Origin: Escherichia virus TH44
Sequence record: MT446415.1
Reading direction: 5' to 3' (one strand)
Length of the DNA stretch: 64,000 nt
Part shown: in pieces, positions 1 through 64,000 of the stretch
How the letters are laid out: every line of letters starts with the position of its first letter
How positions within the stretch are numbered: position 1 is the first letter of the stretch
Notes under the pieces: generated by a model
The model's input: only the letters and a program-made list of their open reading frames with translations
The model's database searches: none
What the model was told of the DNA's origin: nothing
Made by a program: the position numbers and the translations under genes

Positions 1-7
1 AAGAATA

Positions 8-265
8 ATGGCTGTTGGATTTGCAAAAGATGGTGCTGAACAGTTAGAGATGGAAGCGGTTGTCCAAGCCGCTATCACCCACGCTCGTAAGCAAGTTGCA
101 GTTGAAAGGGAGTCTGCTGAATTCTGTTTTGACTGCGACGAAAAAATTCCTGAAGCGCGGAGACAAGCGATTAAAGGCGTGATATATTGTGTTGGTTGTC
201 AATCAATGCATGATGAAATTTTTAAACGTGAGCCACGAAATTGTTGGCACAGGAGCATGAGATGA
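8..265 (+). CDS. TraR/DksA-type C4 zinc-finger protein (may be truncated at window edge)
   Basis: 85 aa; C-x2-C-x17-C-x2-C spacing 'CFDCDEKIPEARRQAIKGVIYCVGC' typical of TraR/DksA zinc fingers. Confidence 0.5.
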   Translation: MAVGFAKDGAEQLEMEAVVQAAITHARKQVAVERESAEFCFDCDEKIPEARRQAIKGVIYCVGCQSMHDEIFKREPRNCWHRSMR

Positions 266-356
266 TTTACTATCTTGAATCTTGGGCTTGGTTAACAATG
301 ACCGTAGGACCTGTTTTAATTGGTTTATTCTTTTCATGGTTAGCGAGGAAACTGTA

Positions 357-554
357 ATGTTATATGACCCGAGTGGTAATTCTGAAGATGGTATTATTGT
401 CCTCTTGGCAGATGTTGAAGAATCCGACGATGACATCTTTGTTAAAGATTGGGAAGAAAAAGGTGGAATCACAATCCAGCAAGAAAATGATATGATTTGT
501 CTGAATGCAGACCAAGTCGAAGAGCTTTATAGTATTTTAAAACATAACCGTTGA
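357..554 (+). CDS. hypothetical acidic protein
   Basis: ATG with upstream GAGGA; in frame with track ORF 282..554. Confidence 0.4.
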   Translation: MLYDPSGNSEDGIIVLLADVEESDDDIFVKDWEEKGGITIQQENDMICLNADQVEELYSILKHNR

Positions 555-564
555 GGAACAGAAA

Positions 565-1125
565 ATGATTATTGAAACAACTGAATTGTTTGGCGAACTG
601 ACCGCTGAAGTAGTTAATAATGCAATTGAGCTTTGTCAAGAAGACGATAAAATCGTACTGACTATCCAAGATATTAAACCACTTTATGATTTAATGGTTT
701 TGGATAGACACGATTATCTTAATGGTCGTGCTAGTGCTCCTATTGATATCAATGATGATATGTATGCCTATATCTATAAAAATGAAGCTGGGTTTAATCT
801 GGAAAATGGTATTGAATGTCTGAGCATCAGCGATTCTGATAAATTCTTTGATTGTATCTTCAAACTCTTCCAGGAAGAATGCAAGCCAGAAGTTGAATGG
901 AAAGTACCAGGTCAAGATGCGCTGATTCGCTCCAGTGAAACCTTTGATGGCGACGAAGAAGAATTGAATTATAATACTGAACTGTCTGTTGTTCAACATG
1001 GCGGCCGTGACCAACTATGTATTACCCAAGTACACGATGGTTTTAATGAAGTGGTATTTACTAAAGACGAGCTAAAAGTTTTAGTCTCTTATCTGAACTC
1101 TGTTATCCCAACTATGAACGCTTAA
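565..1125 (+). CDS. hypothetical protein
   Basis: 186 aa ORF, tightly packed with neighbours, same strand. Confidence 0.55.
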   Translation: MIIETTELFGELTAEVVNNAIELCQEDDKIVLTIQDIKPLYDLMVLDRHDYLNGRASAPIDINDDMYAYIYKNEAGFNLENGIECLSISDSDKFFDCIFKLFQEECKPEVEWKVPGQDALIRSSETFDGDEEELNYNTELSVVQHGGRDQLCITQVHDGFNEVVFTKDELKVLVSYLNSVIPTMNA

Positions 1126-1135
1126 GGAAAATATT

Positions 1136-1588
1136 ATGATTATCAATGCAAACTCTTGGCACGTTAAATTACACGACCGTTTTTACGACCGTAATTCTCG
1201 ACCACACTCTCTGTGTGCTTATTTCTGGAAAATGGTTTGGGCTTGTTTTGCTTGTGCTGTTGTTGCAGGTAGTACGCTTTTTGGATTAACTGTTGCAGGG
1301 GCTGGGGTATTAGAGCATTTCTTTGTATTAAGTACTCCTGTTCTGTTGAGTCTCGGGTTTGTTTTAGGGTTGGCTACGATAGCTCTTATTATTGCGCTAT
1401 CCATTGGTTTGGCATTAGGTGCGATGAATTTACACGCATGGTATGATGCACGTATAGAAGAAAAGGAATGGCAACGTATTCTAGCCAAACGTGAAGGAAA
1501 GGAAATTAAAGAAAATATCGTCATTCAATATATCAAAGCTCGTAAATCTAAGATGTGTCCGGTAATCCATTTTGAGGCGAAGAAATGA
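1136..1588 (+). CDS. membrane protein
   Basis: 150 aa; two long hydrophobic segments followed by charged C-terminus; stop overlaps next start. Confidence 0.55.
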   Translation: MIINANSWHVKLHDRFYDRNSRPHSLCAYFWKMVWACFACAVVAGSTLFGLTVAGAGVLEHFFVLSTPVLLSLGFVLGLATIALIIALSIGLALGAMNLHAWYDARIEEKEWQRILAKREGKEIKENIVIQYIKARKSKMCPVIHFEAKK

Positions 1589-2595
1589 GAACAGTTATGA
1601 AAGGCTACTTCGGTAGCCATCTTTATGGAACAAGTACCCCGGAATCTGATGTCGATTTTAAAGAAATCTTTGTTCCGCATCCTCGTGATATTCTACTTGG
1701 GACGGCGATGAACCATACCAACCTGAATACGAATAACACGGCCACCAAAAATACAAAAGATGATGTTGACCATGAGCTTTACAGCCTGAAATATTTCTTT
1801 AAACTGGCGGCCGAAGGCGAAACCGTTGCTCTGGATATGATTCACACCCCGGCTGACCTGGTTGTCAAATCCGATTTACCGGATGTATGGAAGTTTATTC
1901 AAGACAACCGTTCGCGGTTTTATACAACTAACATGAAAGCCTATTTGGGGTATGTCCGTAAGCAAGCTTCCAAATATGGTGTTAAAGGTTCTCGTCTGGC
2001 TGCTCTGCGTGGTGTACTGGCAATCGTTAACCAGATTCCTGAACAGTGGGTCGACTATCAAGAAGGAATCCCTGATAGACTTCGTCGTACTAAGGTAGAA
2101 GATATCAAACACAGACTCCCTGAAAACGAGTTCTGTGAATGGGTATTCCATAACCATGAGAAAACAGGTCCACAAACGTTCTATACTGTTCTCGGACGTA
2201 AGTACCAAACAACGTTATCAATTACAGAGCTTAAGCAATCTCTGAATAAACTTGATGCTGAATATGGTGAACGTGCTCGTAAGGCAGAAGCCAATGAAGG
2301 TATTGACTGGAAAGCTCTGAGTCACGCTTATCGCGCAGGGTATCAATTGATGGAAATCTACCAAACAGGTGACTTGGTGTTCCCATTGCGCGAAGCCTCT
2401 ATCATTAAGCTGATTAAAGCCGGTGAATTACCATTTAAAGAAGTTCAAGAACTTCTTGAAGATACTGTTGATTTGGTTGAAGTTCTGGCTATCCAGGCTC
2501 ATAAGAACGGTATGCCTGAGAAGGTAGACATGAAGTTCTGGGACAAGTTCGTTGAAGAGGTATATCTTGACAACCACAACTCTTATTATCGATAA
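1585..2595 (+). CDS. putative nucleotidyltransferase (Pol-beta superfamily-like)
   Basis: 336 aa; N-terminal 'GSHLYGTSTPESDVDF' matches G[SG]-x9-13-D-x-[DE] NTase signature; helical C-terminal region. Confidence 0.55.
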   Translation: MRTVMKGYFGSHLYGTSTPESDVDFKEIFVPHPRDILLGTAMNHTNLNTNNTATKNTKDDVDHELYSLKYFFKLAAEGETVALDMIHTPADLVVKSDLPDVWKFIQDNRSRFYTTNMKAYLGYVRKQASKYGVKGSRLAALRGVLAIVNQIPEQWVDYQEGIPDRLRRTKVEDIKHRLPENEFCEWVFHNHEKTGPQTFYTVLGRKYQTTLSITELKQSLNKLDAEYGERARKAEANEGIDWKALSHAYRAGYQLMEIYQTGDLVFPLREASIIKLIKAGELPFKEVQELLEDTVDLVEVLAIQAHKNGMPEKVDMKFWDKFVEEVYLDNHNSYYR

Positions 2596-2790
2596 CCAGG
2601 AAATCAAGGTCTTCTTATCATATGGAAGACCTCATAAAGGTCGCCGCTGGTATCTCGAAGCAGTCTGTCGGGAAACTGGTCGTCGAGTCAATATTAAGTA
2701 CACATGCAAACCAACTCCCAAGCAAACTCGCAGGTTTGTCAACTGGGCTATCAATACTATAAGATTCCATAATTTTTGGAGTGCAATCTA

Positions 2791-2816
2791 AGGACCCTTC
2801 GGGGTCCTTTTTTATT
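2791..2816 (+). terminator. rho-independent terminator (UUCG tetraloop hairpin + T-tract)
   Basis: aggaccc-ttcg-gggtcct followed by TTTTTT. Confidence 0.75.
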
Positions 2817-2827
2817 TTAAAAAGTAG

Positions 2828-2856
2828 TGTACAACCAGATGGTCATGAGGCATAAT
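2828..2856 (+). promoter_or_regulatory. early-type promoter (TGTACA -35, 17-bp spacer, CATAAT -10) with conserved leader
   Basis: sigma70-like spacing; leader 'CCATACTGAGTTACCAAA' then GGAGA SD and ATG at 2898. Confidence 0.6.
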
Positions 2857-2897
2857 GATTCCATACTGAGTTACCAAATAAACAAACGGAGAATAAA

Positions 2898-3104
2898 ATG
2901 TTAGAATTAATCAAAGCTGCTGGTGAAAAAGGTCTGATGGTTAACACTCGTGACCCAGAACAACGTCAAGCATTTGGTGAGTTAAAAGCCAAAGGGCTGG
3001 TTAAAGCATCCCTTGGTATTGGTAATGCTTTGCGTGTGACTTTGACCCCTGCAGGTAAAGCAATGTTCTTCCCTAAACCATTACCAAAACGTCGTCGCAA
3101 GTGA
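2898..3104 (+). CDS. hypothetical protein, basic C-terminus
   Basis: 68 aa; preceded by promoter/leader/SD. Confidence 0.5.
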   Translation: MLELIKAAGEKGLMVNTRDPEQRQAFGELKAKGLVKASLGIGNALRVTLTPAGKAMFFPKPLPKRRRK

Positions 3105-3110
3105 GGAATT

Positions 3111-3413
3111 ATGAAGAAGTATGAACTTGACATGATTGATGCATGTCTGAAATCTGCTGACCATTTTAAGTTGAAAATGCACAAGTTAAGAGGAATGATC
3201 AAAACTCCAGAAGAGAAGAAGCGATATGCTCTGAAGGAGAAATGTAAAGCTCTTATCATGATGGATAAGCTGCAAATGGTCGCCGCAGAAGCCCACAGGA
3301 CACGTAAAGCTGAGGCCCTTGGTGTTTATATGGCAGAGCAGCTTCATCGCGCCCAGCAAGCTGTTAAGAGCGTCTGGTTCAGCGGTGAAAATACTGAAAG
3401 AACTTTTAATTAA
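3111..3413 (+). CDS. hypothetical protein
   Basis: 100 aa ORF with SD. Confidence 0.5.
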   Translation: MKKYELDMIDACLKSADHFKLKMHKLRGMIKTPEEKKRYALKEKCKALIMMDKLQMVAAEAHRTRKAEALGVYMAEQLHRAQQAVKSVWFSGENTERTFN

Positions 3414-3416
3414 ATG

Positions 3417-3445
3417 TGTACATAGTATGGGGATAGACGTATAAT
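3417..3445 (+). promoter_or_regulatory. early-type promoter with class-A leader
   Basis: TGTACA-17-TATAAT; -10 flanked by inverted repeat agtatgggga/ttcccatact. Confidence 0.6.
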
Positions 3446-3481
3446 GTTCCCATACTGAGTTACCAAATACTGGAGAATAAA

Positions 3482-4006
3482 ATGGAAGCCAAATCAATCT
3501 TTAATCTGATTAATTACAATAATGGTAATTTTAAATCAGAAGCACAAAGTAAGTTCTTTAATGATGTTGCTTGTGCAGGCGAGATTACAGTATCAGGTGG
3601 TCAGACTTATAAAAACGCCTGGAACTGGATTGTGACTGTTGATTCAGTTGGTATTGTTGATGTGTATAAAAACACCAACAAAAACCGCTCTTTGTTCTGG
3701 TCAAGAGAGACTAATGCAGAATATCAAGCGGCAAGAGCAAAGAAAAATATGCCTACTGAATCTGATGTACAAAACATCAAATCAGATATTCAATATTATG
3801 ATGGTCTGATTGCTGAACAACAAGCGGTGCTTGATAAGTTCAATGAAATCAAGGCGTGTAAAGAGATTCCTGAATTCATGAGGGAATCAGTTAATGAACA
3901 ATACAATCTCACTTCAGAGCGTATTGAAACCTATACCAAACAAAGAGCAGAGCGCCAGGTACTCCTTCAGAAGTTTGAAGAGCGTTTAAAGACGGTTCTC
4001 GCATAA
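3482..4006 (+). CDS. hypothetical protein with C-terminal coiled-coil
   Basis: 174 aa; C-terminal ~70 aa heptad-like helical segment. Confidence 0.6.
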   Translation: MEAKSIFNLINYNNGNFKSEAQSKFFNDVACAGEITVSGGQTYKNAWNWIVTVDSVGIVDVYKNTNKNRSLFWSRETNAEYQAARAKKNMPTESDVQNIKSDIQYYDGLIAEQQAVLDKFNEIKACKEIPEFMRESVNEQYNLTSERIETYTKQRAERQVLLQKFEERLKTVLA

Positions 4007-4069
4007 ACGCTTTATACCAAGGATGGTATAATGGTTCTGACCTTTGATTAATCTATTGAGGAAATTATT

Positions 4070-4918
4070 ATGTCACAAGCAATTAATGAAATTCGTTCTG
4101 AAGTTAAAAACGCTGTTAAATTCACAGGACGTATTCCAAGCACTAAAGATGTGGTTTTAAATGTTCTGTATATGATGTGGAATAAGTTCAATGTTTGTAC
4201 TAATTCTGCTGAATTCACTAAAATCTTTGAAAAGACCAAAGGTCTTCTTACATTAGAAGACCGAGTCATGAAATCTCTTCATCGTTCAGGTATGTTGTCT
4301 CGTGCTAATGCCAAAATTATTCTTAAAAAATATAACAAAGGCTATGACCTTTATGGTCGTGCGATTAGCACCATGACGTTTGATGAAGTGGTTAAAGACC
4401 TTTGGAAGAACCAACGTCGTTTACTGGCGCTTGGTGCGCGTCTTGCGAGTGGTCAAGATAAACAAATGACCTTTAAAACCAATAATTCTTTAGATTATAA
4501 ACTATTTAATGTTATTAAAGGTCAAAATGAAGGCGAATACAGTATTTCTTCTTTTAGTGGATGTCAATACGAAAACTGGAAATTCCATCTTCGTTTGGCG
4601 TTGTCTGTACTGGAATGCCACGGTGTTCTTACCTTTTATGATGTTCAAACTGGAGGCGTCCAGCGTATTAAATTATGTCAAATTAAAGACCAAGTTGAAG
4701 CCAGCCCTTCAGAACAAGCTCCTAAAATGGAACCTGTTCCAGTGCGAAGCAATGAAAAATATTCAGAGCAAATTGAGCTTTTCACTAAACAGATTGAAGA
4801 ACTTAACATCACCATCCAGCAACAAGATGATGAAATTTTCCGCCTGACAGGGTTGAACAGCGCAGCGAAAGCTGAACGTCAGAAACTGATGAACGTTATT
4901 GAATTGCTTAAGGATTAA
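4070..4918 (+). CDS. hypothetical protein with C-terminal coiled-coil
   Basis: 282 aa; globular N-terminal region, C-terminal amphipathic helix ending LLKD. Confidence 0.6.
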   Translation: MSQAINEIRSEVKNAVKFTGRIPSTKDVVLNVLYMMWNKFNVCTNSAEFTKIFEKTKGLLTLEDRVMKSLHRSGMLSRANAKIILKKYNKGYDLYGRAISTMTFDEVVKDLWKNQRRLLALGARLASGQDKQMTFKTNNSLDYKLFNVIKGQNEGEYSISSFSGCQYENWKFHLRLALSVLECHGVLTFYDVQTGGVQRIKLCQIKDQVEASPSEQAPKMEPVPVRSNEKYSEQIELFTKQIEELNITIQQQDDEIFRLTGLNSAAKAERQKLMNVIELLKD

Positions 4919-5002
4919 TAATGGAATGGCTTGCTGTTCTTGGTTATGTAATCATCGCCACAGGTATTCTGTGGCTGATATTCTCAAATATTGTAGGTTA
5001 AT

Positions 5003-5218
5003 ATGGAAATAGTAGGTTTTATTCTCCTTTACTTTGTGCTAGGATTCATAACGACCATTATCATTCATAAATCGGGTGATTGGAATCCAATCGAAATTGA
5101 ATCAAGCTATGACGCAGTATTCATTACACTAGTATGGCCTCTGCTTTGGTTTGTTTGGGCAATTATGATGGTGTTTTGGCCTATTGCTAAATTCTATGAA
5201 AAATTATTTGGACTATGA
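5003..5218 (+). CDS. small membrane protein
   Basis: 71 aa, two hydrophobic helices. Confidence 0.4.
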   Translation: MEIVGFILLYFVLGFITTIIIHKSGDWNPIEIESSYDAVFITLVWPLLWFVWAIMMVFWPIAKFYEKLFGL

Positions 5219-5219
5219 T

Positions 5220-6104
5220 ATGAAAATTAAAACTCGCGCTGAATATGCTAGTAGTTATGGACCATATGACGGTCGTGTGACTCGTCTTATCGCAATGAAT
5301 TCTTTGGTTAACTTTGGCAAAATCAAATCAGGTTCTGCTACCCAGGGGTATGGTCAACGTATTGTAAGAATTAACTCTCTGAATGATTACTGCCGTCGCC
5401 CGGCGTTTTTGTTTGGTGCCACGGTTCGTAAGAGTATCAAGGAAATCCTGGCTGCTGGATTTCGTATTCGCAAAGCTCCGGTTAACATCAAGAACTATAA
5501 TTTTAACTCTGACAACTTGATTATCAATATCAATTATGATGGTGTACAGATTAAGTTCAAACCAACCACTAAGGGTGATGTTGCTCTTTGTGATACCTTT
5601 AAAGAGGTTATGGGTATTGCTCTGTTTTATATGCGTCATGCCGTTGAAGCATACACGTTTGAAGAAGATACAAATTATATCCATCAAACAGAAAAATTCC
5701 TTAAAACCGTAACTATCGATATTAAACTGACAAAGGAATATCTTTTGTCTTATGCACCTTATCAAGAGAAAAAGGAACCAGAAATGGCGGAACGTATCCC
5801 TACTGCGACATATAACCCATCAGTTACAGGTCAGTTTAAATCTTACGACCAGGCTAAAATTTCACCGCTGGACGTTAAAAATATGTATCAATGGAAAATC
5901 CAGCCAAACAGCTCTCTTGAAATCTTTAACCCACCAATGAAGCCTATTGAGAGCTATCATGCTGATGCTATCCAGGAATCAGTCAACCGCTTAAATGGTC
6001 TGATTGAAGATGAGAAAAAGGGTATCCAGGATGTTCTGAATCGCATCAAGAACATGGAAAAACAACGCAATAAATTGCAAGCTGCAATCAAAGCATTAAA
6101 ATAA
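5220..6104 (+). CDS. hypothetical protein with C-terminal coiled-coil
   Basis: 294 aa; ATG overlaps upstream stop (TGATATG); C-terminal helix ending KALK. Confidence 0.6.
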   Translation: MKIKTRAEYASSYGPYDGRVTRLIAMNSLVNFGKIKSGSATQGYGQRIVRINSLNDYCRRPAFLFGATVRKSIKEILAAGFRIRKAPVNIKNYNFNSDNLIININYDGVQIKFKPTTKGDVALCDTFKEVMGIALFYMRHAVEAYTFEEDTNYIHQTEKFLKTVTIDIKLTKEYLLSYAPYQEKKEPEMAERIPTATYNPSVTGQFKSYDQAKISPLDVKNMYQWKIQPNSSLEIFNPPMKPIESYHADAIQESVNRLNGLIEDEKKGIQDVLNRIKNMEKQRNKLQAAIKALK

Positions 6105-6105
6105 T

Positions 6106-6135
6106 GTTTACTTCCAAGGATGGAGGGAGTATAAT
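6106..6135 (+). promoter_or_regulatory. promoter (GTTTAC ... CAAGGATG ... TATAAT)
   Basis: GTTTAC -35-like, TATAAT -10; 'CAAGGATG' spacer element recurs at ~4017, ~13052 and ~17995. Confidence 0.5.
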
Positions 6136-6162
6136 GAATTCCTACTTTATGAGGAGAACACT

Positions 6163-7152
6163 ATGACACGTAACGAATATATCCAGGCCTTTAACTCAAC
6201 TATCGACACAAAAGTAAAACCATTAATAGGTGAATCGGCTATCCTTTTAATTATCAATTACTGGTTAAATCAGATTGACTCGACGATTGTTGCATCTGGT
6301 CGCTTCAAGAAAGACATTGCAACTATTGCGAGTCGTGCTGGTAACGATGATATCAAGAAAACTTTTAAAAGTTCCCGAGTCCTGGCATACCTGGTTAATA
6401 AAGACCTTCTTAATAAGTTTGGTGTTGAATCCAGACGTGGTAAAGGTACAATTGGATATCATTGGTTTGGTGATGTTGAAAAATACTACCTTGATAAACA
6501 AGGCTATACTGTTTCTGAATTCGCACATTGCTGGGCTCGTGAATTCAGAGATAACAAAATGTCTATCATAAAATCAGCGACAAAATTGATGGATGGCGAT
6601 TATCGCACTATCTGTCATTTGGCAGAGCACATGGTCAAGGTTAAAGAGTCTGGTAAAAACCAGGTAATTATTACAGTTAATCATGAGTTCTTTACTCCAG
6701 TGGCTACTCCAGAAAATGTCAAAAAGTATTTTGATGCTGCGAGCACGCTTACTTCACAGATGCAGTGTGCCCTTAACTATATGCGCACTGTTGAAAAAAT
6801 TAAAGTAGACCCTATCACCAGTACTCGTGGTTGGAAAGGTTGGAAAATTGTGGTGACATTGCGTGAAGTTAAATGCGCAAAACAACCAACTGATGCAGAA
6901 ATTTATAAAAAGAAAAGTGAGGAAATTATGAATGCACCGCAAGAAACCACCCTTGAAGACCTGATTGATAATCTGAACAATGAGCCAGTGAAACAAAAAG
7001 CGCCTGAAATTATTGCTCTGGAAATGGCGTATAATAAAGCTCTTGCTGTTAATAAAAAGGCAACTGAAGATTATACAAAAGCCAAGCGACTTTGGGAAGA
7101 ATCAACTAATCGTCTGGATAAACTGGAACAGGCTCTGGAGCTGCTGAAATGA
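6163..7152 (+). CDS. hypothetical protein with C-terminal coiled-coil
   Basis: 329 aa; C-terminal helix ending ELLK. Confidence 0.6.
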   Translation: MTRNEYIQAFNSTIDTKVKPLIGESAILLIINYWLNQIDSTIVASGRFKKDIATIASRAGNDDIKKTFKSSRVLAYLVNKDLLNKFGVESRRGKGTIGYHWFGDVEKYYLDKQGYTVSEFAHCWAREFRDNKMSIIKSATKLMDGDYRTICHLAEHMVKVKESGKNQVIITVNHEFFTPVATPENVKKYFDAASTLTSQMQCALNYMRTVEKIKVDPITSTRGWKGWKIVVTLREVKCAKQPTDAEIYKKKSEEIMNAPQETTLEDLIDNLNNEPVKQKAPEIIALEMAYNKALAVNKKATEDYTKAKRLWEESTNRLDKLEQALELLK

Positions 7153-7463
7153 AACAACGTTTAGCTGAAGATATTGCTTCATCATCTAATACCGGTTTAT
7201 TGGAATTTATTAAAGCCGAGGATGTTGAAGCTGAATTGGTTGGTAAGATTCATGGCTGTGATGATTATAGCCAAGATATTCCCGATTGGAATGCTATTAT
7301 TAAAATTGTCGAACGTCGTGAAAAAGCTTCTAAGAACGTTCCGAACTGTCCTATGTGTGGAACTGAACAGGTCCAGTTGGTTCAATGGCGGCATAATCCG
7401 CTTCAGTATAAATGTCGCATGTGTAAACACAAATTTGAGCGAGACGAAAATGGCAAAGCGTAA
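7149..7463 (+). CDS. zinc-ribbon protein
   Basis: 104 aa; C-terminal CPMC...CRMC pair. Confidence 0.5.
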
Positions 7464-7695
7464 AGAATATGTTGAGACCGCCGAAAGGGTGGTCCGCGAA
7501 CTTGCTCTGGCTTATTATAAAGAACATGGTAAATTCCCGGATAGTTATTCGGTATTGAAATCTGCTTTAACTCGTTCGTATAATAATATCCTTACTGAAG
7601 TGCATGATATCAGAAATGCACACCTTAAAGAAACTGGAACAGAGCTTGACCGCTCTGAAGTATTCAAACAAGTATTAGGAATTCAAGATGTTTAA
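7450..7695 (+). CDS. hypothetical protein
   Basis: 81 aa, ATG in frame with track ORF 7174..7695. Confidence 0.45.
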
Positions 7696-7951
7696 AATTT
7701 ATGGTTACGATTCAAACATTCATCGTTGCGTTTTCTGCGATAATGCAAAACGTTTACTTGACGTTAAAAAACAACCTTATGAGTTCATCAATGTTATGCC
7801 GGAAAAAGGTGTGTTTGATGATGAGAAGATTGCTCAACTCCTGTCTGCACTTGGTCGTGAATCTCAAATTGGTTTGACCATGCCACAGGTATTTGCCCCT
7901 GATGGAAGTCATATTGGCGGCTTTGACCAACTGCGAGCATATTTCAAATGA
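7688..7951 (+). CDS. nrdC: thioredoxin/glutaredoxin NrdC
   Basis: 87 aa; strongly resembles T4 NrdC as recalled (MFK.YGYDSN...C..CDNAKRLL...[18 protein letters not shown]). Confidence 0.9.
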
Positions 7952-8111
7952 TTGAATTAATGTTGGGTGTTTTGTATCTTATCATCGGTATTGGTTATGC
8001 TAAGACCCTAGCTAAATTAGATGATTTCGGTGCAGGTGACTTTTGCTGGTGGCTGACGTCTATGATTTGTTGGCCTTTATTTCTGGTTGGTGCTTCATTC
8101 TGGAACTTTAA

Positions 8112-8300
8112 ATGACCGAATTTGATATGGCCTATGAAACCTGCGCAAGAGAGTTTGCAAGAGAGTTTGATACTCCTGCGCCTAGTAAAGAAACCGTATT
8201 GGCAAATCTCCCGGATTGGTTAAAAGAAGAAGCCAACAAATGGGGTTGGACTGATACTTGTGTACGTGACCAGCTATTTGAATTTATGGTGGAATTATGA
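8112..8300 (+). CDS. hypothetical protein
   Basis: 62 aa ORF. Confidence 0.4.
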   Translation: MTEFDMAYETCAREFAREFDTPAPSKETVLANLPDWLKEEANKWGWTDTCVRDQLFEFMVEL

Positions 8301-8605
8301 GTGAATTAGACGGACAAACAATTTATCTGGGTGACGGTAAAGAAGACGACCTGGAATATAAACTCTATGAATACATGGTAGCCCTGGCGAAAGAAGAAGG
8401 TATCGATTTTGCTGTGGCTAACCCGTATGGTGAGAACACTGTTGTAATTGGTGGCACTGCTTATGAAGTCCAATGGCAATATGTTGGACTTGAATCTGAA
8501 ATATACGAAGAAGATAAGCATGGCGATTGGCATCCGGTTGGTCCTTGGTACTGGGACGACGGCGAGCCTGATTTTGAAGTAAGCAGTTATTGGTGTGACC
8601 GTTAA
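8297..8605 (+). CDS. hypothetical acidic protein
   Basis: 102 aa; overlapping start/stop with neighbours. Confidence 0.5.
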   Translation: MSELDGQTIYLGDGKEDDLEYKLYEYMVALAKEEGIDFAVANPYGENTVVIGGTAYEVQWQYVGLESEIYEEDKHGDWHPVGPWYWDDGEPDFEVSSYWCDR

Positions 8606-8894
8606 GCCATGGTATACCGCTCGATGGGAAACTGTCGAGCCAGAGGAACCTGTTTACAACGATTCCGAAATAGATTATAATGAACCTTCAAACAATGATT
8701 TAATCGATATGAGGTTTGGATATGAGTACCAAAATTGAAGTTGGCCGTCACAAAGGCCGTCTGATTGAACATTCACTTTACGAATTGTCGGATTCTCGTA
8801 AGTTACCCGATGAAGAATCTGCTTTAATTTTTGCTGCAGCTGACTACATTCATTGGCTTGAAGCACAACTCCGCTTTTCTGATGAGGCCTTTTA

Positions 8895-9167
8895 ATGTTT
8901 TTAGAAATTGTTAATATTCATGCTGCTGCTCAATCAGGTTTTATGAAAGAGCTTCAAGACGCAGGATTTAAAAATGGCGATGTTATCCAGGCATTAAGAC
9001 AACGTTTTGACCCTGATGTTGAATGTAATGTTTGGGACGTTGTTGAAACAGATGAATACCTTTTTGATACCATAGAAATTGAAGGGTCATGGGCCTGTAT
9101 CACTGAGTATATGATAATTGATAATGGTAACGTTGAATGTCATTATCCTTGTTTTAGGATTGTTTAA
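8895..9167 (+). CDS. hypothetical protein
   Basis: 90 aa ORF. Confidence 0.45.
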   Translation: MFLEIVNIHAAAQSGFMKELQDAGFKNGDVIQALRQRFDPDVECNVWDVVETDEYLFDTIEIEGSWACITEYMIIDNGNVECHYPCFRIV

Positions 9168-9472
9168 TGAAAACTGCATTAGTCTATACCGAAAAGTTAA
9201 ACGGTGACAAGGTCTGGAAACTTCTTATTAAAGGAAGTCCTACTGACCAGTTTATGGCCACCTGTGTGGGATTGTATACTCGTCCTACCAAAAAGATGAT
9301 TCGACAATTTAAACGGTTACATCGCTCGTTCTATGGGGTCTGATATGGATGCTCTTATTACGGTATTTTGGGCCGGAGTTGCTTTATTCGGATTGTTGTT
9401 AGTGCTAAGTTGCACTGCTAAACTATTAGGATATTAATAAATACCCTTATCTAATAATGGTAAGGGTTGATT

Positions 9473-9946
9473 ATGTTGTTGACTGGCAAATTATACAAAG
9501 AAGAAAAACAAAAACTTTATGATGCACAAGCTGGTAAGTGTCCAATTTGCCACCGTGATTTGGACTCCGATGTTCAGGCCAACCATCTTGACCATGACCA
9601 CGAATTGAACGGGCCAAAAGCTGGTAAGGTTCGCGGGTTACTATGCAATCTGTGCAATGGAACAGAAGGACAAATGAAGCATAAGTTCAGCCGTTCGGGT
9701 CTAAAAGGTCGCAATGTTGACTACCTGGAATGGTTAGAGAGTTTGCTTGTCTATCTGAAATCTGATTATACCGAAAATAATATTCACCCTAATTTTGTGG
9801 CAGACAAAGCCAAAGAGTTCGGTCGCCTAGGGAAAGAAGAAATGATTCAGGAAATGCTTTTGAACGGCATGACTTATAATGAATCTGATACGAAGCCTAA
9901 ACTACAAGCTTCATTTAAAAAACAACTGAGGAAATCACTTAAATGA
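9473..9946 (+). CDS. 49: endonuclease VII (Holliday junction resolvase)
   Basis: 157 aa from ATG; 'MLLTGKLYKEEKQK...HLDHDHELNGPKAGKVRGLLCNLCN' matches T4 gp49 as recalled. Confidence 0.9.
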   Translation: MLLTGKLYKEEKQKLYDAQAGKCPICHRDLDSDVQANHLDHDHELNGPKAGKVRGLLCNLCNGTEGQMKHKFSRSGLKGRNVDYLEWLESLLVYLKSDYTENNIHPNFVADKAKEFGRLGKEEMIQEMLLNGMTYNESDTKPKLQASFKKQLRKSLK

Positions 9947-10067
9947 TTAATTTTTATGGAATTATTGTTTATTGTATTGGCGAAGCTATAAACAATTTAA
10001 TACGAGTGATGGGTGACGAGTATCCTTCTCAATGGCTATTCCTCGTAACCAATACAGGACCTTTCTA

Positions 10068-10283
10068 ATGAACAAATTTCGTAATGCTGTTTCTGATATC
10101 CTGGCCAATATTACATTTGTCCTGTTTATTGTATGCCTTTTAATCTTGGTCATCCCATTTGGATTGCTGTTTGTGATGATTGGCGCCCTGAGTACTGAAA
10201 AGGGCCTTGAAGGGTCTGAGTTCGACAAACGAATCCAGGCTGTCCATAGTGTTATTACTAAAATGATGAAGGTGAAAGAATGA
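10068..10283 (+). CDS. small membrane protein
   Basis: hydrophobic core LFIVCLLILVIPFGLLFVMIGAL. Confidence 0.4.
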   Translation: MNKFRNAVSDILANITFVLFIVCLLILVIPFGLLFVMIGALSTEKGLEGSEFDKRIQAVHSVITKMMKVKE

Positions 10284-10579
10284 AACGTTTTGAAGAATAT
10301 GTAGCTACTAATTGGACCGCGTGGGACAAGTTCGGTGATGAATGGTACTTCCACGACTGTGACTTGGACCCGGAATTCTTTGTCGGTAAGGAAGAAGACC
10401 TTAAAGACATCTATGCATTGTCTGAGATTCATGGAATCAAACCGACGGTTTATTTCTCTTTCGACGATACCGGATTTCTTATTCAGATTTATGTTCCATA
10501 CAAAACCGTTGATGATGAAGAAGTTATTAAAACCTGGAACTACCAAGGAGTGATTTCCTGTGGGCCAAAACTCGACTAA
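10280..10579 (+). CDS. hypothetical acidic protein
   Basis: 99 aa ORF. Confidence 0.5.
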   Translation: MKRFEEYVATNWTAWDKFGDEWYFHDCDLDPEFFVGKEEDLKDIYALSEIHGIKPTVYFSFDDTGFLIQIYVPYKTVDDEEVIKTWNYQGVISCGPKLD

Positions 10580-10877
10580 GATTGAAATCTATGGTATCCC
10601 CGAAGAAGTCGGTCGATGCCCTGGTTGTATGCACGTCAGGAGCCTTCTGGGCTCCTTAAACCTTCCTTATACATTCTATTCAGTCCTTAACAAACAAGGC
10701 TCTGAAATCGCTTATGACAGGCCTTTAATCGTGTCTCTGGCTAAGCGTGCTGGATATCCTACCCTTAACATTCGTTACCCGGTGATTTTTGTCAATGATG
10801 AAAAAATGACCAATATTCCTGCCTTTAAAACAAAACTGATATCCCTGGGGTATGACCAGGACTTAATTGAAGATTAA
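10560..10877 (+). CDS. nrdH: glutaredoxin-like protein (NrdH-like)
   Basis: 105 aa, GTG start with AAGGAG SD; 'YGIPEEVGRCPGC' CPGC redox motif, recalled resemblance to T4 nrdH. Confidence 0.6.
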   Translation: MGQNSTKIEIYGIPEEVGRCPGCMHVRSLLGSLNLPYTFYSVLNKQGSEIAYDRPLIVSLAKRAGYPTLNIRYPVIFVNDEKMTNIPAFKTKLISLGYDQDLIED

Positions 10878-10944
10878 AAAGGGGTGTACAAGCCCCTTTG
10901 AATGATGTATCATTATCCCATCAACTACTGATGAGGAAAACATA

Positions 10945-11121
10945 ATGACTATCCAAGATAAAGAAATTAAAGTCAACCAGTATTATTCAATCAACGGCAA
11001 AGCTGTTCTAGTGACTGGAATATCTAGCCTGGATGTGTGGTATACCATAATTGACCTTAATATTAAAATGATTTGTGACCGTGGTGTATTTTGTTCGATA
11101 GCTAAGGAAATCAAATTATGA
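10945..11121 (+). CDS. hypothetical small protein
   Basis: 58 aa; class-B leader 'ATCCCATCAACTACTGATGAGGA' upstream; stop overlaps next ATG. Confidence 0.45.
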   Translation: MTIQDKEIKVNQYYSINGKAVLVTGISSLDVWYTIIDLNIKMICDRGVFCSIAKEIKL

Positions 11122-11372
11122 GCCTGAAATTACATTCAATGAAAAATGTCGCCACCCTTAATCTTGATGATGAACGTTTGATTTTTATCACCGTCACTGA
11201 TAAGAATATTGAAATTGCAAATGGTCCTAAGACTTATTGTTGCCCAGTGAAGAATTGGAAACATGTAACCTTTTTGACCCTGGGCGAACGTCTGAAAGAC
11301 CTTAAGTTGGATTTGGATGTCAAAGATATCCAGTACATTAAAAATCTTATTGGATACAAACTGCTGAGGTAA
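11118..11372 (+). CDS. hypothetical protein
   Basis: 84 aa ORF. Confidence 0.5.
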   Translation: MSLKLHSMKNVATLNLDDERLIFITVTDKNIEIANGPKTYCCPVKNWKHVTFLTLGERLKDLKLDLDVKDIQYIKNLIGYKLLR

Positions 11373-11674
11373 CTATGGGTAAACTATTCGTCGCAAAGAA
11401 TTGTCTGTAAAAGATTTTTATTATTCAGGGCGTCGTCAGGCACCTGATGGTGTAAGTCAGGAACAAGTTGAAGAAAATATCTTCCGTTCAGACAAATGGA
11501 AGCGTATGCGTGGCGTTGATTCAGAAGTCAAGAATGAGATGAATCGTCAACTGCGTAAAGAAGTTCGTCAGTTGAAAAAAGATGTATACGTTGAGGATGA
11601 TTTGGATTATAATACTTCTCATCGTGTTGCAAAACGTAAATCAAACGAGTGTTATCGTTACAGCTGAGGAAAAT

Positions 11675-11872
11675 ATGAATCCTGAATCTAAATTATCACA
11701 GCGAATTGCTGAATCTCGTCGTCAGTTCTTTGAAAATATGATAGCTCAAGGTATTGATGATGAAGTTTTTCTGAACTGGTTTTGGAATCTCTATTATTCA
11801 AAATGTGCAGGAGCAATATTAATTTCCGCCGCAATGATGTATGAAGGTTGGAAAGGCGCTAAAGCGCAGTAA
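11675..11872 (+). CDS. hypothetical small protein
   Basis: GAGGA SD then ATG; hydrophobic C-terminal half. Confidence 0.45.
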   Translation: MNPESKLSQRIAESRRQFFENMIAQGIDDEVFLNWFWNLYYSKCAGAILISAAMMYEGWKGAKAQ

Positions 11873-11880
11873 AAACCAAC

Positions 11881-11903
11881 GGGGTCATGGTATAATGACC
11901 CCA
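11881..11903 (+). promoter_or_regulatory. -10 element (TATAAT) embedded in palindrome GGGGTCA/TGACCCC
   Basis: ggggtcatggtataatgacccc; same architecture as class-C promoters. Confidence 0.45.
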
Positions 11904-11944
11904 GGATAATAAAATTTTAATTGAATGAGACTGAGGAATATATC

Positions 11945-12271
11945 ATGACTGCATCTATCACTAACACCATCGCTAATTTCGCATTTGCTAAAGTTAACAC
12001 TCTGATGAAATCTGGTTTCGTTACCCCTGAGATTCTGGACCAGTGGGAAGGCGATGTACAGAAGTTGATTATTGCAGAAGGTCAGACAATGGGTAAAGCT
12101 CGCATTCGTGAAAGCCTTGTCCAGTATATCCTGAATGAATTTGATGTAGTAGCGTTTGGTCTGCCGCTTCCACGTGAAAACAAAGAAGTTTCTGACAAAG
12201 CCATCAAGCGTATGAACTCCCAGCGTAAGAAAGGTTTTGTTGACCTGAAAATTATTAAGGGTGCGAAATGA
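11945..12271 (+). CDS. hypothetical protein
   Basis: 108 aa from ATG with GAGGAA SD. Confidence 0.5.
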   Translation: MTASITNTIANFAFAKVNTLMKSGFVTPEILDQWEGDVQKLIIAEGQTMGKARIRESLVQYILNEFDVVAFGLPLPRENKEVSDKAIKRMNSQRKKGFVDLKIIKGAK

Positions 12272-12516
12272 ATAATTTACCAGAAGGTGTATCAGCCATA
12301 ATCGTCCTTAAAGCTTTGTCTAGCTTCCAACGTACATCTATGATGGTTAATAGTGAAACTATTATAAAAGAGGCTAAGATGCTAAGTGGAAGTCATCGTG
12401 ATTTCAGGATACTTCCTATAAGCTCTAAGACCACTTATATGCAAATGCCTGACCCTAAAATAGCCTGGGACGAAGGCATGACATTAGACGAATTCCTGGA
12501 CTACTTAAATGATTAA
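12268..12516 (+). CDS. hypothetical protein
   Basis: 82 aa ORF. Confidence 0.45.
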   Translation: MNNLPEGVSAIIVLKALSSFQRTSMMVNSETIIKEAKMLSGSHRDFRILPISSKTTYMQMPDPKIAWDEGMTLDEFLDYLND

Positions 12517-12775
12517 AATAAAACTCTCTAATTACGATAAAAACCTGGAAATGATTACTATGAAAGAAGAACTCCTGAATGATGTCCGCTTTACGGGTTA
12601 TGCAGTTCAATTTAATAATGCTGGCGTTCTCCAGATTGAAGGTGACCACTTTATTATTGAATACGAATTCCACCAGTATTGGTTGTATGCTAAAGATGAA
12701 GTTGGTGGGATTGATTATATTGACCAGTTTGATAAGCTTGATGATGTTTTAGAAGCTGCTCAATTGGTGTACTGA
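12509..12775 (+). CDS. hypothetical acidic protein
   Basis: 88 aa ORF; start uncertain. Confidence 0.4.
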   Translation: MIKIKLSNYDKNLEMITMKEELLNDVRFTGYAVQFNNAGVLQIEGDHFIIEYEFHQYWLYAKDEVGGIDYIDQFDKLDDVLEAAQLVY

Positions 12776-13041
12776 TGCACATCAATCATACAATGATATC
12801 CATCCAGGACCTGGGAACGTTTTGGGTGGATGAATTCATGAAAATAACATTCTTCCCACACGTAGAAGGGTATGGCTCTTGGGAGTCTCATATCGGCATG
12901 TTGAATGAAGGACAATACCGCAACGAGCATGACCGTCTGATGGAATTCATTAGTGATGCCGAGGTTATCCCTTATATTGACATCCATGAATTTAAGGCAA
13001 TTATGGAGAAGGTCTTCCAGGCTTACTGTTTACTTCGCTAA
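12775..13041 (+). CDS. hypothetical protein
   Basis: 88 aa ORF; start uncertain. Confidence 0.4.
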   Translation: MHINHTMISIQDLGTFWVDEFMKITFFPHVEGYGSWESHIGMLNEGQYRNEHDRLMEFISDAEVIPYIDIHEFKAIMEKVFQAYCLLR

Positions 13042-13089
13042 TGCTTTGTATCAAGGATGATATAATATTCATATACTAAGTGAGGCGAT

Positions 13090-13647
13090 ATGAACGAAAT
13101 TAAATTAACCAAGAATAACTATGTAAATAATAAAGAGCTTTTGAAAGCTATTTCGGAGTGGAAACAGAAGCTGAATGCGAACACTGACCCGAACAAAATT
13201 ATTCGCCAGAACGATGTTATTGGTCTGGCGATTATGCTTATAGCCGAAGGTCTTAGCAAACGTTTTAACTTCTCCGGATATACCCAATCCTGGAAGCAAG
13301 AAATGATAGCGGACGGAATTGAGGCCGCAATAAAAGGTCTTCACAACTTCGACGAAACAAAATACGATAATCCACATGCTTACATAACAATGGCTTGCTT
13401 CAATGCTTTCGTTCAGCGTATCAAAAAAGAACGTAAAGAAATGGCAAAGAAATATAGCTACTTCGTCCATAACGTATATGATTCACGTGACGACGATATG
13501 GTGGCTCTGGCTGATGAAACATTTATCCAGGACATCTATGACAAAATGACACAGTACGAATCCTCCTTAGTTAAAGTGCCAGGGTCTGATAAGAGCACCA
13601 AAGATAAAGAGGGTGATTTGGATTTTTTATATGGAACATCAATTTGA
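13090..13647 (+). CDS. 55: late-transcription sigma factor gp55
   Basis: 185 aa; 'YVNNKELL...[39 protein letters not shown]' matches T4 gp55 as recalled. Confidence 0.9.
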
Positions 13648-13865
13648 TATTACCGATTTTTTAGATAAAATCGAGGAAGACTTTACGGCTCTCCCATATT
13701 TCATTAAACTTTATCTGCGAGACATAAAAGGTCTTCCAATTGATATCGACCCTTTAAACGTCCGGAATCTGGAATTTACTTCACCGGATAATAACGTTGA
13801 TTATCGTTATCATGTGGATAATGCTAATCTATATTTTACAATTGAGTTAACTCCCAAGGATTAAT

Positions 13866-14177
13866 ATGCAAGCTCCAGATATTTCTCAACTGACCGATAA
13901 GCAGATTGAAGAAGCACAGGAACGTCTCGAAGAAGCGAACGCACTCGAAGCAACCAGTCAAGCAGCGAAGATTCTGAAAAAGAATGCTCGCGAAATTGCA
14001 CGACTGAATAAGCATGCTCAAGGGGCAGTGCTGGAAAACAATTTTGAAGCATACAAATACGCTTTAGTTAAACTGCGTGGGATTTACCGCCAACCCGTTA
14101 CGGAAGACCTGATTAAGTTGATGTGGGATTCTACTCGCAAACAAATTTGGGAAATCGTAAATGGCATTAGTAAATAA
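13866..14177 (+). CDS. hypothetical helical protein
   Basis: 103 aa ORF. Confidence 0.5.
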   Translation: MQAPDISQLTDKQIEEAQERLEEANALEATSQAAKILKKNAREIARLNKHAQGAVLENNFEAYKYALVKLRGIYRQPVTEDLIKLMWDSTRKQIWEIVNGISK

Positions 14178-14615
14178 ACCCTTTAAACGGCTTCTTATTG
14201 GAGCCGCTTTCAGACTTCGCTCATATGGTAATATCTGTATCAAGCAGACCGAAACCGAATACAAAATGATGGGCCAATATTCTGATGGTATTTTTAAGAT
14301 TGAGCCTGTAGCCAAGGTTTGGGTCGATTCTCATCAACTTAAGAAATGGTGGCAACGATGATAACATGGACAGGTGGCTAATGAAAGACGAACATCCTGA
14401 TTTTTAAAAGCTTATGAATGACGAATATGAAAAAGTTTAAGAGGCTGTATGAATGACGAATTCGACGGATTTTGATAAGATTAAATCTGACAAAAATGAG
14501 ATGATACTTCAATTTGAAGCCGCTCGCATTAAAGCAGAAAATGAAGGTACTATTACCTATAAGCCTATCAAGTTCAGGTCTTCTCATGAACCTCTGTACG
14601 GTGTATTAATTGGAA

Positions 14616-14638
14616 AGGAAGCCTAGCGCTTCCTTTTT
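14616..14638 (+). terminator. hairpin + T-tract terminator
   Basis: ggaagc...gcttcc followed by TTTTTT. Confidence 0.55.
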
Positions 14639-14662
14639 TGCTTTATATTCGAGATGATAAAA
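14638..14662 (+). promoter_or_regulatory. middle-type promoter (MotA box TGCTTTA, 12 bp, TAAAAT)
   Basis: matches T4 middle promoter architecture; motA is in the window. Confidence 0.5.
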
Positions 14663-14823
14663 TGAACCAACTGAGGAGAACATATGGAATTATTTTTAGG
14701 ATATGTCGTGTTATTCATGGCATTCTACACATTCACACGAGCTTGTTGGATAGGATTCTTTTCCACTCCTGACGGGTTCATTTCAATAATTTTATTTTGC
14801 ACTGCGATAACGGCGCTTGGCTT

Positions 14824-15843
14824 ATGAAAATTTTAAATTTAGGTGATTGGCACTTAGGTGTCAAAGCTGACGACCCATGGGCTCAAAACATTCAACGCGA
14901 TGGTATTTTACAGGCGATTGCATATTCCAAAGCGAATGGGATTAAAGTCTGGATTCAATATGGTGATATTTTTGACGTCCGTAAGGCCGTAACGCATAAG
15001 ACGATGGAATTCAGCCGTGAGATTATGGAACTCCTTCGTGAAGCAGGAATTACTATGCACACGATAGTCGGGAACCATGACATGAATCTGAAGAATAAGA
15101 TTCATCCTAATGCTATCACTGAACTCCTGAATAAGTATGACCATGTTAAAATCTACGATAAGCCAACGACTGTTGATTTTGACGGTTGTCAGATTGATAT
15201 GATTCCATGGATGTGTGACGAGAACGCAACTGACATTCACCAACATATCAAAACTTCTGGGGCTGAATATTGCATCGGTCACTGGGAATTAACCGGGTTT
15301 TATTTCTATAAAGGATTGAAATCCCACGGTCTTGAGCCTGATTTCCTTAAGAAGTACAAGCAAGTTTGGTCTGGTCACTTTCACACAATTTCAGAAGCTG
15401 CAAACGTTAAGTACATCGGGACACCATGGACATTAACAGCAGGTGATGAGAACGACCCGCGCGGGTTCTGGGAATTTGATACCGAAACCGAAGAGATGAA
15501 ATTTATTCCGAATGAAACCACCTGGCATCGGAAGATTTTCTATCCAAACGAAACTATTAACTACGACGACTTCAAAGACTTATCAGTCCGTGTTATTGTA
15601 GAAAAAGTCGATAAAGACCTGACCAAGTTCGAATCCGAATTAGAAAAGCGTGTACATGAATTACGTGTTGTCAATAAGGTTGATAACAGTGTTGATACGA
15701 CTGACTCCGAAGAAGAGTTAGATATAAAACGCTTAACTGATATGATGGCAGAATATATCGATGCATTACCTGACGCCAATGAGAAAGAATCAAAAGCTCT
15801 CAAAGCATTGGCCAACAAATTATATCTTGAGGTGCAACCATGA
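14824..15843 (+). CDS. 47: recombination endonuclease subunit gp47 (Mre11/SbcD-like)
   Basis: 339 aa from ATG; 'MKILNLGDWHLG' phosphoesterase motifs. Confidence 0.9.
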   Translation: MKILNLGDWHLGVKADDPWAQNIQRDGILQAIAYSKANGIKVWIQYGDIFDVRKAVTHKTMEFSREIMELLREAGITMHTIVGNHDMNLKNKIHPNAITELLNKYDHVKIYDKPTTVDFDGCQIDMIPWMCDENATDIHQHIKTSGAEYCIGHWELTGFYFYKGLKSHGLEPDFLKKYKQVWSGHFHTISEAANVKYIGTPWTLTAGDENDPRGFWEFDTETEEMKFIPNETTWHRKIFYPNETINYDDFKDLSVRVIVEKVDKDLTKFESELEKRVHELRVVNKVDNSVDTTDSEEELDIKRLTDMMAEYIDALPDANEKESKALKALANKLYLEVQP

Positions 15844-16103
15844 GACTTTATGATTTTAATGAAGCGGGACTTGAGCATATCCGTGAATGTGATGTGGTTG
15901 ACGACGATAATCAACCGAATATTATTAAGTATTGGTTTGAAGCTATCACTGACCGGGAAACCGGTCAACTTATCAAAGTCTATGTAGTCACCGATTGGGC
16001 CGTAGAATTTAGTTTTAATGTAATGGAAAGTGATACTCCAGAAACATTAATCCATATGGCTGAATCATGCATTAAGGATGCTTATAATGATGAAAATGTA
16101 TAA
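15840..16103 (+). CDS. hypothetical acidic protein
   Basis: 87 aa between 47 and 46. Confidence 0.5.
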   Translation: MRLYDFNEAGLEHIRECDVVDDDNQPNIIKYWFEAITDRETGQLIKVYVVTDWAVEFSFNVMESDTPETLIHMAESCIKDAYNDENV

Positions 16104-16302
16104 ACATGATTTTCATATTGGCGATGGCTGGTTCGGTAATGTAGAATGGGACGTGGATGGTTCTTGGTATACCGGAACTATGTATGTCACTTCTGAATAT
16201 TCTGAAGGTGTTTCATGGGCCATGGAACTTGACGACGTGTTTGCTTCTTCCGAAGAAATGCTAGAATATGCTGAACAAACAATTCGTGGGAACAATACAT
16301 GA
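16078..16302 (+). CDS. hypothetical acidic protein
   Basis: 74 aa ORF. Confidence 0.45.
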   Translation: MLIMMKMYKHDFHIGDGWFGNVEWDVDGSWYTGTMYVTSEYSEGVSWAMELDDVFASSEEMLEYAEQTIRGNNT

Positions 16303-17981
16303 AAACGTTTAAGCTAAAGAAAGTCATCTACAAAAATATTATGTCGGTAGGCCAGCAACCTATTACAATCCAACTTGACAAGGTCCAAAAAACTCTGGTC
16401 ACCGGTAAGAATGGCGCTGGTAAATCTACGTTCCTTGAAGCCGTTACATTTGCTCTGTTTGGAAAGCCTTTTCGTGATGTTAAGAAAGGGCAGTTGATTA
16501 ACTCAAGTAATAAGAAAGACCTTTTGGTCGAACTGTGGATGGAATATGATGGAAAAGAATACTATATCAAACGCGGGCAAAAACCCAATGTTTTTGAAAT
16601 CACTTGTGGCGGTAAACGTCTTGATGAATCTGCCAGCAGTAAAGACTTCCAAGCGGAATTTGAACAGCTCATCGGAATGTCCTATGCGAGCTTCAAACAA
16701 ATTGTCGTACTCGGCACAGCTGGATATACCCCTTTTATGGGCCTATCCACTCCTGCAAGAAGAAAACTTGTCGAAGACCTTTTAGAGGTTTCTGTACTGG
16801 CCGATATGGATAAGCTGAACAAATCTCTTATCCGCGAAGTCAATAGTCAAATCCAGGTGATGGATGTGCAGCATGACGGGATTGTTCAACAGATTAAAAT
16901 CTATCAGGACAACGAAGACCGTCAAAGAAAATTATCAGGTGATAATCTGTTGCGGCTGCAAACGATGTATGATGAACTTGCCACAGAAGCACGTGGAATC
17001 AAAACGACTATCGAAGAAGCAACGACAAGACTGACCGAGATAATCTTGGGAGAAGACCCTGAGCATGAACTCACGAAGTTAAAGCAGGAATCATTCCTGA
17101 TTAAATCGAAGATTGACGATTACCGAAAGGTGGTTGGTCTGTACGAGAAAGGTGGTTGTTGTCAGACTTGTGCCAGTCAGTTGCATCCAGGAGACCCTAT
17201 TGTCGCCAGGATTGAGTCAAAGATTGAAGAATGTAATGTATCAGCTGATAACCATAAAGCTCGCCAGAATGCTGTTCAGGAGCAATTTGATGAGTATTCT
17301 GCTGCAAGACAAAAGCAACGTACAATAGCTCAAGACATTCAAACTAAGAAACAAACCTTAGTCCAGACTGTCGAAAAAGCTAAAAAGGTTAAAGCATTAA
17401 TCGAGCAAGCTAAGTCAGAATTCATTGACCATGCAGCAGACATTAAAATGCTTCAAGACCAGCTTGATAAAATAGTCAAACAGAAATCTGACCTTGTGAT
17501 GGAAAAATATCAACGTGGCATCTTAACGGATATGTTGAAAGATTCTGGTATTAAGGGCGCGATTATTAAGAAATATATTCCTATCTTTAATAAGCAGATA
17601 AACGCTTACCTTAAAGTTATGGAAGCTGATTATAGTTTTACGTTAGATGAAGAGTTCAACGAAACGATTAAATCTCGTGGACGTGAAGACTTCAGCTATG
17701 CATCATTTAGCCAGGGTGAAAAAGCTCGTATCGATATTGCATTGCTGTTTACATGGCGTGATATTGCTGCGAAAGTATCTGGTGTTAATATTAACACATT
17801 GATTCTGGACGAAGTTTTCGATTCAGCTACTGATGTAGAGGGTGTTAAAGCAATTGCTACCATCCTGAACAAATTGGAAGACACCAACATCTTTATTATC
17901 AGTCACCGAGACCATGACCCGGAAGCATACGGGCAACATCTCCAGATGAAAAAAGTTGGTCGATTCACTGTTATGGAATAA
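16299..17981 (+). CDS. 46: recombination endonuclease subunit gp46 (Rad50/SbcC-like ATPase)
   Basis: 560 aa; Walker A 'GKNGAGKST', central coiled-coil, C-terminal 'LILDEVFD'. Confidence 0.92.
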   Translation: MKTFKLKKVIYKNIMSVGQQPITIQLDKVQKTLVTGKNGAGKSTFLEAVTFALFGKPFRDVKKGQLINSSNKKDLLVELWMEYDGKEYYIKRGQKPNVFEITCGGKRLDESASSKDFQAEFEQLIGMSYASFKQIVVLGTAGYTPFMGLSTPARRKLVEDLLEVSVLADMDKLNKSLIREVNSQIQVMDVQHDGIVQQIKIYQDNEDRQRKLSGDNLLRLQTMYDELATEARGIKTTIEEATTRLTEIILGEDPEHELTKLKQESFLIKSKIDDYRKVVGLYEKGGCCQTCASQLHPGDPIVARIESKIEECNVSADNHKARQNAVQEQFDEYSAARQKQRTIAQDIQTKKQTLVQTVEKAKKVKALIEQAKSEFIDHAADIKMLQDQLDKIVKQKSDLVMEKYQRGILTDMLKDSGIKGAIIKKYIPIFNKQINAYLKVMEADYSFTLDEEFNETIKSRGREDFSYASFSQGEKARIDIALLFTWRDIAAKVSGVNINTLILDEVFDSATDVEGVKAIATILNKLEDTNIFIISHRDHDPEAYGQHLQMKKVGRFTVME

Positions 17982-18016
17982 TGTTTTAAAACAAGGATGT
18001 TATAATAGAGGCTATT

Positions 18017-18208
18017 ATGGCTGACTTCTTAACCGGGCAGCATTTATTGGCTGTCCCTGAAATTAAACGGTATGTGTTAGTTAATACCTTTTCGAAAGAT
18101 GAACACCTTGTTACTGAACGTGACTTACAAAACGCTTTCGGTGAAGAATATGTTAAAATAATCGCGAACAGACATAATGCCTGGTTTGCATATGAATACT
18201 TTGATTAA
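18017..18208 (+). CDS. hypothetical protein
   Basis: 63 aa ORF. Confidence 0.45.
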   Translation: MADFLTGQHLLAVPEIKRYVLVNTFSKDEHLVTERDLQNAFGEEYVKIIANRHNAWFAYEYFD

Positions 18209-18232
18209 TTGATAATGAATAGAGAGAATATT

Positions 18233-18640
18233 ATGAACAACGTAACTGCTAAAGATATCCAAGTTAAAACCATTCGCACCGACGCTAACCCACATAACCA
18301 AAACCGCGTCCGCAAATCCTGGGTCCTGGCATGTGATGAAGCATCTGCTACCCGTCTGCAGTCTCTGCCGCAAGAAATTAAATTCATGCTGTATGGTGTG
18401 ATTGATACTGATGTATCTGATAAGTGGATTGAACTGATGCGCAATCACTACAACGATTCACTGGCTGCTGGTGCTAAACTGGTTATCGACCGTGACGGTT
18501 CCGAACGTCTTGAAGATGATTATTGTGTTAACTCTGACGACCATCTGGTGCAAGCTGGTTCTATTATTGCTGCACAACTTCCAGAGTATATTGAATCTCT
18601 TCCGGAAGCTATCCGCAAACAAATGGCAGTTGTTGCTTAA
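18233..18640 (+). CDS. rpbA: RNA polymerase-binding protein RpbA-like
   Basis: size and position immediately upstream of gene 45 as in T4. Confidence 0.55.
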   Translation: MNNVTAKDIQVKTIRTDANPHNQNRVRKSWVLACDEASATRLQSLPQEIKFMLYGVIDTDVSDKWIELMRNHYNDSLAAGAKLVIDRDGSERLEDDYCVNSDDHLVQAGSIIAAQLPEYIESLPEAIRKQMAVVA

Positions 18641-18670
18641 TTAATTTTGATTTGAATAAAAGGTAATTAA

Positions 18671-19366
18671 ATGAAATTCTCTAAAGACACCATCGCAGTT
18701 TTGAAAAACTTCACCTCCATCTACTCTGGCATTATGCTTAAACCAGGTAATACCATCCTGACTCGTTCCGTAACTGGAGCGTCATATGGCGAATCCGAAA
18801 TCAATGATACAATTGACTTTGAAGCTGCGATTTATGACCTGAACGGCTTCTTAAGTATTCTGGGCCTGGTAACTGACCAAGCTGAAGTATCTCTGGCTGA
18901 AGATGCATCGAATATCATTATCAAAGACCAACGTTCAACGATTCACTGGCCTGCGGCAGACCCGAGCACTATCGTGTTCCCTGCTAAGAAGATTCCTTTC
19001 CCGGTAGCTAAGGTTATCTTCGACCTGAAAGGCAGTGACCTGCAGCAGCTTCTGCGTGTGGCTGGCGGTTTGTCTCTGGATACTTTTGCAATCACCAACA
19101 AAGACGGTAAGATTGTTATCCATGGTTATAACCAGCTCGAAGATAAAGAATTAGCGCGTCCATTGTATTCCCTGGTGTGTGGCGATTACGAAGGCGATGC
19201 AGCGTTTAAATTTATCATTAACAAACTGAACATGAAAATGATTCCGGCTGATTACCGTGTTATGCTTTGGGCGAAAGATGATAAATTTGCTACGAAGTTT
19301 GAAGGCACACAAGCAAGCTATGTGATTGCAATGGAACAAGGCTCTAGCCACGAATTCCAAGATTAA
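18671..19366 (+). CDS. 45: sliding clamp gp45
   Basis: 231 aa; matches T4 gp45 as recalled (KDT..LKNF...SGIMLK...AIYDLNGFL...WPAADPST). Confidence 0.93.
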   Translation: MKFSKDTIAVLKNFTSIYSGIMLKPGNTILTRSVTGASYGESEINDTIDFEAAIYDLNGFLSILGLVTDQAEVSLAEDASNIIIKDQRSTIHWPAADPSTIVFPAKKIPFPVAKVIFDLKGSDLQQLLRVAGGLSLDTFAITNKDGKIVIHGYNQLEDKELARPLYSLVCGDYEGDAAFKFIINKLNMKMIPADYRVMLWAKDDKFATKFEGTQASYVIAMEQGSSHEFQD

Positions 19367-19369
19367 TAA

Positions 19370-19387
19370 ATGGGGCTTCGGCCCCAT
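19370..19387 (+). other. stable hairpin ATGGGGC-UUCG-GCCCCAT without U-tract
   Basis: core GGGGCTTCGGCCCC identical to copies at 49516 and 59293. Confidence 0.6.
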
Positions 19388-19422
19388 GGAGTACAAAGTA
19401 GAAACTAATATGAGGAAAATAT

Positions 19423-20382
19423 ATGTTAACGGTTAATGACAAAGAATTCATGTGGGAACAAAAATACCGCCCAGGTACATTATCAGAGTGTATTCTCCCG
19501 GCTCATGATAAAGAAACATTAGAGGCGATTGTTAAAAAAGGTTTGATTCCTAACTTGATTCTGGTCAGTAGTTCTCCTGGCACTGGTAAGACAACAGTTG
19601 CAAAAGCTATGTGCGCAGATACGAATTCTGATATGCTGTTTGTTAACGGCTCCGATTGTCGAATTGACTTTGTGCGTAATGAATTGACTCGCTTTGCATC
19701 ATCCAAATCAATCGAAGGTCGCCGCAAGGTAATCGTTATCGATGAGTTTGACCGTGCAGGTCTGGCTGAATCACAACGACACCTCCGTAGCTTTATGGAA
19801 GCTTATTCAAGCAACTGTTCAATCATTATGACCGCGAACAATATTGATGGTATCATCACTCCGTTGCAGTCTCGTTGTCGCGTCATTAAGTTCGGTGAAG
19901 CAACTCCGGCTGACCAGACTACCATGATGAAAGAGATGATTCATCGTGCAGTTGCGGTATGTAAAAACGAAGGCGTTGAAATCGAAGACCTGAAAGTTGT
20001 TGCTGCTCTGGTTAAGCATAACTTCCCGGACCTGCGTAAGACAATTAACGAGCTTGACCGTTACTCTGCAAAGGGTGTTATCGATTCTGGTATTCTGAGT
20101 ATCGTGACAAACAATCGCACACCAATTGATGATGTGATTGATGCCCTTAAGGACCGTAACTTTAAAGTTCTCCGTGGCCTGGCTCCTAAGCATGCAAATG
20201 ATTATTCAAGCTTCATTGCAAAGCTGGCTGATGAAATGTATGGTAAACTGACTGGTGCAAGTATCATCCGCATGTATGAGATTGTAGGTGAGAATAATCA
20301 GTACCATGGCATTGCGGCCAATACCGAAGTACACTTGACTTATCTGTTTGCTCAACTGGCTGGGGAAATGAAATGGCTGTAA
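19423..20382 (+). CDS. 44: clamp loader large subunit gp44 (AAA+)
   Basis: 319 aa; Walker A 'SPGTGKTT', Walker B 'VIVIDEFD'. Confidence 0.93.
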   Translation: MLTVNDKEFMWEQKYRPGTLSECILPAHDKETLEAIVKKGLIPNLILVSSSPGTGKTTVAKAMCADTNSDMLFVNGSDCRIDFVRNELTRFASSKSIEGRRKVIVIDEFDRAGLAESQRHLRSFMEAYSSNCSIIMTANNIDGIITPLQSRCRVIKFGEATPADQTTMMKEMIHRAVAVCKNEGVEIEDLKVVAALVKHNFPDLRKTINELDRYSAKGVIDSGILSIVTNNRTPIDDVIDALKDRNFKVLRGLAPKHANDYSSFIAKLADEMYGKLTGASIIRMYEIVGENNQYHGIAANTEVHLTYLFAQLAGEMKWL

Positions 20383-20951
20383 GTCTCTTTGATGATGACG
20401 TTCAATTAAACGAACATGAGGTTGCGTGGAAATCACGCGACTTTAACAAAATTCAGGAATTGTCCGATTCATACAAAGAGAAAGCAGAAAATGAATTGTT
20501 CGCGATTCTTAACGACATAACCGTTAGCAAAAAACCACGGAACCTGATTCAATCAGAAAACTACAATAAATTCTGGCTGGATAACGCATTGAGTCAACAT
20601 GTTGATTGCATCATGCAGGTGAACGTGATGAACTTAATCGGTTCCGGGTTAACAGACCAGCAGCATTATAATTATTTGCTGCATGCAGTTCCACAAGGCA
20701 AGCGTTATGGCAAATGGGCCAAGGCTGAACCGGATGTAGTCAACGTCCAGCTTGTGCTCAAGCTTTTAATGAAATATTATACAATTAATGCAGATGATGC
20801 TTTGATGTATATGGAAACATTGAAAGTCAAAGGTAGTCTTAAAGATGTTTTGAAAAAGACAAAAGGTCTGGTGACGGATGAATTCTTAAAGACCGTTACC
20901 AGTAATGTGAAAGAACAAAAAGAAATTAAAAAACAAATATTGGAATGGTAA
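20373..20951 (+). CDS. 62: clamp loader small subunit gp62
   Basis: 192 aa; overlaps 44 stop, directly upstream of regA. Confidence 0.85.
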   Translation: MAVSLFDDDVQLNEHEVAWKSRDFNKIQELSDSYKEKAENELFAILNDITVSKKPRNLIQSENYNKFWLDNALSQHVDCIMQVNVMNLIGSGLTDQQHYNYLLHAVPQGKRYGKWAKAEPDVVNVQLVLKLLMKYYTINADDALMYMETLKVKGSLKDVLKKTKGLVTDEFLKTVTSNVKEQKEIKKQILEW

Positions 20952-20952
20952 A

Positions 20953-21321
20953 ATGATTGAAATTACATTAAAGCAACCTGAAGACTTCCTGAAAGTTAAA
21001 GAAACTCTGACCCGTATGGGCATCGCAAATAATAAAGACCGTGTGCTGTACCAGAGCTGCCACATCCTCCAGAAGCAAGGTCGTTATTATATTGTTCACT
21101 TCAAAGAAATGCTGCGCATGGATGGTCGTCAGGTTGATATTGACGGCGAAGACTACCAGCGCCGTGATTCCATTGCTCAACTGCTCGAAGACTGGGGCTT
21201 AATCGCTATTAAAGAAGAAGAGCATAATGAATTGTTCGCAGTAACAAATAACTTCCGTGTTATCTCATTCAAACAAAAAGACGACTGGAAGCTCGTAGCC
21301 AAATATACAATTGGTAATTGA
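20953..21321 (+). CDS. regA: translational repressor RegA
   Basis: 122 aa; matches T4 RegA as recalled (MIEITLK.PEDFLKVKETLTRMGIANNKD). Confidence 0.9.
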   Translation: MIEITLKQPEDFLKVKETLTRMGIANNKDRVLYQSCHILQKQGRYYIVHFKEMLRMDGRQVDIDGEDYQRRDSIAQLLEDWGLIAIKEEEHNELFAVTNNFRVISFKQKDDWKLVAKYTIGN

Positions 21322-21538
21322 TATGAAGCATGAAATTGAAACATGTGAACGCCTTAAAGAAGTATACGGACTTTCCCCAACTCAAACTATTTTTGACCTT
21401 TCCGAAGAACTTCAAATAGAATTTCAAAAGGAACTCAATAAATTATTGCATCCTGGTCAGAGAGTCTTCCAGGCTATGGTTAGAACTAAAGATGAAACTG
21501 GTAATCCGACTATCGAACGTCGTACAATAGAAATTTAA
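21311..21538 (+). CDS. hypothetical protein
   Basis: 75 aa between regA and 43. Confidence 0.45.
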   Translation: MVIDMKHEIETCERLKEVYGLSPTQTIFDLSEELQIEFQKELNKLLHPGQRVFQAMVRTKDETGNPTIERRTIEI

Positions 21539-21543
21539 AGCAA

Positions 21544-21563
21544 AGGGACTTCGGTCCCTTTTG
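21544..21563 (+). terminator. rho-independent terminator
   Basis: agggac-ttcg-gtccct + TTTT, followed by TATAAT. Confidence 0.65.
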
Positions 21564-21623
21564 TAGTATAATAGCGTCAAGTCATAAAACAAAAGTCAAT
21601 CACTCGACTATAAAGGAAACCAA

Positions 21624-24338
21624 ATGCAAGAATTTTATTTAACTATCGAACAAATTGGTGACAATCTGCTCGAACGATACATTGACAAGAACGGTCATGA
21701 ACGTGTTCGTGAAATCCCTTATGCTCCATGCTTGTTTATGCACGCCCGGGAAGGTCAGGCTGCAAAGTATACAGACATCTATAATAAAGGTTGTGTGAAA
21801 AAAGAATTCGATTCCATGCGTGATGCGTCCCAGTGGATGAAGCGAATGAATGACATGGGTCTCGAAGCTATGGGTATGGATGACTTTAAACTCGCATACT
21901 TGTCCGACCGTTACCCGCACGAAATCAAATATGATTCAAGTAAAATCCGTGTTGCTAACTTCGATATCGAGGTGACATCTCCCGATGGGTTCCCTGAACC
22001 GTCTGAAGCACGTCACCCTATTGATGCCCTGACGCACTATGATTCGGTAGACGATAAATTCTATGTCTTTGACCTTTTGGGCTCACCATACGCCACTGTG
22101 GAGCAATGGTCTATTGATATTGCTGCTAAGCTACAGGAAGACGGCGGTGATGAAGTCCCTGAAGAAATCCTGGAAAAAATTGTTTATATGGCTTTCGATT
22201 CAGAAGAAGAAATGCTCCAGCAGTATTTGGTATTCTGGAACGAGAAAACTCCGGTTATGCTAACTGGTTGGAACATCGAGAAGTTTGATATTCCATATAT
22301 CTACAACCGCCTTAAAAATATATTTGGTGAAGCTACAGCAAAACGTCTGAGCCCACATCGTCGTACAAAAGTTAAGGTCATTAACAACGGCTTTGGTGAA
22401 GAACAAGAAATCATTCAGATTCTGGGTATCTCTGTTCTGGATTATCTGGACCTGTATAAAAAGTTCAGCTTCACAAACCAACCGTCTTATTCGTTGGATT
22501 ATGTTGCGGAATCTGAACTTGGTGTTGGTAAACTCCCGTATGATGGCCCGATTTCTAAACTGCGTGAATCAAATCACCAGCGGTATATTTCTTATAACAT
22601 CATCGACGTTTATCGTGTTGTGCAGATTGACCGTAAGCGGCAGTTTATTAACCTGAGCCAGTCAATGGGTTATTATGCAAAAATGCAGATTCAGTCTGTA
22701 TTCAGCCCAATCAAAACTTGGGATGCGATTATCTTTAACAGCCTGAAGACTCAAAACAAAGTCATTCCGGAAACCAAATCGCATGTTCGTCAATCGTTCC
22801 CTGGTGCATTTGTTAAGGAACCGATTCCGAACGCATACAAATATGTAATGAGCTGTGACTTAACATCTCTGTATCCGAGCATTATCCGACAGATTAACAT
22901 CAGTCCAGAAACGATTGCCGGTTCATTTGCACCAGCCCAGATGTATGAATACATCGCAGGAACTGCTGACCGTCCATCTGATACATTTAGTTGTGCTCCA
23001 AATGGTATGATGTATTTTAAAGATGTTGCGGGTATTATTCCGACAGAAGTCACCAAGGTGTTTAATCAGCGTAAAGAACACAAAGGCTATATGCTTGCGG
23101 CTCAACGTAATGGTGAACTGATTAAGGAAGCTCTGCGTAATCCAGGAACGGGTACAACCGAGCCTGAAGTTGATTATCGTTATGACTTTGATGACAATAT
23201 GAAAACGGCCCTGCATGGTCTGAATCAAACAGTCCTGAATGGTATGCTGTACAAAGCGCAGATGGAAGAAGTTGCAGGCATGACCGCACAGATTAACCGT
23301 AAACTGCTTATCAACAGTTGTTATGGCGCTCTGGGCAATATCTGGTTCCGTTACTTTGACCTGCGAAATGCGACCGCGATTACATCTTTCGGACAACTTG
23401 CATTGCAGTGGATTGAGCGTAAAGTTAACGAATACTTCGATAGTGTTTGTGGGACAAGCGGCGAAACTTATGTGTTCTATGGCGATACTGACTCCATTTA
23501 TATCCAGTGCGATAACCTTATTAAAAAGGTTGGTGGTGAATCTAAATTCCGTGATACAAACCACCTGGTTGACTTCATGGACAAGTTTGCGAAAGACCGC
23601 CTGGAACCGGCAATCGATAAAGCTTTCCGTGAGCTGGCTGAATACATGAACAACAAACAGCATCTTATGTTTATGGACCGTGAAGCGATTGCATGTCCTC
23701 CGCTGGGTTCTAAAGGTGTGGGTGGATTCTGGACGGCGAAGAAACGTTATGCGCTGAACGTGTACGATATGGAAGGCACACGTTATGCTGTTCCGAAATT
23801 GAAAATCATGGGTCTGGAAACTCAAAAGTCGAGTACTCCAAAGGCATGTCAGAAAGCTCTGAAAGAATGTATCCGCCGTATGCTGCAAGAAGGTGAAGAA
23901 TCCCTGCAGACATACTTCAAGGAATTCAATAAGGAATTTAATGAGCTTAACTATATGACCATCGCGGGTGTATCATCGGTTAACAACATCCAGAAATATA
24001 ATGAAGGTGGTTTCCCTGGATTTAAGTGCCCGGCTCATATCAAAGGTGTGCTTGCATATATGCGTGCAACTAAAGGTCTGAAGACTGTTCCGCAAATCAT
24101 GGAAGGGGAAAAGGTGTATGTACTTCCTCTTAAAGTCGGCAACCCGTTTGGTGAAACCGTGATTGCATGGCCATCTGGGATTGAACTCCCGATTGAAATC
24201 CGTGACCAGGTTCTGCAGTGGATGGATTACAGTGCTTTGTTCCAGAAGACTTTTGTTAAGCCGTTATCAGGTTTCTCTGAAGCTGCAAAGGTTGATTACG
24301 AAAAGAAAGCAACTCTTTTTGACATGTTCGACTTTTAA
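21624..24338 (+). CDS. 43: DNA polymerase gp43 (family B)
   Basis: 904 aa; exonuclease 'FDIE', polymerase 'YGDTDS' motifs; uninterrupted. Confidence 0.96.
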   Translation: MQEFYLTIEQIGDNLLERYIDKNGHERVREIPYAPCLFMHAREGQAAKYTDIYNKGCVKKEFDSMRDASQWMKRMNDMGLEAMGMDDFKLAYLSDRYPHEIKYDSSKIRVANFDIEVTSPDGFPEPSEARHPIDALTHYDSVDDKFYVFDLLGSPYATVEQWSIDIAAKLQEDGGDEVPEEILEKIVYMAFDSEEEMLQQYLVFWNEKTPVMLTGWNIEKFDIPYIYNRLKNIFGEATAKRLSPHRRTKVKVINNGFGEEQEIIQILGISVLDYLDLYKKFSFTNQPSYSLDYVAESELGVGKLPYDGPISKLRESNHQRYISYNIIDVYRVVQIDRKRQFINLSQSMGYYAKMQIQSVFSPIKTWDAIIFNSLKTQNKVIPETKSHVRQSFPGAFVKEPIPNAYKYVMSCDLTSLYPSIIRQINISPETIAGSFAPAQMYEYIAGTADRPSDTFSCAPNGMMYFKDVAGIIPTEVTKVFNQRKEHKGYMLAAQRNGELIKEALRNPGTGTTEPEVDYRYDFDDNMKTALHGLNQTVLNGMLYKAQMEEVAGMTAQINRKLLINSCYGALGNIWFRYFDLRNATAITSFGQLALQWIERKVNEYFDSVCGTSGETYVFYGDTDSIYIQCDNLIKKVGGESKFRDTNHLVDFMDKFAKDRLEPAIDKAFRELAEYMNNKQHLMFMDREAIACPPLGSKGVGGFWTAKKRYALNVYDMEGTRYAVPKLKIMGLETQKSSTPKACQKALKECIRRMLQEGEESLQTYFKEFNKEFNELNYMTIAGVSSVNNIQKYNEGGFPGFKCPAHIKGVLAYMRATKGLKTVPQIMEGEKVYVLPLKVGNPFGETVIAWPSGIELPIEIRDQVLQWMDYSALFQKTFVKPLSGFSEAAKVDYEKKATLFDMFDF

Positions 24339-24407
24339 GTGTTTACAACGGCAATGGATTGCCGTATTATTACCTCATCAACTGATGAATAACTTAAGGA
24401 TATTAAA

Positions 24408-24650
24408 ATGGAAACATTAATTGCGGGTACTGTTGTTCTTGGTGCAGGTTCTTTCTTCCTGGCTGCACTGGCATATTTTCTGCCGTGGATTATCGCGCTG
24501 CTGCGTGGTACCAAAAGTAATTGTGGAATCTTCTTTGTTAACCTCCTGATAGGTTGGACAATGGTCGGATGGTTTATTGCATTTATCTGGGCACTCGTTG
24601 CTGAACGTAAATCAAACGCACAAGTAATTATCATCAAGGAAGCAAAATGA
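24408..24650 (+). CDS. small membrane protein (position of T4 imm)
   Basis: 80 aa, two transmembrane helices; homology to Imm not established. Confidence 0.5.
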   Translation: METLIAGTVVLGAGSFFLAALAYFLPWIIALLRGTKSNCGIFFVNLLIGWTMVGWFIAFIWALVAERKSNAQVIIIKEAK

Positions 24651-24798
24651 AGATAATTACAATTATTGTACTGATTGCATTTTTTAGTATGTCAATCTAT
24701 TGGGCAATAATGACTCCACATATGATTCCAACTTTAATTTTGGGTTGGGTATTTTTGGGGCTCCAAGCCCGCTATGAATGTTTTAATTAGGAAGCAAA

Positions 24799-25302
24799 AT
24801 GAAAAAGTTAGCTATCGCAGCTGTTATGCTGCTATCTGGTTGTGCTTACCAGGGTGATGTTGTTAATGCCAACGAGATTGGTAAAGCGCGAATTGCTGCA
24901 GACCGTCAGGTGCATAATGGTTCCTTTGATTTCAAAGGTGGTACTGGACTTATCTACAAACGCGACAACAATCAATGTGGAAACAACTGCGCGAAATATG
25001 CTCAACAAGAAATTGAGTACAAACGCGAGCAAGCTGCGAAGCATGACGAAATCATTGCCAAGCTGGAAGCAGAAACCAAGCGACAAAATGACCTGGATAC
25101 TGTTAACCAGATTTCACAGGTCTGCATGTCATATATCAATATGCAGATAAACATCATGCGCGCAGAAGCTTATCAGGCAGCGGAGACGGGTTCTCCAAAA
25201 GCTAATGAGTACCGCGATATGTATCAGCGTTCTGCTCAAAACCGTCTGAGCTATATTAATAAATGTGTAGCTAAAGAGAAAGCACGCCAAGGTATTAACT
25301 GA
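24799..25302 (+). CDS. putative lipoprotein
   Basis: 167 aa; signal peptide with lipobox 'LLSGC'. Confidence 0.55.
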   Translation: MKKLAIAAVMLLSGCAYQGDVVNANEIGKARIAADRQVHNGSFDFKGGTGLIYKRDNNQCGNNCAKYAQQEIEYKREQAAKHDEIIAKLEAETKRQNDLDTVNQISQVCMSYINMQINIMRAEAYQAAETGSPKANEYRDMYQRSAQNRLSYINKCVAKEKARQGIN

Positions 25303-25566
25303 TGTTATTATTACTTCTGATTGTTGTAACAGTAATTGGTTTGTTGCTATTAGAAAAGCGTAATAAGCATTTGGCTGAAGAAAACTGGAAACGTGGTAAC
25401 GTTTACTAAATTACTCTGAACTGCGAGAAAAATATTATGATTGGTGCGCTATTGATTAGTCTGTGGCTGTTGTCTGCATTTGGTATTGGTTTTATGTACT
25501 GGTGGGACAAACGTCAGACCCGGAAGATTGTTGAACGTGCAATTAATCGTGGTTTCAATCGTTAAT

Positions 25567-25591
25567 TGCTCTAAAAATACAGTGATATAAT
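25567..25591 (+). promoter_or_regulatory. middle-type promoter upstream of uvsX
   Basis: TGCTCTA box, 12-bp spacer, TATAAT. Confidence 0.4.
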
Positions 25592-25644
25592 TATCCTATC
25601 TTAAACCTGTGAGAAAAATATAATGGTGCCTATGGAAAAAATGA

Positions 25645-26823
25645 ATGTCTATTGCAGATTTGAAATCCCGTTTGATTAAAGCTTCTACATCCAAAATGAC
25701 CGCGACTCTTACCAAGTCCAAGTTTTTTAATGATAAAGATGTAGTTCGTACAAAAATCCCGATGCTGAACATTGCAATCAGCGGTGCACTAGATGGTGGT
25801 ATGCAGTCAGGTTTGACTATTTTTGCTGGTCCGTCAAAACACTTTAAATCCAATATGGGTTTAACGATGGTCTCTGCATATATGAACAAATACCCCGATG
25901 CAATCTGTTTGTTCTATGATTCAGAATTTGGTATCACAGAAGCATATCTTCGTGCAATGAAAGTTGACCCGGAACGTGTTATCCATACACCAATCCAGTC
26001 GGTTGAACAATTGAAAGTTGATATGGTTAACCAGCTTGAAGCAATTGAGCGTGGTGAAAAAGTCATTATCTTTATTGACTCAATCGGTAACATGGCGTCG
26101 AAAAAAGAAACAGAAGATGCGATGAACGAAAAAGTCGTTGGCGATATGACCCGTGCTAAATCCTTGAAATCTCTATTCCGTATTGTTACTCCGTATTTTA
26201 GTATCAAGGATATTCCTTGTGTCGCGGTTAACCATACAATCGAGACGATTGAGATGTACAGCAAAACCGTTATGACTGGTGGTACTGGTGTTATGTATTC
26301 TGCTGATACCGTATTCATTATCGGTAAACGCCAGATTAAAGAAACCGGTAAAGAACTTGAAGGTTTCCAATTTGTTCTGAACGCCGAAAAATCTCGTATG
26401 GTCAAAGAGAAAAGTAAATTCTTCATTGATGTAAAATTCGATGGTGGGATTGACCCGTATTCTGGCCTGCTTGATATGGCAATGGAAATCGGATTTGTGG
26501 TGAAACCGAAAGTTGGTTGGTATAACCGTGAATATCTTGATGTTGAGACCGGTGAAATGGTCCGCGAAGAAAAATCATGGCGTGCAAAAGATACCAACTG
26601 TACTGAATTCTGGGGCCCGTTGTTCAAGCACGAACCTTTCCGTGACGCAATCAAACGTCATTACCAGCTGGGTGCAATCGATAGCAATGCTGTTGTTGAT
26701 GCCGAAGTTGATGCGCTTATTGCCTCCAAGGTTGAAAAATACTCCGCTCCTGAAGGTAAGACAAAACCGTCCGCGGCAGATATCGAAAACGATTTAGATA
26801 TGATGGAAGACCTTGATGAATGA
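25645..26823 (+). CDS. uvsX: RecA-like recombinase UvsX
   Basis: 392 aa; matches T4 UvsX as recalled (DLKSRLIKASTSK...GPSKHFKSN). Confidence 0.95.
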   Translation: MSIADLKSRLIKASTSKMTATLTKSKFFNDKDVVRTKIPMLNIAISGALDGGMQSGLTIFAGPSKHFKSNMGLTMVSAYMNKYPDAICLFYDSEFGITEAYLRAMKVDPERVIHTPIQSVEQLKVDMVNQLEAIERGEKVIIFIDSIGNMASKKETEDAMNEKVVGDMTRAKSLKSLFRIVTPYFSIKDIPCVAVNHTIETIEMYSKTVMTGGTGVMYSADTVFIIGKRQIKETGKELEGFQFVLNAEKSRMVKEKSKFFIDVKFDGGIDPYSGLLDMAMEIGFVVKPKVGWYNREYLDVETGEMVREEKSWRAKDTNCTEFWGPLFKHEPFRDAIKRHYQLGAIDSNAVVDAEVDALIASKVEKYSAPEGKTKPSAADIENDLDMMEDLDE

Positions 26824-27157
26824 TATCGATTTATCTGATTTAGATAATTTCGAGAAAGATGCGGAGGGAGCTAAGGCTCCTTCTGTACCTTACTACGAAA
26901 AAAGTTTGGAGATTATCCGGCAATCCATGGGAACCGTACGACAGGAAATTCTGTTATCACTCCCTGATGGGTCCAGTCACATTGTGTACGTAACCGGAAT
27001 TAAAATTGAACCATCTGGAAAAGTTTCAGTTGATTTCGGCACCCCTTCTGAAGACCGCAAAGCGGAGCTTGCAGTGCATGTAGAAAAGTGTGTTACAATG
27101 CAAATACAAGATGAAATTGATAAGATTAAAATGAAAAAGAGGTGGTGGAAGTGGTAG
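26813..27157 (+). CDS. hypothetical protein (position of T4 gene 40)
   Basis: 114 aa between uvsX and 41. Confidence 0.5.
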   Translation: MMNDIDLSDLDNFEKDAEGAKAPSVPYYEKSLEIIRQSMGTVRQEILLSLPDGSSHIVYVTGIKIEPSGKVSVDFGTPSEDRKAELAVHVEKCVTMQIQDEIDKIKMKKRWWKW

Positions 27158-28581
27158 AAACTATTTTATCCCAGCTACTCTTTAACAAGGAATATTTTGT
27201 TAAAGTCTGGCCATATCTGAATAACACATATTTTGAAAAGGGTCCTGCAAAGACCCTTTTTAATACGATTAACGAACACGTAAAAGAATATCAAGCGGTA
27301 CCAACTAAGACTGCACTTGATATCGCGCTCGACAGTTCTGACCTTTCTGAAGTCGAATATGAAGGCACAAAGAAACTCTTAGGAGTCCTGGCCGATACTC
27401 CAGAAGACCAGGAATGGTTGGTTAAAGAAACCGAGAAGTATGTGCAGAAGTCTGCGATGTTCAATGCCACATCCAGGATTATCGAAATCCAGAGTAATGC
27501 CGAACTTCCGAAAGACAAACGTGATAAACGAATCCCGGATATTGGCGCTATCCCCGACATCATGCGCGATGCATTGTCTATCTGTTTTGACTCTGCTCTG
27601 GGTCATGACTGGTTAAACGATTACGAAGCTCGATTCCAGACTTATCTGAACAAATCGAAGAAGGTTCCGTTCCGTATTAACATCCTGAATAAAATCACAA
27701 AGGGTGGGGTTGAGTACGGTACAGAGAACGTTTTACTGGCCGGGACAAACGTCGGGAAATCCCTTGGACTTTGTTCGTTAGCGGCTGACTATCTTCAGAC
27801 TGGCCATAATGTGCTTTATATAAGCATGGAAATGGCAGAAGAAGTATGTGCCAAGCGTATTGACGCCAACTTGCTGGATGTATCTCTGGATGATATTGAT
27901 GAAGGTCATATATCGTGGGCAGAATACAAAGCTAAGATGGAAAAATGGCGTGCAGCAGGGACTCTTGGGACTCTGAAGATAAAACAATATCCAACTGGCG
28001 GTGCTCATGCGGATACCTTTCGTGCATTGCTGAATGAATACAAACTGAAGCAAGGGTTTGTGCCGGATGTGATTATTGTTGACTACCTAGCAATCTGTGC
28101 AAGCTCAAGACTGAAAACGTTTACCGAAAACAGTTACGGTCTGATTAAGATGGTTGCAGAAGAACTTCGTGGTCTGGCGGTCGAGAAAAATGTGGTCCTG
28201 TGGACTGCAGCACAGACAACCAGGGGTGCGAACGTTGCAGCTGAGATTGATATGGCTGACATCGCAGAATCATTTGGTATTGCTCACACGGCCGACTTTA
28301 TGTTGGGTGTTGTTGAGACCGAAGAATTCGCTCAAATGGGACTACAGTTAATCAAACAGCTTAAGTCTCGTTATGGCGATAAGAACTACTATAATAAATT
28401 CAAGATGGGTGTTAAGAAAGGTAATCAGCGCTGGTATGAGGTTGATGATGATTCAGCTCCTAAACAAGGCCCTACGGTTAAAGAAGCCACTGGTGAGATG
28501 AATCGCCAGGCTGAAATGAATAGACAAACCAGGGTCAACAGGAGCGACCTGGACGACCTTGCTGCTCAAATGAAATTCTAA
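27142..28581 (+). CDS. 41: replicative DNA helicase gp41 (DnaB-like)
   Basis: 479 aa; Walker A 'GTNVGKSLG', RecA-like core. Confidence 0.94.
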   Translation: MVEVVETILSQLLFNKEYFVKVWPYLNNTYFEKGPAKTLFNTINEHVKEYQAVPTKTALDIALDSSDLSEVEYEGTKKLLGVLADTPEDQEWLVKETEKYVQKSAMFNATSRIIEIQSNAELPKDKRDKRIPDIGAIPDIMRDALSICFDSALGHDWLNDYEARFQTYLNKSKKVPFRINILNKITKGGVEYGTENVLLAGTNVGKSLGLCSLAADYLQTGHNVLYISMEMAEEVCAKRIDANLLDVSLDDIDEGHISWAEYKAKMEKWRAAGTLGTLKIKQYPTGGAHADTFRALLNEYKLKQGFVPDVIIVDYLAICASSRLKTFTENSYGLIKMVAEELRGLAVEKNVVLWTAAQTTRGANVAAEIDMADIAESFGIAHTADFMLGVVETEEFAQMGLQLIKQLKSRYGDKNYYNKFKMGVKKGNQRWYEVDDDSAPKQGPTVKEATGEMNRQAEMNRQTRVNRSDLDDLAAQMKF

Positions 28582-28600
28582 AGACCTTCGGGTCTTTTTC
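28581..28600 (+). terminator. rho-independent terminator
   Basis: agacc-ttcg-ggtct + TTTTT. Confidence 0.7.
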
Positions 28601-28670
28601 ATTTAGGGGGTTTACATCCTCATAAAAGGGGTGTACTATTATCCCATCAACTACTGATGAGGATAATAAA

Positions 28671-28919
28671 ATGTTATTAGTTAATGTGCATTACCAGTTC
28701 AAATCTGAAGAAGCTCTCCAAAAGTATGCTGACATTTGTGAGCATAATAAAAGAACAGCTGCCATTGTTGGTCTGAAGCCTTTTAAAATTTTGGATTGCT
28801 CCTTGAACAGAGCAAGGCGCTGGTGTAGTGTTGCCTGTCATGCTTCAGTTGAAGGGAATGATTATTTTTTCATTACTTTCAATGCACAAGATTTTCATTT
28901 AATTAATGAATTAAAATAG
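28671..28919 (+). CDS. hypothetical cysteine-containing protein
   Basis: 82 aa; class-B leader upstream. Confidence 0.5.
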   Translation: MLLVNVHYQFKSEEALQKYADICEHNKRTAAIVGLKPFKILDCSLNRARRWCSVACHASVEGNDYFFITFNAQDFHLINELK

Positions 28920-28948
28920 TGTACAAACCCCTTGTCTTAGGACATAAT
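28920..28948 (+). promoter_or_regulatory. early-type promoter with class-A leader
   Basis: TGTACA-17-CATAAT then 'CCATACTGAGTTACACAA'. Confidence 0.6.
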
Positions 28949-28998
28949 GATTCCATACTGAGTTACACAATAAACCAACTGTTAAAAAGGAAAACCAT

Positions 28999-29301
28999 AT
29001 GTTTAATCAAACCGATATGAACCGTTACTATTTTGGTCAGTTCGCTCGCCGTGATGAAAACTGTGCTGCTCTTATCGCATCAGGCATTCAAACTGGTAAA
29101 TTAATAAAGCTCAAAAGCGATGTTCAACCTTCATCTGTTCGCAGCTCTCTTCGTGAGTATCTGCTTGCAGGCGGTGAAGTGTACGTCATCGCTGAACCTT
29201 TTGTTAACGTGTGTGATGATTACACAATTAGTGTGACTGTTATGCACCCAACTACTGGGAAAATTCGTTGTCTGACTATGCACAACTATGAGTTGGCGTA
29301 A
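28999..29301 (+). CDS. hypothetical protein
   Basis: 100 aa ORF. Confidence 0.5.
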   Translation: MFNQTDMNRYYFGQFARRDENCAALIASGIQTGKLIKLKSDVQPSSVRSSLREYLLAGGEVYVIAEPFVNVCDDYTISVTVMHPTTGKIRCLTMHNYELA

Positions 29302-29310
29302 GTGAACAAA

Positions 29311-29332
29311 AGGGGCTTACAGCCCCTTTTTC
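29311..29332 (+). terminator. rho-independent terminator
   Basis: aggggc-ttaca-gcccct + TTTTT. Confidence 0.65.
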
Positions 29333-29370
29333 TTATGTTATAATGACTCTATCAACTACTGGAGAATAAA

Positions 29371-29688
29371 ATGAAAACCATTGATTGCAAGGCAGAATAC
29401 AAAGTTTATTATCATGGGTCAAGCTCTAATGCTGGAATCCAAAATATGCTTTGTCCTCCTGATGCAACTGGTGTTCTGTCAGAAGTTGGACGTAAGAAAA
29501 ATTTAGGGCGTGTGTTTTTTACTGAAGATATTGGTTTGGCGCGTATCTATGCAGGAAGAGCAGCTCGCTCATATGGAGGAGAACCCCGTCTTTATCGTGT
29601 GATTGCACCTGTTGACGTGGTTTGTTTAAATGACACTAAAGGCGCAACAGTTTATCACGCCGCATGGGCGTTTTGTGAGGAAATCTAA
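29371..29688 (+). CDS. small protein with ART/PARP-like 'YHGS' motif
   Basis: 105 aa; 'YYHGSSSNAGIQNM' and 'GRVFFTEDIGLARIYA' resemble the H-G-S and Y-region motifs of H-Y-E ADP-ribosyltransferase folds (recalled). Confidence 0.5.
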   Translation: MKTIDCKAEYKVYYHGSSSNAGIQNMLCPPDATGVLSEVGRKKNLGRVFFTEDIGLARIYAGRAARSYGGEPRLYRVIAPVDVVCLNDTKGATVYHAAWAFCEEI

Positions 29689-29892
29689 ATGTATAAATTA
29701 GAGAACGTAGTGTTTATTGGTTGGTTTGAAAATGGTAATATGTTTACCAAAGAAACCGCGCTGGATGTCAGTGACAAAAATATGATTGAATGGGTTACAG
29801 TGCAGTATGCAGAAGTGAATAATGCGCTGGTTAAAGCCTTTGTTAATGACAATAAAGTTTTTGAATATGATGCCCGCATTGAGGAAATCTAA
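29689..29892 (+). CDS. hypothetical protein, paralog of next ORF
   Basis: 67 aa; shares 'NALV.AFV.D' segment and 'GAGGAAATCTAAATG' junction with 29893..30234. Confidence 0.45.
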   Translation: MYKLENVVFIGWFENGNMFTKETALDVSDKNMIEWVTVQYAEVNNALVKAFVNDNKVFEYDARIEEI

Positions 29893-30234
29893 ATGACTTT
29901 TAATCCAGAAGACCGCGTAAAAGTAACAATCAAAGTGAGTGCCGTTGGCGTTCCATCTTTTGAGCGCTCAAGTATGTTCCATCCCGCAGGTATTCACTGG
30001 TATGTCCAGAAGACTGCTGATAACTATAATGCACTGGTTGAAGCTTTTGTTGATGACAAGCTAATTCATAAAGTAGACATGCGTAAGGGTACTGCATTGC
30101 GTAATCTGATTTTGACCGTTGAAGCTCAACTGGTAAATGAAGAAATCTGCCTTACTGATATTGAAGCGGCTCTTCATATTGCGCGTGCTGAATATTACAA
30201 CTTGACTGGTTTTTCAGTTGAAGGTGAAAAATAA
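29893..30234 (+). CDS. hypothetical protein, paralog of previous ORF
   Basis: 113 aa. Confidence 0.5.
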   Translation: MTFNPEDRVKVTIKVSAVGVPSFERSSMFHPAGIHWYVQKTADNYNALVEAFVDDKLIHKVDMRKGTALRNLILTVEAQLVNEEICLTDIEAALHIARAEYYNLTGFSVEGEK

Positions 30235-30235
30235 G

Positions 30236-30264
30236 TGTACATCAAAGGGATAATGCAGTATATT
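30236..30264 (+). promoter_or_regulatory. early-type promoter; -10 flanked by palindrome GGGATAAT/ATTATCCC
   Basis: TGTACA-17-TATATT, class-B leader. Confidence 0.5.
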
Positions 30265-30292
30265 ATCCCTATCAACTACTGAGGAGATTGAA

Positions 30293-30586
30293 ATGAAAAA
30301 GTTATTAATCGCAGCAATTCTTACCGTAGCATCATGTGGTACAGCTCCAGTTACTGCTGGACTTGATAAAGACCTTTGTGAGTGGTCTATGACTGCGGAC
30401 CAGACTGATGTTGAACACCAGATTTATGCTGACATCATGAACATTACTAAACGTGACCGCCCAGATATGGTTAAAGAAGTATCTGACCAACTGGCTTCTG
30501 GTGACGTTATGCAGTATAACTATGTTCTGTATTGCGATGCTTCATTTGACAACAGCAAGATTGTTCAATGGGTTACAGGTGAATAA
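30293..30586 (+). CDS. putative lipoprotein
   Basis: 97 aa; signal peptide with lipobox 'VASCG'. Confidence 0.5.
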   Translation: MKKLLIAAILTVASCGTAPVTAGLDKDLCEWSMTADQTDVEHQIYADIMNITKRDRPDMVKEVSDQLASGDVMQYNYVLYCDASFDNSKIVQWVTGE

Positions 30587-30587
30587 A

Positions 30588-31028
30588 ATGATTAACAGAA
30601 ATTTAGTTATCAAAAAACTTCGTTGTAAAAATCAAAATGCACAAGCATACAGGATGTTTTGGAGCGACGAGCCCATTCAATACCTGGGTTATTTTCTTGT
30701 TGATAGTGATAATAGAATTACGTTTGCTCATAAACTTCTTAACAAAGAATTAAACCATTGGCAAGAACTTATTGCGGTCAAGTCTAAATTATTTTCGCGC
30801 AATACAATACACCAATTGGTTTATTTTTTCGCTGATGGTATTCCTGACAAGGTTGAGTTTGACGGGTTTGAATTTAAAGACATCAACCCTGATAATGAAT
30901 TGAATGACAGTATTGTTAATATGGGTATCCCGGGTAAGTACATCAAAAACAGTCTTTTGAAACTTCTGGAAACCCCTGTATATTCAGTTGACGACCAGAT
31001 TTTTAATGCCTTCATGAAGCGAGATTAA
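30588..31028 (+). CDS. hypothetical protein
   Basis: 146 aa; C-terminus 'DDQIFNAFMKRD' lies in a 43-bp direct repeat. Confidence 0.5.
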   Translation: MINRNLVIKKLRCKNQNAQAYRMFWSDEPIQYLGYFLVDSDNRITFAHKLLNKELNHWQELIAVKSKLFSRNTIHQLVYFFADGIPDKVEFDGFEFKDINPDNELNDSIVNMGIPGKYIKNSLLKLLETPVYSVDDQIFNAFMKRD

Positions 31029-31032
31029 TATG
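30990..31032 (+). repeat. 43-bp direct repeat, copy 1
   Basis: gacgaccagatttttaatgccttcatgaagcgagattaatatg. Confidence 0.8.
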
Positions 31033-31184
31033 CATATTCAAAGTGATTTATCTTATCTGAATTTTGAATTAGTTAAAAATAATGATGGTAATGCTCATTA
31101 TGAATTCCGTGAACCCAGGTTTAATCAGGCGCGATTGGTTATATTATCGTTAAAGATGATGTTATCATAAAGGCTCGCTCATTT

Positions 31185-31400
31185 ATGGTAATGAATGGAC
31201 CGTATGAAGATACTCGTGGCTACCCATTTGATAAAAAGAATGTGCGCGATTGTGCAGTCTGGATAACTGGAAACCCTGAAATTGGGGTCATGTTATCTAC
31301 TGAAGCAAATGACATTCTGGAAGCGGGCTGGGTCAAAGCTCAAGAACCGCCTACTGATATTGATGACCAGATTTTTAATGCTTTCATGAAGCGAGGTTAA
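31185..31400 (+). CDS. hypothetical protein
   Basis: 71 aa; C-terminus 'DDQIFNAFMKRG' in repeat copy 2. Confidence 0.4.
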   Translation: MVMNGPYEDTRGYPFDKKNVRDCAVWITGNPEIGVMLSTEANDILEAGWVKAQEPPTDIDDQIFNAFMKRG

Positions 31401-31404
31401 TATG
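31362..31404 (+). repeat. 43-bp direct repeat, copy 2
   Basis: gatgaccagatttttaatgctttcatgaagcgaggttaatatg; few mismatches to copy 1. Confidence 0.8.
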
Positions 31405-31623
31405 TTTGTTTTGACACAATTCTCTAAAGCAATATATAGTTACACTTGTCAGTGGGAAGTCTTTATTGATACTCCATCTCCCAAGTATGGAGTTTTTGGA
31501 CGAGTAACTACTCAAGCCTACGTTGCACGACCGACTAAACGTCAGATTCGTAAACTTAAAAAGGCGCATCGTCAACTGATTAAAAGAAGGGAACAATATG
31601 AGTGCAATGTGTACGGGCTCTAA
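31402..31623 (+). CDS. hypothetical basic protein
   Basis: 73 aa ORF. Confidence 0.4.
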   Translation: MFVLTQFSKAIYSYTCQWEVFIDTPSPKYGVFGRVTTQAYVARPTKRQIRKLKKAHRQLIKRREQYECNVYGL

Positions 31624-31789
31624 GATTTCTGTCTTCCAGATTTTTGAAGAATATGAAATCGTGTCGCAAGACCAAGAAGCAATCCATGTTATCGCTGATG
31701 ATGGTGTTACCTGGATTATTCCGTTGTATCATGAAGACACTTATGAAGTGACTGATGCAAATGGTGATAAAGCTATCTTCGTTGTATAA
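31598..31789 (+). CDS. hypothetical acidic protein
   Basis: 63 aa ORF. Confidence 0.4.
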   Translation: MSAMCTGSKISVFQIFEEYEIVSQDQEAIHVIADDGVTWIIPLYHEDTYEVTDANGDKAIFVV

Positions 31790-32008
31790 ATAGCGGAAAG
31801 GGGGTGTTATGAAAACATTCAAAGATTTTATCAACGAAGATATGGTTGCTGGTGACGCAGGTGGAAACCCAACTAATATCGCAACAGGTACCACTTCCGG
31901 GGCAGTTGTCAATAAAGGCCCTGAACAAATCCCATCAAAAAAGCGTAAGAACAAAGACGATAAACCTACAGTATAATGGTCCTCCGGGACCATTGAAATG
32001 AGGAAACT

Positions 32009-33037
32009 ATGTCATATATTGATAGAGAATTTGCAGTCAGAGCTTTATCGTATCAACCACGTTATAGAGAAGTCACCGGGAGCACATTTAAAGCAAACTG
32101 TCGTTGCAAGGTTTGTGGGGACTCCCAGAAAGATTCACACAAGGCTCGATTCTGGGCGTATACTAATCCGGCTGATGGCGCGGTTTACGTGAAATGTTTT
32201 AACTGTGACTACTCCACGCATATAAGCAAATACATAAAAGAGTTTGAGCCGGATTTACACCGGGAATATATGGTCGAGAAGTATAAGGAGAATGCCTTTG
32301 GGCGGCAACGTACTGAAGTTACAGAAGCTCCGAAAGAACCAGAAAAAACTCCGGTTATTGAGCAGCTTGCTTTTTGTGAAAGACTCGATACTTTACCAGA
32401 AGCACATCCGATAGTTAAGTATGTAAAAAGTCGATGTATTCCGAGCAATGTTTGGAACCGACTATGGTTTACAAACCAATGGCCTGCATTAGTTAACTCC
32501 GTTAATCCTGGGACGTATAAGAATGAAACGAATGAACCACGCTTGGTTATTCCTATCTTCAACGGCAAAAAAGAAATCGAATCTTTCCAAGGACGAGCTC
32601 TTCGCAAAGATGCACCACAAAAATATATCACAATCAAAGCTCACCCAGAAGCTTCCAAAGTCTATGGCGTAGACAAGATTGATGAGCGTAAACGCGTATG
32701 GGTAATGGAAGGTCCGATTGATAGTTTGTTTATCCCTAACAGCATTGCGATAACCGGTGGAACATTAGCATTAGAAGCTGTTCCTTATCCAGAAACCAGA
32801 GTATGGGTGATGGACAACGAGCCAAGACATCCGGATACGATTAAACGTATGAAGAAGCTCGTTGAAGCTGGCGAAGCTGTTATGTTCTGGGACAATGCAC
32901 CATGGCATACGAAAGACATAAATGAGATGGTTAAATCAGAAGGGGCAACCCCTGAACAAATCGAATCATATATGGCCGATAACGTTGCTCAAGGATTGAT
33001 GGCGAGAATGCGACTTTCGAAGTACGCAAAAGTTTAG
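32009..33037 (+). CDS. 61: DNA primase gp61
   Basis: 342 aa; N-terminal zinc ribbon 'CRCKVCGDS...CFNC'. Confidence 0.92.
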   Translation: MSYIDREFAVRALSYQPRYREVTGSTFKANCRCKVCGDSQKDSHKARFWAYTNPADGAVYVKCFNCDYSTHISKYIKEFEPDLHREYMVEKYKENAFGRQRTEVTEAPKEPEKTPVIEQLAFCERLDTLPEAHPIVKYVKSRCIPSNVWNRLWFTNQWPALVNSVNPGTYKNETNEPRLVIPIFNGKKEIESFQGRALRKDAPQKYITIKAHPEASKVYGVDKIDERKRVWVMEGPIDSLFIPNSIAITGGTLALEAVPYPETRVWVMDNEPRHPDTIKRMKKLVEAGEAVMFWDNAPWHTKDINEMVKSEGATPEQIESYMADNVAQGLMARMRLSKYAKV

Positions 33038-33234
33038 GAAGGGATTCCGGTAAAGTAACCGATGATGGAATGGATATGTTCCATTGTGACCTGAGGTAAG
33101 TGTACCCCTTGTGTTGCAGCGATAGGCACAACCAGTAAGTTCCACAGGAAAACATCAAGAGCTAAAAAGCCCATGATGAGCTTCTTGTCTTTCTTACTGG
33201 TTAATTTCCAAATCTGATAGAATAATGTTCCCAT
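33034..33234 (-). CDS. small membrane protein, paralog A
   Basis: 66 aa; basic N-terminus then TM 'FLWNLLVVPIAATQG'; opposite strand to all neighbours. Confidence 0.45.
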   Translation of the reverse strand: MGTLFYQIWKLTSKKDKKLIMGFLALDVFLWNLLVVPIAATQGVHLPQVTMEHIHSIIGYFTGIPS

Positions 33235-33242
33235 AGTTCCAC

Positions 33243-33440
33243 CTATACAAGGCCGATTAATGCCAGTGAAACATCTACAACTGATTCGAGCGCGACGACT
33301 GGCAATATAATACCATGTGTCAATGCGACAGGGGCAACAATGAAGTTCCAGAGTAGAACTGAACAGAGTACCGAAAGGACCAGAATCGTTCGCTTACGAC
33401 TGCCTTTGATGGCTTGAATTAGACTAGATAGTTTTAGCAT
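33243..33440 (-). CDS. small membrane protein, paralog B
   Basis: 65 aa from ATG with AAAGGAGGA SD; TM 'LLWNFIVAPVALTHG'; 9 nt upstream of paralog A. Confidence 0.45.
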   Translation of the reverse strand: MLKLSSLIQAIKGSRKRTILVLSVLCSVLLWNFIVAPVALTHGIILPVVALESVVDVSLALIGLV

Positions 33441-33524
33441 ACATCCTCCTTTCTTGTATTTATGCTTCAAACCAATACGATATAATTAACATACAAACAA
33501 CATGAATTGATAAGGAAAAATATA

Positions 33525-34043
33525 ATGGCTCATTTTAACGAGTGTTCTCAACTGATTGCTGGTGTTGATAAAGCTCAAGGCGCTTATGATAATGCAATTT
33601 TTGAAGGCACTGACCCACTGCAAGTTATGCTTGATATGCAGAAATCATTGCAGGTTCGTCTGGCTAAAGAAAAACCAGAATATAACGAACATCCTGATAA
33701 CCTGGCGACTGCTGGTGAAGTTGTTACCTGGCTCCGCAACCAGAAAGATTATATTGATGATGAATTCCGTGAACTGATTACTGCATTAGGTGGCATGTCC
33801 AATGGCGAGAAAGCTGCCTCGGCCGTATGGAAACCGTGGAAAGCACAACATGGCGAAATGCAGCAAACCCTGATTAATGATTTATCTCCTGAAGACCAGC
33901 TCGAAATTAAATTCGAAATGATTGATATTCTCCATTTCGTTCTGAACATGTTCCATGGCCTTGGACTGACTGCAGAAGAAATCTTTAAACTGTATTACCT
34001 GAAAAACGCTGAGAACTTTGCTCGTCAAGACCGAGGCTATTAA
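33525..34043 (+). CDS. 56: dCTP/dUTP pyrophosphatase gp56 (MazG-like)
   Basis: 172 aa from ATG; matches T4 gp56 as recalled (MAHFNEC...DPLQVMLDMQ...EIFKLYYLKN.ENFARQDRGY). Confidence 0.88.
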   Translation: MAHFNECSQLIAGVDKAQGAYDNAIFEGTDPLQVMLDMQKSLQVRLAKEKPEYNEHPDNLATAGEVVTWLRNQKDYIDDEFRELITALGGMSNGEKAASAVWKPWKAQHGEMQQTLINDLSPEDQLEIKFEMIDILHFVLNMFHGLGLTAEEIFKLYYLKNAENFARQDRGY

Positions 34044-34086
34044 TACTAATAAATAAGTCATGTAATTAATAAAAATGGAGAATTGC

Positions 34087-34320
34087 ATGGCTTATGTTAA
34101 TATCAAAACAGCTACCCGTGATGTCACCGGTGGTACTGTCGAAGGCAAAGAAATTTCCATTGATTTTACTCTGTATTCAGATGTCCATAAAATTGCGGGC
34201 TCTCACTACCAGACTTTCCCTTCTAAAGATGCAGCATATTCTACCGTTTTTGAAAAGGCTGACAGGGAGGCATGGATTGCAGCAAACGAAGACATTTTTA
34301 AAGTAACCCCGGCGGCATGA
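34087..34320 (+). CDS. soc: small outer capsid protein Soc
   Basis: 77 aa; 'YVNIKT...EGKEIS..F.LYSDVHKI.G.HYQTFPS..AAYSTV...WIAANED' matches T4 Soc as recalled. Confidence 0.85.
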   Translation: MAYVNIKTATRDVTGGTVEGKEISIDFTLYSDVHKIAGSHYQTFPSKDAAYSTVFEKADREAWIAANEDIFKVTPAA

Positions 34321-34333
34321 TAGATTAATTATA

Positions 34334-34357
34334 GGGAACCTTCGGGTTCCCTTTTTG
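34334..34357 (+). terminator. rho-independent terminator
   Basis: gggaacc-ttcg-ggttccc + TTTTT. Confidence 0.7.
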
Positions 34358-34379
34358 CTTTTAATAGAGATGGTATAAT
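34356..34379 (+). promoter_or_regulatory. middle-type promoter (TGCTTTT, 11 bp, TATAAT)
   Basis: MotA-box-like element overlapping the terminator T-tract. Confidence 0.4.
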
Positions 34380-34404
34380 TATCTCAACTACAGAGGAGAA
34401 TACT

Positions 34405-34602
34405 ATGTTAAACCGTTGGATTAAACCGAATAAAACTTTAGACGAAGTTATTGCCCATGATGTACATTTTAAGTATGGTCTGGGTGCGTTTGATGAGGTT
34501 ATCGTGCACTCGTTCATGATGCACGATGATGATTCTTTAGAATTCAATATTGAAATCCGTTGTGATGATGGTAAAGTTGAATTTAAACGAGGTTTCTTAT
34601 GA
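34405..34602 (+). CDS. hypothetical protein
   Basis: 65 aa; leader variant 'CTCAACTACAGAGGAGA'. Confidence 0.45.
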   Translation: MLNRWIKPNKTLDEVIAHDVHFKYGLGAFDEVIVHSFMMHDDDSLEFNIEIRCDDGKVEFKRGFL

Positions 34603-34940
34603 TTAGTTGGCTCAAGAATTTATTCAAGACTAAACCGAATGAAGGTATGCTTCCTGTTAGCATACCGGATGTTAAACTAAGAGAATATGTTTACATGGGT
34701 GATGGCATGATGGAAGAAGTGGTCAAATCAAAATCAAAAGACCTATATTCTACAATGTCAGAAGAAGACTTACAAAAACGTTTAACTCGACTACAAGAAC
34801 AAAGAGCTCAAGCGCAAAGCAGTATCGATACTACTTCGATTGTGGTTACCGCCGCTGCAGTTAGTTCGTGGACCGGTGATTCGTCTTATTCCTCCTATGA
34901 TTCAGGAAGCTGCGATTCGTCTTCCAGCTCGTGTGATTAA
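34599..34940 (+). CDS. hypothetical protein with Ser/Asp-rich C-terminus
   Basis: 113 aa ORF. Confidence 0.5.
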   Translation: MISWLKNLFKTKPNEGMLPVSIPDVKLREYVYMGDGMMEEVVKSKSKDLYSTMSEEDLQKRLTRLQEQRAQAQSSIDTTSIVVTAAAVSSWTGDSSYSSYDSGSCDSSSSSCD

Positions 34941-35277
34941 ATGAGAATTACAAGTTGGCTTAAAGATTGGTTGGTTACTCCAGGGATTGATGATTCCTGG
35001 GTGGCCAGAGCTGAGGAAGAAATGCAGCGCGAAGCTGAAGAATGGGCCGCTACAGGGCTTAAAGCCATGCAGGAAAAGAAGACCGAAAGAGCTGCGCTTA
35101 AACTGATGCGTGATATCTACGGAGATAAATCATGACACAAGAAGAAGCTGAACGCCGGGCAAAAGAAGCACTGGATTTGCTTTTGAAAATTGGCAGTAAA
35201 ATGATGGAAGAAAATGAAAAGTACATCAAGGAAAATAAAATTCCCGATGGTCCATTAGTTGGTAAGAGGAAATCATT

Positions 35278-35760
35278 ATGAAAGTATACGAATTAGAATT
35301 CTACGTCCGTGATTCGGCAGGTCAAACACGACCTTACGATGCTACCGCATGTCTTATCATGGTTTACAATGGCATGGATTCGGTTACCGAATTGGAAACA
35401 AAATTAATGAACCTGACGATGCCGGAAAACGTTATGATGAAAGTATTTCATAGAAAAAACGTTAATGTGGCCGAAGGGTGTCCGTTTACTGTTTCTGAAG
35501 CTCTGCACATCAAAGGCTATCGTCACCCAGACCTTTATGGCGAAGATATCATTTTCTATAAAGATAGAGATAAAATGGCCACTGAACGTCTTCAAGGTCG
35601 CACATATCTGATTTCCACTACCGACGACCTTGCTGAAGTTGAACGTCAGATTTGGAAGCACTTTGATATCGGCTTGCGCTTTACTTTAACAGAAGAAGCT
35701 ATTCAAGATACTAAAATGCGCGCTCGTATGTATGGTTACGGTCCTATCGGTGGCTACTAA
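35278..35760 (+). CDS. hypothetical protein (mrh/srh region by synteny)
   Basis: 160 aa ORF between soc and the mod genes. Confidence 0.5.
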
Positions 35761-36225
35761 TGGATTTATTTGAACTTTTTGAAGAGCCTAAAGCTCCTAC
35801 AGAAGCCCGCGTGGACCTAGTTGACGAACTTGATGCGATTATACAGAAGCATGGTTTTAGTCTCCCAATGGAAGTTCTGCGCGACCTGGCCTCATATTAC
35901 GACGACCCACCTCCATGGGCACCATGGGTGAAACGATGAACTGGTTAACAAATATCCCAACATCGGCGCTGGATATCGACCGTAAACACGCTCATAAGGA
36001 AATTGAGCAACAAAAAATTAATCGCTTACAAAGGATTAAGACTGAATCCAAGACAATTAAAGTCGAACGTCCGACAGAATCGAAAAGTTCTTACTCACCA
36101 TATCAATCTCCGATTGGCATGGCTGCAGACATTGCAGTCTTTGGCGTCCCACTTGGAGTATTTAAGTAGTTTACTTACTCCCCTCCTAATGACATAATGG
36201 TCTTTCTTACAACAGAGAGACCATT

Positions 36226-36786
36226 ATGAACATCATCAAATCTGATACCGAACCCAACCAGTTAAAATTTAGTGAAATGGAGATAGCTTCATTATTTGAA
36301 TGCCGCACATCAAAGGTTGATAAGACCTTGCATTCAAACATCAACGCAATCATCAAGTCAAGGTTGTCTATACCTGATACAGTCTTGTATCGTGGGGTCA
36401 CCCAACAAGAGATTGATTTGTTAGATGAAGCAAAAGAATCAATGCAACCTTTTGAATTTGGACGGATAACCTCCTTTACAGAAGACTATGGTATTGCCAG
36501 GGATTTTGCTGCAATGGAATATGTGTCAAGGACTATCATCAGATTGAATCAGACCAAAGCTTTTTGTTACCATGATGCGATGCGCAAAATCGCGCTTGAC
36601 GTCCCACTGGAATTCTTCAATACTGCTTCTGGTTCCGAACAGGCAGCAACGTTAAGACGTGAAGAATACATGGACATGATTGATTCTGAGCTTGAATGGT
36701 TTGTTCCAGTTGACCAGAAATTCGTGGTGGTTGATGCTGGATTTGTTGGTGATTATTATGTTCTTGACTGTGTACAAGAGCTATAA
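36226..36786 (+). CDS. modB: Mod-type ADP-ribosyltransferase (R-S-E class)
   Basis: 186 aa; 'LYRG' Arg, 'ITSFTED' STS-like, 'ELEWFVP' Glu motif; position as T4 modB. Confidence 0.6.
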   Translation: MNIIKSDTEPNQLKFSEMEIASLFECRTSKVDKTLHSNINAIIKSRLSIPDTVLYRGVTQQEIDLLDEAKESMQPFEFGRITSFTEDYGIARDFAAMEYVSRTIIRLNQTKAFCYHDAMRKIALDVPLEFFNTASGSEQAATLRREEYMDMIDSELEWFVPVDQKFVVVDAGFVGDYYVLDCVQEL

Positions 36787-36830
36787 GACACGTTAAGATG
36801 TTCCTATCAACTACTGATGAGGATAATAAA

Positions 36831-37445
36831 ATGCTGTACACTGATGACGTTTTGAATGGAATTATTGATATTGCTGCTACTAGCGAGTCTTTTCGTAACC
36901 AATGTCAAGCGGAGATTGATGCTCTTTACACAGATAATGAGCAATCAGTACTCTGGCAGTGTATGGAAAATAAACCTGACCTGATTCAAGAAGACTTAAC
37001 CAGGATTATCCGCAACAATCTGAATACTGCACCGCCAGCGGCATTGTTCCGTGGTATATCAAAGAAAACTATGGAATACCTGGAAGATTTCAGATATGTT
37101 GGGGCGACAATTGAGTTCAATCGTGTGATGAGTTTTTCCAGGGACTGGCAGGTTGCAAGAAATTTCGCATCATATAGTTTCTATGGCACAAGGAATATTT
37201 TCTGCATAAACAATGCACCATATGCGTATAACTATCAGGAAGCAATCTTCAAAATGATTTGTGGTGCTCCTCCTGAAGAGTTCAATGGTGCATATCCAGA
37301 AGCAACCAGGAAATCAAACTTACACCTGGTTAATGATGAGGATGAGTTTATGTTTCCCGCTGGGACTACGCTCCGCGTAGACTTGATTGAAACTCACCCA
37401 TTGAATAACCTGTATACTGTTTGGCATTTGACTGTTTTGAACTAA
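36831..37445 (+). CDS. modA: Mod-type ADP-ribosyltransferase (R-S-E class)
   Basis: 205 aa from leader-supported ATG; 'LFRG', 'MSFSRD', 'DEDEFMFP'. Confidence 0.6.
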   Translation: MLYTDDVLNGIIDIAATSESFRNQCQAEIDALYTDNEQSVLWQCMENKPDLIQEDLTRIIRNNLNTAPPAALFRGISKKTMEYLEDFRYVGATIEFNRVMSFSRDWQVARNFASYSFYGTRNIFCINNAPYAYNYQEAIFKMICGAPPEEFNGAYPEATRKSNLHLVNDEDEFMFPAGTTLRVDLIETHPLNNLYTVWHLTVLN

Positions 37446-37504
37446 CCAAAGACCTTAGAACCATTATACACAGTAAAAATAAAAGCGTTAAAGGCAAAAA
37501 GTAG

Positions 37505-37532
37505 TGTACACACCCAATGGATGGTGTATAAT
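37505..37532 (+). promoter_or_regulatory. early-type promoter with class-A leader
   Basis: TGTACA-16-TATAAT; -10 flanked by ATGGAT/ATCCAT. Confidence 0.55.
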
Positions 37533-37579
37533 GAATCCATACTGAGTTACCAAATCGTCCGTAAGATGAGAAAAATATC

Positions 37580-38326
37580 ATGACTTTATCAAAAACCAAA
37601 ACGCTGAAAGTTAAACGTCGTCTGGAACACACTCAAGCTTCCGCTAAACGTCGCGGTAAAGACTTTAACCTGGATTTTGATTATCTGGTTAACATTCTTG
37701 ACCAAAAAGTTTGTGCTTATTCTGGTGAGACATTTAATAACTCTATTGAAGGTGAGAAGTTATCATTAGAGCGTTTTAACAATGATATTGGTTATATCAA
37801 AGGTAATGTTATTCCTGTTAAAAAGAAATACAATACCATGCGTTCTGATTGGTCCCTAGATGAGCTTAAACAACGTCGCGATGATGTTGCTGTAAAAATT
37901 GCTCGCCCGTCCGTCAAGAAGATTGAAAAGTTAAATCTGACTGCAGAGAAATGGGAACAGATTAAAAAGTCATATACCCATATTAAGAACATCCAGCACA
38001 AACGTGATAATCGCGTTAAGCATTATGCTCAAATGAGCAAATCAGAGCAGTCCAAAGAAAACCAATTAAAAATGGTTGCTCTGAAGGCTCGCATTGATGG
38101 TTCCCGTGTTGCGGAAGGTCATGAGCTTACTAAATTGAATGTCCTGCTCAAAGGTAATGACTGGAAGGTTACCAAGAAATTAACTAATGCTGAAACGCTT
38201 TTTGATTGCTATGATAAAATCATTCAAGGTCTTGAGCGTTTTGAGAAGATTGGTTTTATTGGTAAATTAAAACTGAAACGTGGTCTGCCTTTGAACGCGT
38301 CAATTTTTAAACTGATTAGAGGTTAA
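37580..38326 (+). CDS. hypothetical basic protein (position of T4 srd)
   Basis: 248 aa; lysine-rich. Confidence 0.5.
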   Translation: MTLSKTKTLKVKRRLEHTQASAKRRGKDFNLDFDYLVNILDQKVCAYSGETFNNSIEGEKLSLERFNNDIGYIKGNVIPVKKKYNTMRSDWSLDELKQRRDDVAVKIARPSVKKIEKLNLTAEKWEQIKKSYTHIKNIQHKRDNRVKHYAQMSKSEQSKENQLKMVALKARIDGSRVAEGHELTKLNVLLKGNDWKVTKKLTNAETLFDCYDKIIQGLERFEKIGFIGKLKLKRGLPLNASIFKLIRG

Positions 38327-38327
38327 T

Positions 38328-38627
38328 GTGATGTACTATGCATATGTGCTAGTCCACAAAGATAAAGATGGTTTTGAACGCCCATTGGAGTATAATGGAA
38401 AGGTTACCTTATACACCACAAAAGCGGGCGCAGAATATGAACTTGCCAACTATTCATATACTACAAACCGCTATTTACGCATGGGACGTATTGAAACACG
38501 GTATATTCCCAGAAAATGGTGGTTTGATAAGCGGGAATCAAAAACTGTTTTTCCTACTGAAGAACACGCCCGAGAATTGAAACAGGTTTTATATACTTTA
38601 TATGTTAAGCGAGTAAAATTGGCATGA
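38328..38627 (+). CDS. hypothetical protein (dda.1 position)
   Basis: 99 aa ORF. Confidence 0.5.
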   Translation: MMYYAYVLVHKDKDGFERPLEYNGKVTLYTTKAGAEYELANYSYTTNRYLRMGRIETRYIPRKWWFDKRESKTVFPTEEHARELKQVLYTLYVKRVKLA

Positions 38628-39952
38628 TTAAATTTGAAGACTTGAACACAGGACAAAAAGAAGCTTTTGATTATATCACTGAAGCTATTCAACGACGTTC
38701 AGGGGAATGTATCACTCTGAATGGTCCAGCTGGTACAGGTAAAACTACTCTGACAAAATTTGTCATTGACCATCTGGTGCGTAATGGAGTTATGGGAATT
38801 GTGCTTGCTGCACCAACTCACCAGGCAAAAAAGGTTCTATCTAAATTGTCTGGTCAAACGGCGAATACAATCCATAGTATCTTGAAGATTAACCCGACCA
38901 CATATGAAGACCAAAACGTTTTTGAACAGCGCGAAATGCCTGATATGTCAAAATGTAATGTTCTGGTTTGTGATGAAGCAAGTATGTATGACGGGGCTCT
39001 GTTTAAGATTATTCTTAACTCTGTTCCTGAATGGTGTACTATTCTTGGGATTGGTGATATGCACCAGCTGCAGCCAGTTGACCCAGGAAGCACACAACAA
39101 AAAATAAGCCCATTCTTTACGCATCCTAAGTTCAAACAGATTCATCTGACTGAGGTCATGCGAAGCAATGCTCCTATCATTGAAGTGGCGACAGAAATTC
39201 GTAATGGTGGCTGGTTCCGTGACTGTATGTATGATGGTCATGGCGTACAAGGTTTTACCTCACAAACCGCTTTAAAGGATTTCATGATAAACTATTTCGG
39301 TATTGTAAAAGATGCTGATATGTTGATGGAAAACCGGATGTATGCGTACACGAATAAATCAGTTGAAAAACTGAACAATATTATTCGTCGTAAGCTCTAT
39401 GAAACGGATAAAGCATTTTTACCGTATGAAGTCCTGGTTATGCAAGAGCCACACATGAAAGAGCTGGAATTTGAAGGTAAGAAATTCAGCGAAACCATTT
39501 TTAATAATGGTCAGTTGGTTCGCATCAAGGATTGCAAATACACTTCCACAATTCTCCGTTGTAAAGGTGAATCGCACCAGTTAGTGATTAATTACTGGGA
39601 CCTGGAAGTTGAGTCAATTGATGAAGATGAAGAATATCAGGTTGACCGCATTAAAGTTTTACCAGAAGACCAGCAACCAAAATTCCAGGCATATCTGGCT
39701 AAAGTTGCTGACACATACAAACAGATGAAAGCCGCTGGTAAACGTCCAGAGTGGAAAGACTTCTGGAAAGCTCGCCGGACCTTCTTGAAAGTTCGTGCTC
39801 TTCCGGTCAGTACAATCCACAAGGCCCAAGGCGTTTCAGTGGACAAAGCATTTATCTATACTCCATGCATCCATATGGCTGAAGCTTCATTAGCGAGCCA
39901 GTTGGCTTATGTTGGAATCACACGAGCGAGGTACGACGCATATTATGTATAA
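38624..39952 (+). CDS. dda: Dda DNA helicase (SF1B)
   Basis: 442 aa; 'NGPAGTGKTTLTKF', 'AAPTH.AKK.LSKLSG', 'YVG.TR.RYD' match T4 Dda as recalled. Confidence 0.93.
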   Translation: MIKFEDLNTGQKEAFDYITEAIQRRSGECITLNGPAGTGKTTLTKFVIDHLVRNGVMGIVLAAPTHQAKKVLSKLSGQTANTIHSILKINPTTYEDQNVFEQREMPDMSKCNVLVCDEASMYDGALFKIILNSVPEWCTILGIGDMHQLQPVDPGSTQQKISPFFTHPKFKQIHLTEVMRSNAPIIEVATEIRNGGWFRDCMYDGHGVQGFTSQTALKDFMINYFGIVKDADMLMENRMYAYTNKSVEKLNNIIRRKLYETDKAFLPYEVLVMQEPHMKELEFEGKKFSETIFNNGQLVRIKDCKYTSTILRCKGESHQLVINYWDLEVESIDEDEEYQVDRIKVLPEDQQPKFQAYLAKVADTYKQMKAAGKRPEWKDFWKARRTFLKVRALPVSTIHKAQGVSVDKAFIYTPCIHMAEASLASQLAYVGITRARYDAYYV

Positions 39953-40184
39953 AGTACATAAAGAAGATTTAGATAATCTTATCTATGGTATTCAGGACGC
40001 GGTTGAATTTTTCGAAGATAATCCGACTATCGTCGTGCAGGGTAATTACGTTTTACTGGAACTGAATCTTATTCGGAAACGTATGGCCGCGATTGAATAT
40101 TTTAACAATGAAGAGCCGGGGATTTTTATCTCTGATTATGTTGCTGGTGAAATTCAGAAATTAAAAGAGATGTGCGATGATTGA
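39945..40184 (+). CDS. hypothetical protein
   Basis: ATG overlapping dda stop. Confidence 0.45.
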   Translation: MYKVHKEDLDNLIYGIQDAVEFFEDNPTIVVQGNYVLLELNLIRKRMAAIEYFNNEEPGIFISDYVAGEIQKLKEMCDD

Positions 40185-40866
40185 TGCTATTATTGACTTT
40201 GAAACTCTGGGAAACGGCTCGAAGGGAGCCGTTATTGACCTGGCCCTGATTACATTCGAATCTGACCCTGCTATTGTGGAATCGTTCGAAACCCTGGTTA
40301 ATCGCGGCAAACGCATTAAGTTCAGTCTCGAATACCAAAAAGGAAAACGTCTGTTTGACACAACAACCATGGGTTGGTGGAAAAAGCAATCAGCGGAAGC
40401 ACGTGTTAACCTGGCTCCTTCTGCGCATGATGTTGATACTCTGACCGGTATCCAACAGGCGATTGACTATCTGAATGGCAATGGAATTAACAAATACGAA
40501 AGCCTTATGTGGTGCCGTGGGATGTCTTTTGACTTCCCGTTGTTTGTCGACCTTATCCGCGACCTACAGCGCAATGAGGGGATTCCTGAGCGCGAATTGA
40601 ATACCTATGACCTGGAGCCGGTCGTATTCTGGAACCAGCGTGATATCAGGACAGCAATCGAAGCCTTGTCACTCGTCCGTAAGATGTGTGAAACCCCATT
40701 ACCGAAAGGGACTTTAGATGGATTTGTGGCGCACGATTCGGTACATGACTGCGCGAAAGATATTTTGATGTTGAAGTATGCCCAGCGCTATGCTCTTGGT
40801 TTAGATGAAGTTCCTTCCGAAGAAGATGCAGACCCGTTATCTTTACCGAAAAACGATAAAAAGTAG
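40177..40866 (+). CDS. dexA: exonuclease A DexA (DnaQ-like)
   Basis: 229 aa; 'IDFETLG' Exo I motif; position next to dda. Confidence 0.85.
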   Translation: MIDAIIDFETLGNGSKGAVIDLALITFESDPAIVESFETLVNRGKRIKFSLEYQKGKRLFDTTTMGWWKKQSAEARVNLAPSAHDVDTLTGIQQAIDYLNGNGINKYESLMWCRGMSFDFPLFVDLIRDLQRNEGIPERELNTYDLEPVVFWNQRDIRTAIEALSLVRKMCETPLPKGTLDGFVAHDSVHDCAKDILMLKYAQRYALGLDEVPSEEDADPLSLPKNDKK

Positions 40867-40895
40867 TGTACAAGGCCAATGGAAAGAGACATAAT
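40867..40895 (+). promoter_or_regulatory. early-type promoter with class-B leader
   Basis: TGTACA-17-CATAAT then 'CATCAACTACTGATGAGGA'. Confidence 0.55.
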
Positions 40896-40926
40896 CATCT
40901 CATCAACTACTGATGAGGATAACAAA

Positions 40927-41184
40927 ATGATTACTTCTTTTGAAATTGGCCAACAATATGAAATGTCTGCTCTTCAAGCTGCTGAAGCAGGTCTGACCAA
41001 AGCGTTTGAATGTGCATTTGCAAATATTCGTGGTAAAATCTTTACTGTCAATAAAATTGCGGTATATGATAAAGAAACAGATATGAACAAAGGCATCTAC
41101 CTGAACGTGTCAAATGCAAAAGGTCGTCGTGAAATTATGGTTGTACAACCTAATCAACTGGCGATGTTCAATAAGGTTGCATAA
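40927..41184 (+). CDS. hypothetical protein
   Basis: 85 aa from leader-supported ATG. Confidence 0.5.
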   Translation: MITSFEIGQQYEMSALQAAEAGLTKAFECAFANIRGKIFTVNKIAVYDKETDMNKGIYLNVSNAKGRREIMVVQPNQLAMFNKVA

Positions 41185-41933
41185 TGAAACCAGAATTTAT
41201 TGACTTTGATGTTGTAAGTATGTATGTTCGCCCAATTAAACCATTAAAACTTGAGAAACAAAATATGACTATTGAAATTAACAAAACTTATCAACTGATT
41301 GAACCTATTATTCAAAACGCAGCTATGGTTTCTGGATATAATATTCTGACTGATGTTTTAGGTGAAGGTGAATTTATTGTTGAAACTTTTGTAAAAAGTA
41401 ACTGGTTTGATAAAGCATATATTTTGCGTGCACGTCGCCTTGATACAAATGAAGTAGAAAAAATTATGGTTTATGAAGCTGAGATTGAACTCTTCAAAGA
41501 AGTTGAAGAAACTCCTATCAAAGTTGACAAAACCTATCAACTTGTTGGATATGGTGATTTTGATAATACTAATGCATTGAATGCTGGTTGGCGTGTACTG
41601 AAAGGTATTTTTGGATTTGCTCCATTTACCGTTAAAACAGTTAAGTACCACAATCACCAAAGCATCTTTGAATTTACTGCAGTCAATGAATCAGGTGACA
41701 ATCTTGAAGCTATCCTTTATCCGCGCGAATCTGTACTGCTGGAAGAAGTTAGCGTACTGGGCGACCCTATTGACTTGCTATGTAAACCAGTTCAAATCAA
41801 ACGCCCGTTTAATAGTTCCATTTGTGGTTGGGTAACAGACCAGTGGATTGAAGATGGTGTTGAACTCCTGAACGTTGTCCATGCTGGTGAATTTACTGTT
41901 GTACCACGTTCCATGGCTGTTGAAATTTTTTAA
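41184..41933 (+). CDS. hypothetical protein with internal repeat; paralog of 42014..42568
   Basis: 249 aa; two 'KTYQL' modules; C-terminus 'WVTDQWIEDGVELLNVVHAGEFTVVP'. Confidence 0.55.
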   Translation: MKPEFIDFDVVSMYVRPIKPLKLEKQNMTIEINKTYQLIEPIIQNAAMVSGYNILTDVLGEGEFIVETFVKSNWFDKAYILRARRLDTNEVEKIMVYEAEIELFKEVEETPIKVDKTYQLVGYGDFDNTNALNAGWRVLKGIFGFAPFTVKTVKYHNHQSIFEFTAVNESGDNLEAILYPRESVLLEEVSVLGDPIDLLCKPVQIKRPFNSSICGWVTDQWIEDGVELLNVVHAGEFTVVPRSMAVEIF

Positions 41934-41942
41934 TTAAATTTG

Positions 41943-41971
41943 TGTGCAAACTCTTGGGTCCAGAGTATAAT
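41943..41971 (+). promoter_or_regulatory. class-C promoter (-10 inside palindrome)
   Basis: tgtgca..cttgggtccagagtataatggtccc. Confidence 0.55.
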
Positions 41972-42013
41972 GGTCCCGCTGGAGAATAAACTTATTAATC
42001 AAGAGAGAAAATT

Positions 42014-42568
42014 ATGAAAGTTGAAGAAGGTGATATTGTACGTGTTTCTAAAGAATCTCGTTCTAAAGCTGCTGGTCGTTTTGTTGAGGTTGTGAGTCTT
42101 CGCACTAATTTAGTAGGCGGAATTAAAGAAGTTAAAGTGCGTATTATTCCTAAACATGGTCAGGCTGAAACTCAATTGGCTTATGTACATCCTAAATTCC
42201 TGGAATCAACTGAATTTACTGGATATATCGCTCCAGTAGTTGAAGAAGTTGAATCCCATGATGGGTATGTGTGCGAAAGCAATGATATTCGTGGTGTAAT
42301 TGCTCAAGACGTTGAAACCATTGACCAGTCTCATGTTGGGGTTGATTTTAAATGGAAATTGGGTAAAGGTGTCTTTTTCGTTTCACCTAAACCGTTTGAA
42401 TACAATTGCAAGTATGGTCCGACTTATGAAACCACTAGTATGTCCGGTTACATCACCGACCAGTGGGTTGAAGAAGGCGTCAAACTGTATAATATCGTAT
42501 TCCTTGGAACCTTTAAGGTTGTTCCTGAGAGCTTTATCGTTGAGTATGCTGATATTCATTTTGCCTAA
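42014..42568 (+). CDS. MotB-region protein with KOW-like N-terminus (tentative)
   Basis: 184 aa; N-terminal 'GDIVRVSKESRSKAAGRFVEVV'; C-terminus 'YITDQWVEEGVKLYNIVFLGTFKVVP'. Confidence 0.5.
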   Translation: MKVEEGDIVRVSKESRSKAAGRFVEVVSLRTNLVGGIKEVKVRIIPKHGQAETQLAYVHPKFLESTEFTGYIAPVVEEVESHDGYVCESNDIRGVIAQDVETIDQSHVGVDFKWKLGKGVFFVSPKPFEYNCKYGPTYETTSMSGYITDQWVEEGVKLYNIVFLGTFKVVPESFIVEYADIHFA

Positions 42569-42831
42569 ATTATAAAAATGATAGGGTTTTTGCCCTATCA
42601 ATGAGGAGAATATTATGTTTAATGAAGATTGTGTGACCACTTCCCTGACCGCTGAAGAGTTCTGGGAAACCGCTGAAAGTGATAAAGTGATTGTTAAGAA
42701 AAATATCAATGAATTTCTTTGCACCACTGATATCATTTATGTGTATGCGTATGAAGGTGCGGAATTACCTAGCTATGCGCTGTTCCGCGAAGAATCAGAA
42801 GATGGTACAGATTTTTGGAAGGAGACTTATC

Positions 42832-43209
42832 ATGTTGAAATTTGAAACTGATAAATGGTATTATTTTAAAGATAATGTTGCTGAAAGCAGATTCCGTTTG
42901 TTATGCTCTGATAATGATAATATAGCTGATGCTATAATCAATGGTGAAGGATTTAGACCAGTCGGAATTGAAGGCGGTGATGTATATCGGATAGAATTTT
43001 CGACCGGTGGAATAGAGAGAATATTCATAAAGGAAGATGAGCGTCGTTTCTTTGAAGAAGAAAAAGATGACGATACTGAAGATGAATGCGAAGACGCTGA
43101 TGAAGGTCAATTTGAACCCGGTGAATTCCCTTTGACCAAAATCACCATTTCTAATAACTCTGAAGCCTGGACCGTTTACCAGATGTTGAAAGCACACTTT
43201 AAGGAATAA
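42832..43209 (+). CDS. hypothetical acidic protein
   Basis: 125 aa; run of D/E residues. Confidence 0.5.
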   Translation: MLKFETDKWYYFKDNVAESRFRLLCSDNDNIADAIINGEGFRPVGIEGGDVYRIEFSTGGIERIFIKEDERRFFEEEKDDDTEDECEDADEGQFEPGEFPLTKITISNNSEAWTVYQMLKAHFKE

Positions 43210-43210
43210 C

Positions 43211-43387
43211 ATGCCACTTTATGACTACAAATGTCAATCCAATGACTGCGCAAAAGAATACGAAAAAATCAAGAAAATCTCTGAAAGAGATAATGATGTT
43301 TGTCCTGATTGCCATCGGCTGGCTGTTCGGTTAGTCTCGGCTCCTAAACATGTTAATGGCGGTTTTTACGACCTGCTCACTAAGTGA
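43211..43387 (+). CDS. FmdB-like zinc-ribbon protein
   Basis: 58 aa; 'MPLYDYKCQSNDC...CPDC'. Confidence 0.5.
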   Translation: MPLYDYKCQSNDCAKEYEKIKKISERDNDVCPDCHRLAVRLVSAPKHVNGGFYDLLTK

Positions 43388-43393
43388 GGAATT

Positions 43394-43654
43394 ATGAAAT
43401 ACATTAATCGTTCTATTGCAGCACTGGTACTGGCGGTTTCATTGGCTGGTTGTACTGATGCAGATAATGCCATTCGTGTATTAGATGCAAACGGCTATGA
43501 GCAAATCCAAATCACCGGATATAACTGGTTCTCTTGTGGTAAAGATGATTTCCAACATACTGGTTTTACGGCCGTCGGGCCAACTGGTAAGAAAGTTGAA
43601 GGAACTGTTTGTTCTGGATTATTGTTCAAGAACAGTACCATCCGATTTGAATAA
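43394..43654 (+). CDS. putative lipoprotein
   Basis: 86 aa; signal peptide with lipobox 'LAGC'. Confidence 0.5.
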   Translation: MKYINRSIAALVLAVSLAGCTDADNAIRVLDANGYEQIQITGYNWFSCGKDDFQHTGFTAVGPTGKKVEGTVCSGLLFKNSTIRFE

Positions 43655-43672
43655 GGCCTTCGGGCCTTTTTG
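43653..43672 (+). terminator. rho-independent terminator
   Basis: aggcc-ttcg-ggcct + TTTTT. Confidence 0.7.
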
Positions 43673-43695
43673 CTTTAAAATATGTGACTTATAAT
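43671..43695 (+). promoter_or_regulatory. middle promoter upstream of gene 39
   Basis: exact MotA box TGCTTTA, 12-bp spacer, TATAAT. Confidence 0.55.
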
Positions 43696-43717
43696 ACCTC
43701 CATACACAAGAGGAAAG

Positions 43718-45550
43718 ATGATGATTAATAATGAAATTAAAGTACTCTCGGACGTCGAGCATATCAAAAAACGCTCCGGGATGTATATTGGTTCCAGTTC
43801 AAATGAAGCGCATGAGCGATTCTTGTTTGGTGAATATAAGTCCGTAAGCTATGTTCCTGGTATTGTAAAACTGATTGATGAAATTATCGATAACTCTGTT
43901 GATGAAGCAATTCGCACCAGTTTTAAATTTGCCAATAAAATTGATGTTCAAATTAAAGATAATCAGATTTCGGTTTCTGATAATGGCCGTGGTATTCCAC
44001 AGGCAATGGTTACAGACCAAAACGGTGAACAAATCCCCGGCCCTGTTGCAGCATGGACTATTCCAAAAGCTGGTGGCAACTTCGGCGATGATGCTGAACG
44101 TAAAACTGGCGGGATGAATGGTGTCGGGTCTTCTCTGACCAATATTTTCTCTGTATTGTTCACCGGGATTACCGCTGATGGTGCAAATGAAATCACCGTT
44201 AACTGCTCCAACGGTATGGAAAACAAAGGTTGGTCGACCAAGAAATCTAAGGGCAAAGGTACAACTGTTATATTTGTTCCAGATTTTAGTCACTTTGAAG
44301 AAAATAGTCTGTCCCAGATTTATCTGGATATTACATTGGACCGTCTGCAAACTCTTGCGGTTGTTTATCCGGATATTCAGTTCACCTTTAATGGTAAAAA
44401 GGTTGATGGTAATTTCAAAAAGTTTGCCAAGCAATTCGGAACCGAAGTTGTTATCCAGGAAACTGATACAGTATCGATGGCCTTTACGACTAGTCCGGAT
44501 GGTTTCCGTCAGCTGACTTATGTCAACAACATTCACACAAAGAATGGCGGACACCACGTTGAATGTGTTATGGATGATATCTGTGAACACCTTCAGCCGG
44601 CGATTAAGCGCAAATATAAAGGCATCGAGGTGACCAAGGCACGAGTTAAAGAATGCCTCACCATGCTTATGTTCATCCGCGATATGAGCAACATGCGATT
44701 TGATTCCCAGACCAAGGAGCGATTGACTTCTCCGGCCGGTGAAATCCGAAATCACATTAAGATTGATGCTAAGAAAATCGCGCAAGCTATTCTGAAAAAT
44801 GAACCGCTGATTATGCCGATTGTTGAAGCTGCATTAGCCCGTAAATTGGCTGCAGAGAAAGCAGCAGAGACTAAGGCAAATAAGAAAGCTTCGAAGGCCA
44901 AGGTACAAAAGCATATCAAGGCCAACGAATGGGGTAATGATAAGCTGGAAACGACTCTGTTCCTGACCGAAGGGGATTCTGCAACTGGTCCATTTATCAA
45001 GGTTCGTGACCGTGAATTGCAAGGTGCTTATCCGTTACGTGGTAAGTTTAAAAACACATGGGGTCTGAAAGCTGTCGAAGTTATGAAGAACGCTGAAGCC
45101 TTTGATGTGTGTGCGATTACTGGTTTAACGATTGGACAACCGGCCGAGAATATGAATTACCGAAACATTGCTATCATGACAGATGCGGATGTGGATGGTG
45201 TCGGTAGTATCTATCCATCATTATTGGCGTTTTTCAGTAACTGGCCAGAGCTATTCCATGAAGGACGAATTCGCTTTGTGAAAACTCCTGTTATTATTGC
45301 GCAGCTCAAAGATAAACAAGAATGGTTCTATTCTCTTCCTGACTATGAAGAAGCTAAGGATAAACTTCCGAAGCACACCATCCGATATATTAAGGGACTT
45401 GGTTCTCTGGAAGATGCCGAGTACAAACGCGTATTGCTCGAACCAGTATTCGAAGTTGTTCAATTGCCCGACAACTGGAAAGAACTGTTCGAAATGCTAT
45501 TCGGTAAAGATTCCCAGCAGCGTAAAGACTGGATGAATGCGACGCTATAA
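43718..45550 (+). CDS. 39: DNA topoisomerase II large subunit gp39, contiguous 39+60
   Basis: 610 aa; GyrB-like ATPase; no stop or split where T4 separates gene 60. Confidence 0.94.
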   Translation: MMINNEIKVLSDVEHIKKRSGMYIGSSSNEAHERFLFGEYKSVSYVPGIVKLIDEIIDNSVDEAIRTSFKFANKIDVQIKDNQISVSDNGRGIPQAMVTDQNGEQIPGPVAAWTIPKAGGNFGDDAERKTGGMNGVGSSLTNIFSVLFTGITADGANEITVNCSNGMENKGWSTKKSKGKGTTVIFVPDFSHFEENSLSQIYLDITLDRLQTLAVVYPDIQFTFNGKKVDGNFKKFAKQFGTEVVIQETDTVSMAFTTSPDGFRQLTYVNNIHTKNGGHHVECVMDDICEHLQPAIKRKYKGIEVTKARVKECLTMLMFIRDMSNMRFDSQTKERLTSPAGEIRNHIKIDAKKIAQAILKNEPLIMPIVEAALARKLAAEKAAETKANKKASKAKVQKHIKANEWGNDKLETTLFLTEGDSATGPFIKVRDRELQGAYPLRGKFKNTWGLKAVEVMKNAEAFDVCAITGLTIGQPAENMNYRNIAIMTDADVDGVGSIYPSLLAFFSNWPELFHEGRIRFVKTPVIIAQLKDKQEWFYSLPDYEEAKDKLPKHTIRYIKGLGSLEDAEYKRVLLEPVFEVVQLPDNWKELFEMLFGKDSQQRKDWMNATL

Positions 45551-45750
45551 ATAGATACGGGAGAATATTCTCCCGTCTTATAGGAGAAGTCCATGAAAAA
45601 GTGGTGGGTTACGTTGTCAAATGGCGAATACGGTTATCTGTGGGCCGATACTAAACCCCTGTTTGCATCCTTTGTCACCATTATGTGCGAGACCTGGGAT
45701 GGTGAATACTATACTGCATATGGGCAAGTCTATAAAGTTGAGTAGCCAAA

Positions 45751-45772
45751 AGGACCTTCGGGTCCTTTTTTA
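45751..45772 (+). terminator. rho-independent terminator
   Basis: aggacc-ttcg-ggtcct + TTTTTT. Confidence 0.75.
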
Positions 45773-45775
45773 TTA

Positions 45776-45804
45776 TGTACAAGCCATAAAAATTGCGTTA
45801 AGAT
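45776..45804 (+). promoter_or_regulatory. early-type promoter (TGTACA-17-TAAGAT)
   Basis: same -10 variant 'GTTAAGATG' as upstream of modA. Confidence 0.5.
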
Positions 45805-45821
45805 GTCCTTGAGGTGAAAAT

Positions 45822-46106
45822 ATGATTATGTCTGATGGAAGTTTAGTTAATCTACAGAATGTTGCTCGTTGTATTATGGAAGCAGGCCTGAGGAAGGTGC
45901 AGGAGCTCCCAGATAGTGACAGGAAGCGAAGTTACTTGTTGGCTGTAAGAGCATCAGCCATGAGCATTAAGGCTGGCCAGAAGGTCCCTGAGGAGCGAAT
46001 TGAAGCACTCCTTGCATTGATATACCATGACCAAGAACATAAAGCTACCATGCGTAGTATGAGAAAAATATTACAGGAGATTGGAAATGACGAACTTCAA
46101 AGTTAA
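45822..46106 (+). CDS. hypothetical protein (rIIA.1 position)
   Basis: 94 aa ORF. Confidence 0.45.
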   Translation: MIMSDGSLVNLQNVARCIMEAGLRKVQELPDSDRKRSYLLAVRASAMSIKAGQKVPEERIEALLALIYHDQEHKATMRSMRKILQEIGNDELQS

Positions 46107-46297
46107 TATGGAACTGTTTGATAAGGCTATCCATAAAGAATACCGTGTTATCCAACGATTTTTTGATATAAGAGAAGCTGAAGAGTTTAAAGAACGCTTC
46201 AAAGAAATCCGTATTAAAATAGCTTCAGACACCGCAACAAAGGATGAACTTCTTGAAGTTGCAGAATTAATCAAACGTAACATAAAGTGAGAAAAAC

Positions 46298-48532
46298 ATG
46301 ATTTTAGAAACTGAAAAGGAAACAATCCTTGGTAATGGCGCCAAGGCATCAGCATTCACAATCCAGGCATCTCCGAAGGTGTTTAAGATTCTGACCAGCG
46401 ACCTTTATACAAACAAGGTGCGCGCGGTTGTCCGTGAGCTGATTACCAATATGATTGATGCTCATATGCTCAATGGCTGTCAGGATAAATTCATTGTGCA
46501 AGCTCCTGGTGAACTGGACCCACGTTTTGTATGCCGTGACTTCGGTCCGGGTATGAGTGATTTCCAGATTCGTGGTGATGAAAATACCCCAGGTCTGTAT
46601 AACAGTTTCTTTGCATCATCCAAGGCTGAATCCAACGATTTTATTGGTGGCTTTGGTCTGGGTTCTAAATCTCCGTTTAGTTATACAGAGACGTTTAGCC
46701 TGATTTCATATCATGATGGACAAGTTAATGGTTATGTCGCTTATATGGACGGCGATGGTCCACAGATTAAGCCAACCTTTAGCGAACCAATGAAACCTGG
46801 TGACCGCACAGGGATTGAAGTTGTTGTCCCGGTTGATAGTAATGATTTCGGTAAGTTCCGTTATGAGATTGCATATATCATGCGTCCATTTGCTGGGCTG
46901 GCTGAAGTGCAAGGCGTGAACGAAATTGAATACTTCCCGGAATTTGATGATTATTATGCTCCAGCGCGTATTAATTATAGCAGTCCAGAACGTTATGGAC
47001 TTTATGCAATTTACGGCGGTATTGTTTATCCGATTGGTGACGGTTATACAAAGAAAACCTGGATGACTGCCAAAAATGATGTTGTCTTTATTAAGTTCCC
47101 GATGGGTTCGTTGGATATTGCACCTTCTCGCGAAGCATTATCGCTGGACAAACGTACGGTCGCAAATATCGTTGAACGTATTGAATCGCTTGATAAGAAG
47201 GTCATGGAAGATGATTGTAAGAAATGGCAGGAATCAGAATGTCTCCGCCATACATATCGCGAATTGCAGAGTCTGAATTATGAAGCTCGTAATTTTCTGA
47301 AAGCTCGTAATGCTGAAACGAAATTTACGAAATCACAATTGACCTTTAACCAGATGTACGAAATGTTCGAGCTGGACAAAGACCTTATTAATGCCGGGGT
47401 TGTCTATGATATCTATAGCACTACTCGTCTGAAACGTCTGCGTAACTCAAGCTCGAACACGAATACTGCAAGCCTGACAAGCATGTTTGGTATTCATAAT
47501 GATACCTTGAATATTGTTATTGACGATGCTAAAGGGCGAATTGCGATGATTCGGGGCATCAGTTCAATGCTGTATGACACCAGCGCGAAAGCCAAAAAGC
47601 TCAAAGCATCTGGTAAAGTCCCGACTGTACAAGGTAGTAGTCTATTGTTCGTTGACCCAACCAGCGAAATTCAAACACGGTTGATGGTTCAACTCCAGGA
47701 ACGATTTAAAGGCGATACGGTTAATATCTATCGTACGTCTGAACTGACTGCCCTTGTAAAAGACTGGATTCCGGTTGCGGACCCGAAAGAGCGTGTTAAG
47801 TCAAAGACTCCATCGGTGATTCGTTGGACTAAAACCAATGGTCGCTGGCAGTCTGTTGAAGAATTTACATGTGCAGCTGATGCAGAGGAAATCGATGGTT
47901 ATGCTGTATTCATTAACCGCAGTAGCATTTCCCCTTTGAATCAAGAATATGGCACCACGACCTTCGGTACCCAGACATTGTGTAAACTGGCGAATCTATT
48001 GGAAATCAATGAATTCTGTGTTATTCGTCCACAGCTTCAGAAAAAGGTTACAAAGCTGGCGCAGTGCGATTGTCTGATTGAAGCTGCAGTCAATCGTTAT
48101 GTGGAATTGATTGATGCGGTTGATGCGGACCAGTACATTGCCGCTTCAAGCCGTTCGCGTTATTATATTCCTATCCTGTCTGAATATGCAGAACTGAATT
48201 TTATGTTCAAGTATTTTTATGCGAAAGATGTTCAGAAAGATGTGAATACTGATTATGCCGAACTAATGCAGTTCAATAAGTTCTTTGCTTATAACGCATA
48301 TAACAGTGGAACGGTTGATAAGACCATGCAGGAAACGCTGGTCCTTTGTAATAAGATTTATGACGACCTGACCAAAAACGCTTCGGTAACAAGCGATAAA
48401 ATGGTTTTTGAATTTGAAAAGAATCACCCGATTGTTTCACACTTTTTATATAACCGTAACGCTATGTCAACTGAACAAGTACAGAACGTTGCTCAAATCA
48501 TGAAGGCCGTGGAAGCGGCCAATAAGGAATAA
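46298..48532 (+). CDS. rIIA: rIIA membrane-associated protein
   Basis: 744 aa; N-terminal GHKL-type ATPase-like region; followed by rIIB. Confidence 0.88.
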   Translation: MILETEKETILGNGAKASAFTIQASPKVFKILTSDLYTNKVRAVVRELITNMIDAHMLNGCQDKFIVQAPGELDPRFVCRDFGPGMSDFQIRGDENTPGLYNSFFASSKAESNDFIGGFGLGSKSPFSYTETFSLISYHDGQVNGYVAYMDGDGPQIKPTFSEPMKPGDRTGIEVVVPVDSNDFGKFRYEIAYIMRPFAGLAEVQGVNEIEYFPEFDDYYAPARINYSSPERYGLYAIYGGIVYPIGDGYTKKTWMTAKNDVVFIKFPMGSLDIAPSREALSLDKRTVANIVERIESLDKKVMEDDCKKWQESECLRHTYRELQSLNYEARNFLKARNAETKFTKSQLTFNQMYEMFELDKDLINAGVVYDIYSTTRLKRLRNSSSNTNTASLTSMFGIHNDTLNIVIDDAKGRIAMIRGISSMLYDTSAKAKKLKASGKVPTVQGSSLLFVDPTSEIQTRLMVQLQERFKGDTVNIYRTSELTALVKDWIPVADPKERVKSKTPSVIRWTKTNGRWQSVEEFTCAADAEEIDGYAVFINRSSISPLNQEYGTTTFGTQTLCKLANLLEINEFCVIRPQLQKKVTKLAQCDCLIEAAVNRYVELIDAVDADQYIAASSRSRYYIPILSEYAELNFMFKYFYAKDVQKDVNTDYAELMQFNKFFAYNAYNSGTVDKTMQETLVLCNKIYDDLTKNASVTSDKMVFEFEKNHPIVSHFLYNRNAMSTEQVQNVAQIMKAVEAANKE

Positions 48533-48533
48533 T

Positions 48534-49508
48534 ATGTTTAATATCAAATGTATGTCTAAAGCCGAACAAGAACGAGTTGTCTCTCTTTATGAATCTGGTA
48601 ACTATACGCAAGACGAACTTGCACTCGGTTTCGGTGTATCGGTTGACACCATTCGCCGCGTTTTGAAAAATGATAAAGAATCAAAATTAGCTAAAACCAT
48701 TTCTGCATCATTGAAAGCCGCTGTCGGGGTGGCGATTAATGCTCCAGTGACAGTAACGGTTGAAGTTCCGATTGTTGAAGATACAATCGGCGGTAGCCGT
48801 CCAGAAATCGTATGGAACGCATCAAGCAAATTCGTTTCCATCACTGAAGGTCGTACAGTCTGGAACGCAACAAAAGACCATAAACACTTTGATGATATTA
48901 TTCAGGCATTGATTGAATTCCGTTATGAAGATGCTATCGAGTTTATCTCAATCAAAGCTGCAGTACAAAAATATGTGAAAGGTGATGTGCGTATTGAAGG
49001 TGGTAGTCTGTTCTATCAGGGAATTGAACTGCGTTCTGGCCTGGTTACTCGTATCATTGATTCAATGCAAAATGGCGAAGACTTTGAATTCTATCTGCCG
49101 TTCCTTGAGAATCTCCTTGAGAACCCGAGTGAGAAAGCCGTACAGCGTTTGTTTGACTTCCTGGTTGCGAACGATATCGAAATCACCGAAGACGGTCATT
49201 TCATCGCATGGAAAATGGTTCGTGCAACTTACAAAGATTGCCACTCAAACACATTCGACAACAGCCCTGGTCAATATGTTAAAATGCCGCGCTCTCGTGT
49301 GAATGACAATGACGAACAGACCTGTTCAACCGGGTTGCATGTTTGCTCTAAAGGCTATATCGGAAGTGGTTTTGGTCATGGTGATGGACGCATCGTATCC
49401 TGTAAAGTTCACCCGCGTGATGTTGTAAGTATCCCGGTTGATTATAACGATTCCAAAATGCGGGTCTGTGGTTACCTGGTTCTTGATGATGTAACTGAAC
49501 AATTCTAA
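48534..49508 (+). CDS. rIIB: rIIB protein
   Basis: 324 aa; directly downstream of rIIA. Confidence 0.85.
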   Translation: MFNIKCMSKAEQERVVSLYESGNYTQDELALGFGVSVDTIRRVLKNDKESKLAKTISASLKAAVGVAINAPVTVTVEVPIVEDTIGGSRPEIVWNASSKFVSITEGRTVWNATKDHKHFDDIIQALIEFRYEDAIEFISIKAAVQKYVKGDVRIEGGSLFYQGIELRSGLVTRIIDSMQNGEDFEFYLPFLENLLENPSEKAVQRLFDFLVANDIEITEDGHFIAWKMVRATYKDCHSNTFDNSPGQYVKMPRSRVNDNDEQTCSTGLHVCSKGYIGSGFGHGDGRIVSCKVHPRDVVSIPVDYNDSKMRVCGYLVLDDVTEQF

Positions 49509-49515
49509 ATTAATC

Positions 49516-49529
49516 GGGGCTTCGGCCCC
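49516..49529 (+). other. hairpin GGGGC-UUCG-GCCCC without U-tract
   Basis: identical to 19372..19385 core. Confidence 0.6.
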
Positions 49530-49742
49530 TAATGAGGCTTTATGTTAGGTTTCCAAGCACGTGTAGTTGAAGAACATGACCAGTTGGTTTTGAAAATTAA
49601 TGCTCTTGAAGAATTTATTAAAGGCGGTGTTTTTGAAACTCTCGATGCTCGTCAACAAGGTCTTTTGATTGCACAACTCGATGCGATGGGTGCTTATGCT
49701 CATGTACTGGCAGTCCGTATCTCTTATTTTGGTGAATAAATT

Positions 49743-50063
49743 ATGATTAACTATATGAACGTTGGCGATGAATCTATTAACGAAATTCGATTGCATGGTA
49801 ATCATGTTGCGGATATTGTTTATTGTGTTGATTGTCATTATGCTTCTACAAAGTCAACTGGCCGGTTATATGCGAGAGACATCATTCTTGCAACGAAAGA
49901 AGAACTTCGTAGTCTGGACCATTCTACTCTAGCCGAAAGTGTCAGAATTTATTATGGCGTCGTTCATGTAGACAAAGTTTATATTGGCAGTGATTATCAA
50001 GAGCAAGCTGAGCAAAATTCTTTGGATACTGTCGAAAAATCCGATATGTATTTTAAAGGATGA
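49743..50063 (+). CDS. hypothetical protein
   Basis: 106 aa ORF. Confidence 0.45.
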   Translation: MINYMNVGDESINEIRLHGNHVADIVYCVDCHYASTKSTGRLYARDIILATKEELRSLDHSTLAESVRIYYGVVHVDKVYIGSDYQEQAEQNSLDTVEKSDMYFKG

Positions 50064-50067
50064 GCTG

Positions 50068-50661
50068 ATGATTCAGAAGAGTAAAACATGGGAGCATCTG
50101 AAAAAGATGCCCTCCTTCCTTTATACAAAGGAAGACTTAACCCCCGAATCCCTGCAAAAGATTGTAGACACTGCCAGGTATTCATTGCGTAAAGACCCAG
50201 GTCAGGACCGTGAGCAAGTCATGCAAAGATGTATGGTAGCCACAATGGCTGAACAAGCTATTGCTAAATGGACCTCCGGTTTTTTATGTGGCGGTGATGA
50301 AGATTACGATAATCCTTACTCCTTTGCATTTGATGTAGTTTCGAAGGAAGGGGTAAGAATCGAAGTCAAGACTCATCAGTCTGGTTCCAAATGGATATCC
50401 GTACATACTGGCCACCAGGGCGATTATCCACATGGTTACGGGGTTAATCTTGGTCCCTTTATGCAGCACAAGCTTGCTGACCTTATGATTATGTTTAATG
50501 TAAAAGAGACTCTCAAAGGTTATAGATTTAAACCAAAATTCCTTGCTGGGCCTGGTGCTTTCGTTCCTGAGTCTGGTCTTGTGCAGAAGTCACAAGGGGA
50601 TGGTTGGTACCTCCGTTCTTGTTCAGAAGAAAAATTTCCCTATCACCGGTTTACAAGCTGA
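50068..50661 (+). CDS. putative PD-(D/E)xK-like nuclease (position of T4 denB)
   Basis: 197 aa; 'FAFDVVSKEGVRIEVKT' gives D...E-x-K spacing. Confidence 0.45.
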   Translation: MIQKSKTWEHLKKMPSFLYTKEDLTPESLQKIVDTARYSLRKDPGQDREQVMQRCMVATMAEQAIAKWTSGFLCGGDEDYDNPYSFAFDVVSKEGVRIEVKTHQSGSKWISVHTGHQGDYPHGYGVNLGPFMQHKLADLMIMFNVKETLKGYRFKPKFLAGPGAFVPESGLVQKSQGDGWYLRSCSEEKFPYHRFTS

Positions 50662-50708
50662 ACCAACCATGTAATAATGTCCTCACACCAACAAATGAGG
50701 ACATTATC

Positions 50709-50984
50709 ATGGAACACGTTACTACTCACAACATCAAACAAATTCTTATCCAAGCACTCAAAAACAACAACATCAATTTTCCAACCCATGAAATTTTTGA
50801 TGTGGCATTCAACGAAGTCCAGGGTCAAGTTGCATATTATGACGTTATCGTTTATCTTTCAGAATTTGAAGTCTACCACCTGACTGAAATTGCTTTCTAT
50901 CTCTATCGTGGAACAGCAGATTTCACTGGGGTTGTGAATGCAGTTGGTGCATATAAAGAAGTTAAAGAACAAATGCACAATTAA
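50709..50984 (+). CDS. hypothetical protein
   Basis: 92 aa ORF. Confidence 0.5.
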   Translation: MEHVTTHNIKQILIQALKNNNINFPTHEIFDVAFNEVQGQVAYYDVIVYLSEFEVYHLTEIAFYLYRGTADFTGVVNAVGAYKEVKEQMHN

Positions 50985-50995
50985 TTAAAAAGTAG

Positions 50996-51024
50996 TGTAC
51001 ATCAGTATGGAGTCTATGTATAAT
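50996..51024 (+). promoter_or_regulatory. early-type promoter with class-A leader
   Basis: TGTACA-17-TATAAT; perfect 9-bp inverted repeat CAGTATGGA/TCCATACTG around -10. Confidence 0.6.
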
Positions 51025-51228
51025 GATTCCATACTGAGTTACCAAACAGACTGGAGAATAAAATGAAACCTGCTCAATATGCAATGACTTTATACCTTGA
51101 AGTTAATGGCGATATTACTGAATTTTTTAAATTAATGCAACAGCGCGGAAAAAGTTTTGCAGTTACTGAGCGTCAATTTTACGCTTGCCGTAAAAATACA
51201 TACAATCGTTATGCGTGAGGAAAACAAA

Positions 51229-51489
51229 ATGGATATCAAATTATATTACGCCAAGCACAAAGTTACAGGTAAAGTTGTTGCTGCCATGTATGATGCATCG
51301 GGTGAAGATGTTATTACGGAATTATCCCTTTCTAATTGTAGATTTCTTCGTCCTTTGATAGCGTCAAAAAAAGATTTACAAAAACTTATCGACGGTAAAT
51401 TAGATAATGTCGATGGTATAGATATCCATTATGAACTCCGCCATGCACTGAATGATGGGTTTATGGAAATAAAAGAGATAGTATTATGA
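51229..51489 (+). CDS. hypothetical protein
   Basis: 86 aa ORF. Confidence 0.45.
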   Translation: MDIKLYYAKHKVTGKVVAAMYDASGEDVITELSLSNCRFLRPLIASKKDLQKLIDGKLDNVDGIDIHYELRHALNDGFMEIKEIVL

Positions 51490-51761
51490 GCAGCAAAACC
51501 TGGTGTCTTATCTGGATATTGTGTATCCCAGTAATTTGCGTTTGTTTTAGTTTATTATTAATGAAACTTGCATAAAAAAGTGTACATCTCCAGTGGTTGT
51601 AGTATAATGAACCTATCAACTACTGGAGATGATTATGAAAAAGTTACTTAAAGCTATTTGGAACATGTTTGTGCTGTTTGTTGTCCTGAGCATTTTCCCA
51701 ATTGTTTTTATGATTGACCATGTGCGTGTTTACTTTAACTATTTCTTTTGAGGATAATATT

Positions 51762-51968
51762 ATGAATTACAATTCACACTTTCAGAAATCCAATCGTCGC
51801 TTTGACTTTATGTTCAAGTTTATTGTAGCAATGATTATCCTGATTTTCATTGGTGCCATTGCAATGATTGGTTTCCAGGTCTGGATTGCTGCTGAAGTAT
51901 TCACCCAAATCCAGGATAATGGTTTGAAGTCTGTTGTTGATGTAATTTGGAATGGAGCTAAGCAATGA
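51762..51968 (+). CDS. small membrane protein
   Basis: 68 aa, hydrophobic core. Confidence 0.4.
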   Translation: MNYNSHFQKSNRRFDFMFKFIVAMIILIFIGAIAMIGFQVWIAAEVFTQIQDNGLKSVVDVIWNGAKQ

Positions 51969-52210
51969 AACTTTTTAAAGACATTGCAGTTGGTGAAAAA
52001 TTTGTCCTGGGTAATGGTCAACAACTGATTCGCATTTCGCCTTTAATGGATAACAGTGAACGCCCTGTGCGCACTGAAAACTGTTTGGATTATCCTTTTT
52101 ATCAGAAGCGTTTTGCAATTGAAAATAATACTGAGTGTTTCACAGTTGATGAACTGATGGAATCATCAGAAGAAGTTGACTTGTGGGATGGCGCAGTTGA
52201 TGTAGAATAG
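51965..52210 (+). CDS. hypothetical protein
   Basis: 81 aa ORF. Confidence 0.45.
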   Translation: MKLFKDIAVGEKFVLGNGQQLIRISPLMDNSERPVRTENCLDYPFYQKRFAIENNTECFTVDELMESSEEVDLWDGAVDVE

Positions 52211-52239
52211 TGTACAAACTCTTGGGAGCAGAGTATAAT
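52211..52239 (+). promoter_or_regulatory. class-C promoter (-10 inside palindrome)
   Basis: tgtaca..cttgggagcagagtataatgctcccag. Confidence 0.6.
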
Positions 52240-52278
52240 GCTCCCAGTGGATAATAAAATTTAACTGAGGAAATCATT

Positions 52279-52623
52279 ATGTCTAAAGTATTTTTTGGTA
52301 ATCGCAACATTATGTTCTTTAAACAGATTAGCGTATCAGAAGCATTTGATTTAAGTTATTCGGGCGGCACAAAAGCTGTTAACCTTAAAAATTTGATGTC
52401 TGCAGAATTTGCATTCTATCAGGACCCTGAAACTGGTTTCTACAAATTTATTAAGTTCCGCATGACTATGGACCGCGATTATCGTGATGTTTATTATACA
52501 AGTTATGAAAGTGTTGTGAATGCAATTCGTGAAGCTTATGGATTGGATTCGTTATCTCTTGACCGCCTGTATAATGCAAGCCTTTACACCAGCGGATTTA
52601 TTTTAGAACAGCTTCAAAAATAG
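52279..52623 (+). CDS. hypothetical protein
   Basis: 114 aa ORF. Confidence 0.5.
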   Translation: MSKVFFGNRNIMFFKQISVSEAFDLSYSGGTKAVNLKNLMSAEFAFYQDPETGFYKFIKFRMTMDRDYRDVYYTSYESVVNAIREAYGLDSLSLDRLYNASLYTSGFILEQLQK

Positions 52624-52652
52624 TGTACAAACTCTTGGGGTCAGAGTATAAT
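52624..52652 (+). promoter_or_regulatory. class-C promoter (-10 inside palindrome)
   Basis: tgtaca..cttggggtcagagtataatgaccccac. Confidence 0.6.
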
Positions 52653-52696
52653 GACCCCACTGGAGCACAAAACTTTAACTTACTGAGGAAATTAAT

Positions 52697-53146
52697 ATGA
52701 ATACTTACATGACCCGTCGTGACGTACTGAATGCTGGCGCTACCACTGTTGCTTACATCCATAATGGTAATTATGTCGCCGGTCGCCCAACTAAAGAAGC
52801 TATCACCCAACCGGGTTTTTATTTTGTAGTTAAGGGTGAAGGTGAATCGCGTATTGTTGCGGCACGTTTTTACGTTGGTAACCAACGTTCACAACAAGGG
52901 TTTGACACTGTATTAAGTCACATCCGCAAACAGCGTTCACAACTGTCGCGCACAATGGCGAACAATGGTGTTATCTATGAAGTTCTGTTTGTTCCGGTTT
53001 CTAAAATGAAGCCTCTGACAACTGGTTATGGTAAAGGTCAAATTGCAATGGCGTTCACTCGCTCACATAGTTCTGATTGCCAGACCCTTTCAGAAATGAA
53101 TCGCATGCTTGCTGATAACTTTAAATTCATTCTGCAGAGCTATTAA
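52697..53146 (+). CDS. ndd: nucleoid disruption protein Ndd
   Basis: 149 aa; '[28 protein letters not shown]...[17 protein letters not shown]...[12 protein letters not shown]' matches T4 Ndd as recalled. Confidence 0.8.
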
Positions 53147-53147
53147 T

Positions 53148-53321
53148 ATGAGACATTTCTTTACAATGGGTTACTTATTTGTTTTAGCACTATTTGTTAT
53201 TACAGGAGCCTTTATAGCCTTTGGCGCTCCATTTAATGATAAAGTTGCTGTTACTATGTGCTTTAGTGGCGGATTTATCTGTTTTGAACGTTTATGTAAA
53301 ATGTGTGGTATATATGAGTAA
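53148..53321 (+). CDS. small membrane protein
   Basis: ~58 aa, hydrophobic. Confidence 0.4.
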
Positions 53322-53705
53322 TTTCCATAATGAACATGTGATGCAATGGCATCGCCATAATCTGAAATTAACTGGCGTCTTTGGACGCCCTTGAGGAAAA
53401 TATGATTATTCTGGCTTTTATCGAACTTATTATTGCCGTGGTTTGTTCAGTCTGCTTCTTTTTAGGAGTCTGGACTCCAAGCACATTTTTCATGGGCGCG
53501 ATGTTTATTGCATGGGTTATTTCTGGAATTGTAAGTCTGGCGCGGTATGCGAAAAAATGATTAAGAAAATCTTGGGCTACTCGTTAGCCCTTGCTGCCTT
53601 ATTGGTAGCGCTGTATTATGGAGTTGTATTTGCATTAGTGCAGGTTGTGCTTTTTATTTCTGATGCTATAATGGCAGTACATTCGTTAATCTGGTAAGGT
53701 GATAT

Positions 53706-55085
53706 ATGTCTGACGTTTTAAGTATGATGTCCAAACAGTTCAGTGATTCCATGGGGACCCTTAACCCACGCAGTCTAAAAGACATTATTGATGTGGAAGC
53801 ATTATCATATGCTATCTACACTGTGGAAGGTCGCGCAATCCCAAACATGATTGATGGTTTTAAACCAGTTCACAGATTTGTTATGGCGAGAGCATTAGAC
53901 CTGGCACGTGGTGATAAGAATAAATTCCATAAGGTTGCATCCATCGCAGGTGGCGTAGCTGATTATGGTTATCACCATGGCGAAGCATCAGCGGAAGAAG
54001 CAACTTCTGGTCTGGTCGCAACATATAAAAATGAATACCCCATGTTTGATGGACAAGGCAACTTTGGTTCCAGAATGGTGCCAGAAGCATCATCAGCTCG
54101 TTATGTATTCGCACGGGTTTCAAAGAACTTTTATAACTTGTTTAAGGATACAGAATATGCTCCGGTCCATCCTGATGAAGAACATAAGCCTCCTGCTTTT
54201 TATCTTCCTGTTATTCCTACTGTATTACTTAACGCCACTTCTGGGATTGCTGTTGGCTTCGCTACTGATATTCTGCCTCATTCGTTCCAGGACGTCAAGG
54301 AAGCTGTTAAAGCTATCGTGGAAGGTCGGGAGCCGGTTGCTCCGAAAGTAAAATATCCAGAATTCCGCGGTAAAGTTGTTGAGCTGGAAGAGCCTGGTAA
54401 GTATGAGCTTCATGGCACGTACAAAATGACTTCCAGGACCCAAATGGAAATTACTGAAATCCCGGTCCAATGGAACCTGGAAAAGTATACAAGTAAAATC
54501 CTGGACCCGCTGGAAGAGAAAGGTTTTATCACCTGGAAAGATAACTGCGGCGAGCATGGTTTTGGGTTTAAGATTAAATTCCGCAAAGAATACAAGCTGG
54601 ATGGCACCGAAGAAGAAAATCATGAGAAAATCATGAAAGACTTTGGTCTGATTGAGAAGCTCTCCCAGAACTTAACAGTGCTTAATCACAAAGGCAAGCT
54701 GGCTGAATACACCAACACGCTTGACCTGATTCGTGATTTCGTTGATGTCCGTAAGACTTATGTTCAAGTGCGAATTGACAGTAAGATTAAAGAAACTGAA
54801 GCGGCATTTAAACTGGCCCGGGCAAAAGTCTTCTTTATTAAAGAAGTGATTGATGGTAAAGTTGTTATCCAGGGGAAACCTCGTAAGAAGTTGATTGAGG
54901 AACTCCAGGCGAGTGAAATATATGGCGATTATGCAGAGAAGTTAGTGGCGATGAACATCTACCATATGACCTCTGATGAAGCTAAGAAGCTTGCGGATGA
55001 AGCTAAGGCTAAGAAAGCTGAGCATGAGTACTGGAAGACAACTGACGTTAAAACTGAATATCTTAATGATTTGGAGGCTCTATGA
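53706..55085 (+). CDS. 52: DNA topoisomerase II medium subunit gp52 (GyrA-like)
   Basis: 459 aa; 'AIPNMIDGFKPVHRF' GyrA-like N-terminus. Confidence 0.93.
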   Translation: MSDVLSMMSKQFSDSMGTLNPRSLKDIIDVEALSYAIYTVEGRAIPNMIDGFKPVHRFVMARALDLARGDKNKFHKVASIAGGVADYGYHHGEASAEEATSGLVATYKNEYPMFDGQGNFGSRMVPEASSARYVFARVSKNFYNLFKDTEYAPVHPDEEHKPPAFYLPVIPTVLLNATSGIAVGFATDILPHSFQDVKEAVKAIVEGREPVAPKVKYPEFRGKVVELEEPGKYELHGTYKMTSRTQMEITEIPVQWNLEKYTSKILDPLEEKGFITWKDNCGEHGFGFKIKFRKEYKLDGTEEENHEKIMKDFGLIEKLSQNLTVLNHKGKLAEYTNTLDLIRDFVDVRKTYVQVRIDSKIKETEAAFKLARAKVFFIKEVIDGKVVIQGKPRKKLIEELQASEIYGDYAEKLVAMNIYHMTSDEAKKLADEAKAKKAEHEYWKTTDVKTEYLNDLEAL

Positions 55086-55176
55086 GCATAGAAAATGAAT
55101 ACGCAGTGATTTGTGCTGCTGTAGCTGGCCTGTTGATTGCCTGGGTTATTGGCAAAGTGATTGATTCTTAAAAACT

Positions 55177-55200
55177 AGGACCCTTCAGGGTCCTTTTTTA
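55177..55200 (+). terminator. rho-independent terminator
   Basis: aggaccc-ttca-gggtcct + TTTTTT. Confidence 0.75.
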
Positions 55201-55214
55201 TTTTAAAAAAGTAG

Positions 55215-55243
55215 TGTACAATCCCCTTGTCTTAGGACATAAT
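55215..55243 (+). promoter_or_regulatory. early-type promoter with class-A leader
   Basis: near-identical to 28920..28948 cassette. Confidence 0.6.
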
Positions 55244-55292
55244 GATTCCATACTGAGTTACACAATGAATCACAAAAACTTTGGAGAATAAA

Positions 55293-55508
55293 ATGTTTAC
55301 TGCACAACAGAATGAAGGTCAAGAATACATCAACGCTAAATTCAAATCTAACAAAGAAGCTTGCTATTACTACTTTGATATGTTCAAACTGGCGAATTCT
55401 AAAGAAGAACGTAAACAAGCGATTGATGTGATTGTTTCTACTTCCCATATGAAACGTACTGTAGTACAATCATATGCATCAAATTACATGAAATCTATTA
55501 AGGGATAA
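55293..55508 (+). CDS. hypothetical protein
   Basis: 72 aa; GGAGA SD. Confidence 0.5.
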   Translation: MFTAQQNEGQEYINAKFKSNKEACYYYFDMFKLANSKEERKQAIDVIVSTSHMKRTVVQSYASNYMKSIKG

Positions 55509-55510
55509 TT

Positions 55511-56119
55511 GTGAACAAGTTAAATTATATCGTTAAATGCTCCCAGAACGCGCTGCATGAGACTGATGTTAATGCTCTGGTGTTTGTATACAAAAACAAC
55601 TTCGTGAGTCCAGAGGTTGTTTTAGACCAGCAGAATACATCAATTGATAGTGTGCAGACATTGTTGAATAACAACTATGTTGAAGCTTCTGGTGATGGTT
55701 TGATGGTTACAGAAAAGGGTGTTGACCTTATTCTGGATGCAGCTGAACTTTGGGCGAATGAAAATAATCCTGACCTTCTGGAAGTGAAGAAGACAAGAAC
55801 AAAACGCGGTGTGACTGATGAAATGGAAGCGACTGCAGAATATATCAAAGAGCAATTGTTGTCTATTGGTATTGACTTTAAGAGCATTTCAGAAGACCGC
55901 AGCAATCTGATTGTGAAGTTCAAGCGTGTCAAGACATTAAAACAGATTGATGTTCGTCGTGATGGTCAGATTCGCGTACATGCGTATAATACTGAACAAA
56001 AGATAGTAAAACAGTTTACAGACGTGGGATTTAGCGTTAAAGTAGGTGGATTGAATACCTACATTGACAACGTTATGTCAACTGAAAACATTCAACATGT
56101 TATTAACATCTTAAAGTGA
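55511..56119 (+). CDS. motA: middle-transcription activator MotA
   Basis: 202 aa, GTG start; 'EASGDGLMVTEKG' resembles T4 MotA 'EKSGDGLIITGE' as recalled. Confidence 0.8.
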   Translation: MNKLNYIVKCSQNALHETDVNALVFVYKNNFVSPEVVLDQQNTSIDSVQTLLNNNYVEASGDGLMVTEKGVDLILDAAELWANENNPDLLEVKKTRTKRGVTDEMEATAEYIKEQLLSIGIDFKSISEDRSNLIVKFKRVKTLKQIDVRRDGQIRVHAYNTEQKIVKQFTDVGFSVKVGGLNTYIDNVMSTENIQHVINILK

Positions 56120-56126
56120 GGAAATT

Positions 56127-56459
56127 ATGAATAAGCTGAATATTGTTAATGAATTGCGTGCTTGTGTAGAACCTACTCAAGAGGGTTGGGATGTTTGGTA
56201 TCATGGCGCTTACCTTGGAACTATTGTCAAGGTCAAAGCTGGTCAGTATCTTATCCATCGTCAGGATGATGCAGTAGCTCCGTTTGGTGCACGCAAGAAC
56301 TTCATGGCAGCGATTGGTGCCTTTGTTCCAGCAGCATATGAAGTATATAAAGCTGACTACAAAGAATATCAGGAATCACAACCAGTTATTCGCTCAATTG
56401 GTGTTAATAAAGCTCAACAGAAAAGTCTGTGGCAACGTGTTAAAGGTTGGTTCAAATGA
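56127..56459 (+). CDS. hypothetical protein
   Basis: 110 aa ORF. Confidence 0.5.
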
Positions 56460-56944
56460 ATCCATTAAAAGGTAAAGAATTATCCTTTAAAGACCGTATG
56501 GCCTTATTGGATAAAGCTCTTTCTCGCGAGACTCCCGAAAGTCTCGCTGCTAAATTACGGGCATATGGTGATTACACCGAATATACTGAAGAAGATGTTC
56601 TGGAAGAGGTTCCGGAAATCTGTTGGCAGATTGCTCATTGGAACAACAATGAAAAATATCAGCGCCGGATTGTATGCGCTGCCAACCGCTTTAAGTTAAA
56701 AGATGGTGGGACTCTGGTTATTCCTGGTGCCAGACATTATTCCAAGGATATGGCAGAAGTGCTTGACCAGGTAAGTGATAAACTTGTGTCAGACCATGTT
56801 TGTGGTGATAACCAAGGGTTTATTGACCAATACAGCAATTACTGGACCCGTGAAGAAGCAATGATTATTGCGACTTATGCAAATCAGGTGCGTATTGAAC
56901 GTGGCGGTAGTGAGAAAGAACTTTATTCAGAGGACCTTTATTAA
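56447..56944 (+). CDS. hypothetical protein
   Basis: 165 aa ORF. Confidence 0.5.
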
Positions 56945-57222
56945 TGAACCTTAAACAACTCCAAATTGATGCAATCGAAAACCATATCAATCATATCAAA
57001 CGTCTGAACACCATGATGGAAGACAACTGGGGAACTTATGTTAACCAGCCGGCTTGGGATGCGTTAGACCATGAATATATAAAGGATATTAGTGATAACA
57101 CGTATAGAGTTAGAGAAGGTCTGAAACCCTTCCTGCGTGATATGTATATTGCAACAAATAAAGCAATTATTAACTATCTTGAATACAAATTAAGGGAATT
57201 GCATGAACAACCTGGTAGCTAA
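56944..57222 (+). CDS. hypothetical protein
   Basis: 92 aa ORF. Confidence 0.5.
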   Translation: MNLKQLQIDAIENHINHIKRLNTMMEDNWGTYVNQPAWDALDHEYIKDISDNTYRVREGLKPFLRDMYIATNKAIINYLEYKLRELHEQPGS

Positions 57223-57534
57223 GCACGATTTCAATAAGGCGTCTGTCCATAAGGATAAGAAGAAAACTGAAATGCAGTCCAAACGTAAGCAGAAGCACAA
57301 GGGGAATCACTATGAGTCATAACTTAGAGAACACCATCACTGGTCAGCGTACACGCGAGCAGGCTTGCTTTGAGGAATTCCTTGGAGCTGATTTTAAGTT
57401 CCAGGAACCAGTTGAACAGATGTATCAGGAATATGTTGTACAGATGGAAAATCATGTGTACAACCCAGAGGAATAATAGTACAATATCCTTACTGAATAA
57501 TTGAATGTCTTATTGAATACTTGAGTAAATTAAA

Positions 57535-57810
57535 ATGACTAAATTTGAAATCGTTTCTGAAATTGTTACTGTAACTTCAATTTTGATTAAAACCGACCGG
57601 GAAGATATTACGATGAAGCGTGATGTGTTTATCGCGTTTTTGAATGAGTTGGGATTGAGGAATGAGAATGGTAATGAGTTAAACAATGTATCGTTTAACA
57701 AGTTGTTTAAAAGTTTATCTGAAGATGAAATTGAACAAATCATTGAACAATTTAACGAAGGATTCGAAGATATACACCGTTATCTTATGATGTATACCTC
57801 CGGATTCTAA
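57535..57810 (+). CDS. asiA: anti-sigma70 factor AsiA
   Basis: 91 aa; 'REI.TV.SILIK..REDI......FIAFLNE.G...E...L...SF.K....L...........FNEGFE...RYL.MYT' matches T4 AsiA as recalled. Confidence 0.9.
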   Translation: MTKFEIVSEIVTVTSILIKTDREDITMKRDVFIAFLNELGLRNENGNELNNVSFNKLFKSLSEDEIEQIIEQFNEGFEDIHRYLMMYTSGF

Positions 57811-58460
57811 CGTGTACGCCCGAGCGTACGACCTGCTTGTCCACACATAGCAGAAAGCCTATCAAAACTAAGGTTAGGTTTTTGCTTATACCAGTACAGC
57901 GAAACTGTGCCTGCATAAACGTTTTCCAAATTAAAGAATGGGCAGCTAAACATATATGCGAAGCTGCTTTTTTTCTTTGTTGGTAAGAATACAGATTCCG
58001 TACTGGATTCAAAATAATTACCATTAACCCCCGCCAAATATTCCGCCGAAGTTTTATCTATTGGAAACCCACCTAAATTTTTTTCGTCGACTGTATCAGG
58101 CAATATCCCCTCATATCCCACCATATCCACAAAGTAGTTAAGGTTAGTTGGTCTAAAAGAATATATTGCTGTAAAGTCTGCCCCACTTGACGAGTGGACT
58201 ATCTGGATTTGCTCGATAGCTGCAATTTTAAATCTGTTATCCTGGTCTTGCCTTATCATTTCAGTGTATGAGGCATATGAAGCATCCCTGTACGCATCTA
58301 AAAGTGCATCACCTTTATACCAGATTACCGCCATTAAAAATAATAGAACAATAACTAGTACCCGGGAAAAAACAACTTTCCCGGTCGCATTATCTTTAAA
58401 AATTCTATCAAGAAGTCCAAAAAGTAGGTCGGGTATTGATATTCCTACTTTTGGTTCCAT
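57807..58460 (-). CDS. t: holin T
   Basis: 217 aa; 'DLLFG.LDR.FKDNATGKV', 'Y.G.....Y.......Y.E.I', 'CP.FNL.N.YAGT...YWY' match T4 holin as recalled. Confidence 0.9.
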   Translation of the reverse strand: MEPKVGISIPDLLFGLLDRIFKDNATGKVVFSRVLVIVLLFLMAVIWYKGDALLDAYRDASYASYTEMIRQDQDNRFKIAAIEQIQIVHSSSGADFTAIYSFRPTNLNYFVDMVGYEGILPDTVDEKNLGGFPIDKTSAEYLAGVNGNYFESSTESVFLPTKKKSSFAYMFSCPFFNLENVYAGTVSLYWYKQKPNLSFDRLSAMCGQAGRTLGRTR

Positions 58461-58478
58461 ACTTTTCTCCTTTAAAGA

Positions 58479-58486
58479 TATTTATA
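58479..58486 (-). promoter_or_regulatory. late promoter TATAAATA for t
   Basis: exact TATAAATA on minus strand ~20 nt upstream of the t start. Confidence 0.6.
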
Positions 58487-58497
58487 GCGCTTATGTA

Positions 58498-59280
58498 CTA
58501 TAGCCAAGACCCATAGATAGTGCCTGTGGCGCCCCATGAAGGGGAACTTCCGAATACCGCGCGTCCGGCTCCGCCCTGCGAGCCGTATGTAACGCTTCGT
58601 CCATAAGCGCCTCCACCAGCCCCGCCCGCGTCGCCACCATTACCACCACCCCACTGTCCGCCAAAGCTACCACCGCCACCTGGTCCGGTATAACTAGCGT
58701 TGCCACCTGGGTTTACGGCACCATTAGTACCACCTAATCCATATGGTCTACCGCCACCGCCACCAGCAGTACCAGCTTCAAGCCAAGAGTTATTTGAAGC
58801 ACATCCGGCACCACCGCCGCCACCTGAAGCTATAACACCATAGTTCCAAATACGGAGTCTGCCTCCAATGTCGTTTTGAATTACATCACCACCATTTGTA
58901 TCGGCTATCCAAACACGGGTCCCACCATTACCGCCGCGTCCCCACATATGAACACCACCATGAATATTCAAAGTAACGTATTCATTAGGAGTATCGCCGT
59001 ACATAAAGAACAATGGAACATCTTTAGTATAAGATACTAAATCACCTGTGATATTAAACACAATAGGTGCAGCACCGGCTTCAAAACAACGGTCTCTAAA
59101 CCATTGTCCGTTAAAGTTGTGGTCCGCCCCAAGTGTATGAATTACTTCAACAGACCGACCTATCATATTACTCATCCAAAACGGAATACCCATTCTCAAT
59201 CGTTGGGCCGCGCCGCCCATCCAATTTTGTCCGGTATTAACTGCTGCAGACCATCCTACCCACGGTCCTTCAACTGCCAT
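58498..59280 (-). CDS. 38: T2-type gp38 receptor-binding adhesin with glycine-rich motifs
   Basis: 260 aa from ATG with GGAGG SD; multiple poly-Gly blocks typical of T2/K3-type gp38. Confidence 0.8.
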
Positions 59281-59292
59281 ATAAACCTCCAA

Positions 59293-59306
59293 GGGGCCGA
59301 AGCCCC
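59293..59306 (-). other. hairpin GGGGC-UUCG-GCCCC between 37 stop and 38 SD
   Basis: third identical copy of the 14-nt hairpin. Confidence 0.6.
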
Positions 59307-59311
59307 TCTTA

Positions 59312-62300
59312 TTATTTTAACAATGATTTAATTAATGCTTTAAGTTCTTCAATCTCTGATTTCAATTCTGCTATTTCTGCAGTGTGCTCATTGATTGCAG
59401 CTGTATTTAAACCAATTACACCGTTATAGTTTAAACGAAGTAAAGCTTCACCATCAGGGTCACCTTCAACCAATTCAGGTAAAATAGCTTGAACTTCTTG
59501 AGCAATTAAACCAGCATTGGGTTCCCATTTCTGATTACCTTCTTCATCCAGCCCACGTTTCTGCATATAAGTGTAACCGTTAATTTTAGAAAGCTTCTGA
59601 GAAGCATTTTCAAATTTAACAAGGTCTTTTTTAACACGAATATCAGAACGAACATAAACGTCACGAACAAATGTTGAATAGCTATCGCTCTGTTGGATTA
59701 AATGACCGAAAGAAATAATAGCTCTTCCGGTTTCAGTCCAAAGCGCACCATTTGTACCCCATAACCCAGTATGTTCATGATAAGCAGATGACCATGAAGC
59801 AATATGCATTCCATTTGCAACCATATTGATTCGGCCATCACCACCATGTGATAATCCTGTGTCGTTATCACCAATAGCAATACTAGGAGAGCCTAATCCA
59901 TTAACAGTACCAACACCAATTGCAGGAGTCTGGACTAAAGTCGGGGCATAAAATAAACCACTAGAGTGGAATTCGAAAATACCTACAGGACCATCACCCG
60001 TATCGGCATTACCAACACGAATTATGGCTTGTCCCCATGCTTGAGGAGTACGACGCGTACCTAATTCAACAGAAGTAGTATAACCCTGGCCATTAATTAC
60101 AGATTTGCCTTTAATAATAGGATAATAACAGTCTTCACCTACGCCACCGAAATCAAGGAAATAAGGTGCTTCTTCTCGCCATTGGTCACCCCAGCCACCA
60201 CCGTGACGTGCAATCCAGTTAGCACCGTTCATATGAATACGGTCGCGGTTTATATTGAATATTGAAACACCTTGTGGAGATAAAATAACCTCACCATTCG
60301 GGTTAATATTGATACCGCCTTGGGATTGGAAGCTCCAGAAGGCTAAACCGTTATCAGCGCCGTCATTACCTACATACCAGTTATCAACGCCACCTTTTTT
60401 ACCCTTAACATAACCTGCTTCATCTGCCGGATAATCAATAACCACAGCGTCTGAGTTGGTTTTAAGAGTTAAGCGGCCTGTCATCGTGTCGCCTTCTTTA
60501 GAAACACGAGTAGCAACAGCATCAAGAAGGTTAGTTATATTACCTGCACCATTAAATCCGTTCCAGATATCAGAGAAAATGTTACCATTTCGGGCAATAG
60601 AAGCTTCGCCACCACCAACCACAACGTTATCCGGGAAATGCGGAATGCAGTTACTATCAAATTTAATAATTTTGTTTTCATCACCGGCGGCATTAATTCT
60701 ATGGATTACAAAATCACCAGAATTAAGTTCGGTTCCCATAGACCACATTATACCGCCATTTAAGTATTTCTGTTTTATAATTGGAATATAAGCAGAAGCG
60801 GAATCATTATCAATTTCTTGATAAATAGGTGCCGCTTGTCCGTACTGATTAATATACAGCTCGGTACCATTACCATGGCCTGTGAACTTAATAGAACCAT
60901 TTGCGTTCATATCCAAATTAGTATTATCCATATTAGGAATACTTACTTTACCTGTATCAAGGTCCATACGGAACGGGCGAAGGGGTCCGATATTTCCAGT
61001 TTTACCTTGTCCAAACTCGGTAGGAATAATATGAAGACTGTTTTCTGAGCGACGGAAAATGACACCGTAATCATCGTTCCAAATTCTAAGAGCATTGACA
61101 GCATTACCAGCAATAGTGCCAGAGGCGTTAACTTCTTTACCGACATTTATGCTTTCGTTTACATTCATACCACCATTTAAATGGGCTTCAACGTTATTAT
61201 CAGTCTTACGCTGAATATAATGCATCCAACCAACGTCATCAGATATTTCCATTACGTTTTTGCGGTCACCGGCGACATTAGTAAAGGTGTTACCCCAAAC
61301 GTTAATAGTCATGTTATCAACTGAACTATTTCCTGTAGTATTTCCTCTGAACATCAGAGTAGATGCATTGTTGCGACCGTCAATATTAACCGAACCACCA
61401 GCCACATCTATATTACCGGGGGTAACTAACAGACCACCTGCAGTGTTAACGTTTGTAGTACCCTTACCACGGAAATAGTGATGATAATTACCGCCTTGAT
61501 AATATCCTAAAAGTGTTTGACCGTCACCATATGCGTTATTATCATGGTAAGTAACAACAGTAGCCAATGCATAGTTTTCTGACGGAGGTGTGGTCAAATC
61601 TGTGCCGTTTACGGAGTAGCCCATGACCATTTTTCTAAGACTGGTTGTTTCTGCAGGGCCGGAAAGGAAAGTTCTTGTTCCGTTGTTTACATTAAAGAAA
61701 TATCCGTCTTGGTACCATTGTAAGCCGGTATCATTATCGCCAAGAGCAATTGAAGCCGTTCCTAATTCAGAATATCCTTTAGGGCCGTTCGGAAGACCTA
61801 TAGAAACAGAATGATTGGCTTTCAATCCACCCGACCAAGTAAACGACCAAAGATAAGCGTCTAGGCCATCTCCGGCATACCAGGTTATCCCGTCATTATC
61901 TTTAACTTCGTGGAATATACCTGCTCCTACAGCATTTCGCATAACACGGAGGTGGTTAATAGCTGTTTCACTTTCTGCCAATGGGCTATTATCGGCCATT
62001 GAATAGATATCATAATCGCCAGCCTTCTTCCCGTTTGTAATAACTTTATCGGTCAGAATTTGTGGAGACGAAATAGATTTCCATGCCGATACTTCAGGTG
62101 AAGTGAACAAACCATTACCTGAAAATGCATAAGTGCTTTCACTACCAGCGGCATAATCTTGAACACGGATATTAACTACCTGAGTTGTCAAACCTGCGTT
62201 ATTAGGAGAAAAGATAATGCCACGTTCACGTGATGCACCGTCAAAGAATCTCAAATGAGAAGTTGAAGCACTCTTAGAAATAAGTTCTCCGCCTTCAGTC

Positions 62301-62614
62301 ATTATCTGACCTGCAGCAATAATATCACGAGTTACACGAGCAATACCGGTTAAATTAAAATCACCTGTTTGGGTAAAGGTACCATTTAGGGTGTAATCAC
62401 CGGTCTGGTTGTAATTTCCTTTATGAATAACGTTACCATCAATATTACCGCCTTTAGCAAAGCCAAGGTCGATGATGGCGCCAGTGTCATCTTTAGTAAA
62501 AAGTAAGCGGTCTTTCAGGTTGATAGCCAGTTCACCTTCAGCAAGAACTGTTGGCGCCGGGCGAACGCCGGCAACCTTACTTCTTTTAAATTGTATTTGT
62601 TTTAAAGTAGCCAT
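59312..62614 (-). CDS. 37: long tail fiber distal subunit gp37
   Basis: 1100 aa; N-terminus '[32 protein letters not shown]' matches T4 gp37; C-terminus carries chaperone-like motif. Confidence 0.92.
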
Positions 62615-62622
62615 AATGCCTC

Positions 62623-63270
62623 TTAATAATATCCAAAATCTTGTACGGAGTCTTTAAGAACGATTTGGTCAAAACGGGGCACGTGAGCCGGGTCTGATGC
62701 TGGGTTCCTAGAGAAGAAATTAGGTGCTGACAAGTTACCTGTCATTGTTTGCAATGTACTATTATTTAGTTCTACCTGTTGCTGGTTAGTTACATTACCA
62801 AGACCAACTTGAGCTTTTGATGGAGTATTTCCTGGAGAAAATACACGACCTGTTTCATCATAAATTTGTCGAGCTAACGTATCACCCATAACAGTAAGAC
62901 GTTTTGCTCCTGTTGTAGTGTCAGGGTCAAAAATAACGAATGGTGTTCCCGTTTCAGTCTCAAATCCAAACGGCCCCTTAATACGGAAAGATGCGGTAAA
63001 TGGTGTGCCGCCTGTTCTCGCTCCCAACTTAATCCCGTAACCATTTGAATCATTAAATGTCAGGCCTTGTTCGAAATATACGTTTGCTTTATAATTACCA
63101 CCAAGAGCTTTAGAAACGAAATCGTTATCGACTGCTTGTGGCTTGTTATATTCGGAATAAATTTTATAAGTTTTGAAATATAAGTCATTACTGACTGGTG
63201 TTAATGGGAAATTACCTTGGTGCCAGAGGACCGAACCTCCGGCTGTTGAGCCTAGTTTTAAATCTGCCAT
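62623..63270 (-). CDS. 36: long tail fiber distal connector gp36
   Basis: 215 aa; position between 35 and 37. Confidence 0.85.
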   Translation of the reverse strand: MADLKLGSTAGGSVLWHQGNFPLTPVSNDLYFKTYKIYSEYNKPQAVDNDFVSKALGGNYKANVYFEQGLTFNDSNGYGIKLGARTGGTPFTASFRIKGPFGFETETGTPFVIFDPDTTTGAKRLTVMGDTLARQIYDETGRVFSPGNTPSKAQVGLGNVTNQQQVELNNSTLQTMTGNLSAPNFFSRNPASDPAHVPRFDQIVLKDSVQDFGYY

Positions 63271-63305
63271 TTATAAGTCCTCTTCAACCGGCATATGATA
63301 TTTTG

Positions 63306-63313
63306 TATTTATA
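63306..63313 (-). promoter_or_regulatory. late promoter TATAAATA upstream of gene 36
   Basis: exact TATAAATA on minus strand, just downstream of the gene 35 terminator. Confidence 0.6.
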
Positions 63314-63314
63314 A

Positions 63315-63338
63315 CGAAAAAAGGACTCCGAAGAGTCC
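63315..63338 (-). terminator. rho-independent terminator after gene 35
   Basis: minus-strand ggactc-ttcg-gagtcc + TTTTTT. Confidence 0.7.
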
Positions 63339-64000
63339 TATTGTTTTTCCCGTAGTTCGGCTGCATATATCTTGCCGGCTCTCGGAGCTTGCGCATCTGG
63401 TAATGTTACAATTGTATTGCCTGTATTTGCTGCATCGTTTGCGTATGACATCCTTATGCCGTTGACACCAAATTCAGCTGGTTTGAATGCCGAGTCACCT
63501 CTGGTTATCTCACCAATAACAATATTACGTATTGACCCAGTTCCCACAGCTACAGTCCTTGATGTTACTACTGTAAAGCCATCGGCTCCCGCCGGAATCT
63601 CGACATATCTTTCGAAACTCGCCCAAGCACCAGCTGGAACGTTTGTTGCAATATCGATGTTTGTATTTGATATTGGAGAAGTGCTAGGACTTTTAAAGAA
63701 TCGAACCGAAGTCCTTACAGTCCCGATGGCTTTCAGTTCAGCGTCAAATGACATCTGAAACTTCAGGTAAAGCACATCCAAAGGTAAAAGGTTATAGGTG
63801 CTCATAGGAGTCACCAGGTCCTCTGTGGGGAACCTTCTAATTGCGGTTGATGTTCCATCACCTGTTGATGAATACGTGCTCTCGTCTTCCGTTATGCGCA
63901 CAGGATAGCCTGTTGCTCCTATATCACTAAAGGTATCATAAATTACTTCAAGTGGAGTCGAAACATCCTCAACTAACTTCCCGTCATTATACTTAACATG
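63338..64000 (-). CDS. 35: long tail fiber hinge protein gp35 (C-terminal part; N-terminus beyond window)
   Basis: reading frame stays open to the window edge; position upstream of 36. Confidence 0.75.
   Translation of the reverse strand, partial: HVKYNDGKLVEDVSTPLEVIYDTFSDIGATGYPVRITEDESTYSSTGDGTSTAIRRFPTEDLVTPMSTYNLLPLDVLYLKFQMSFDAELKAIGTVRTSVRFFKSPSTSPISNTNIDIATNVPAGAWASFERYVEIPAGADGFTVVTSRTVAVGTGSIRNIVIGEITRGDSAFKPAEFGVNGIRMSYANDAANTGNTIVTLPDAQAPRAGKIYAAELREKQ

Follow-up and report, generated by a model that had tools for sequence, protein, structure and literature searches.

T-even-type bacteriophages are, to our knowledge, the classic model of viral ADP-ribosylation, and all of the experimental work that we know of in this model concerns the R-S-E enzymes of T4: Alt, ModA and ModB. 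These early or injected phage mono-ADP-ribosyltransferases (mono-ARTs) reprogram the host. Elsewhere in the ART superfamily a catalytic glutamate is dispensable: Arr, with a hydroxyl as its acceptor, and Tpt1, with a phosphate, are both active without it, and Glu-less mono-ARTs that work by substrate assistance exist. Arr (PF12120; PDB 2HW2, 9IAF and 9IBA), the rifampin ADP-ribosyltransferase, is the product of a bacterial resistance gene, a small single-domain protein of 143-151 aa with a triad of His19, Tyr49 and Asp84 and about 50 further residues C-terminal to its core. Tpt1/KptA (PDB 9LD3, 6E3A and 7KW8), an RNA 2'-phosphotransferase, is two-lobed, with an RNA-binding N-terminal lobe, a C-terminal NAD lobe and an Arg-His-Arg-Arg tetrad, while AcrIF11 (PDB 6KYF) is a mono-ADP-ribosyltransferase that serves phages as an anti-CRISPR protein.

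Of most direct relevance here is the p0068-like family described by Iyer, Burroughs, Anantharaman and Aravind in 2022 (PMC9503650), which belongs to the HY-[EDQ] clade and ranks among the most frequent viral ARTs. Members of the family adjoin Dmd in phages of Escherichia, Shigella and Salmonella, and the same work proposed that the two pair as an ART toxin with a Dmd antitoxin (PMC9503650).

Here we compare with these systems a 105-residue open reading frame, ORF105, of Escherichia virus TH44 (sequence record MT446415.1); the whole 64,000-nucleotide stretch analysed is referred to as the window. The locus agrees with the published description of a predicted ART directly 5' of Dmd in T-even-type phages of Escherichia and Shigella, and on this match of locus descriptions the ORF105 family is very probably the p0068-like family. 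The family was therefore already known, as a computational prediction (2022) and from a few GenBank homolog records named "putative ADP-ribosyl transferase" or "rifampin ADP-ribosyl transferase", and its discovery in sequence is not new. No experimental study of any member was found in the literature, and the HIDEN-SEQ preprint, which deals with T4, Bas37 and Bas54, makes no mention of the gene. If active, ORF105 would be a fourth, His-type ART beside Alt, ModA and ModB; its target and Glu-less mode of transfer would enlarge the repertoire of enzymes that phages are known to use in host takeover and counter-defence, and the identity of that target would also put the published toxin-antitoxin proposal to the test.

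A strongly constrained gene directly upstream of dmd

The window is T-even-type phage DNA, with 96-98% identity over the stretch to Escherichia phages UPEC01, TH41, 212 and PSD2001 and, in the same range, to Shigella phage SP18 and phage VR20 (genus Gaprivervirus). ORF105 occupies positions 29371-29688 of the plus strand, from ATG to TAA, and encodes an 11.5-kDa protein. An earlier reading of the window, made from sequence only, had drawn attention to this ORF on account of two peptides, and both are present in the product: YYHGSSSNAGIQNM at residues 13-26 and GRVFFTEDIGLARIYAGRAARSY at residues 46-68. The protein matches phrog_2110 over its full length (E 1e-58). A homolog is encoded in 609 phage records, with Escherichia, Klebsiella, Acinetobacter, Aeromonas, Enterobacter and Vibrio among the hosts; this number is consistent with the frequency rank reported for p0068-like ARTs. 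Most other Straboviridae that infect Escherichia, Klebsiella, Acinetobacter, Aeromonas and Vibrio carry a copy with 53-99% identity, and a profile run against 1.84 billion representatives gathered relatives in 245 clusters at 50% identity. Against nine homologs, dN/dS lies between 0.07 and 0.24, at about 0.1. ORF105 is thus a real, strongly constrained gene, and its match to ART motifs goes beyond chance. T4 itself, which has Alt, ModA and ModB, yielded no homolog when its whole genome was searched by tblastn and with a six-frame HMM search.

The gene lies in a block that runs from the gp41 helicase (27142-28581) through a goF-like ORF of 82 aa and an ORF of 100 aa to ORF105, dmd, a 113-aa Dmd paralog and spackle (30293-30586), with gp61 further on. 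The 113-aa ORF 3' of dmd was considered as a homolog of T4 61.4 and rejected, since similarity was absent. The dmd gene itself (29689-29892, plus strand; 67 aa) is assigned by its match to the Pfam family Dmd (PF17587, 74 bits), and its product is 57% identical to the Dmd of T4. It is placed directly 3' of the ORF105 stop codon and in the same frame, the junction reading TAAATG, and is probably co-transcribed with ORF105.

Several candidate expression signals precede the ORF on the same strand. A ribosome-binding site, GGAG, can be read directly in the sequence 6 nt 5' of the ATG (29361-29364). Upstream of it, the elements CTTACA and TATAAT, spaced by 17 nt and accompanied by an upstream TG (29316-29344), agree with the consensus at 10 of 12 positions, constitute the top sigma-70-like match of the region and may act as a sigma-70/T4-early-like promoter. 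This site overlaps a terminator-like hairpin with a 10-bp stem and a T tail (29308-29330), presumably the end of the upstream transcription unit; the scan that revealed it counted seven terminator-like sites in the region against 1.4 expected. Both the promoter-like site and the position of the gene in the early block gp41 - goF-like - ART - dmd - sp suggest that ORF105 is expressed early.

An ART fold with Arr as its closest relative in sequence

Conventional searches with the protein itself gave little. Direct scans of ORF105 produced no Pfam match at E <= 10 and no NCBIfam match, PADLOC returned nothing for ORF105 and three of its relatives, and sequences in the PDB were matched neither by phmmer with ORF105 nor by a profile of its close homologs (A1). 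Fold and family are instead identified by three independent lines of evidence, namely structure, sequence profiles and transitivity through distant relatives.

An AlphaFold2 model built on an alignment of 39 sequences (pLDDT 86.5, pTM 0.77) contains strands at residues 13-18, 48-51, 72-81, 84-87, 94-97 and 99-104 and a long helix at 54-68. Structure comparison recovered the split beta-sheet core of this model as an ART, with Tpt1/KptA (8.4), Arr (7.6) and AcrIF11 (6.8) as the top matches, followed by diphtheria toxin (5.8), TreX (5.8), PARP15 (5.3) and DarT (5.0). Foldseek, which the sequence-only reading had proposed as a check, likewise placed KptA (E 0.0096, probability 0.97) and Arr (E 0.014, probability 0.99, TM 0.53) on top, in weak but consistent agreement with an ART fold for the modelled structure. 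Nor does 105 aa prove too short for a complete ART domain, as had been suspected: none of the six core strands is missing from the model, and among ARTs of solved structure some have no more than 113-143 aa (TreTu, TreX, AcrIF11 and Arr). Likeness to AcrIF11 is confined to the structure, as no sequence similarity to ORF105 was detected, and none of the findings connects ORF105 with CRISPR.

In sequence space the signal converges on Arr. A profile of 32 diverse relatives (A2), searched against all PDB sequences at E <= 10, found exactly three, all of them Arr proteins (E 8e-4 for both 2HW2 and 9IAF, 9e-3 for ARR-2). Arr is accordingly the sole significant sequence relative of the family among solved structures. 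In the A2 alignment H15 pairs with His19 of Arr, E38 and R41 with its E-x-G-R loop, F49 with Tyr49 and Y60 with Trp59, so that the two share H-G-[ST], the loop, a [YF]-x-[ST] strand and an aromatic side chain in the helix that follows, all within a small single domain.

Transitivity leads to the same family. The Pfam model Arr-ms (PF12120) was matched by 29 of 55 multidomain relatives of ORF105 (E <= 1e-4; best 1.8e-9). Ten multidomain relatives were checked individually; three of them exceed the Arr-ms gathering cut-off of 25 bits, at 26.9-29.4 bits, and in all ten the match falls on the segment that corresponds to ORF105. Among close homologs Arr-ms was reached in only 4 of 39, at E about 0.08. 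Since ORF105 has no Arr-ms match of its own, yet distant relatives pass, it is best regarded as part of a sister or divergent subfamily of Arr. Taken with the model, this makes it almost certain that ORF105 is an ART-fold protein with an NAD site.

The resemblance to Tpt1, by comparison, is structural only. When A2 was aligned with two Tpt1 NAD lobes, hhalign probabilities were 7-9%, too weak for sequence homology, which we do not claim. ORF105 is thus placed as a sister of Arr that resembles the NAD lobe of Tpt1, on the His-type side of the superfamily. This position bears out the earlier assignment to a class other than the R-S-E Mod/Alt enzymes, which are about twice the size of ORF105 or larger. 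It also refines the original description of the motifs as PARP- or diphtheria-toxin-like, from which the ART fold and the histidine of motif 1 are retained and the proposed closest relatives are not.

Kinship with Arr raises the question of whether function is shared as well, in which case ORF105 would be a small-molecule ART directed against rifamycin-like or other antibiotics, or against antiphage metabolites, and would shield the host RNA polymerase on which the phage relies. The exclusive recovery of Arr by A2, the Arr-ms matches in multidomain relatives and the few rifampin-type GenBank names all point that way. Yet the aligned portion covers Arr residues 12-82 of 143 and so ends before the C-terminal extension, and Arr-ms exceeds ORF105 by 38 residues; of the Arr triad it keeps the histidine, whereas Tyr49 is replaced by Phe and the equivalent of Asp84 is not conserved. 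Arr is a bacterial resistance gene, whereas ORF105 is a putative early gene of a phage, and its family also supplies modules of polyvalent proteins, a place that suggests macromolecular targets for the domain. In addition, the phage rifampin-ART family (actinophages, PBC5) is listed apart from the p0068-like family (PMC9503650). We consider an Arr-like role against small molecules the least probable of the readings weighed here.

A predicted NAD site that lacks a conserved catalytic glutamate

Conservation was counted over 102 domain sequences drawn from the clusters at 50% identity. Motif 1, Y13-Y14-H15-G16-S17 on the first strand (29407-29421, plus strand), carries the putative NAD-binding histidine; H15 and G16 are present in 102/102, position 17 is T or S, and H15 aligns with the histidine of the Tpt1 "YHGT" as it does with His19 of Arr. 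Motif 2 comprises V48-F49-F50-T51 on the second strand together with Y60-A61 on the helix that follows (29512-29553, plus strand). Its second residue is Phe in 100 sequences and Tyr in two, T51 is Thr in 99 and Ser in three, and Y60, the second aromatic, 11 positions after F49, is invariant (102/102). Where the sequence-only reading saw the second motif of H-Y-E enzymes, the strand position that would carry their tyrosine is Phe in nearly all members, and an invariant tyrosine stands at Y60. F49 and Y60 are expected to form the aromatic pair that sandwiches nicotinamide. Outside the two motifs, P29, P30, G69, G70 and G91 (97/102) are nearly invariant.

Between the first two strands lies a conserved basic loop, S37-E38-x-G40-R41-K42-K43-N44-L45 (29479-29505, plus strand), in which E38 is kept in 100/102, R41 in 99/102, K43 in 87/102 and N44 in 85/102. 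The segment with E38 and R41 is modelled at lower confidence (pLDDT 65-75). The loop may serve as a lid, as an acceptor site or in binding phosphate.

The catalytic glutamate of H-Y-E enzymes would be expected in G91-A92-T93-V94-Y95-H96-A97 (29641-29661, plus strand), at the entry to the strand modelled at 94-97. Position 93, provisionally equated with the canonical Glu site by secondary-structure register, is T in 55, E in 18, S in 15, N in four and D in three of the 102 sequences; it is Thr in ORF105, and Glu occurs mainly in domains within giant proteins. With T, S or E in this place there is no conserved third-motif acid. Nor do other candidates offer one, as the equivalent of Arr Asp84 (N87-D88, positions 87/88) is variable and E103/E104 are not kept outside the T-even-like group. 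The search for a third-motif Glu suggested at the outset therefore ended with none that is family-wide.

The missing glutamate, along with the very small, stand-alone form of the protein, gives some weight to the idea that ORF105 handles NAD+ or ADP-ribose without transferring it, whether as an NADase, as a binder or sponge, or as a pseudo-enzyme that sequesters NAD-derived molecules, immune signals for example; a decoy or NAD-binder was already named as an option in the sequence-only reading. Phage sponges for ADPr-derived signals exist. However, the residues that are invariant in the family, H-G-[ST], [FY]-x-[ST] and the tyrosine, are those of active relatives, Arr and Tpt1 manage without Glu, and in polyvalent proteins the domain sits among enzymatic effector domains. 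NADase-active ARTs are, moreover, under-represented in viruses (Iyer et al., PMC9503650). We judge a non-transferring role unlikely.

Another set of features recalls Tpt1. ORF105 and Tpt1 share a "YHG[ST]" strand and a second strand of the form V-[HF]-[LF]-[ST], such that "YHGS...VFFT" aligns with "YHGT...VHLS", and both are without a catalytic Glu. Were the chemistry also shared, ORF105 would be a nucleic-acid ART that attaches ADP-ribose to phosphates of RNA or DNA, either terminal or 2', acting on mRNA or tRNA ends in an RNA-centred conflict alongside Dmd and the goF-like gene. The conserved basic loop and the median pI of 9.3 for stand-alone members would suit such a substrate, as would the company the gene keeps: goF-like and Dmd in this window, rnlB in RB43 and Matisse, and, in P0154, fusion of the domain to a 2H phosphoesterase. 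Against this stand the low hhalign probability to Tpt1 and the architecture itself, as ORF105 matches the C-terminal NAD lobe only (75 aligned residues) and, having no N-terminal RNA lobe, lacks the Arg-His-Arg part of the tetrad, three of its four residues. Of the Tpt1 H-H-h motifs the first His is kept, the second is Phe, and V94 follows position 93. ORF105 itself has a pI of 8.4, just one of the 55 multidomain relatives shows the 2H fusion, and the neighbourhood links vary by phage clade. Action on nucleic-acid phosphates is consequently a very faint prospect. Much the same slight chance attaches to the proposal that ORF105, Dmd and the goF-like protein form an RNA-protection module, in which, for example, ADP-ribose would cap the RNA ends that arise when host RNases attack, or mark tRNA or mRNA. 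If true, the nucleic-acid phosphate reading would bring a new reaction type into phage counter-defence, together with the smallest known nucleic-acid ART.

Patchy linkage between the ART and Dmd

The published pairing would make ORF105 the toxin, and Dmd the cognate antitoxin, of a type II system. Several observations recommend it: dmd begins immediately after the ORF105 stop codon, Dmd is a promiscuous antitoxin that acts on both RnlA and LsoA (cited in PMC9503650), and in some Klebsiella phages a Dmd lies beside a Mod-like ART (PMC9503650). We surveyed 56 distinct IMG/VR loci with the ART for a Dmd-like gene within 3 kb. One was present in ten, and in each of the ten it lies immediately 3' of the ART gene, abutting or overlapping it, which counts for the proposal.

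The wider distribution of the family gives the proposal no support. Dmd-linked loci occur only among ARTs at least 79% identical to ORF105, and 46/56 loci lack a Dmd-like gene within those 3 kb, among them three whose ARTs are 86-87% identical to ORF105 (L015, L017 and L022). What follows the ART depends on the clade. Nine loci have a small membrane protein there, other loci have different small ORFs, and genes unrelated to Dmd follow it in phages of Acinetobacter, Aeromonas, Vibrio and Klebsiella and in RB43. The converse arrangement is seen in T4, where dmd starts 58 bp after gene 41 and the ART homolog is absent, so that Dmd persists without the ART just as, in distant phages, the ART persists without Dmd. 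Tight spacing is also commonplace, as gaps of -4 or 0 nt separate the ART from whatever small gene follows it in 27 loci. Across the loci there is no universal neighbour that could serve as an antitoxin or immunity gene, and no alternative partner is conserved in the place of Dmd; neighbours vary by phage clade, and none of them gives a hint of the target of the ART.

With patchy co-occurrence, and tight junctions as the norm, the ART and Dmd look like neighbouring early accessory genes more than an obligate toxin-antitoxin module. A clade-specific functional link is possible, and we hold it improbable that ORF105 is a toxin with Dmd as its cognate antitoxin. Cellular genomes are almost devoid of the family: 185,579 species genomes contained four loci, of which two had readable flanks, and no bacterial toxin-antitoxin or immunity setting was seen at these few loci. 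One lies on a "Flagellimonas marina" contig, which is evidently the genome of a T4-like phage within a bacterial assembly; the other, in a Kaiserbacteria MAG, is a lone ORF adjoining a transposase.

An effector module and its possible mode of action

The family domain occurs either as a stand-alone protein of about 93-150 aa, the form represented by ORF105, or embedded in much larger proteins. The latter are polyvalent proteins of phages and mobile elements (870-3924 aa), in which it recurs beside ART-PolyVal (eight proteins), NUDIX (three) and DUF7178 (three) domains, and with lambda-type portal, minor tail protein, CHAP, LPD23, GNAT, Toprim and ddrB-ParB domains. Polyvalent architectures have been read as effectors that are injected early into the host (Iyer et al. 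2017, PMC5512222). The family domain is thus used as a phage effector module.

We favour, with some reserve, the reading that ORF105 is an active mono-ADP-ribosyltransferase and acts as a stand-alone early effector of host takeover or counter-defence. In outline, ORF105 would be transcribed early, with dmd, from its own promoter, and its product would fold as the six-stranded ART core. NAD+ would be held by H15-G16-S17 on the first strand, by F49 and T51 on the second and by Y60 on the next helix, the F49/Y60 pair taking the place of the two residues, Tyr-Tyr or Tyr-Trp, that sandwich nicotinamide in diphtheria toxin and Arr. The basic loop, through E38, R41, K42, K43 and N44, may then close the site or hold the acceptor. 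Given that no catalytic Glu is conserved, transfer of a single ADP-ribose to a good nucleophile is to be expected, and by analogy with Arr and Tpt1 this step could proceed without the canonical residue.

As to the acceptor, phages that infect several genera of gamma-proteobacteria have kept the protein, which suggests that it acts on a conserved host target or on a defence component. A small early accessory gene is seldom conserved so widely, and this breadth points to a conserved host target; most likely the acceptor would be a macromolecule common to gamma-proteobacterial hosts or, alternatively, a component of host defence. Within the infected cell the enzyme would act alongside two Mod-type ARTs encoded elsewhere in the window, at 36226-36786 and 36798-37445, whose presence the sequence-only reading had reported correctly and which both match phrog_832.

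Organization of the 41-dmd region

Two small genes are located between the gp41 helicase gene (27142-28581) and the gene for the predicted ADP-ribosyltransferase-fold protein (ORF105 or ART; 29371-29688, + strand) in the window: one for an 82-aa goF-like "mRNA metabolism modulator" (28671-28919, + strand; phrog_2980), and one for a 100-aa protein with no assigned function (28999-29301, + strand; phrog_17014). In T4, by comparison, the interval from gene 41 to dmd contains no gene at all, which makes the 41-dmd junction a hotspot at which small early genes are inserted. A predicted compact terminator-promoter junction (29308-29344) would separate the 100-aa ORF from ORF105: a terminator-like hairpin overlaps the region's highest-scoring promoter match, whose -35 hexamer, CTTACA, lies within the loop and descending arm of the hairpin.

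At its 3' end, the TAA of the ART gene directly abuts the ATG of dmd (29689-29892, + strand) in a shared reading frame (29686-29691), such that a single read-through event at this stop codon would join ART and Dmd into a fusion protein. In homologous loci the gap is typically 0 or -4 nt, so the in-frame abutment probably reflects no more than tight packing or translational coupling.

Adjoining dmd on its 3' side is a 113-aa ORF (29893-30234, + strand), which matches phrog_23762 (E = 2e-64), weakly matches the Pfam Dmd family (19 bits), and is recovered by blastp with T4 Dmd (~1e-7). These similarities identify it as a C-terminally extended Dmd paralog, and the window thus contains a tandem Dmd duplication. 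SP18 lacks this paralog. T4 61.4, which occupies the equivalent position in T4, was considered as a homologue and rejected, as the two are not homologous.

Other ADP-ribosyltransferases and domain fusions

The window also carries two adjacent Mod-type (R-S-E) ADP-ribosyltransferase genes (36226-36786 and 36798-37445, both + strand), assigned to phrog_832 (E = 7e-28 and 2e-38, respectively), with no Pfam match for either; they are followed by Srd (37580-38326).

In tRNA splicing, the ADP-ribose cyclic phosphate made by the RNA 2'-phosphotransferase Tpt1 is processed by 2H enzymes. Just one of the 55 multidomain relatives, P0154 (954 aa, from a metagenomic phage contig), combines a lambda-type portal, an ORF105-like ART and a 2H phosphoesterase/Acb1-like domain in a single chain, a fusion that therefore hints at Tpt1-like chemistry.

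ART copies in other genomes

The copy in Escherichia phage RB43 (RB43ORF243w; positions 1762-2049 of its locus) matches residues 24-105 only, and is without the N-terminal strand bearing the Y-H-G motif; its annotated product begins "LSSITDHVLLPESKG". This ART copy could be either decayed or mis-annotated. Another ART, encoded on a 178,077-bp contig assigned to "Flagellimonas marina" (NZ_JBHSCL010000010.1), is almost identical to its counterparts in Klebsiella and Enterobacter T4-like phages and is flanked by RB43/Matisse-type neighbours, a Srd-like gene and RNA ligase 2. This contig appears to represent an entire T4-like phage genome within a bacterial assembly, introduced through contamination or co-culture.

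Follow-up and report, generated by a model that had tools for sequence, protein, structure and literature searches.

The 64-kb stretch of DNA analysed here (the window) belongs to a T4-type phage nearest to the Gapriverviruses TH54, UPEC01, SP18 and VR20 (~95-96% identity, megablast), and its plus-strand genes follow the early order of T4, 41 > dmd > ... > sp > (slot) > ... > 61.1 > 61. The direct repeat with which we are concerned lies where gene 61.2 (adfA) has its slot, with spackle (sp) on one side and 61.1/primase on the other (Table 1). Two genes fill this slot in the window, one for a 146-aa protein and one of a 122-aa family, and they are followed by a gene of the DUF7279 Pfam family (PF23945), into which T4 gp61.4 falls as well (E 2e-20). 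Since gp61.4 is TifA (PMC9391042), the locus as a whole can be equated with the 'anti-TA island' of Srikant et al., the T-even 'anti-toxin-antitoxin island' that holds dmd, tifA and adfA (PMC9391042).

Table 1. Features of the adfA slot and its borders in the window, with the basis of each assignment.
Feature	Position	Strand	Description	Basis
sp	30293..30586	+	Spackle periplasmic protein, left border of the slot	PF25676 T4_Spackle, E 1.4e-43; annotated sp in SP18, VR7 and VR26
146-aa gene	30588..31028	+	phrog_8539; tail ...VDDQIFNAFMKRD	ORF; phrog_8539, E 1.3e-90
Repeat copy 1	30988..31032	+	Last 13 codons of the 146-aa gene, TAA, T and next-gene ATG	Repeat search
122-aa-family gene	31030..31400	+	phrog_4122; 'RB32ORF033c' ('gp61.2' label in VR7); frameshifted here	Relatives' alignment; repaired phrog_4122, E 1.1e-50
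46-aa ORF	31030..31170	+	N-terminal fragment of the frameshifted gene	ORF; relatives' alignment
GCGCG	31129..31133	+	Site of 2-bp insertion, frame shifted; GCG in relatives	Alignment with six relatives
71-aa ORF	31185..31400	+	C-terminal fragment, frame open from 31125, ending ...IDDQIFNAFMKRG	ORF; relatives' alignment
Repeat copy 2	31360..31404	+	Last 13 codons of the 122-aa-family gene, TAA, T and DUF7279-gene ATG	Repeat search
DUF7279 gene	31402..31623	+	Homologue of T4 gp61.4/TifA (anti-ToxN), right border of the repeat unit	PF23945, E 9e-20
61.1 homologue	31809..31976	+		gp61.1 in SP18 and VR7 annotation; 77.8% nt identity to T4 61.1
Gene 61	32009..33037	+	DNA primase, locus anchor	Annotation in relatives; aligns to T4 gene 61

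A repeat search of the window returned two direct copies of 45 nt each, identical at 42 of 45 positions (93%) and spaced by 372 nt from start to start. Both copies read ...[V/I]DDQIFNAFMKR[D/G], then TAA, one T and the ATG of the next gene, and the window holds just two instances of their 31-nt core, GACCAGATTTTTAATGCNTTCATGAAGCGAG. A sequence-only reading that preceded this analysis had described near-identical copies of 43 bp lying 372 bp apart, each encoding the C-terminus ...DDQIFNAFMKR[D/G] together with the stop and the following start; read again, the segments are indeed near-identical, at the slightly greater length given above, and its call of the 146-aa gene is likewise correct.

The same reading took a 49-aa ORF between the copies and a 71-aa ORF to be separate proteins, and in this respect it has to be revised. 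The first of these ORFs is 46 aa long, and the two are halves of a single gene of the 122-aa family, split in the window by a 2-bp frameshift and intact in six relatives. The gene measures 371 nt in the window as against 369 nt in MN01 and EAWsc9, where it is intact, and the stretch between the copies is one gene in every relative examined, with intact products of 122 aa (MN01, EAWsc9), 119 aa (SP18, VR7, TH54) or 117 aa (PSD2001, UPEC01). Where the window reads CAGGCGCGATT, all six aligned relatives (MN01, SP18, VR7, TH54, PSD2001, EAWsc9) read CAGGCGATT; the difference within this string is a GC/CG dinucleotide insertion that is unique to the window among the seven sequences. Once repaired, the 122-aa protein matches phrog_4122 over its full length, as the 146-aa protein does phrog_8539, both of them families of uncharacterised T4-like phage proteins. 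The sole other record of the GCGCG allele is a Logan contig (SRR11772956_3243) that matches the window at 100% identity across 5,226 bp, and therefore represents the same source and provides no independent check of the insertion. Judged from the alignment, the second gene would be a real pseudogene inactivated by the 2-bp insertion, unless the insertion is an assembly error. A programmed ribosomal frameshift was considered for the split gene and rejected, as the six relatives are uninterrupted and CAGGCGCGATT contains no slippery heptamer. In annotation, a single frameshifted gene should take the place of the 46-aa and 71-aa ORFs.

The tail encoded by the repeat, [I/V]DDQIFNAFM[K/N][R/K][G/D] with TAA-T-ATG behind it, ends the members of three families: AdfA (208-216 aa), the 146-aa family and a family of 116-125 aa to which the split gene belongs. 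T4 gp61.2 is AdfA (PMC11257639, PMC9391042), and as a control it matched the Pfam profile PF23813, 'Anti-DarT factor A', with 450 bits (E 1e-135); it ends in ...IDDQIFNAFMNRG (...VSIDDQIFNAFMNRG), after which comes the TAA-T-ATG of 61.1. Within the 122-aa protein, residues 109-122 (the final 14) are all that matches this profile, aligning with profile positions 198-211 of 211, and the score of 20.5 bits is below the gathering score of 27 bits; for the 146-aa protein Pfam gave no PF23813 match at E<=1. By the Pfam threshold the 146- and 122-aa genes thus stand outside Pfam's AdfA, with which they share the tail, the slot and possibly the fold. The AdfA C-terminal motif IDDQIFNAFMxxG with TAA-T-ATG is present here too, and the pair is situated as adfA is, directly behind sp and ahead of 61.1 and 61.

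The tails of phrog_8539, phrog_4122 and phrog_3781 cross-match in PHROGs, and all 59 of the 59 proteins retrieved for the three families terminate in [DE]DQIFNAF[ML]x[RK][GD]; for the 146-aa protein, 35 homologues were retrieved. A blastn search of the phage GenBank collection placed the 48-nt tail at 757 sites; the 559 phage records concerned cover, among others, Tequatro-, Gapriver- and Dhakavirus. The bodies taken without their tails are present in 85 (146 family) and 332 (122 family) phage records. When 1.84 billion protein representatives were searched with a tail profile, only the three families were returned, along with two spurious low-complexity matches, and a metagenome scan produced T4-like loci and ~10 chance internal matches to DQIFNAFM in unrelated ORFs, which were ignored. 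Degenerate-pattern scans of IMG/VR yielded no more than 3 and 16 loci, not enough for a statistical treatment, and the phage GenBank collection was used instead. The literature that we searched contained no mention of the tail peptide or of a shared AdfA C-terminus. AdfA is reported to act by binding DarT, with residue 164 critical and a His at 164 in active alleles, and nothing in the same study implicates the tail in AdfA action (PMC11257639). Position 164 is not alignable to the 146- or 122-aa proteins.

In nature the slot holds a single tail gene or a pair of them, and all combinations occur. T4 has sp > AdfA > 61.1, T2 has sp > 118-aa > 61.1 and RB68 has sp > AdfA > 118-aa > 61.1; the window, SP18 and VR7 have sp > 146 > 122 > DUF7279, MN01 has sp > 146 > 122 > 63-aa without the DUF7279 gene, and VR26 has sp > 146-aa > DUF7279. 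Dhakaviruses carry the 146-aa gene as single slot gene, and in Dhakavirus-like contigs the tail DNA is likewise followed by the DUF7279 start, ATGTTTGT. The left neighbour of the 122-family gene accordingly varies, being AdfA in RB68, the 146-aa gene in the window and sp in T2. VR26 is the kind of single-copy relative that the sequence-only reading had proposed to look for: it has one tail copy and is without exactly the 372-bp unit, such that the 146-aa gene is directly followed by the DUF7279 gene. Its single tail is copy-1-like at every diagnostic site, and so either the crossover of a deletion fell in the last 7 bp or the second gene was never present. Slot genes have also decayed independently elsewhere, through a 1-nt indel in a T-run (L052-L054, three samples) and through an amber codon in the adfA of fPS-65; recurrent decay of this sort would be expected if anti-defence genes are under selection that fluctuates.

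Whether the bodies in front of the tail are related is a less straightforward matter. The two proteins had been called otherwise unrelated, and this holds in BLASTP, where the alignment of the 146- and 122-aa proteins is limited to the tail even with the tail included, but it is questionable at the level of profiles and folds. With the tails removed, hhalign aligned the 122 family with AdfA residues ~37-81 at P = 0.0013 (score 23.4, reached by 0 of 40 column shuffles), the 146 family with the 122 family at P ~0.03 (2 of 40 shuffles reach the score) and the 146 family with AdfA at P = 0.02-0.09; the N-terminal half of AdfA aligned with its C-terminal half at P = 7e-4, and a motif G[YF]xxVKDxxI stands in register in the alignments of the 122 family with AdfA, of the 146 with the 122 family and of the AdfA halves. 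In AF2 models the 146- and 122-aa proteins show an identical order of elements, four strands and then a helix, at nearly the same positions, the 122-aa model being a poor one (pLDDT 54). In the model of the 146-aa protein a beta-sheet core (pLDDT 80-90) leads into a low-confidence linker (residues 104-131) and a C-terminal tail helix (134-143) that is itself of low pLDDT. Foldseek led from either model to A0A449C4E3 of phage fPS-65 (E 1e-4 and 7e-4, scores that are inflated by inclusion of the identical tail), a protein that comprises AdfA residues 52-208 and is annotated short on account of the amber codon, at position 18 of fPS-65 adfA. The 122-aa model also led to the 146 family (E 2e-3, tail included), and overall the cross-matches span E 1e-4 to 9e-3, confounded by 12 identical tail residues, with TM-scores of 0.41-0.49. 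The body of a divergent 144-aa homologue (L052) gave no tblastn matches in the phage collection. Shared ancestry of the three bodies is suggested by these comparisons, and is unproven.

AdfA is among the known systems closest to the window genes. They resemble it in the slot after sp and before 61.1/61, in the last 13-14 residues, in the stop/start junction, in being early small proteins of the dmd-tifA-adfA island and, for the body of the 122 family, in the weak profile similarity to AdfA ~37-81. They differ from it in length (146 and 122 aa vs 208-216 aa) and in belonging to separate PHROGs families, and an anti-DarT role for them is putative.

We consider it probable, at roughly 0.6, that two neighbouring early genes of the adfA slot end in the copies and that the repeat mainly reflects purifying selection on their shared C-terminal peptide. 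Evidence of such selection comes from 66 tail copies drawn from all three families, which comprise 35 distinct DNA sequences. Across the nine core codons, DDQIFNAFM, seven of the eight degenerate third positions vary; of the 18 positions that are first or second in their codon, one does (Fisher p = 9e-5). The single exception, M>L, belongs to a lineage in which the gene itself is frameshifted, and one further non-synonymous change in the core, N>K, comes about by a third-position substitution. At the sequence level, this pattern of variation indicates purifying selection on the peptide.

Selection on the peptide does not appear to be the only constraint. The last two codons of the tail (xGA GGT) form the Shine-Dalgarno sequence (GAGG) of the downstream gene, 5 nt before its ATG. 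The two window copies are identical at 8 of 10 degenerate codons vs 4.8 expected (P = 0.038), where the ten include one, CGA, that is Shine-Dalgarno-constrained. Copy 2 is 91.5% identical to the 3' end of T4 adfA, compared with 67-78% for 41, sp, 61.1 and 61, the tail standing out as the DNA best conserved between the two phages; at third positions copy 2 and T4 share 10 of 13 bases vs ~0.45 in flanking genes (a hand count, binomial P ~0.02). Because constraint on the protein alone would leave synonymous sites less alike than they are, some DNA-level force would seem to act on the tail as well, be it gene conversion, a recent exchange, a promoter or the Shine-Dalgarno sequence. Folding revealed no RNA structure at the repeats (z = +0.82 and +0.89).

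We hypothesize that purifying selection on the C-terminal peptide keeps the DNA repeat in place, with the last six bases kept by the translational-coupling signal. The predicted short helix on its flexible linker may dock variable bodies to a common partner, or may otherwise be needed for activity, and the modelled layout of linker and C-terminal helix fits a docking motif. The three families would then probably be very diverged relatives, AdfA being an internally duplicated form, and the tandem pair of the window would most simply be a diverged gene duplication in which the conserved tail is the sole sequence-level remnant. As a by-product, the tails would offer ~45 bp of homology for unequal crossing-over, which could give rise to the genomes with one and with two genes; the 372-bp unit would be lost as a deletion or released as a circle.

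The sequence-only reading had instead seen in the repeat the footprint of short-homology recombination by which a gene cassette was inserted or swapped. Part of this is supported: a gene-sized unit is precisely present or absent in relatives, left neighbours change, and T4 provides a precedent for short-homology events (PMC9391042). The remainder fits poorly with the presence of the tail in single-copy genomes (T4 AdfA, T2 118-aa, Dhakavirus 146-aa), with selection at the amino-acid level and with the tail being the C-terminus of AdfA. Stated in full, the alternative takes the repeat to be above all a linker or scar of recombination, in which unrelated cassettes are inserted, swapped and deleted within a ~45-bp box that is kept or homogenised for that role, and in this form we find it unlikely, although several observations speak for it. 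Besides the 372-bp unit precisely missing from VR26 and the different genes behind which the 122-family gene is found in different genera, the tail is the sole DNA common to the left flanks AdfA and the 146-aa gene, it is the most conserved DNA patch between genera, and the excess of identical synonymous codons given above points in the same direction. The Arg codon of the tail, moreover, tracks genus and not family, being AGA in both Tequatrovirus families and CGA in both Gaprivervirus families, and the choice of K or N at tail position 11 does likewise. Against this, variation is confined to synonymous sites, unlike what would be expected of a pure DNA linker; a tail that is found in single-copy genomes was not generated by insertion; three families among 1.84e9 proteins are few for a general site of cassette capture; and the bodies may be related, for which the evidence is weak. 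The two copies within the window genome, furthermore, differ at as many positions (4) as do copies of one family from different genera (4), and there is thus no clear concerted evolution.

Two known phenomena bear on the linker alternative. In the dmd-tifA island, T4 has been shown experimentally to delete and amplify between short homologies of 6-10 bp (Srikant et al. 2022, PMC9391042). The island is the same, and the mechanism is one that would be expected between the tails; those homologies, however, were fortuitous and the events experimentally selected, whereas the homology here is 45 bp long and conserved in 559 genomes. The second, a precedent for the shuffling of modules, is the PeSLs (PMC2839356; Comeau et al. 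2014, PMC4122927), which are likewise short repeats bordering non-essential genes in hyperplastic regions, and between neighbouring copies of which recombination deletes or excises the gene in between as mini-circles (PMC2839356). PeSLs are intergenic and consist of a sigma70 promoter and a stem-loop terminator, whereas the box here is coding and amino-acid-constrained, and no promoter/terminator pair of the PeSL type lies within either repeat copy. Recombination between tails is, in our view, plausible but secondary to selection on the peptide.

It is tempting to go further and to regard the tail as a portable docking peptide and the adfA slot as a plug-and-play site, where fast-evolving or swapped bodies directed against different toxins or defences would all be tied by the 10-residue helix to one common partner, the coding DNA, held constant by the needs of the peptide, doubling as a crossover site between genera; we hold this extended proposal to be doubtful. 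Terminal peptides on dissimilar proteins are familiar from T4, in the gp45-clamp-binding C-tails of gp43, gp55 and gp33 and in the N-terminal capsid-targeting sequence of internal proteins. A candidate partner would be the gp45 sliding clamp at the replication fork, the site of DarT's ssDNA substrate. The gp43 (DNA polymerase) of the window phage ends in ...TLFDMFDF, and the parallel with clamp-binding tails lies in a short terminal peptide carried by different bodies and in the similarity of the tail core IFNAF to LFDMF; on the other hand, the resemblance spans 3-5 residues and no such role is reported for AdfA.

A further explanation, which we rate as improbable, is that the box is kept as a nucleic-acid signal and the peptide is a side effect. 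The signal would consist of the coupling junction (GAGG and TAA-T-ATG) and of a MotA middle promoter, aaTGCTTty-N12-TAATAT, driving 61.1 and primase. The placement of GAGG ahead of the downstream ATG and the over-conserved synonymous sites agree with this, and T4 reads TAATGCTTTT-N12-TAATAT at this position, to be compared with the middle-promoter consensus (a/t)3TGCTTtA-N11-13-TAtaAT (PMC1524935). Copy 2, which contains the Shine-Dalgarno GAGG at 31393-31396 and a Mot-box-like match at 31379-31403, is one of 17 matches to the Mot-box pattern in the window vs 5.7 expected. However, 21 of the 35 distinct tails, copy 1 among them, use GCC or GCA for Ala, which destroys the GCTT core; a transcript from such a promoter would start after the downstream ATG; and no promoter is annotated there in the records of T4 or fPS-65. 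First and second codon positions that lie outside any such signal are nonetheless invariant, and folding shows no RNA structure (z = +0.8).

AdfA-type genes and the short-homology plasticity of T4-type hyperplastic regions are already known, and the repeat does not constitute an element of a novel type. With selection on the shared peptide as the preferred reading, two 'hypothetical' families, found in 85 and 332 T-even-type phages, become tail-sharing relatives of AdfA and candidate inhibitors of other toxin-antitoxin or ADP-ribosylating defences. The same reading predicts that the invariant C-terminal motif of 9-10 residues within AdfA itself is functional, and the slot would be a natural example of selection on a peptide maintaining a patch of homology that is able to drive the gain and loss of accessory genes.

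That the repeat is a chance similarity, or a segment duplicated by an assembly artefact, is refuted: although extra partial copies with N bases in the records of phiD1 and phage 04086 suggest assembler trouble at this locus, the 31-nt core was absent from 100 of 100 dinucleotide-preserving shuffles (0.00 expected) and the two-copy layout recurs in dozens of independently sequenced isolates. A third 'copy' inside sp (30411-30455, VEHQIYADIMNITKRD), 64% identical, is probably due to chance, its 9-mer seed being expected ~0.5 times in the region; at the matching site, T4 Sp reads QIEADIM.

The 3' ends of both the 105-aa gene and dmd are formed by identical copies of TGAGGAAATCTAAATG in the repeat search of the window, and the 105-aa gene product and Dmd both have C-termini reading ...EEI; a third copy of this junction, at 81%, lies upstream of sp. 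In the TGAGGAAATCTAAATG junction, as in the AdfA-type tail box, a Shine-Dalgarno sequence occurs together with a stop and a start codon, and it is a second repeated gene junction within the same island as the tail repeat. The product of the neighbouring 113-aa gene matches the Dmd-like domain PF17587 at E 0.0017, below the cutoff, and this gene may be a diverged tandem paralogue of dmd. The DUF7279 gene (31402-31623) and T4 gp61.4/TifA (anti-ToxN) belong to one Pfam family but occupy different positions, the former downstream of the adfA slot in the window and the latter between dmd and sp in T4; MN01 and EAWsc9 are without the DUF7279 gene.

Coordinates of junctions, genes and regulatory-like elements in the window
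Feature	Position	Location or description	Source
Repeated gene junction (repeat family D2)	29676-29691, 29880-29895, 30280-30295		repeat search
113-aa gene	29893-30234	directly 3' of dmd; weak Dmd-like domain	
PeSL-like composite	29308-29344	between gene 41 and 105-aa gene	promoter/terminator scan
Near-consensus sigma70 promoter	31411-31440	TTGACA-18-TATAGT, 11/12	promoter scan
gp43 and gp55 C-terminal ends	24300-24338 and 13600-13647		

The repeat search also returned an in-frame 64% nucleotide match to the tail DNA inside sp (30411-30455), encoding VEHQIYADIMNITKRD where the tail has VDDQIFNAFMKRD; this is probably a chance match. The C-terminal ends of gp43 and gp55 are known sliding-clamp-binding tails; gp43 in the window ends ...KKATLFDMFDF, and there is a resemblance between this LFDMF core and the IFNAF of the repeat-encoded tail.

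Three or four tail copies occur in phiD1 (L013 3504-5043) and phage 04086 (L015 2419-3276), where the extra copies belong to partial duplicated gene segments with N bases. Either the tail region is genuinely amplified in tandem in these phages, or the repeat has led to assembly errors.

Genes of this region are broken in some relatives. A 1-nt indel in a T-run splits the 122-family gene into 63 and 68 aa in three Logan contigs (L052 2850-3207, as well as L053 and L054; SRR21291447/49/52) of a more divergent T4-like lineage, in what is an independent event; there the tail of the split gene has drifted to IDDQIFNAFLKRGE, and that of the 144-aa gene upstream reads IDDQIFKAFMNRG. The adfA of Yersinia phage fPS-65 (L056 2536-3160, minus strand) is interrupted at codon 18 by an amber stop (GGTGCCTAGTGT), and its record annotates AdfA residues 52-208 alone, as a 157-aa 'Phage protein'.

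Across the whole window, the Mot-box pattern TGCTTY-N11-13-TANNNT has 17 matches against 5.7 expected, 13 of them on the + strand, an excess consistent with MotA-type middle promoters in the TH44 phage. The PeSL-like composite consists of a terminator-like stem-loop (AAAAGGGGCTTACAGCCCCTTTT) overlapping a sigma70-like promoter (CTTACA-17-TATAAT, extended TG). The near-consensus sigma70 promoter lies just past repeat copy 2, where the coding sequence of the DUF7279/tifA-like gene begins, and falls within its opening codons.

Follow-up and report, generated by a model that had tools for sequence, protein, structure and literature searches.

Two intact open reading frames, orfB and orfA, were found on the minus strand of Escherichia virus TH44 (MT446415.1), a T4-like coliphage of the genus Gaprivervirus. 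The window, that is, the whole stretch of DNA analyzed, was 64,000 nucleotides long. The two ORFs are located between gene 61 and gene 56 (Table 1). The initial annotation assigned them the span 33034–33470. Minus-strand ORFs do occupy this span, but its upper end came from an upstream TTG extension of the orfB frame, and the ATG start gives 33440. The reported spacing of 9 nt was correct as a difference of coordinates (33243 minus 33234), and 8 nt lie between the stop codon of orfB and the ATG of orfA. The stop codon of orfA overlaps that of gene 61. In the closest annotated relative, 22 of the 24 genes within 3 kb on either side of the locus are on the plus strand; this count and the flanking genes agree with the description of a minus-strand pair inside an otherwise plus-strand early region running from 61 to 56. 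The ORF list of the window contained no plus-strand ORF of at least 30 aa overlapping the orfA/orfB region.

Table 1. Features of the orfB–orfA locus and of the T holin gene in the TH44 window.
Feature	Coordinates	Strand	Remarks
Gene 61 (primase)	32009..33037	+	Convergent with orfA, 4-nt overlap
orfA	33034..33234	-	66 aa; predicted bitopic membrane protein, Dhakavirus/Marfavirus-type subfamily of PHROG 2024
GGTGG, candidate ribosome-binding site for orfA	33239..33243	-	Overlaps the last base of the orfB stop codon; read from the sequence
orfB	33243..33440	-	65 aa, starts at ATG; predicted bitopic membrane protein, T4-type subfamily of PHROG 2024
Shine-Dalgarno AGGAGG for orfB	33445..33450	-	4 nt before the ATG
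Late-promoter-like motif CATAAATA	33457..33464 (33464..33457)	-	T4 late consensus TATAAATA, positions -13 to -6
MotA-box middle-promoter-like site TGCTTCA-N11-TATAAT	33463..33486	+	Consensus match only; outside the operon
Gene 56 (dCTPase)	33525..34043	+	Other flank of the orfB/orfA pair
Canonical T holin gene	57807..58460		Same window

The two products were confirmed to be paralogs. BLASTP aligned them with 40% identity over 42 aa (E 2e-10), and the alignment contained the shared motif LLWN..V.P.A.T.G..LP that had been noticed earlier. Both matched the 65-position PHROG 2024 profile, orfA with E 6e-28 (residues 1–64) and orfB with E 6.5e-27 (1–65 of 65). Searches of Pfam, NCBIfam, PADLOC and PDB sequences, and Foldseek against the PDB, gave no match for either protein. 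With BFVD as the Foldseek target, nothing but family members was retrieved, including one labeled 'Holin' by its depositor. A word-indexed homolog search retrieved only near-identical Gaprivervirus proteins, and an exhaustive profile search indicated a narrow family of 13 clusters among 1.84 billion representatives. One of the 13, the repetitive 449-aa P0039, appears to be a spurious match due to low complexity.

The position of the family gene was highly conserved. All 19 T4-like loci examined, with nine named Tevenvirinae genera among them, have one family gene at this site that converges on gene 61. The annotated synteny set consisted of 10 phages of 9 genera, and a single opposite-strand gene was present in T4, JS98, Marfa, Q7622, PM2, Merci, Kosakonia 305, PEi20, Bp7, CGG4-1 and four metagenomic T4-like contigs. 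From these comparisons, the family gene is a fixed Tevenvirinae landmark and the only opposite-strand gene between 61 and 56. In T4, dam and 61 are separated by 309 bp, for which the RefSeq record shows no gene; this gap holds one family ORF (NC_000866, 17738..17938, plus strand) that is 48% identical to orfB. The orfA protein is 74–80% identical to those of JS98 and Marfa. In many genomes, family members are annotated as hypothetical, such as VR7ORF033w, RB32 ORF030w and AR1 ar1_033. No paper on the family ORF was found in the literature searched, nor any transcript, protein or phenotype data for a member. The proviso that homologs might reveal a known conserved T-even gene thus held in part: the gene is conserved and catalogued as PHROG 2024, but it is uncharacterized and missing from T4 RefSeq. 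The TH44 genes resemble the PHROG 2024 genes lying between 56/dam and 61 of other T-even phages in size, signature, position and orientation relative to gene 61, late-type motif and Shine-Dalgarno sequence. They differ in number: all other genera examined have one gene, whereas here there is a tandem pair from two deeply split subfamilies.

Several lines of sequence comparison addressed coding capacity. tblastn gave matches in 819 phage records for orfB and in 126 for orfA. Between genera, synonymous sites were saturated while dN was 0.14–0.38. Within the genus, the dN/dS of orfB was 0.16–0.62, and orfA of the window differed from that of UPEC01 by seven synonymous and no nonsynonymous changes. 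Because amino acids were conserved while synonymous change was saturated, the selection is on protein rather than on RNA or DNA. These comparisons indicate that purifying selection acts on both orfA and orfB. As judged from sequence, both are real protein-coding genes that are apparently expressed late, with predicted inner-membrane products. We consider this gene-level description of the locus very likely to be correct.

Upstream of orfB, the motif CATAAATA is located 16 nt before the ATG and matches the T4 late consensus TATAAATA at seven of eight positions. The mismatch is a C at -13, where T4-type late promoters are least conserved (PMC2988020, PMC1524935). Transcription would start near 33451 and leave an 11-nt leader. 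The T holin gene of the same window has a perfect late promoter with identical geometry. No promoter motif of its own was seen for orfA in the upstream sequence listing. The 8-mer CATAAATA alone was not enriched in the window (one found, 4.6 expected); its significance therefore comes from conservation across phages and not from the window count. In 14 of 15 T4-like loci, the family gene was preceded by the late-promoter motif NATAAATA and an AGGAGG ribosome-binding site. The count for ATAAATA was 14 of 15, in spacers that were otherwise divergent, and 13 of the 14 had a copy 19–28 nt before the ATG, for which the chance per locus is 0.3–6%. Four loci had a perfect TATAAATA, and motif variation was confined to -13. 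The sequence (A)GGAGG preceded the family gene in 12 of 13 loci, and PM2 has AGGAG only. The bicistronic minus-strand unit described at the outset, with a late-promoter-like motif and a strong Shine-Dalgarno sequence upstream, was borne out at the sequence level, and a gp55-type late promoter is predicted from the motif for the orfB–orfA unit.

A MotA-box-like site lies 39 nt upstream of gene 56, back to back with the late motif and overlapping it by 2 nt; seven such sites were found in the window, against 2.4 expected. This overlap could help conserve the late motif within Gaprivervirus, but not in other genera. ATAAATA as a mere by-product of the opposite MotA-box-like site was rejected, since the opposite strand has no TGCTT box in T4, Marfa, Q7622, Kosakonia 305, PEi20 and Merci, all of which retain ATAAATA. 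A hairpin inside gene 61 (32953..32941, minus strand) was also considered as a conserved terminator and rejected, as the palindrome is missing in JS98, Marfa, PM2, Merci and CGG4-1.

The two genes belong to different subfamilies. orfA clusters with Dhakavirus and Marfavirus proteins, and orfB clusters with those of T4 and P0038, an unplaced metagenomic representative. Their overall identity is 26%, and this value and their separate deep clades rule out a recent in situ tandem duplication. Divergence of gp61 runs parallel to that of orfA. On these relationships, orfA is taken to be the native gene, orthologous by position to the lone gene of other genera (Dhakavirus type), and orfB a second, anciently diverged member of the T4-type subfamily that carries the promoter motif. 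orfA is intact in TH44 and VR25 but inactivated in VR20, RZ, VR7, SP18 and EAWsc9, and five or more different lesions were counted in the genus, whereas orfB is intact in all nine aligned Gapriverviruses. Since most of the genus has a decaying orfA but orfB is never lost, the comparison indicates that the two genes are redundant and functionally interchangeable, and that they do not form an obligate holin/antiholin or toxin/antitoxin pair. Every other genus examined has one gene, so a two-component logic is not required. The pattern of a kept orfB and a decaying orfA offers a ready-made natural test of redundancy.

Each protein has one hydrophobic span at approximately residues 18–41. The N-terminal side of the span has 4–7 Lys/Arg and the C-terminal side 0–1; the C-terminal flank also has 1–2 Asp/Glu, so the charge cluster is N-terminal. 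The AF2 model of orfB (pLDDT 80) contained helices at residues 2–11, 15–41 and 51–64, and that of orfA (pLDDT 67) contained the same three. The topology prediction and the AF2 helices agree with the basic N-terminus and single transmembrane (TM) helix first proposed for each protein. The predicted topology is a single membrane pass with the N-terminus in and the C-terminus out. In the orfB type, the C-terminal segment is hydrophobic enough (mean KD 1.9) that a helical hairpin may be an alternative.

After the basic N-terminus, both proteins contain the family signature W-N-x4-P-x-A-x3-G-x2-L-P-x4-E. In the family alignment, W31 and P37 are invariant, and N32, A39, L46, P47 and E52 are conserved at 90% or more. 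The models predict a basic, amphipathic, cytoplasmic N-terminal helix, followed by a TM helix carrying the invariant Trp, the nearly invariant Asn beside it and the invariant Pro. The conserved juxtamembrane loop A..G..LP and a short C-terminal helix with the nearly invariant Glu would face the periplasm. Conservation was strongest in the outer TM half and in the juxtamembrane loop (about 10 residues), and the termini were variable.

Taken as a whole, the locus is probably best explained as a two-gene late transcription unit of Gaprivervirus encoding PHROG 2024 membrane proteins. The late promoter CATAAATA would drive a minus-strand mRNA with a short leader. orfB would be translated from the strong AGGAGG, and orfA from GGTGG, its start lying 8 nt past the orfB stop. 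Late in infection, the protein would bind a second membrane protein, either in the inner membrane or immediately outside it. Binding of a partner is suggested by the contrast between the conserved outer TM half and juxtamembrane loop and the variable termini. A generic hole-forming role is disfavored, because it would not need this pattern. Our best guess for the process, a tentative one, is end-of-cycle control of the envelope, through lysis timing, holin regulation or membrane protection; this guess is drawn entirely from the conservation pattern and the inferred timing. Still more speculatively, the family may be an overlooked T-even late component that tunes a membrane partner, such as the TM domain of the T holin or a host membrane protein, and thereby affects lysis timing, lysis inhibition or late envelope integrity. 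If so, the Gaprivervirus tandem would be a natural replacement experiment between two subfamilies.

One family member was found on a non-T4-like phage contig, an occurrence that argues against a partner specific to T4-like phages. The neighborhood of the representative P0044 was considered as a lysis cassette and rejected: the genes beside it are for endonuclease VII and a minor tail protein, with no endolysin among them.

The architecture had first suggested a holin/antiholin pair. The proteins, or an accessory pinholin-like lysis protein among them, would build up late in the inner membrane and form or gate lethal lesions, one inhibiting the other. We consider this unlikely. Both are small proteins with one predicted TM span, as expected of a holin with its one or more TM domains, and they lie behind a late-promoter motif. 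The mid-membrane Asn and the spacing of small residues could support oligomerization, and some members are deposited as 'Holin' or 'holin family protein'. However, no experimental or model evidence was traceable for these labels, and neither protein matched the holin families of Pfam and NCBIfam even at E values up to 10. Their C-terminus is neither hydrophilic nor highly charged. The flanking genes encode primase and dCTPase, no lysis genes are adjacent, and the phage already has the canonical T holin with its perfect late promoter. Holin T of T4 (PF11031) shares with orfA and orfB a short leader behind a TATAAATA-type promoter, the inner membrane location (predicted here) and a single N-in TM helix, but it has a large periplasmic domain that they lack. 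The canonical small holins, lambda S and phage 21 S68 (class I/II), have a charged C-terminal tail, which is also absent here. orfA and orfB show no sequence or profile similarity to T, lambda S or S68. The T4 antiholin RI and other small lysis regulators are of comparable build, small proteins with a membrane segment at the N-terminus and little in the periplasm, and they may also be alike in binding a membrane partner. RI acts via a globular periplasmic domain, whereas in orfA and orfB conservation covers the TM helix together with about 10 juxtamembrane residues; no sequence similarity to RI or the small lysis regulators was found in Pfam, NCBIfam and PHROG searches.

Protection of the envelope late in infection, or superinfection exclusion, is likewise improbable. 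Here the proteins would alter an inner-membrane or periplasmic target and block superinfecting DNA, lysis from without or a membrane-based host defense. The predicted N-in/C-out topology and the conserved periplasm-facing motif fit such a role. Only a few genes separate the locus from sp (spackle) and dmd within one genome block, and one family member lies in an unrelated phage contig, as is often the case with accessory genes. However, the exclusion functions of T4, Imm and Sp, are early genes made from the early strand. They resemble orfA and orfB in being small phage-encoded envelope proteins, whereas orfA and orfB are on the late strand behind a late-type promoter. Neither protein matched the Imm or Spackle families in Pfam or any PADLOC entry, and Spackle homologs in relatives are separate genes located upstream. 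The fixed syntenic position across genera is also unlike that of a mobile accessory gene. The earlier suggestion of Imm/Sp-type exclusion was therefore not upheld.

A membrane-associated morphogenesis helper, acting for example in portal/prohead initiation or another late assembly step at the inner membrane, is more doubtful. The late-type promoter and the predicted inner-membrane location are consistent with it, as is strict conservation within Tevenvirinae alongside core genes. Against it, no structural or assembly family was matched, and the extent of the family is far narrower than that of T4 core assembly genes. To our knowledge, no morphogenesis gene at this position ever came out of the T4 amber-mutant screens by which the essential genes were defined.

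It is very improbable that the ORFs encode type I toxin-like peptides, as had also been proposed, or are chance ORFs conserved through the opposite strand (the untranslated spacer of the 61–56 early transcript, or origin-related DNA): early plus-strand transcription from 61 to 56, inferred from gene order, would be antisense to them, a MotA-type promoter adjoins the region and oriA lies in the T4 neighborhood, but amino acids are kept under saturated synonymous change, the strong Shine-Dalgarno sequence and promoter motif are kept upstream, no Rfam family was found in 32800..33700 (although a dedicated antisense or overlapping sRNA may escape a search by sequence alone), and a 65-aa protein conserved across genera at a fixed syntenic position in a virulent phage genome is unlike type I toxin loci.

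Few viruses have been annotated as thoroughly as T4. Its reference nevertheless lacks a gene that is conserved in every Tevenvirinae genus examined, has its own late-type promoter and is oriented opposite to the early genes. If a role of the PHROG 2024 proteins in lysis control or envelope protection proves true, a missing player would be added to a classic system. The labels 'holin', 'DNA packaging ATPase', 'dCTP pyrophosphatase' and 'thymidylate synthase' on family members are misleading and can be corrected. The T4 record places oriA adjoining gene 56, and the locus shows local transcriptional divergence close by.

We found orfB (upstream, promoter-proximal) and orfA (downstream) on the minus strand between genes 61 and 56, and the window sequence bore out the coordinates and sizes proposed in the initial annotation. 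Used as a query, the 2.1 kb from gene 61 to gene 56 (window 32000..34100) showed 97% identity to phages UPEC01 and VR20; the window belongs to a T4-like coliphage, genus Gaprivervirus. The stop of orfB and the ATG of orfA are 8 nt apart, GGTGG lies upstream of orfA, and the stops of gene 61 and orfA overlap by 4 nt. No plus-strand ORF of at least 30 aa was detected across the orfA/orfB region. In the surrounding 8 kb of UPEC01, the orfA and orfB counterparts are the only minus-strand genes (2 of 24). The two proteins shared 40% identity across 42 aa (E 2e-10), indicating that they are paralogs, as had been proposed. The earlier observation was confirmed as a whole and in every particular, including the strong Shine-Dalgarno (SD) sequence, apart from its upper limit: position 33470 lies in the orfB frame and marks an upstream TTG extension, and it is the ATG at 33440 that follows AGGAGG.

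Features of the locus, the within-window control and relatives (positions are those of the window unless a record is named)
Feature	Position	Strand	Description
orfB	33243..33440	-	intact ORF, 65 aa, MLKLSS...
orfA	33034..33234	-	intact ORF, 66 aa, MGTLFYQ...
Primase gene 61	32009..33037	+	flank of the pair
dCTPase gene 56	33525..34043	+	other flank of the pair
SD AGGAGG of orfB	33450..33445	-	precedes ATG at 33440
Late-promoter-like motif CATAAATA	33464..33457	-	16 nt before orfB ATG
MotA-box middle-promoter-like site TGCTTCA-N11-TATAAT	33463..33486	+	39 nt upstream of gene 56
Terminator-like hairpin AGGGGTTGCCCCT + weak T tract	32941..32953	-	inside gene 61, 80 nt downstream of orfA
Canonical T holin gene	57807..58460	-	Pfam PF11031, E 1e-66
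TATAAATA of T holin gene	58479..58486	-	perfect; 18 nt before ATG, followed by AGGAG site
T4 family ORF	NC_000866 17738..17938 (= L004 3239..3439)	+	66 aa, MVQKLMALV...
P0044	L015 3001..3210	+	69 aa, ...MWNLIVVPIAASFGLILPVVALEE...; siphovirus-like, non-T4-like contig
Homing endonuclease gene, RZ	L020 469..1218		between 61 and family gene
Homing endonuclease gene, Bp7	L013 1708..2463		between 61 and family gene

Both proteins matched PHROG 2024, a family with no assigned function, over their full length (E ~1e-27), and they are ordinary members of it. By tblastn, 819 phage records contained sequences resembling orfB and 126 contained sequences resembling orfA. The family is catalogued and uncharacterized, and GenBank already lists near-identical copies under the name hypothetical protein. 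Between genera, dN was only 0.14-0.38 with synonymous sites saturated, and orfB dN/dS within the genus was 0.16-0.62. The intact orfA copies of the window and UPEC01 differed by 0 nonsynonymous and 7 synonymous changes. No Rfam family was found in the region. By these comparisons, selection acts at the protein level rather than on RNA or the opposite strand.

A single family gene, on the opposite strand between 61 and 56 and convergent with gene 61, was present in T4, JS98 and Bp7 (Dhakavirus), Marfa (Marfavirus), Q7622, Kosakonia 305 and PEi20 (Kanagawavirus), PM2 (Mosugukvirus), Merci (Jiaodavirus), CGG4-1 (Gelderlandvirus) and four metagenomic T4-like contigs. It is a fixed landmark of T-even genomes. 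In T4, the ORF lies within the 309-bp gap that separates dam from 61 and is preceded by GATAAATA and AGGAGG. RefSeq T4 has no annotated feature in this gap, a noteworthy absence from the reference; a recent machine-annotated T4 record does annotate the ORF. The exact T4 protein had no NCBI accession in a collection of 15 billion proteins. When 1.84 billion representatives were searched with a profile, the whole family came to 13 clusters, which is narrow, and every cluster checked but one (P0044) had a T4-like context. Relatives' genes are named 'hypothetical protein', 'DNA packaging ATPase', 'dCTP pyrophosphatase', 'thymidylate synthase', 'Holin' or 'holin family protein', with misnamed members in public records of UPEC01, EAWsc9, CGG4-1, OE5505 and SHP1. 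No library search backed any name other than 'hypothetical protein', and the functional names are obvious transfer errors.

The late-promoter-like sequence reported upstream of orfB was upheld by conservation; as an 8-mer, CATAAATA had no significance within the window. ATAAATA occurred within 45 nt upstream of the family-gene ATG in 14 of 15 T4-like loci (0.3-6% per locus by chance), and in 13 loci a copy lay 19-28 nt upstream, in spacers that otherwise barely align. Four loci carry a perfect TATAAATA; in the rest, all deviation is confined to the first base (C, G or A), the variable one in T4 and its relatives (late-transcription review and five-genome comparison; PMC2988020, PMC1524935). 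The T holin gene served as a within-window positive control for late-promoter geometry (18 nt vs 16 nt for orfB). The conserved motif and this geometry suggest a gp55-dependent late transcript that would start near 33451 and carry both ORFs; orfA has no late motif of its own upstream. The conservation of such a late-type promoter within an early block is noteworthy.

The late motif and the MotA-box-like site lie back-to-back with a 2-nt overlap, so the 84-bp spacer would hold divergent middle and late promoters. T4 oriA, near gene 56, is reported to use a MotA-dependent transcript and to lie outside regions of transcriptional divergence (PMC3016281). The unannotated opposite-strand gene alters this picture locally. 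No conserved terminator was found after the pair. The hairpin was rejected as one: its palindrome, which codes for primase residues G-A-T-P, is not kept in other genera. It is probably fortuitous, and late transcripts thus probably run antisense into gene 61.

orfA clustered with Dhakavirus and Marfavirus proteins (74-80% identity), and orfB with T4 and P0038, an unplaced metagenomic representative (46-48%). gp61 identity (71% to JS98, 62% to T4) parallels the divergence of orfA. By these comparisons, the native ortholog next to gene 61 is orfA, and orfB is an extra member behind the promoter. Recent duplication was rejected as the source of the pair, given 26% overall identity and separate groups. 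orfB was intact in all nine aligned Gaprivervirus genomes and orfA in four (window, UPEC01, VR25, TH15). orfA lesions were a nonsense codon at position 2 (VR20, RZ), a 2-bp deletion (VR20, EAWsc9), a 26-bp deletion (RZ), a 97-bp deletion removing SD and start (SP18), start loss with an 86-bp deletion (EAWsc9) and a 1-bp insertion (VR7); deletions of 85-97 bp occurred in 17 of 33 Gaprivervirus records. Purifying selection persists on intact orfA copies. This is the pattern expected of two interchangeable genes and argues against an obligate holin/antiholin pair, a resemblance raised earlier, and against an obligate toxin/antitoxin pair. The tandem offers noteworthy natural evidence that the two are redundant.

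For the topology prediction called for in the initial annotation, hydropathy gave a single membrane span (~residues 18-41), with 4-7 Lys/Arg N-terminal and 0-1 C-terminal to it. By the positive-inside rule, the predicted topology is N-in/C-out. AlphaFold2 modeled the same three helices in orfB and orfA (mean pLDDT 80 and 67): 2-11, amphipathic; ~15-41, transmembrane; and, after a loop at 42-50, ~51-64. In the orfB type, hydrophobicity of the C-terminal helix (mean KD 1.9) makes a hairpin a possible alternative. W31 and P37 are invariant family-wide, N32, A39, L46, P47 and E52 nearly so, and variation falls in the termini and the inner half of the TM helix; the conserved surface therefore comprises the juxtamembrane segment and outer half of the TM helix. 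This pattern points to a specific partner; bulk membrane damage would not need it. P0044, a clear member and the only one found outside the gene 61 context, neighbors a lambda-J-like tail tip protein, endonuclease VII, a minor tail protein and a serine recombinase, and ATAAATA is absent upstream of it. Its presence in a siphovirus-like contig is a hint that a partner, if there is one, would not have to be restricted to T4-like phages.

The evidence strongly indicates that orfA and orfB are bitopic inner-membrane proteins that belong to a Tevenvirinae family, are driven by a late promoter and are redundant with each other. They would bind a membrane partner late in infection, and we tentatively favor a role in late envelope events, possibly lysis timing/holin modulation or envelope protection. 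Neither protein matched Pfam, NCBIfam, PADLOC, PDB sequences or, by Foldseek, PDB structures. A holin-like killer, in line with the holin resemblance noted earlier, is unlikely: there is no charged C-terminal tail, holin family match or lysis neighborhood, and the phage already has a T holin. A late exclusion or protection factor is equally doubtful. As for the exclusion proteins suggested earlier, neither sequence nor the inferred late timing agrees with membership in Imm/Sp. An assembly helper is less probable still. A non-coding locus or a type I toxin is very improbable, given protein-level selection, the absence of any Rfam family in the region that could be an RNA partner, and a poor fit to a gene whose synteny and protein sequence are conserved in virulent phages.

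In T4, dam lies between gene 56 and the family ORF; no T4 dam homolog was found anywhere in the 64-kb window (best tblastn E 1.5). A homing endonuclease gene separates 61 from the family gene both in RZ/DK-13, which also have a broken orfA, and in Bp7, whose family gene is intact, suggesting that this junction is an insertion hotspot.

Follow-up and report, generated by a model that had tools for sequence, protein, structure and literature searches.

Early promoter cassettes with covarying stem-loop arms in the T4-type phage Escherichia virus TH44

A family of short promoter-like cassettes, in which the two arms of an inverted repeat differ from copy to copy and yet stay complementary, is found in the 64,000-nucleotide stretch of Escherichia virus TH44 DNA (MT446415.1) analysed here, which we call the window. 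The window is T4-type coliphage DNA (Gaprivervirus, VR7/SP18-like), about 96% identical to TH41 and UPEC01, with the early-region gene order dexA-motB-39-rIIA/B-denB-ndd-52-motA. We hold it to be very probable that the cassettes belong to the PeSL (promoter-early stem-loop) class of T4-type phages; that class has already been described (PMC2839356, PMC4122927), and the cassettes reported here are further PeSLs in a VR7/SP18-like phage. We observed the anatomy of the cassettes, their multi-copy family, the covariation of their arms, a bias towards G·T pairs and indels bounded by cassettes, and we infer promoter firing, the start site and an RNA-level role. Our preferred overall explanation, that PeSL cassettes carry a hairpin folding in sense-strand read-through RNA and so insulate transcription units, seems to us rather probable, and to the insulating role of the hairpin at the RNA level, taken by itself, we give an even chance.

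Anatomy of the cassettes and extent of the family

Three homologous cassettes precede motB (cassette 1), an ORFan of 114 aa (cassette 2) and ndd (cassette 3), and all lie where an earlier note on this DNA had placed them. They share a build of upstream stop codon, -35-like hexamer, 17-bp spacer, TATAAT, SD and ATG, and a 7-bp inverted repeat sets the -10 box within a loop.

41943..41948, + strand: -35-like hexamer TGTGCA of cassette 1 (putative motB promoter)
41955..41978, + strand: cassette 1 hairpin, TGGGTCC (41955-41961), loop AGAGTATAAT, GGTCCCG (41972-41978)
41979..42016, + strand: cassette 1 leader, CTGGAGAATAAA (SD-like remnant), then the true SD GAGAGA and ATG at 42014
52211..52216, + strand: -35-like hexamer TGTACA of cassette 2, adjoining the TAG stop (52208-52210) of an ndd.1-like ORF
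52223..52246, + strand: cassette 2 hairpin, TGGGAGC (52223-52229), loop AGAGTATAAT, GCTCCCA (52240-52246)
52279..52623, + strand: open reading frame of the 114-aa ORFan between cassettes 2 and 3
52624..52629, + strand: -35-like hexamer TGTACA of cassette 3 (putative ndd promoter), adjoining a TAG stop (52621-52623)
52636..52659, + strand: cassette 3 hairpin, TGGGGTC (52636-52642), loop AGAGTATAAT, GACCCCA (52653-52659)
52660..52699, + strand: cassette 3 leader, CTGGAG, then SD TGAGGA and ATG at 52697

The hexamer of cassette 1 begins 9 nt past the stop codon of the upstream motB-domain ORF (41184-41933); both flanking ORFs match Pfam motB, the downstream one being motB itself (42014-42568, +). 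Downstream of cassette 3 lies ndd (52697-53146, +), which matches Pfam Ndd, and a Pfam search with the 114-aa ORFan matched no family. The -10 boxes are at 41966-41971 (TATAAT), 52234-52239 and 52647-52652, and the final A of the right arm of cassette 3 is probably +1. In RNA folding with an 80-nt context the cassette 3 hairpin has z=-3.2, and the pattern AACTCTTGGG-N6-GTATAATG occurs exactly three times in the window, against 0.03 occurrences expected from shuffles.

The earlier note had described TGTACA, 'ctggag' and complementary arms as common to the three cassettes, which proved partly right. TGTACA is present in cassettes 2 and 3, but cassette 1 has TGTGCA and thereby deviates from the family type T(G/T)TACA; 'ctggag' is found in cassette 3, but cassette 2 has 'gtggat'. 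In cassettes 2 and 3 the two arms are complementary over all 7 bp, but the stem of cassette 1 has two flaws, a T·T mismatch at its centre and a T·G at its end. The T·T is the sole unpaired cell among the 19 variants of the sub-family, and it indicates that the structure is not strictly needed at every site; the orthologues of cassette 1 in TH41 (TGGGGCC/GGTCCCA) and TH57 (TGGGGTC/GACCCCA) pair fully.

The same note had counted one further palindrome, GGGGTCA-tggtataa-TGACCCC, which is indeed present at 11881-11902. These three plus one copies are real, but they understate the family: by nhmmer it numbers about 20 in the window and about 35 in each genome, with almost every copy on the + strand. 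Further members in the window include the following.

3417..3457, + strand: TGTACA, 13-pair stem (one G·T), TATAAT (3440-3445) inside or at the edge of the loop
10878..10913, + strand: hairpin over the -35, AAAGGGGT-gtacaa-GCCCCTTT, with -10 TATCAT at 10908
11881..11902, + strand: fourth homologous cassette, GGGGTC(AT)-ggtata-(AT)GACCCC around TATAAT (11891-11896)
29308..29344, + strand: terminator-like hairpin over the -35, AAAAGGGGCT-tac-AGCCCCTTTT then TCTT, with -10 TATAAT at 29339
34351..34385, + strand: PmSL-like, middle-promoter-like cassette, MotA-box TGCTTT, arms GAGAT/ATCTC around TATAAT (34374-34379)
37505..37540, + strand: TGTACA, 16-bp spacer, arms ATGGAT/ATCCAT around TATAAT (37527-37532)
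50996..51037, + strand: TGTACA, 13-pair stem (one G·T), TATAAT (51019-51024) in the loop
55177..55243, + strand: canonical terminator upstream of a promoter, AGGACCC-ttca-GGGTCCT then TTTTT, with TGTACA at 55215 and -10 CATAAT at 55238

The cassette at 11881 lies upstream of a DUF7570 ORF (ATG 11945) and has an extended -10 (TGgTATAAT); a -35 match was looked for there and none was found. For the MotA-box consensus we follow PMC2988021, and for PmSLs the description in PMC4122927.

Across the family the hexamers are invariant and the arms variable, with arms of 5-13 bp and loops of 5-14 nt. A stop codon stands 0-14 nt ahead of the -35 in 10 of 18 tabulated cassettes, and an ATG follows 20-50 nt past the -10 in all 17 with a downstream start found. 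The homologue of the motB cassette in the Tequatrovirus fPS-90 is annotated 'predicted early promoter'. Of 33 TH41 cassettes, about 16 have the hairpin over the -10, 5 have it around the -35, 4 in the spacer and 4 upstream, these upstream hairpins being canonical terminators with a UUCG loop and a U-tail; in about 4 of the 33 no hairpin was detectable. Such a variable position relative to the promoter suggests that the hairpin acts on incoming RNA and is not a part of -10 recognition.

Arm covariation and the strand that folds

That the arms change together with pairing maintained, as had been proposed from the three cassettes, is borne out across the family. Cognate arms fold better than swapped arms in permutation tests (p≤5e-5 in each of the window, TH41 and TH57; z=-4.0, n=16; z=-7.7, n=33; and z=-6.2, n=29, respectively). 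Among the 19 distinct variants of the sub-family, 99.2% of cells pair, against 89.7% after shuffling (0 of 500 shuffles reach the observed value), and pairing drops to 37-54% when the arm partners are slid. Double-sided changes are present in two of the seven pairs (A-U/G-C and C-G/G-C/U-A), and at least 12 different arm sequences occur, including TGGGAGC, TGGGGTC, TGGGACC, ATGGGATA, ATGGAT, GTGGGACC, GTGTAGG and TGATAGGGT. These results support a constraint on arm complementarity, the structure and not the arm sequence being maintained, and with it the earlier reading of promoter cassettes under selection for structure.

Imperfect pairs indicate which strand folds. Across 30 distinct arm pairs, 14 of the imperfect pairs on the sense strand are G·T and 3 are A·C (p=0.013), counts that are small and partly non-independent, since orthologues share changes. 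In the sub-family of cassettes 1-3 there are 16 G·U cells and no A·C, and one clear interior A·C occurs in TH57 (ATGAGATA/TATCCCAT). Folding is also stronger for sense than for antisense RNA (Wilcoxon p=5.5e-4). Since G·T outnumbers A·C, the sense strand is the likelier one to fold, in all probability as read-through RNA, and among the three mechanisms that the earlier note had offered (regulator operator, cruciform and RNA hairpin in read-through transcripts) the last fits best.

The hairpins that overlap the -10 have only 1-3 U among the next 8 nt and were not called in a terminator scan, so that efficient intrinsic termination is not expected from their sequence; a canonical terminator identity was rejected for them, the U-tail being absent.

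Cassette turnover and competing explanations

Cassettes are gained and lost between close relatives. Cassette 2 is missing entirely in VR7 and TH57, and EAWsc9, which has a diverged homologue of the 114-aa ORFan, carries a 49-aa ORF in place of the cassette; cassette 3 is 100% conserved in four phages. TH57 lacks the equivalent of window positions 28583-29307, two ORF-plus-cassette modules with breakpoints at cassettes, and enrichment of breakpoints at cassettes is modest (an estimated 5 or so of about 60 HSP ends within 70 nt, against about 3 expected). Compared with its TH57 orthologue, one TH41 cassette has its 10-nt loop exactly inverted while both arms are intact, apparently a trace of template switching or of recombination at the inverted repeat.

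In our preferred explanation each cassette fills the gap between two co-oriented early genes, where the upstream stop codon is followed by a putative host sigma-70 early promoter (T(G/T)TACA, 16-17 bp, TATAAT) and a leader with SD and ATG. The left arm lies in the promoter spacer (about -23 to -17) and the right arm in the discriminator, ending at the presumed +1 purine, so that RNA from the cassette's own promoter would be free of the hairpin and both arms would be present only in RNA reading through from the upstream gene. Folded in this sense-strand RNA, the hairpin would insulate transcription units either by attenuating or pausing the incoming polymerase, or by stopping 3' exonucleases, so that the upstream message would end just where the next transcript starts. 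The 75-85 nt of homology between cassettes may serve as recombination sites at which ORF-plus-cassette modules are gained or lost.

The palindrome might instead act as DNA, extruding a hairpin or cruciform when the duplex is supercoiled or when replication or recombination gives single-stranded intermediates, either as a recombination target that mobilises cassettes or in exposing the -10 as single-stranded DNA, which would help or hinder sigma-70. Perfect copies are predicted to fold well as ssDNA (-7.7 to -9.3 kcal/mol, z -3.3 to -4.8), the TH41 loop inversion and the coincidence of some indel boundaries with cassettes agree with such a role, and RB49 PeSL mini-circles and a crossover inside the loop of a stem-loop have been reported (PMC2839356); the PeSL authors speculated on a GGGG...CCCC-binding protein and on the stem-loop as a recombination target. 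We nevertheless regard a DNA-level structure as unlikely: a sense-strand G·T is a C·A mismatch on the other strand, so that many copies would form lop-sided cruciforms; many members have the hairpin elsewhere, or an ordinary terminator, and -10 presentation in a loop is therefore not constant; and the loop inversion was seen only once, the record concerned is marked UNVERIFIED, and a search of IMG/VR did not find the inversion. Moreover, 7-bp arms with a loop of 8-10 nt are poor substrates for duplex cruciform extrusion.

Template switching at quasi-palindromes is well documented in T4, and by 'correcting' one arm against the other it could produce arm covariation as a by-product without function, by concerted mutation and not by selection on structure. 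These sites can undergo such events, as is seen from the TH41 inversion, and compensatory changes could then arise in one step. We think this improbable, for it leaves unexplained the origin and persistence of inverted repeats in most of about 35 promoters per genome, the hairpins or terminators at other positions in other cassettes, and the preponderance of G·T over A·C, as template switching yields perfect Watson-Crick copies and neutral decay should be symmetric; PeSL stem-loops also recur, with differing stem sequences, in distant T4-type lineages (PMC4122927). Least credible, and very improbable in our judgement, is an operator bound by a dimeric phage or host regulator switching early promoters off or on. 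Dyad symmetry centred on the -10 box is a classic operator position and GGG...CCC cores are common to many copies, but half-sites are unconserved while complementarity is kept, which points to a nucleic-acid fold and not to sequence-specific protein contacts; furthermore, arm length, loop length and position relative to the promoter all vary, and in duplex DNA the dyad is interrupted wherever the stem has a G·T pair.

Comparison with known systems

As in intrinsic (Rho-independent) terminators and in the stable intercistronic hairpins that T4 builds with a UUCG tetraloop, a GC-rich sense-strand hairpin comes right after a stop codon, and the family holds true terminator-type examples (55177-55194, about 2790, and 29308-29330). 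The -10-overlapping hairpins differ in their loops of 8-10 nt and their lack of a U-tract, and with this defining tail feature absent they may instead be pause or stability elements. The hairpin promoters of the N4 virion RNA polymerase likewise have a recognition element flanked by a short inverted repeat; those have a 3-nt loop, specific stem bases, a phage-encoded polymerase and extrusion that needs SSB, whereas here we find sigma-70 hexamers, a loop of 8-10 nt and an inconstant hairpin position. Integron attC sites, an analogy drawn by the PeSL authors themselves, are also cassette-linked imperfect palindromes with structure conserved over sequence, single-strand folding and a tie to gene-cassette gain and loss, but for the present cassettes no integrase or site-specific recombinase was identified, the extrahelical-base signature is absent and the palindrome is embedded in a promoter.

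The closest parallels are PeSLs. Those of RB49 and phi1 (Arbiol, Comeau et al. 2010, PMC2839356) have stem-loops 'overlapping the -10 box', GGGG...CCCC stems and G-T pairs. Ours resemble them in the succession of stop codon, sigma-70-like early promoter (17-bp spacer), G...C-rich stem-loop with occasional G-T, SD and ATG, in a stem-loop mostly between the boxes or over the -10, in their many copies among small non-essential early ORFs and in their link to indels between close relatives. They differ in lineage (Gaprivervirus, not the RB49 group), in the -35 (T(G/T)TACA, theirs TTGACA) and in the AT-rich upstream tract, which in cassettes 2 and 3 is weak or gives way to coding sequence. Mini-circles and activity as promoter or terminator are on record for the RB49/phi1 elements, whereas our copies are putative promoters; in a reporter assay one PeSL acted as a promoter and one stem-loop as a terminator, the latter assay, on an RB49 stem-loop, being the sole experimental terminator test in the literature (PMC2839356).

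The class was extended to T4/PST and KVP40/nt-1 by Comeau, Arbiol and Krisch (2014, PMC4122927). PST stems are AGNA...TCNT and lie just upstream of the promoter, whereas in about half of ours the -10 sits within the loop or on its edge, most stems being of the form (A)TGGG.../...CCCA(T). The T4/PST consensus TTTACW-N17-TAYWAT, however, matches our T(G/T)TACA-N17-TATAAT, the ndd region is among the examples of cassette-mediated exchange given there, and the MotA-box version with a stem at 34351-34385 resembles the PmSLs of the same study. Finally, the motB cassette of TH44 is directly homologous to one in a Tequatrovirus.

Layout and distribution of the cassettes

The three promoter cassettes of the earlier note are present with a common layout: an upstream stop codon, T(G/T)TACA, a 17-bp spacer, TATAAT, seven bases complementary to the spacer, and a leader with an SD and an ATG. 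Its description needed small corrections in two of them. The TGTACA said to be shared belongs to cassettes 2 and 3, cassette 1 having TGTGCA; the arms (left and right halves of the inverted repeat) pair as claimed in cassettes 2 and 3, and those of cassette 1 carry a T·T mismatch at the centre and a T·G at the end; and the 'ctggag' assigned to cassette 2 is actually GTGGAT. The fourth palindrome is indeed found at 11881, and can be aligned with cassettes 1-3 from the arms through the ATG. Three matches to the pattern AACTCTTGGG-N6-GTATAATG lie in the window, where 0.03 would be expected.

Features of the four sites (+ strand)
Cassette 1, upstream of motB: -35-like TGTGCA 41943-41948; left arm TGGGTCC 41955-41961; -10 TATAAT 41966-41971; right arm GGTCCCG 41972-41978; ATG 42014
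Cassette 2, upstream of a 114-aa ORFan: -35-like TGTACA 52211-52216; left arm TGGGAGC 52223-52229; -10 TATAAT 52234-52239; right arm GCTCCCA 52240-52246; ATG 52279
Cassette 3, upstream of ndd: -35-like TGTACA 52624-52629; left arm TGGGGTC 52636-52642; -10 TATAAT 52647-52652; right arm GACCCCA 52653-52659; ATG 52697
11881 site, 11881-11902: GGGGTC..GACCCC around TATAAT 11891-11896; extended -10 TGgTATAAT, without a -35 match

The left arm spans roughly -23 to -17. The right arm occupies the discriminator, and its last base is a conserved purine, 7 nt past TATAAT, where a sigma-70 start site would be expected. RNA folds of 41951-41984 and 52632-52665 lengthen the stem by pairing CUCU (of 'aactct') with GGAG (of 'ctggag'). 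TGTACA, the -35-like hexamer, is palindromic in its own right.

The Gaprivervirus coliphages TH41 and UPEC01 match the window at 96% identity, and VR7, SP18 and VR26 match it at about 95%. The gene order in UPEC01 (dexA, motB, goF, gene 39, rIIA, rIIB, denB, ndd, ac, gene 52, motA, asiA; all co-oriented) is that of the classical T4 early region. The genes 3' of cassettes 1 and 3 are motB (Pfam, 2.8e-50) and ndd (Pfam, 1e-68), the ORFan 3' of cassette 2 has no Pfam family, and the gene 3' of the 11881 site encodes a DUF7570 protein (Pfam).

A hexamer scan gave roughly a dozen similarly built sites on the + strand of the window. An earlier promoter finder (exact TAnAAT plus SD) missed many members, and an nhmmer profile built from nine window copies was used instead; it retrieved some 20 copies from the window and, from the complete genomes of TH41 and TH57, about 35 each, essentially all on the + strand. 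Such a dispersed, multi-copy distribution, co-oriented with early genes and in variable regions of small ORFs, is a feature of the promoter-early stem-loop cassettes (PeSLs) of T4-type phages. Other PeSL features are a sigma-70-like early promoter with hexamers 16-18 bp apart, seen here as T(G/T)TACA-N16/17-TATAAT in cassettes 1-3 and most members; a stable stem-loop within or beside the promoter, seen as stems of 7-13 bp around the -10; and an intergenic position between an upstream stop and a downstream SD and start codon. The stop codon lies 0-14 nt 5' of the -35 in 10 of the 18 tabulated cassettes, including cassettes 1, 2 and 3 (9, 0 and 0 nt), and an ATG lies 20-50 nt past the -10 in all 17 cassettes for which a downstream start was found. 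Many members have an obvious AT-rich tract 5' of the -35 (TTTATTTTAAAAAGTAG...), as does cassette 1 (ttttttaattaaattt); at this position cassettes 2 and 3 have the last part of the upstream coding sequence. The 3' module is one of two, ...CCATACTGAGTTACCAAA... or ...ATCAACTACTGGAG/ACTGATGAGG..., and the SD-ATG CTGGAGAATAAAATG is frequent among members. The 'ctggag' and 'gtggataataaaat' of the cassettes first noticed look like SD-ATG remnants, a second functional SD now lying 3' of them.

At 40867-40912 of the window a cassette-like TGTACA-N17-CATAAT lies over the annotated ATG (40879) of the next ORF, so that either the true ORF start is further 3' or the cassette is degenerate. At 57440-57470 a TGTACA (57480) belongs to an inverted repeat of 8 bp, GTTGTACA...TGTACAAC, whose 14-nt loop overlaps the end of the upstream ORF. 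At 34351-34385 a MotA-box-like tttTGCTTtta precedes by 12 nt a TATAAT held within GAGAT/ATCTC; this may be a middle-promoter version of the design, comparable to the published MotA-box counterparts of PeSLs (PmSLs).

Gain, loss and rearrangement

Cassette 2 is found in the window and UPEC01, and is absent from TH57 and from VR7, where the stop is followed directly by an SD; in EAWsc9 a 49-aa ORF takes its place. The cassette forms an indel (window 52211-52260), with which the last four codons of the upstream gene vary (GATGTAGAATAG vs GACCCTGAATAA). For the ORF that separates cassettes 2 and 3, identity with EAWsc9 is only about 65%, and at a mosaic boundary about 25 nt 5' of cassette 3 it rises to 100%. 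Furthermore, about 725 bp of the window (28583-29307), comprising two ORF-plus-cassette modules and ending at the 5' edges of cassettes, are missing in TH57. Within the segment are a UUCG-loop terminator and the two cassettes, near 28609-28656 and 28913-28966; TH57 has the same upstream stop codon and, directly after it, the cassette equivalent to that at window 29308. Indels and replacements tied to cassettes between close relatives are again a PeSL feature. Overall, homology breakpoints near cassettes show a modest, weak enrichment (of roughly 60 HSP ends, about 5 lie there; by our rough estimate about 3 would be expected).

One TH41 cassette (L122:4196-4246) has its loop exactly reverse-complemented between intact arms, TGGGAGC-ATTATACTCT-GCTCCCA, relative to its TH57 counterpart (L128:13836-13889), TGGGAGC-AGAGTATAAT-GCTCCTA. 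As the loop is inverted and the flanks are collinear, TATAAT falls on the other strand. Seen once, in a record marked UNVERIFIED, this 10-nt flip resembles the product of template switching or of an inversion at the palindrome. A pattern search in other genomes (IMG/VR), in which flanking context was needed because the reverse complement of a perfect palindrome mimics an inverted loop, found no further loop inversion.

Arm pairing and the level at which the hairpin acts

We folded the left flank and -10 of each cassette with its own right flank and with that of every other cassette, a swap that keeps the G-rich/C-rich composition. In each of the three genomes, none of 20,000 permutations matched the observed sum.

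Folding energies with cognate and swapped right arms
Window: n=16; cognate mean -8.2 kcal/mol; swapped mean -5.5 kcal/mol; z -4.0
TH41: n=33; cognate mean -8.9 kcal/mol; swapped mean -5.5 kcal/mol; z -7.7
TH57: n=29; cognate mean -8.3 kcal/mol; swapped mean -5.1 kcal/mol; z -6.2

Separate selection of a G-rich spacer and a C-rich discriminator was rejected, since stability is lost on swapping the right arm despite the kept composition.

Pairs were also counted over a 7-bp helix in 19 distinct variants of the sub-family resembling cassettes 1-3, taken from the window, UPEC01, TH41, TH57 and IMG/VR; for IMG/VR a tight pattern was used, since the loose GTGTACA-N16/17-TATAATG gave mostly unrelated chance matches. 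The -35-like and -10 hexamers are invariant across the 19 variants. Standard pairs fill 99.2% of the 133 cells (one pair position in one variant), against 89.7% in column shuffles (0 of 500 as high) and 37-54% with slid partners, and two pairs show double-sided changes (A-U/G-C, and C-G/G-C/U-A). Pairing fails in a single cell, the T·T of cassette 1 in the window. The orthologues of that cassette are fully paired, TGGGGCC/GGTCCCA in TH41 and TGGGGTC/GACCCCA in TH57, and differ from each other by a compensatory change of T-A to C-G. In addition, 8 of 116 + strand TATAAT hexamers are enclosed by stems with 6 or more Watson-Crick pairs, roughly six times the 1.1% found for other A3T3 hexamers. 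Both the swapped-arm permutations and the pair count exceed chance, bearing out the earlier claim that the arms covary and that the structure is constrained.

The imperfect pairs are asymmetric. In the sub-family they comprise 16 G·U cells and 0 A·C cells. When G·T and A·C were admitted on equal terms, the 30 distinct arm pairs of the full cassette set gave 14 of the former and 3 of the latter (p=0.013), and two of those three A·C cells fall in a doubtful terminal extension. All these numbers are low and in part reflect common descent. RNA folding is likewise stronger for the sense than for the antisense strand (Wilcoxon p=5.5e-4). What is a G·T pair in the sense strand becomes a C·A mismatch in its complement, and therefore it is the sense strand that is constrained; this points to RNA, less likely to one DNA strand, and counts as support but not as proof. 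When 80 nt of RNA are folded, the stems of cassettes 2, 3 and the 11881 site appear in both the MFE and centroid structures (z = -2.2, -3.2 and -2.3), and the imperfect cassette 1 reaches only z = -0.6; as single-stranded DNA the perfect copies are predicted at -7.7 to -9.3 kcal/mol. Because the left arm spans about -23 to -17 and the right arm ends at the inferred +1, a cassette's own transcript would be unable to hold the hairpin, which could fold only in read-through RNA from upstream or in single-stranded DNA.

Position of the hairpin in the 33 cassettes of TH41
Overlapping the -10: about 16
Enclosing the -35: 5
In the spacer: 4
5' of the -35 (canonical terminators; UUCG loop, 7 of 8 tail nucleotides U): 4
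No hairpin detected: 4

Freedom of placement between the stop codon and +1 is more readily explained by a role on the incoming transcript than by -10 recognition or an operator. The hairpins overlapping the -10 have loops of 8-10 nt and 1-3 U in the next 8 nt, and none was called in a terminator scan. They were therefore rejected as canonical intrinsic terminators, which have a GC-rich, short-loop stem and a U-tract, and may instead be pause or stability elements. Canonical + strand terminators with 4-nt loops and T-runs do occur, at 55177-55194 (ttca) and at 45748-45769, 43653-43668 and about 2790-2810 (ttcg), several of them immediately 5' of cassettes without a -10 stem, such as that at 55215/55238. 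Rfam 15 gave 0 matches at or above the family gathering score in the entire 64-kb window.

Other roles for the paired arms can be weighed against these results. The earlier note had suggested an operator for a dimeric DNA-binding regulator, which is contradicted by at least 12 different arm sequences that keep complementarity without a conserved half-site, and whose duplex symmetry would be broken by the G·T pairs; we regard it as highly improbable. A hairpin or cruciform acting in the DNA itself could draw on the mini-circle data from RB49 and on the exact loop inversion in TH41, a single event, but short arms, a long loop and strand-asymmetric wobbles argue against regular cruciform extrusion, and such a role seems unlikely. 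Concerted 'correction' of quasi-palindromes could produce covariation without any selection; it leaves unexplained the prevalence of the repeats, their positional variety and the G·T bias, and is improbable.

A role on the sense strand might also take the form of a strand-specific switch, in which the hairpin splits two classes of message for one gene. In read-through RNA the stem extended by CUCU-GGAG would sequester the SD-like, RegB-like GGAG, and RNA from the cassette's own promoter, whose 5' end would coincide with the 3' edge of the stem, next to a free GGAG, would be open, so that processing and translation of the leader would depend on where transcription began. Alternatively, a hairpin in the non-template strand might offer TATAAT pre-melted to sigma-70. 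Neither reading appears in published PeSL descriptions, and we consider them very doubtful. Overall, the excess of G·U over A·C points to a stem kept at the level of sense-strand RNA, and not as duplex DNA or a protein site, which makes the 'terminator' label of PeSLs testable.

Comparison with published PeSLs

Judged by their sequences, and with RB49 and T4 compared through published descriptions, the cassettes are very probably PeSLs, a known kind of element, here in Gaprivervirus: five of six sequence-level PeSL features are present, and the AT-rich upstream tract is present in part. The main practical value is for annotation, as the cassettes mark boundaries of early transcription units and likely recombination joints in VR7/SP18-type coliphages, which are common in phage-therapy collections, and account for small early ORFs that come and go among near-identical isolates. 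In the literature library searched we found nothing on the early promoters of VR7.

PeSLs were first described in RB49 and phi1, as strong early promoters of sigma-70-like type that follow a stop codon and precede an SD and ATG; one PeSL had strong promoter activity, one stem-loop cut lacZ expression comparably to rrnB T1, circular excision products (mini-circles) arose between adjacent PeSLs, and PeSL-like sequences of JS98 were mentioned in 2010 (PMC2839356). In 2014 they were extended to T4/PST (TTTACW-N17-TAYWAT), with the ndd.4/.5 region as an example, and to KVP40/nt-1, and MotA-box versions were named PmSLs (PMC4122927). Promoter activity, attenuator or terminator activity and mini-circles have been demonstrated only for a few RB49/phi1 elements (PMC2839356). 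Overlap with the -10 is one of five described PeSL stem positions, and stems in the window and TH41 also lie over the -35, in the spacer and upstream.

The motB promoter of the Yersinia phage fPS-90 (Tequatrovirus; L174:705-760), annotated 'predicted early promoter', is a direct homologue of cassette 1, TTTACA-aactct-TGGGACC-agag-TATAAT-GGTCCTG, with arms TGGGACC/GGTCCTG that include two wobble pairs. As the same cassette stands at motB in both, it is older than the divergence of Gaprivervirus from Tequatrovirus. These results add modestly to what is published on PeSLs: quantitative covariation evidence, the sense-strand bias of G·U over A·C, and the missing terminator tail in the class overlapping the -10.
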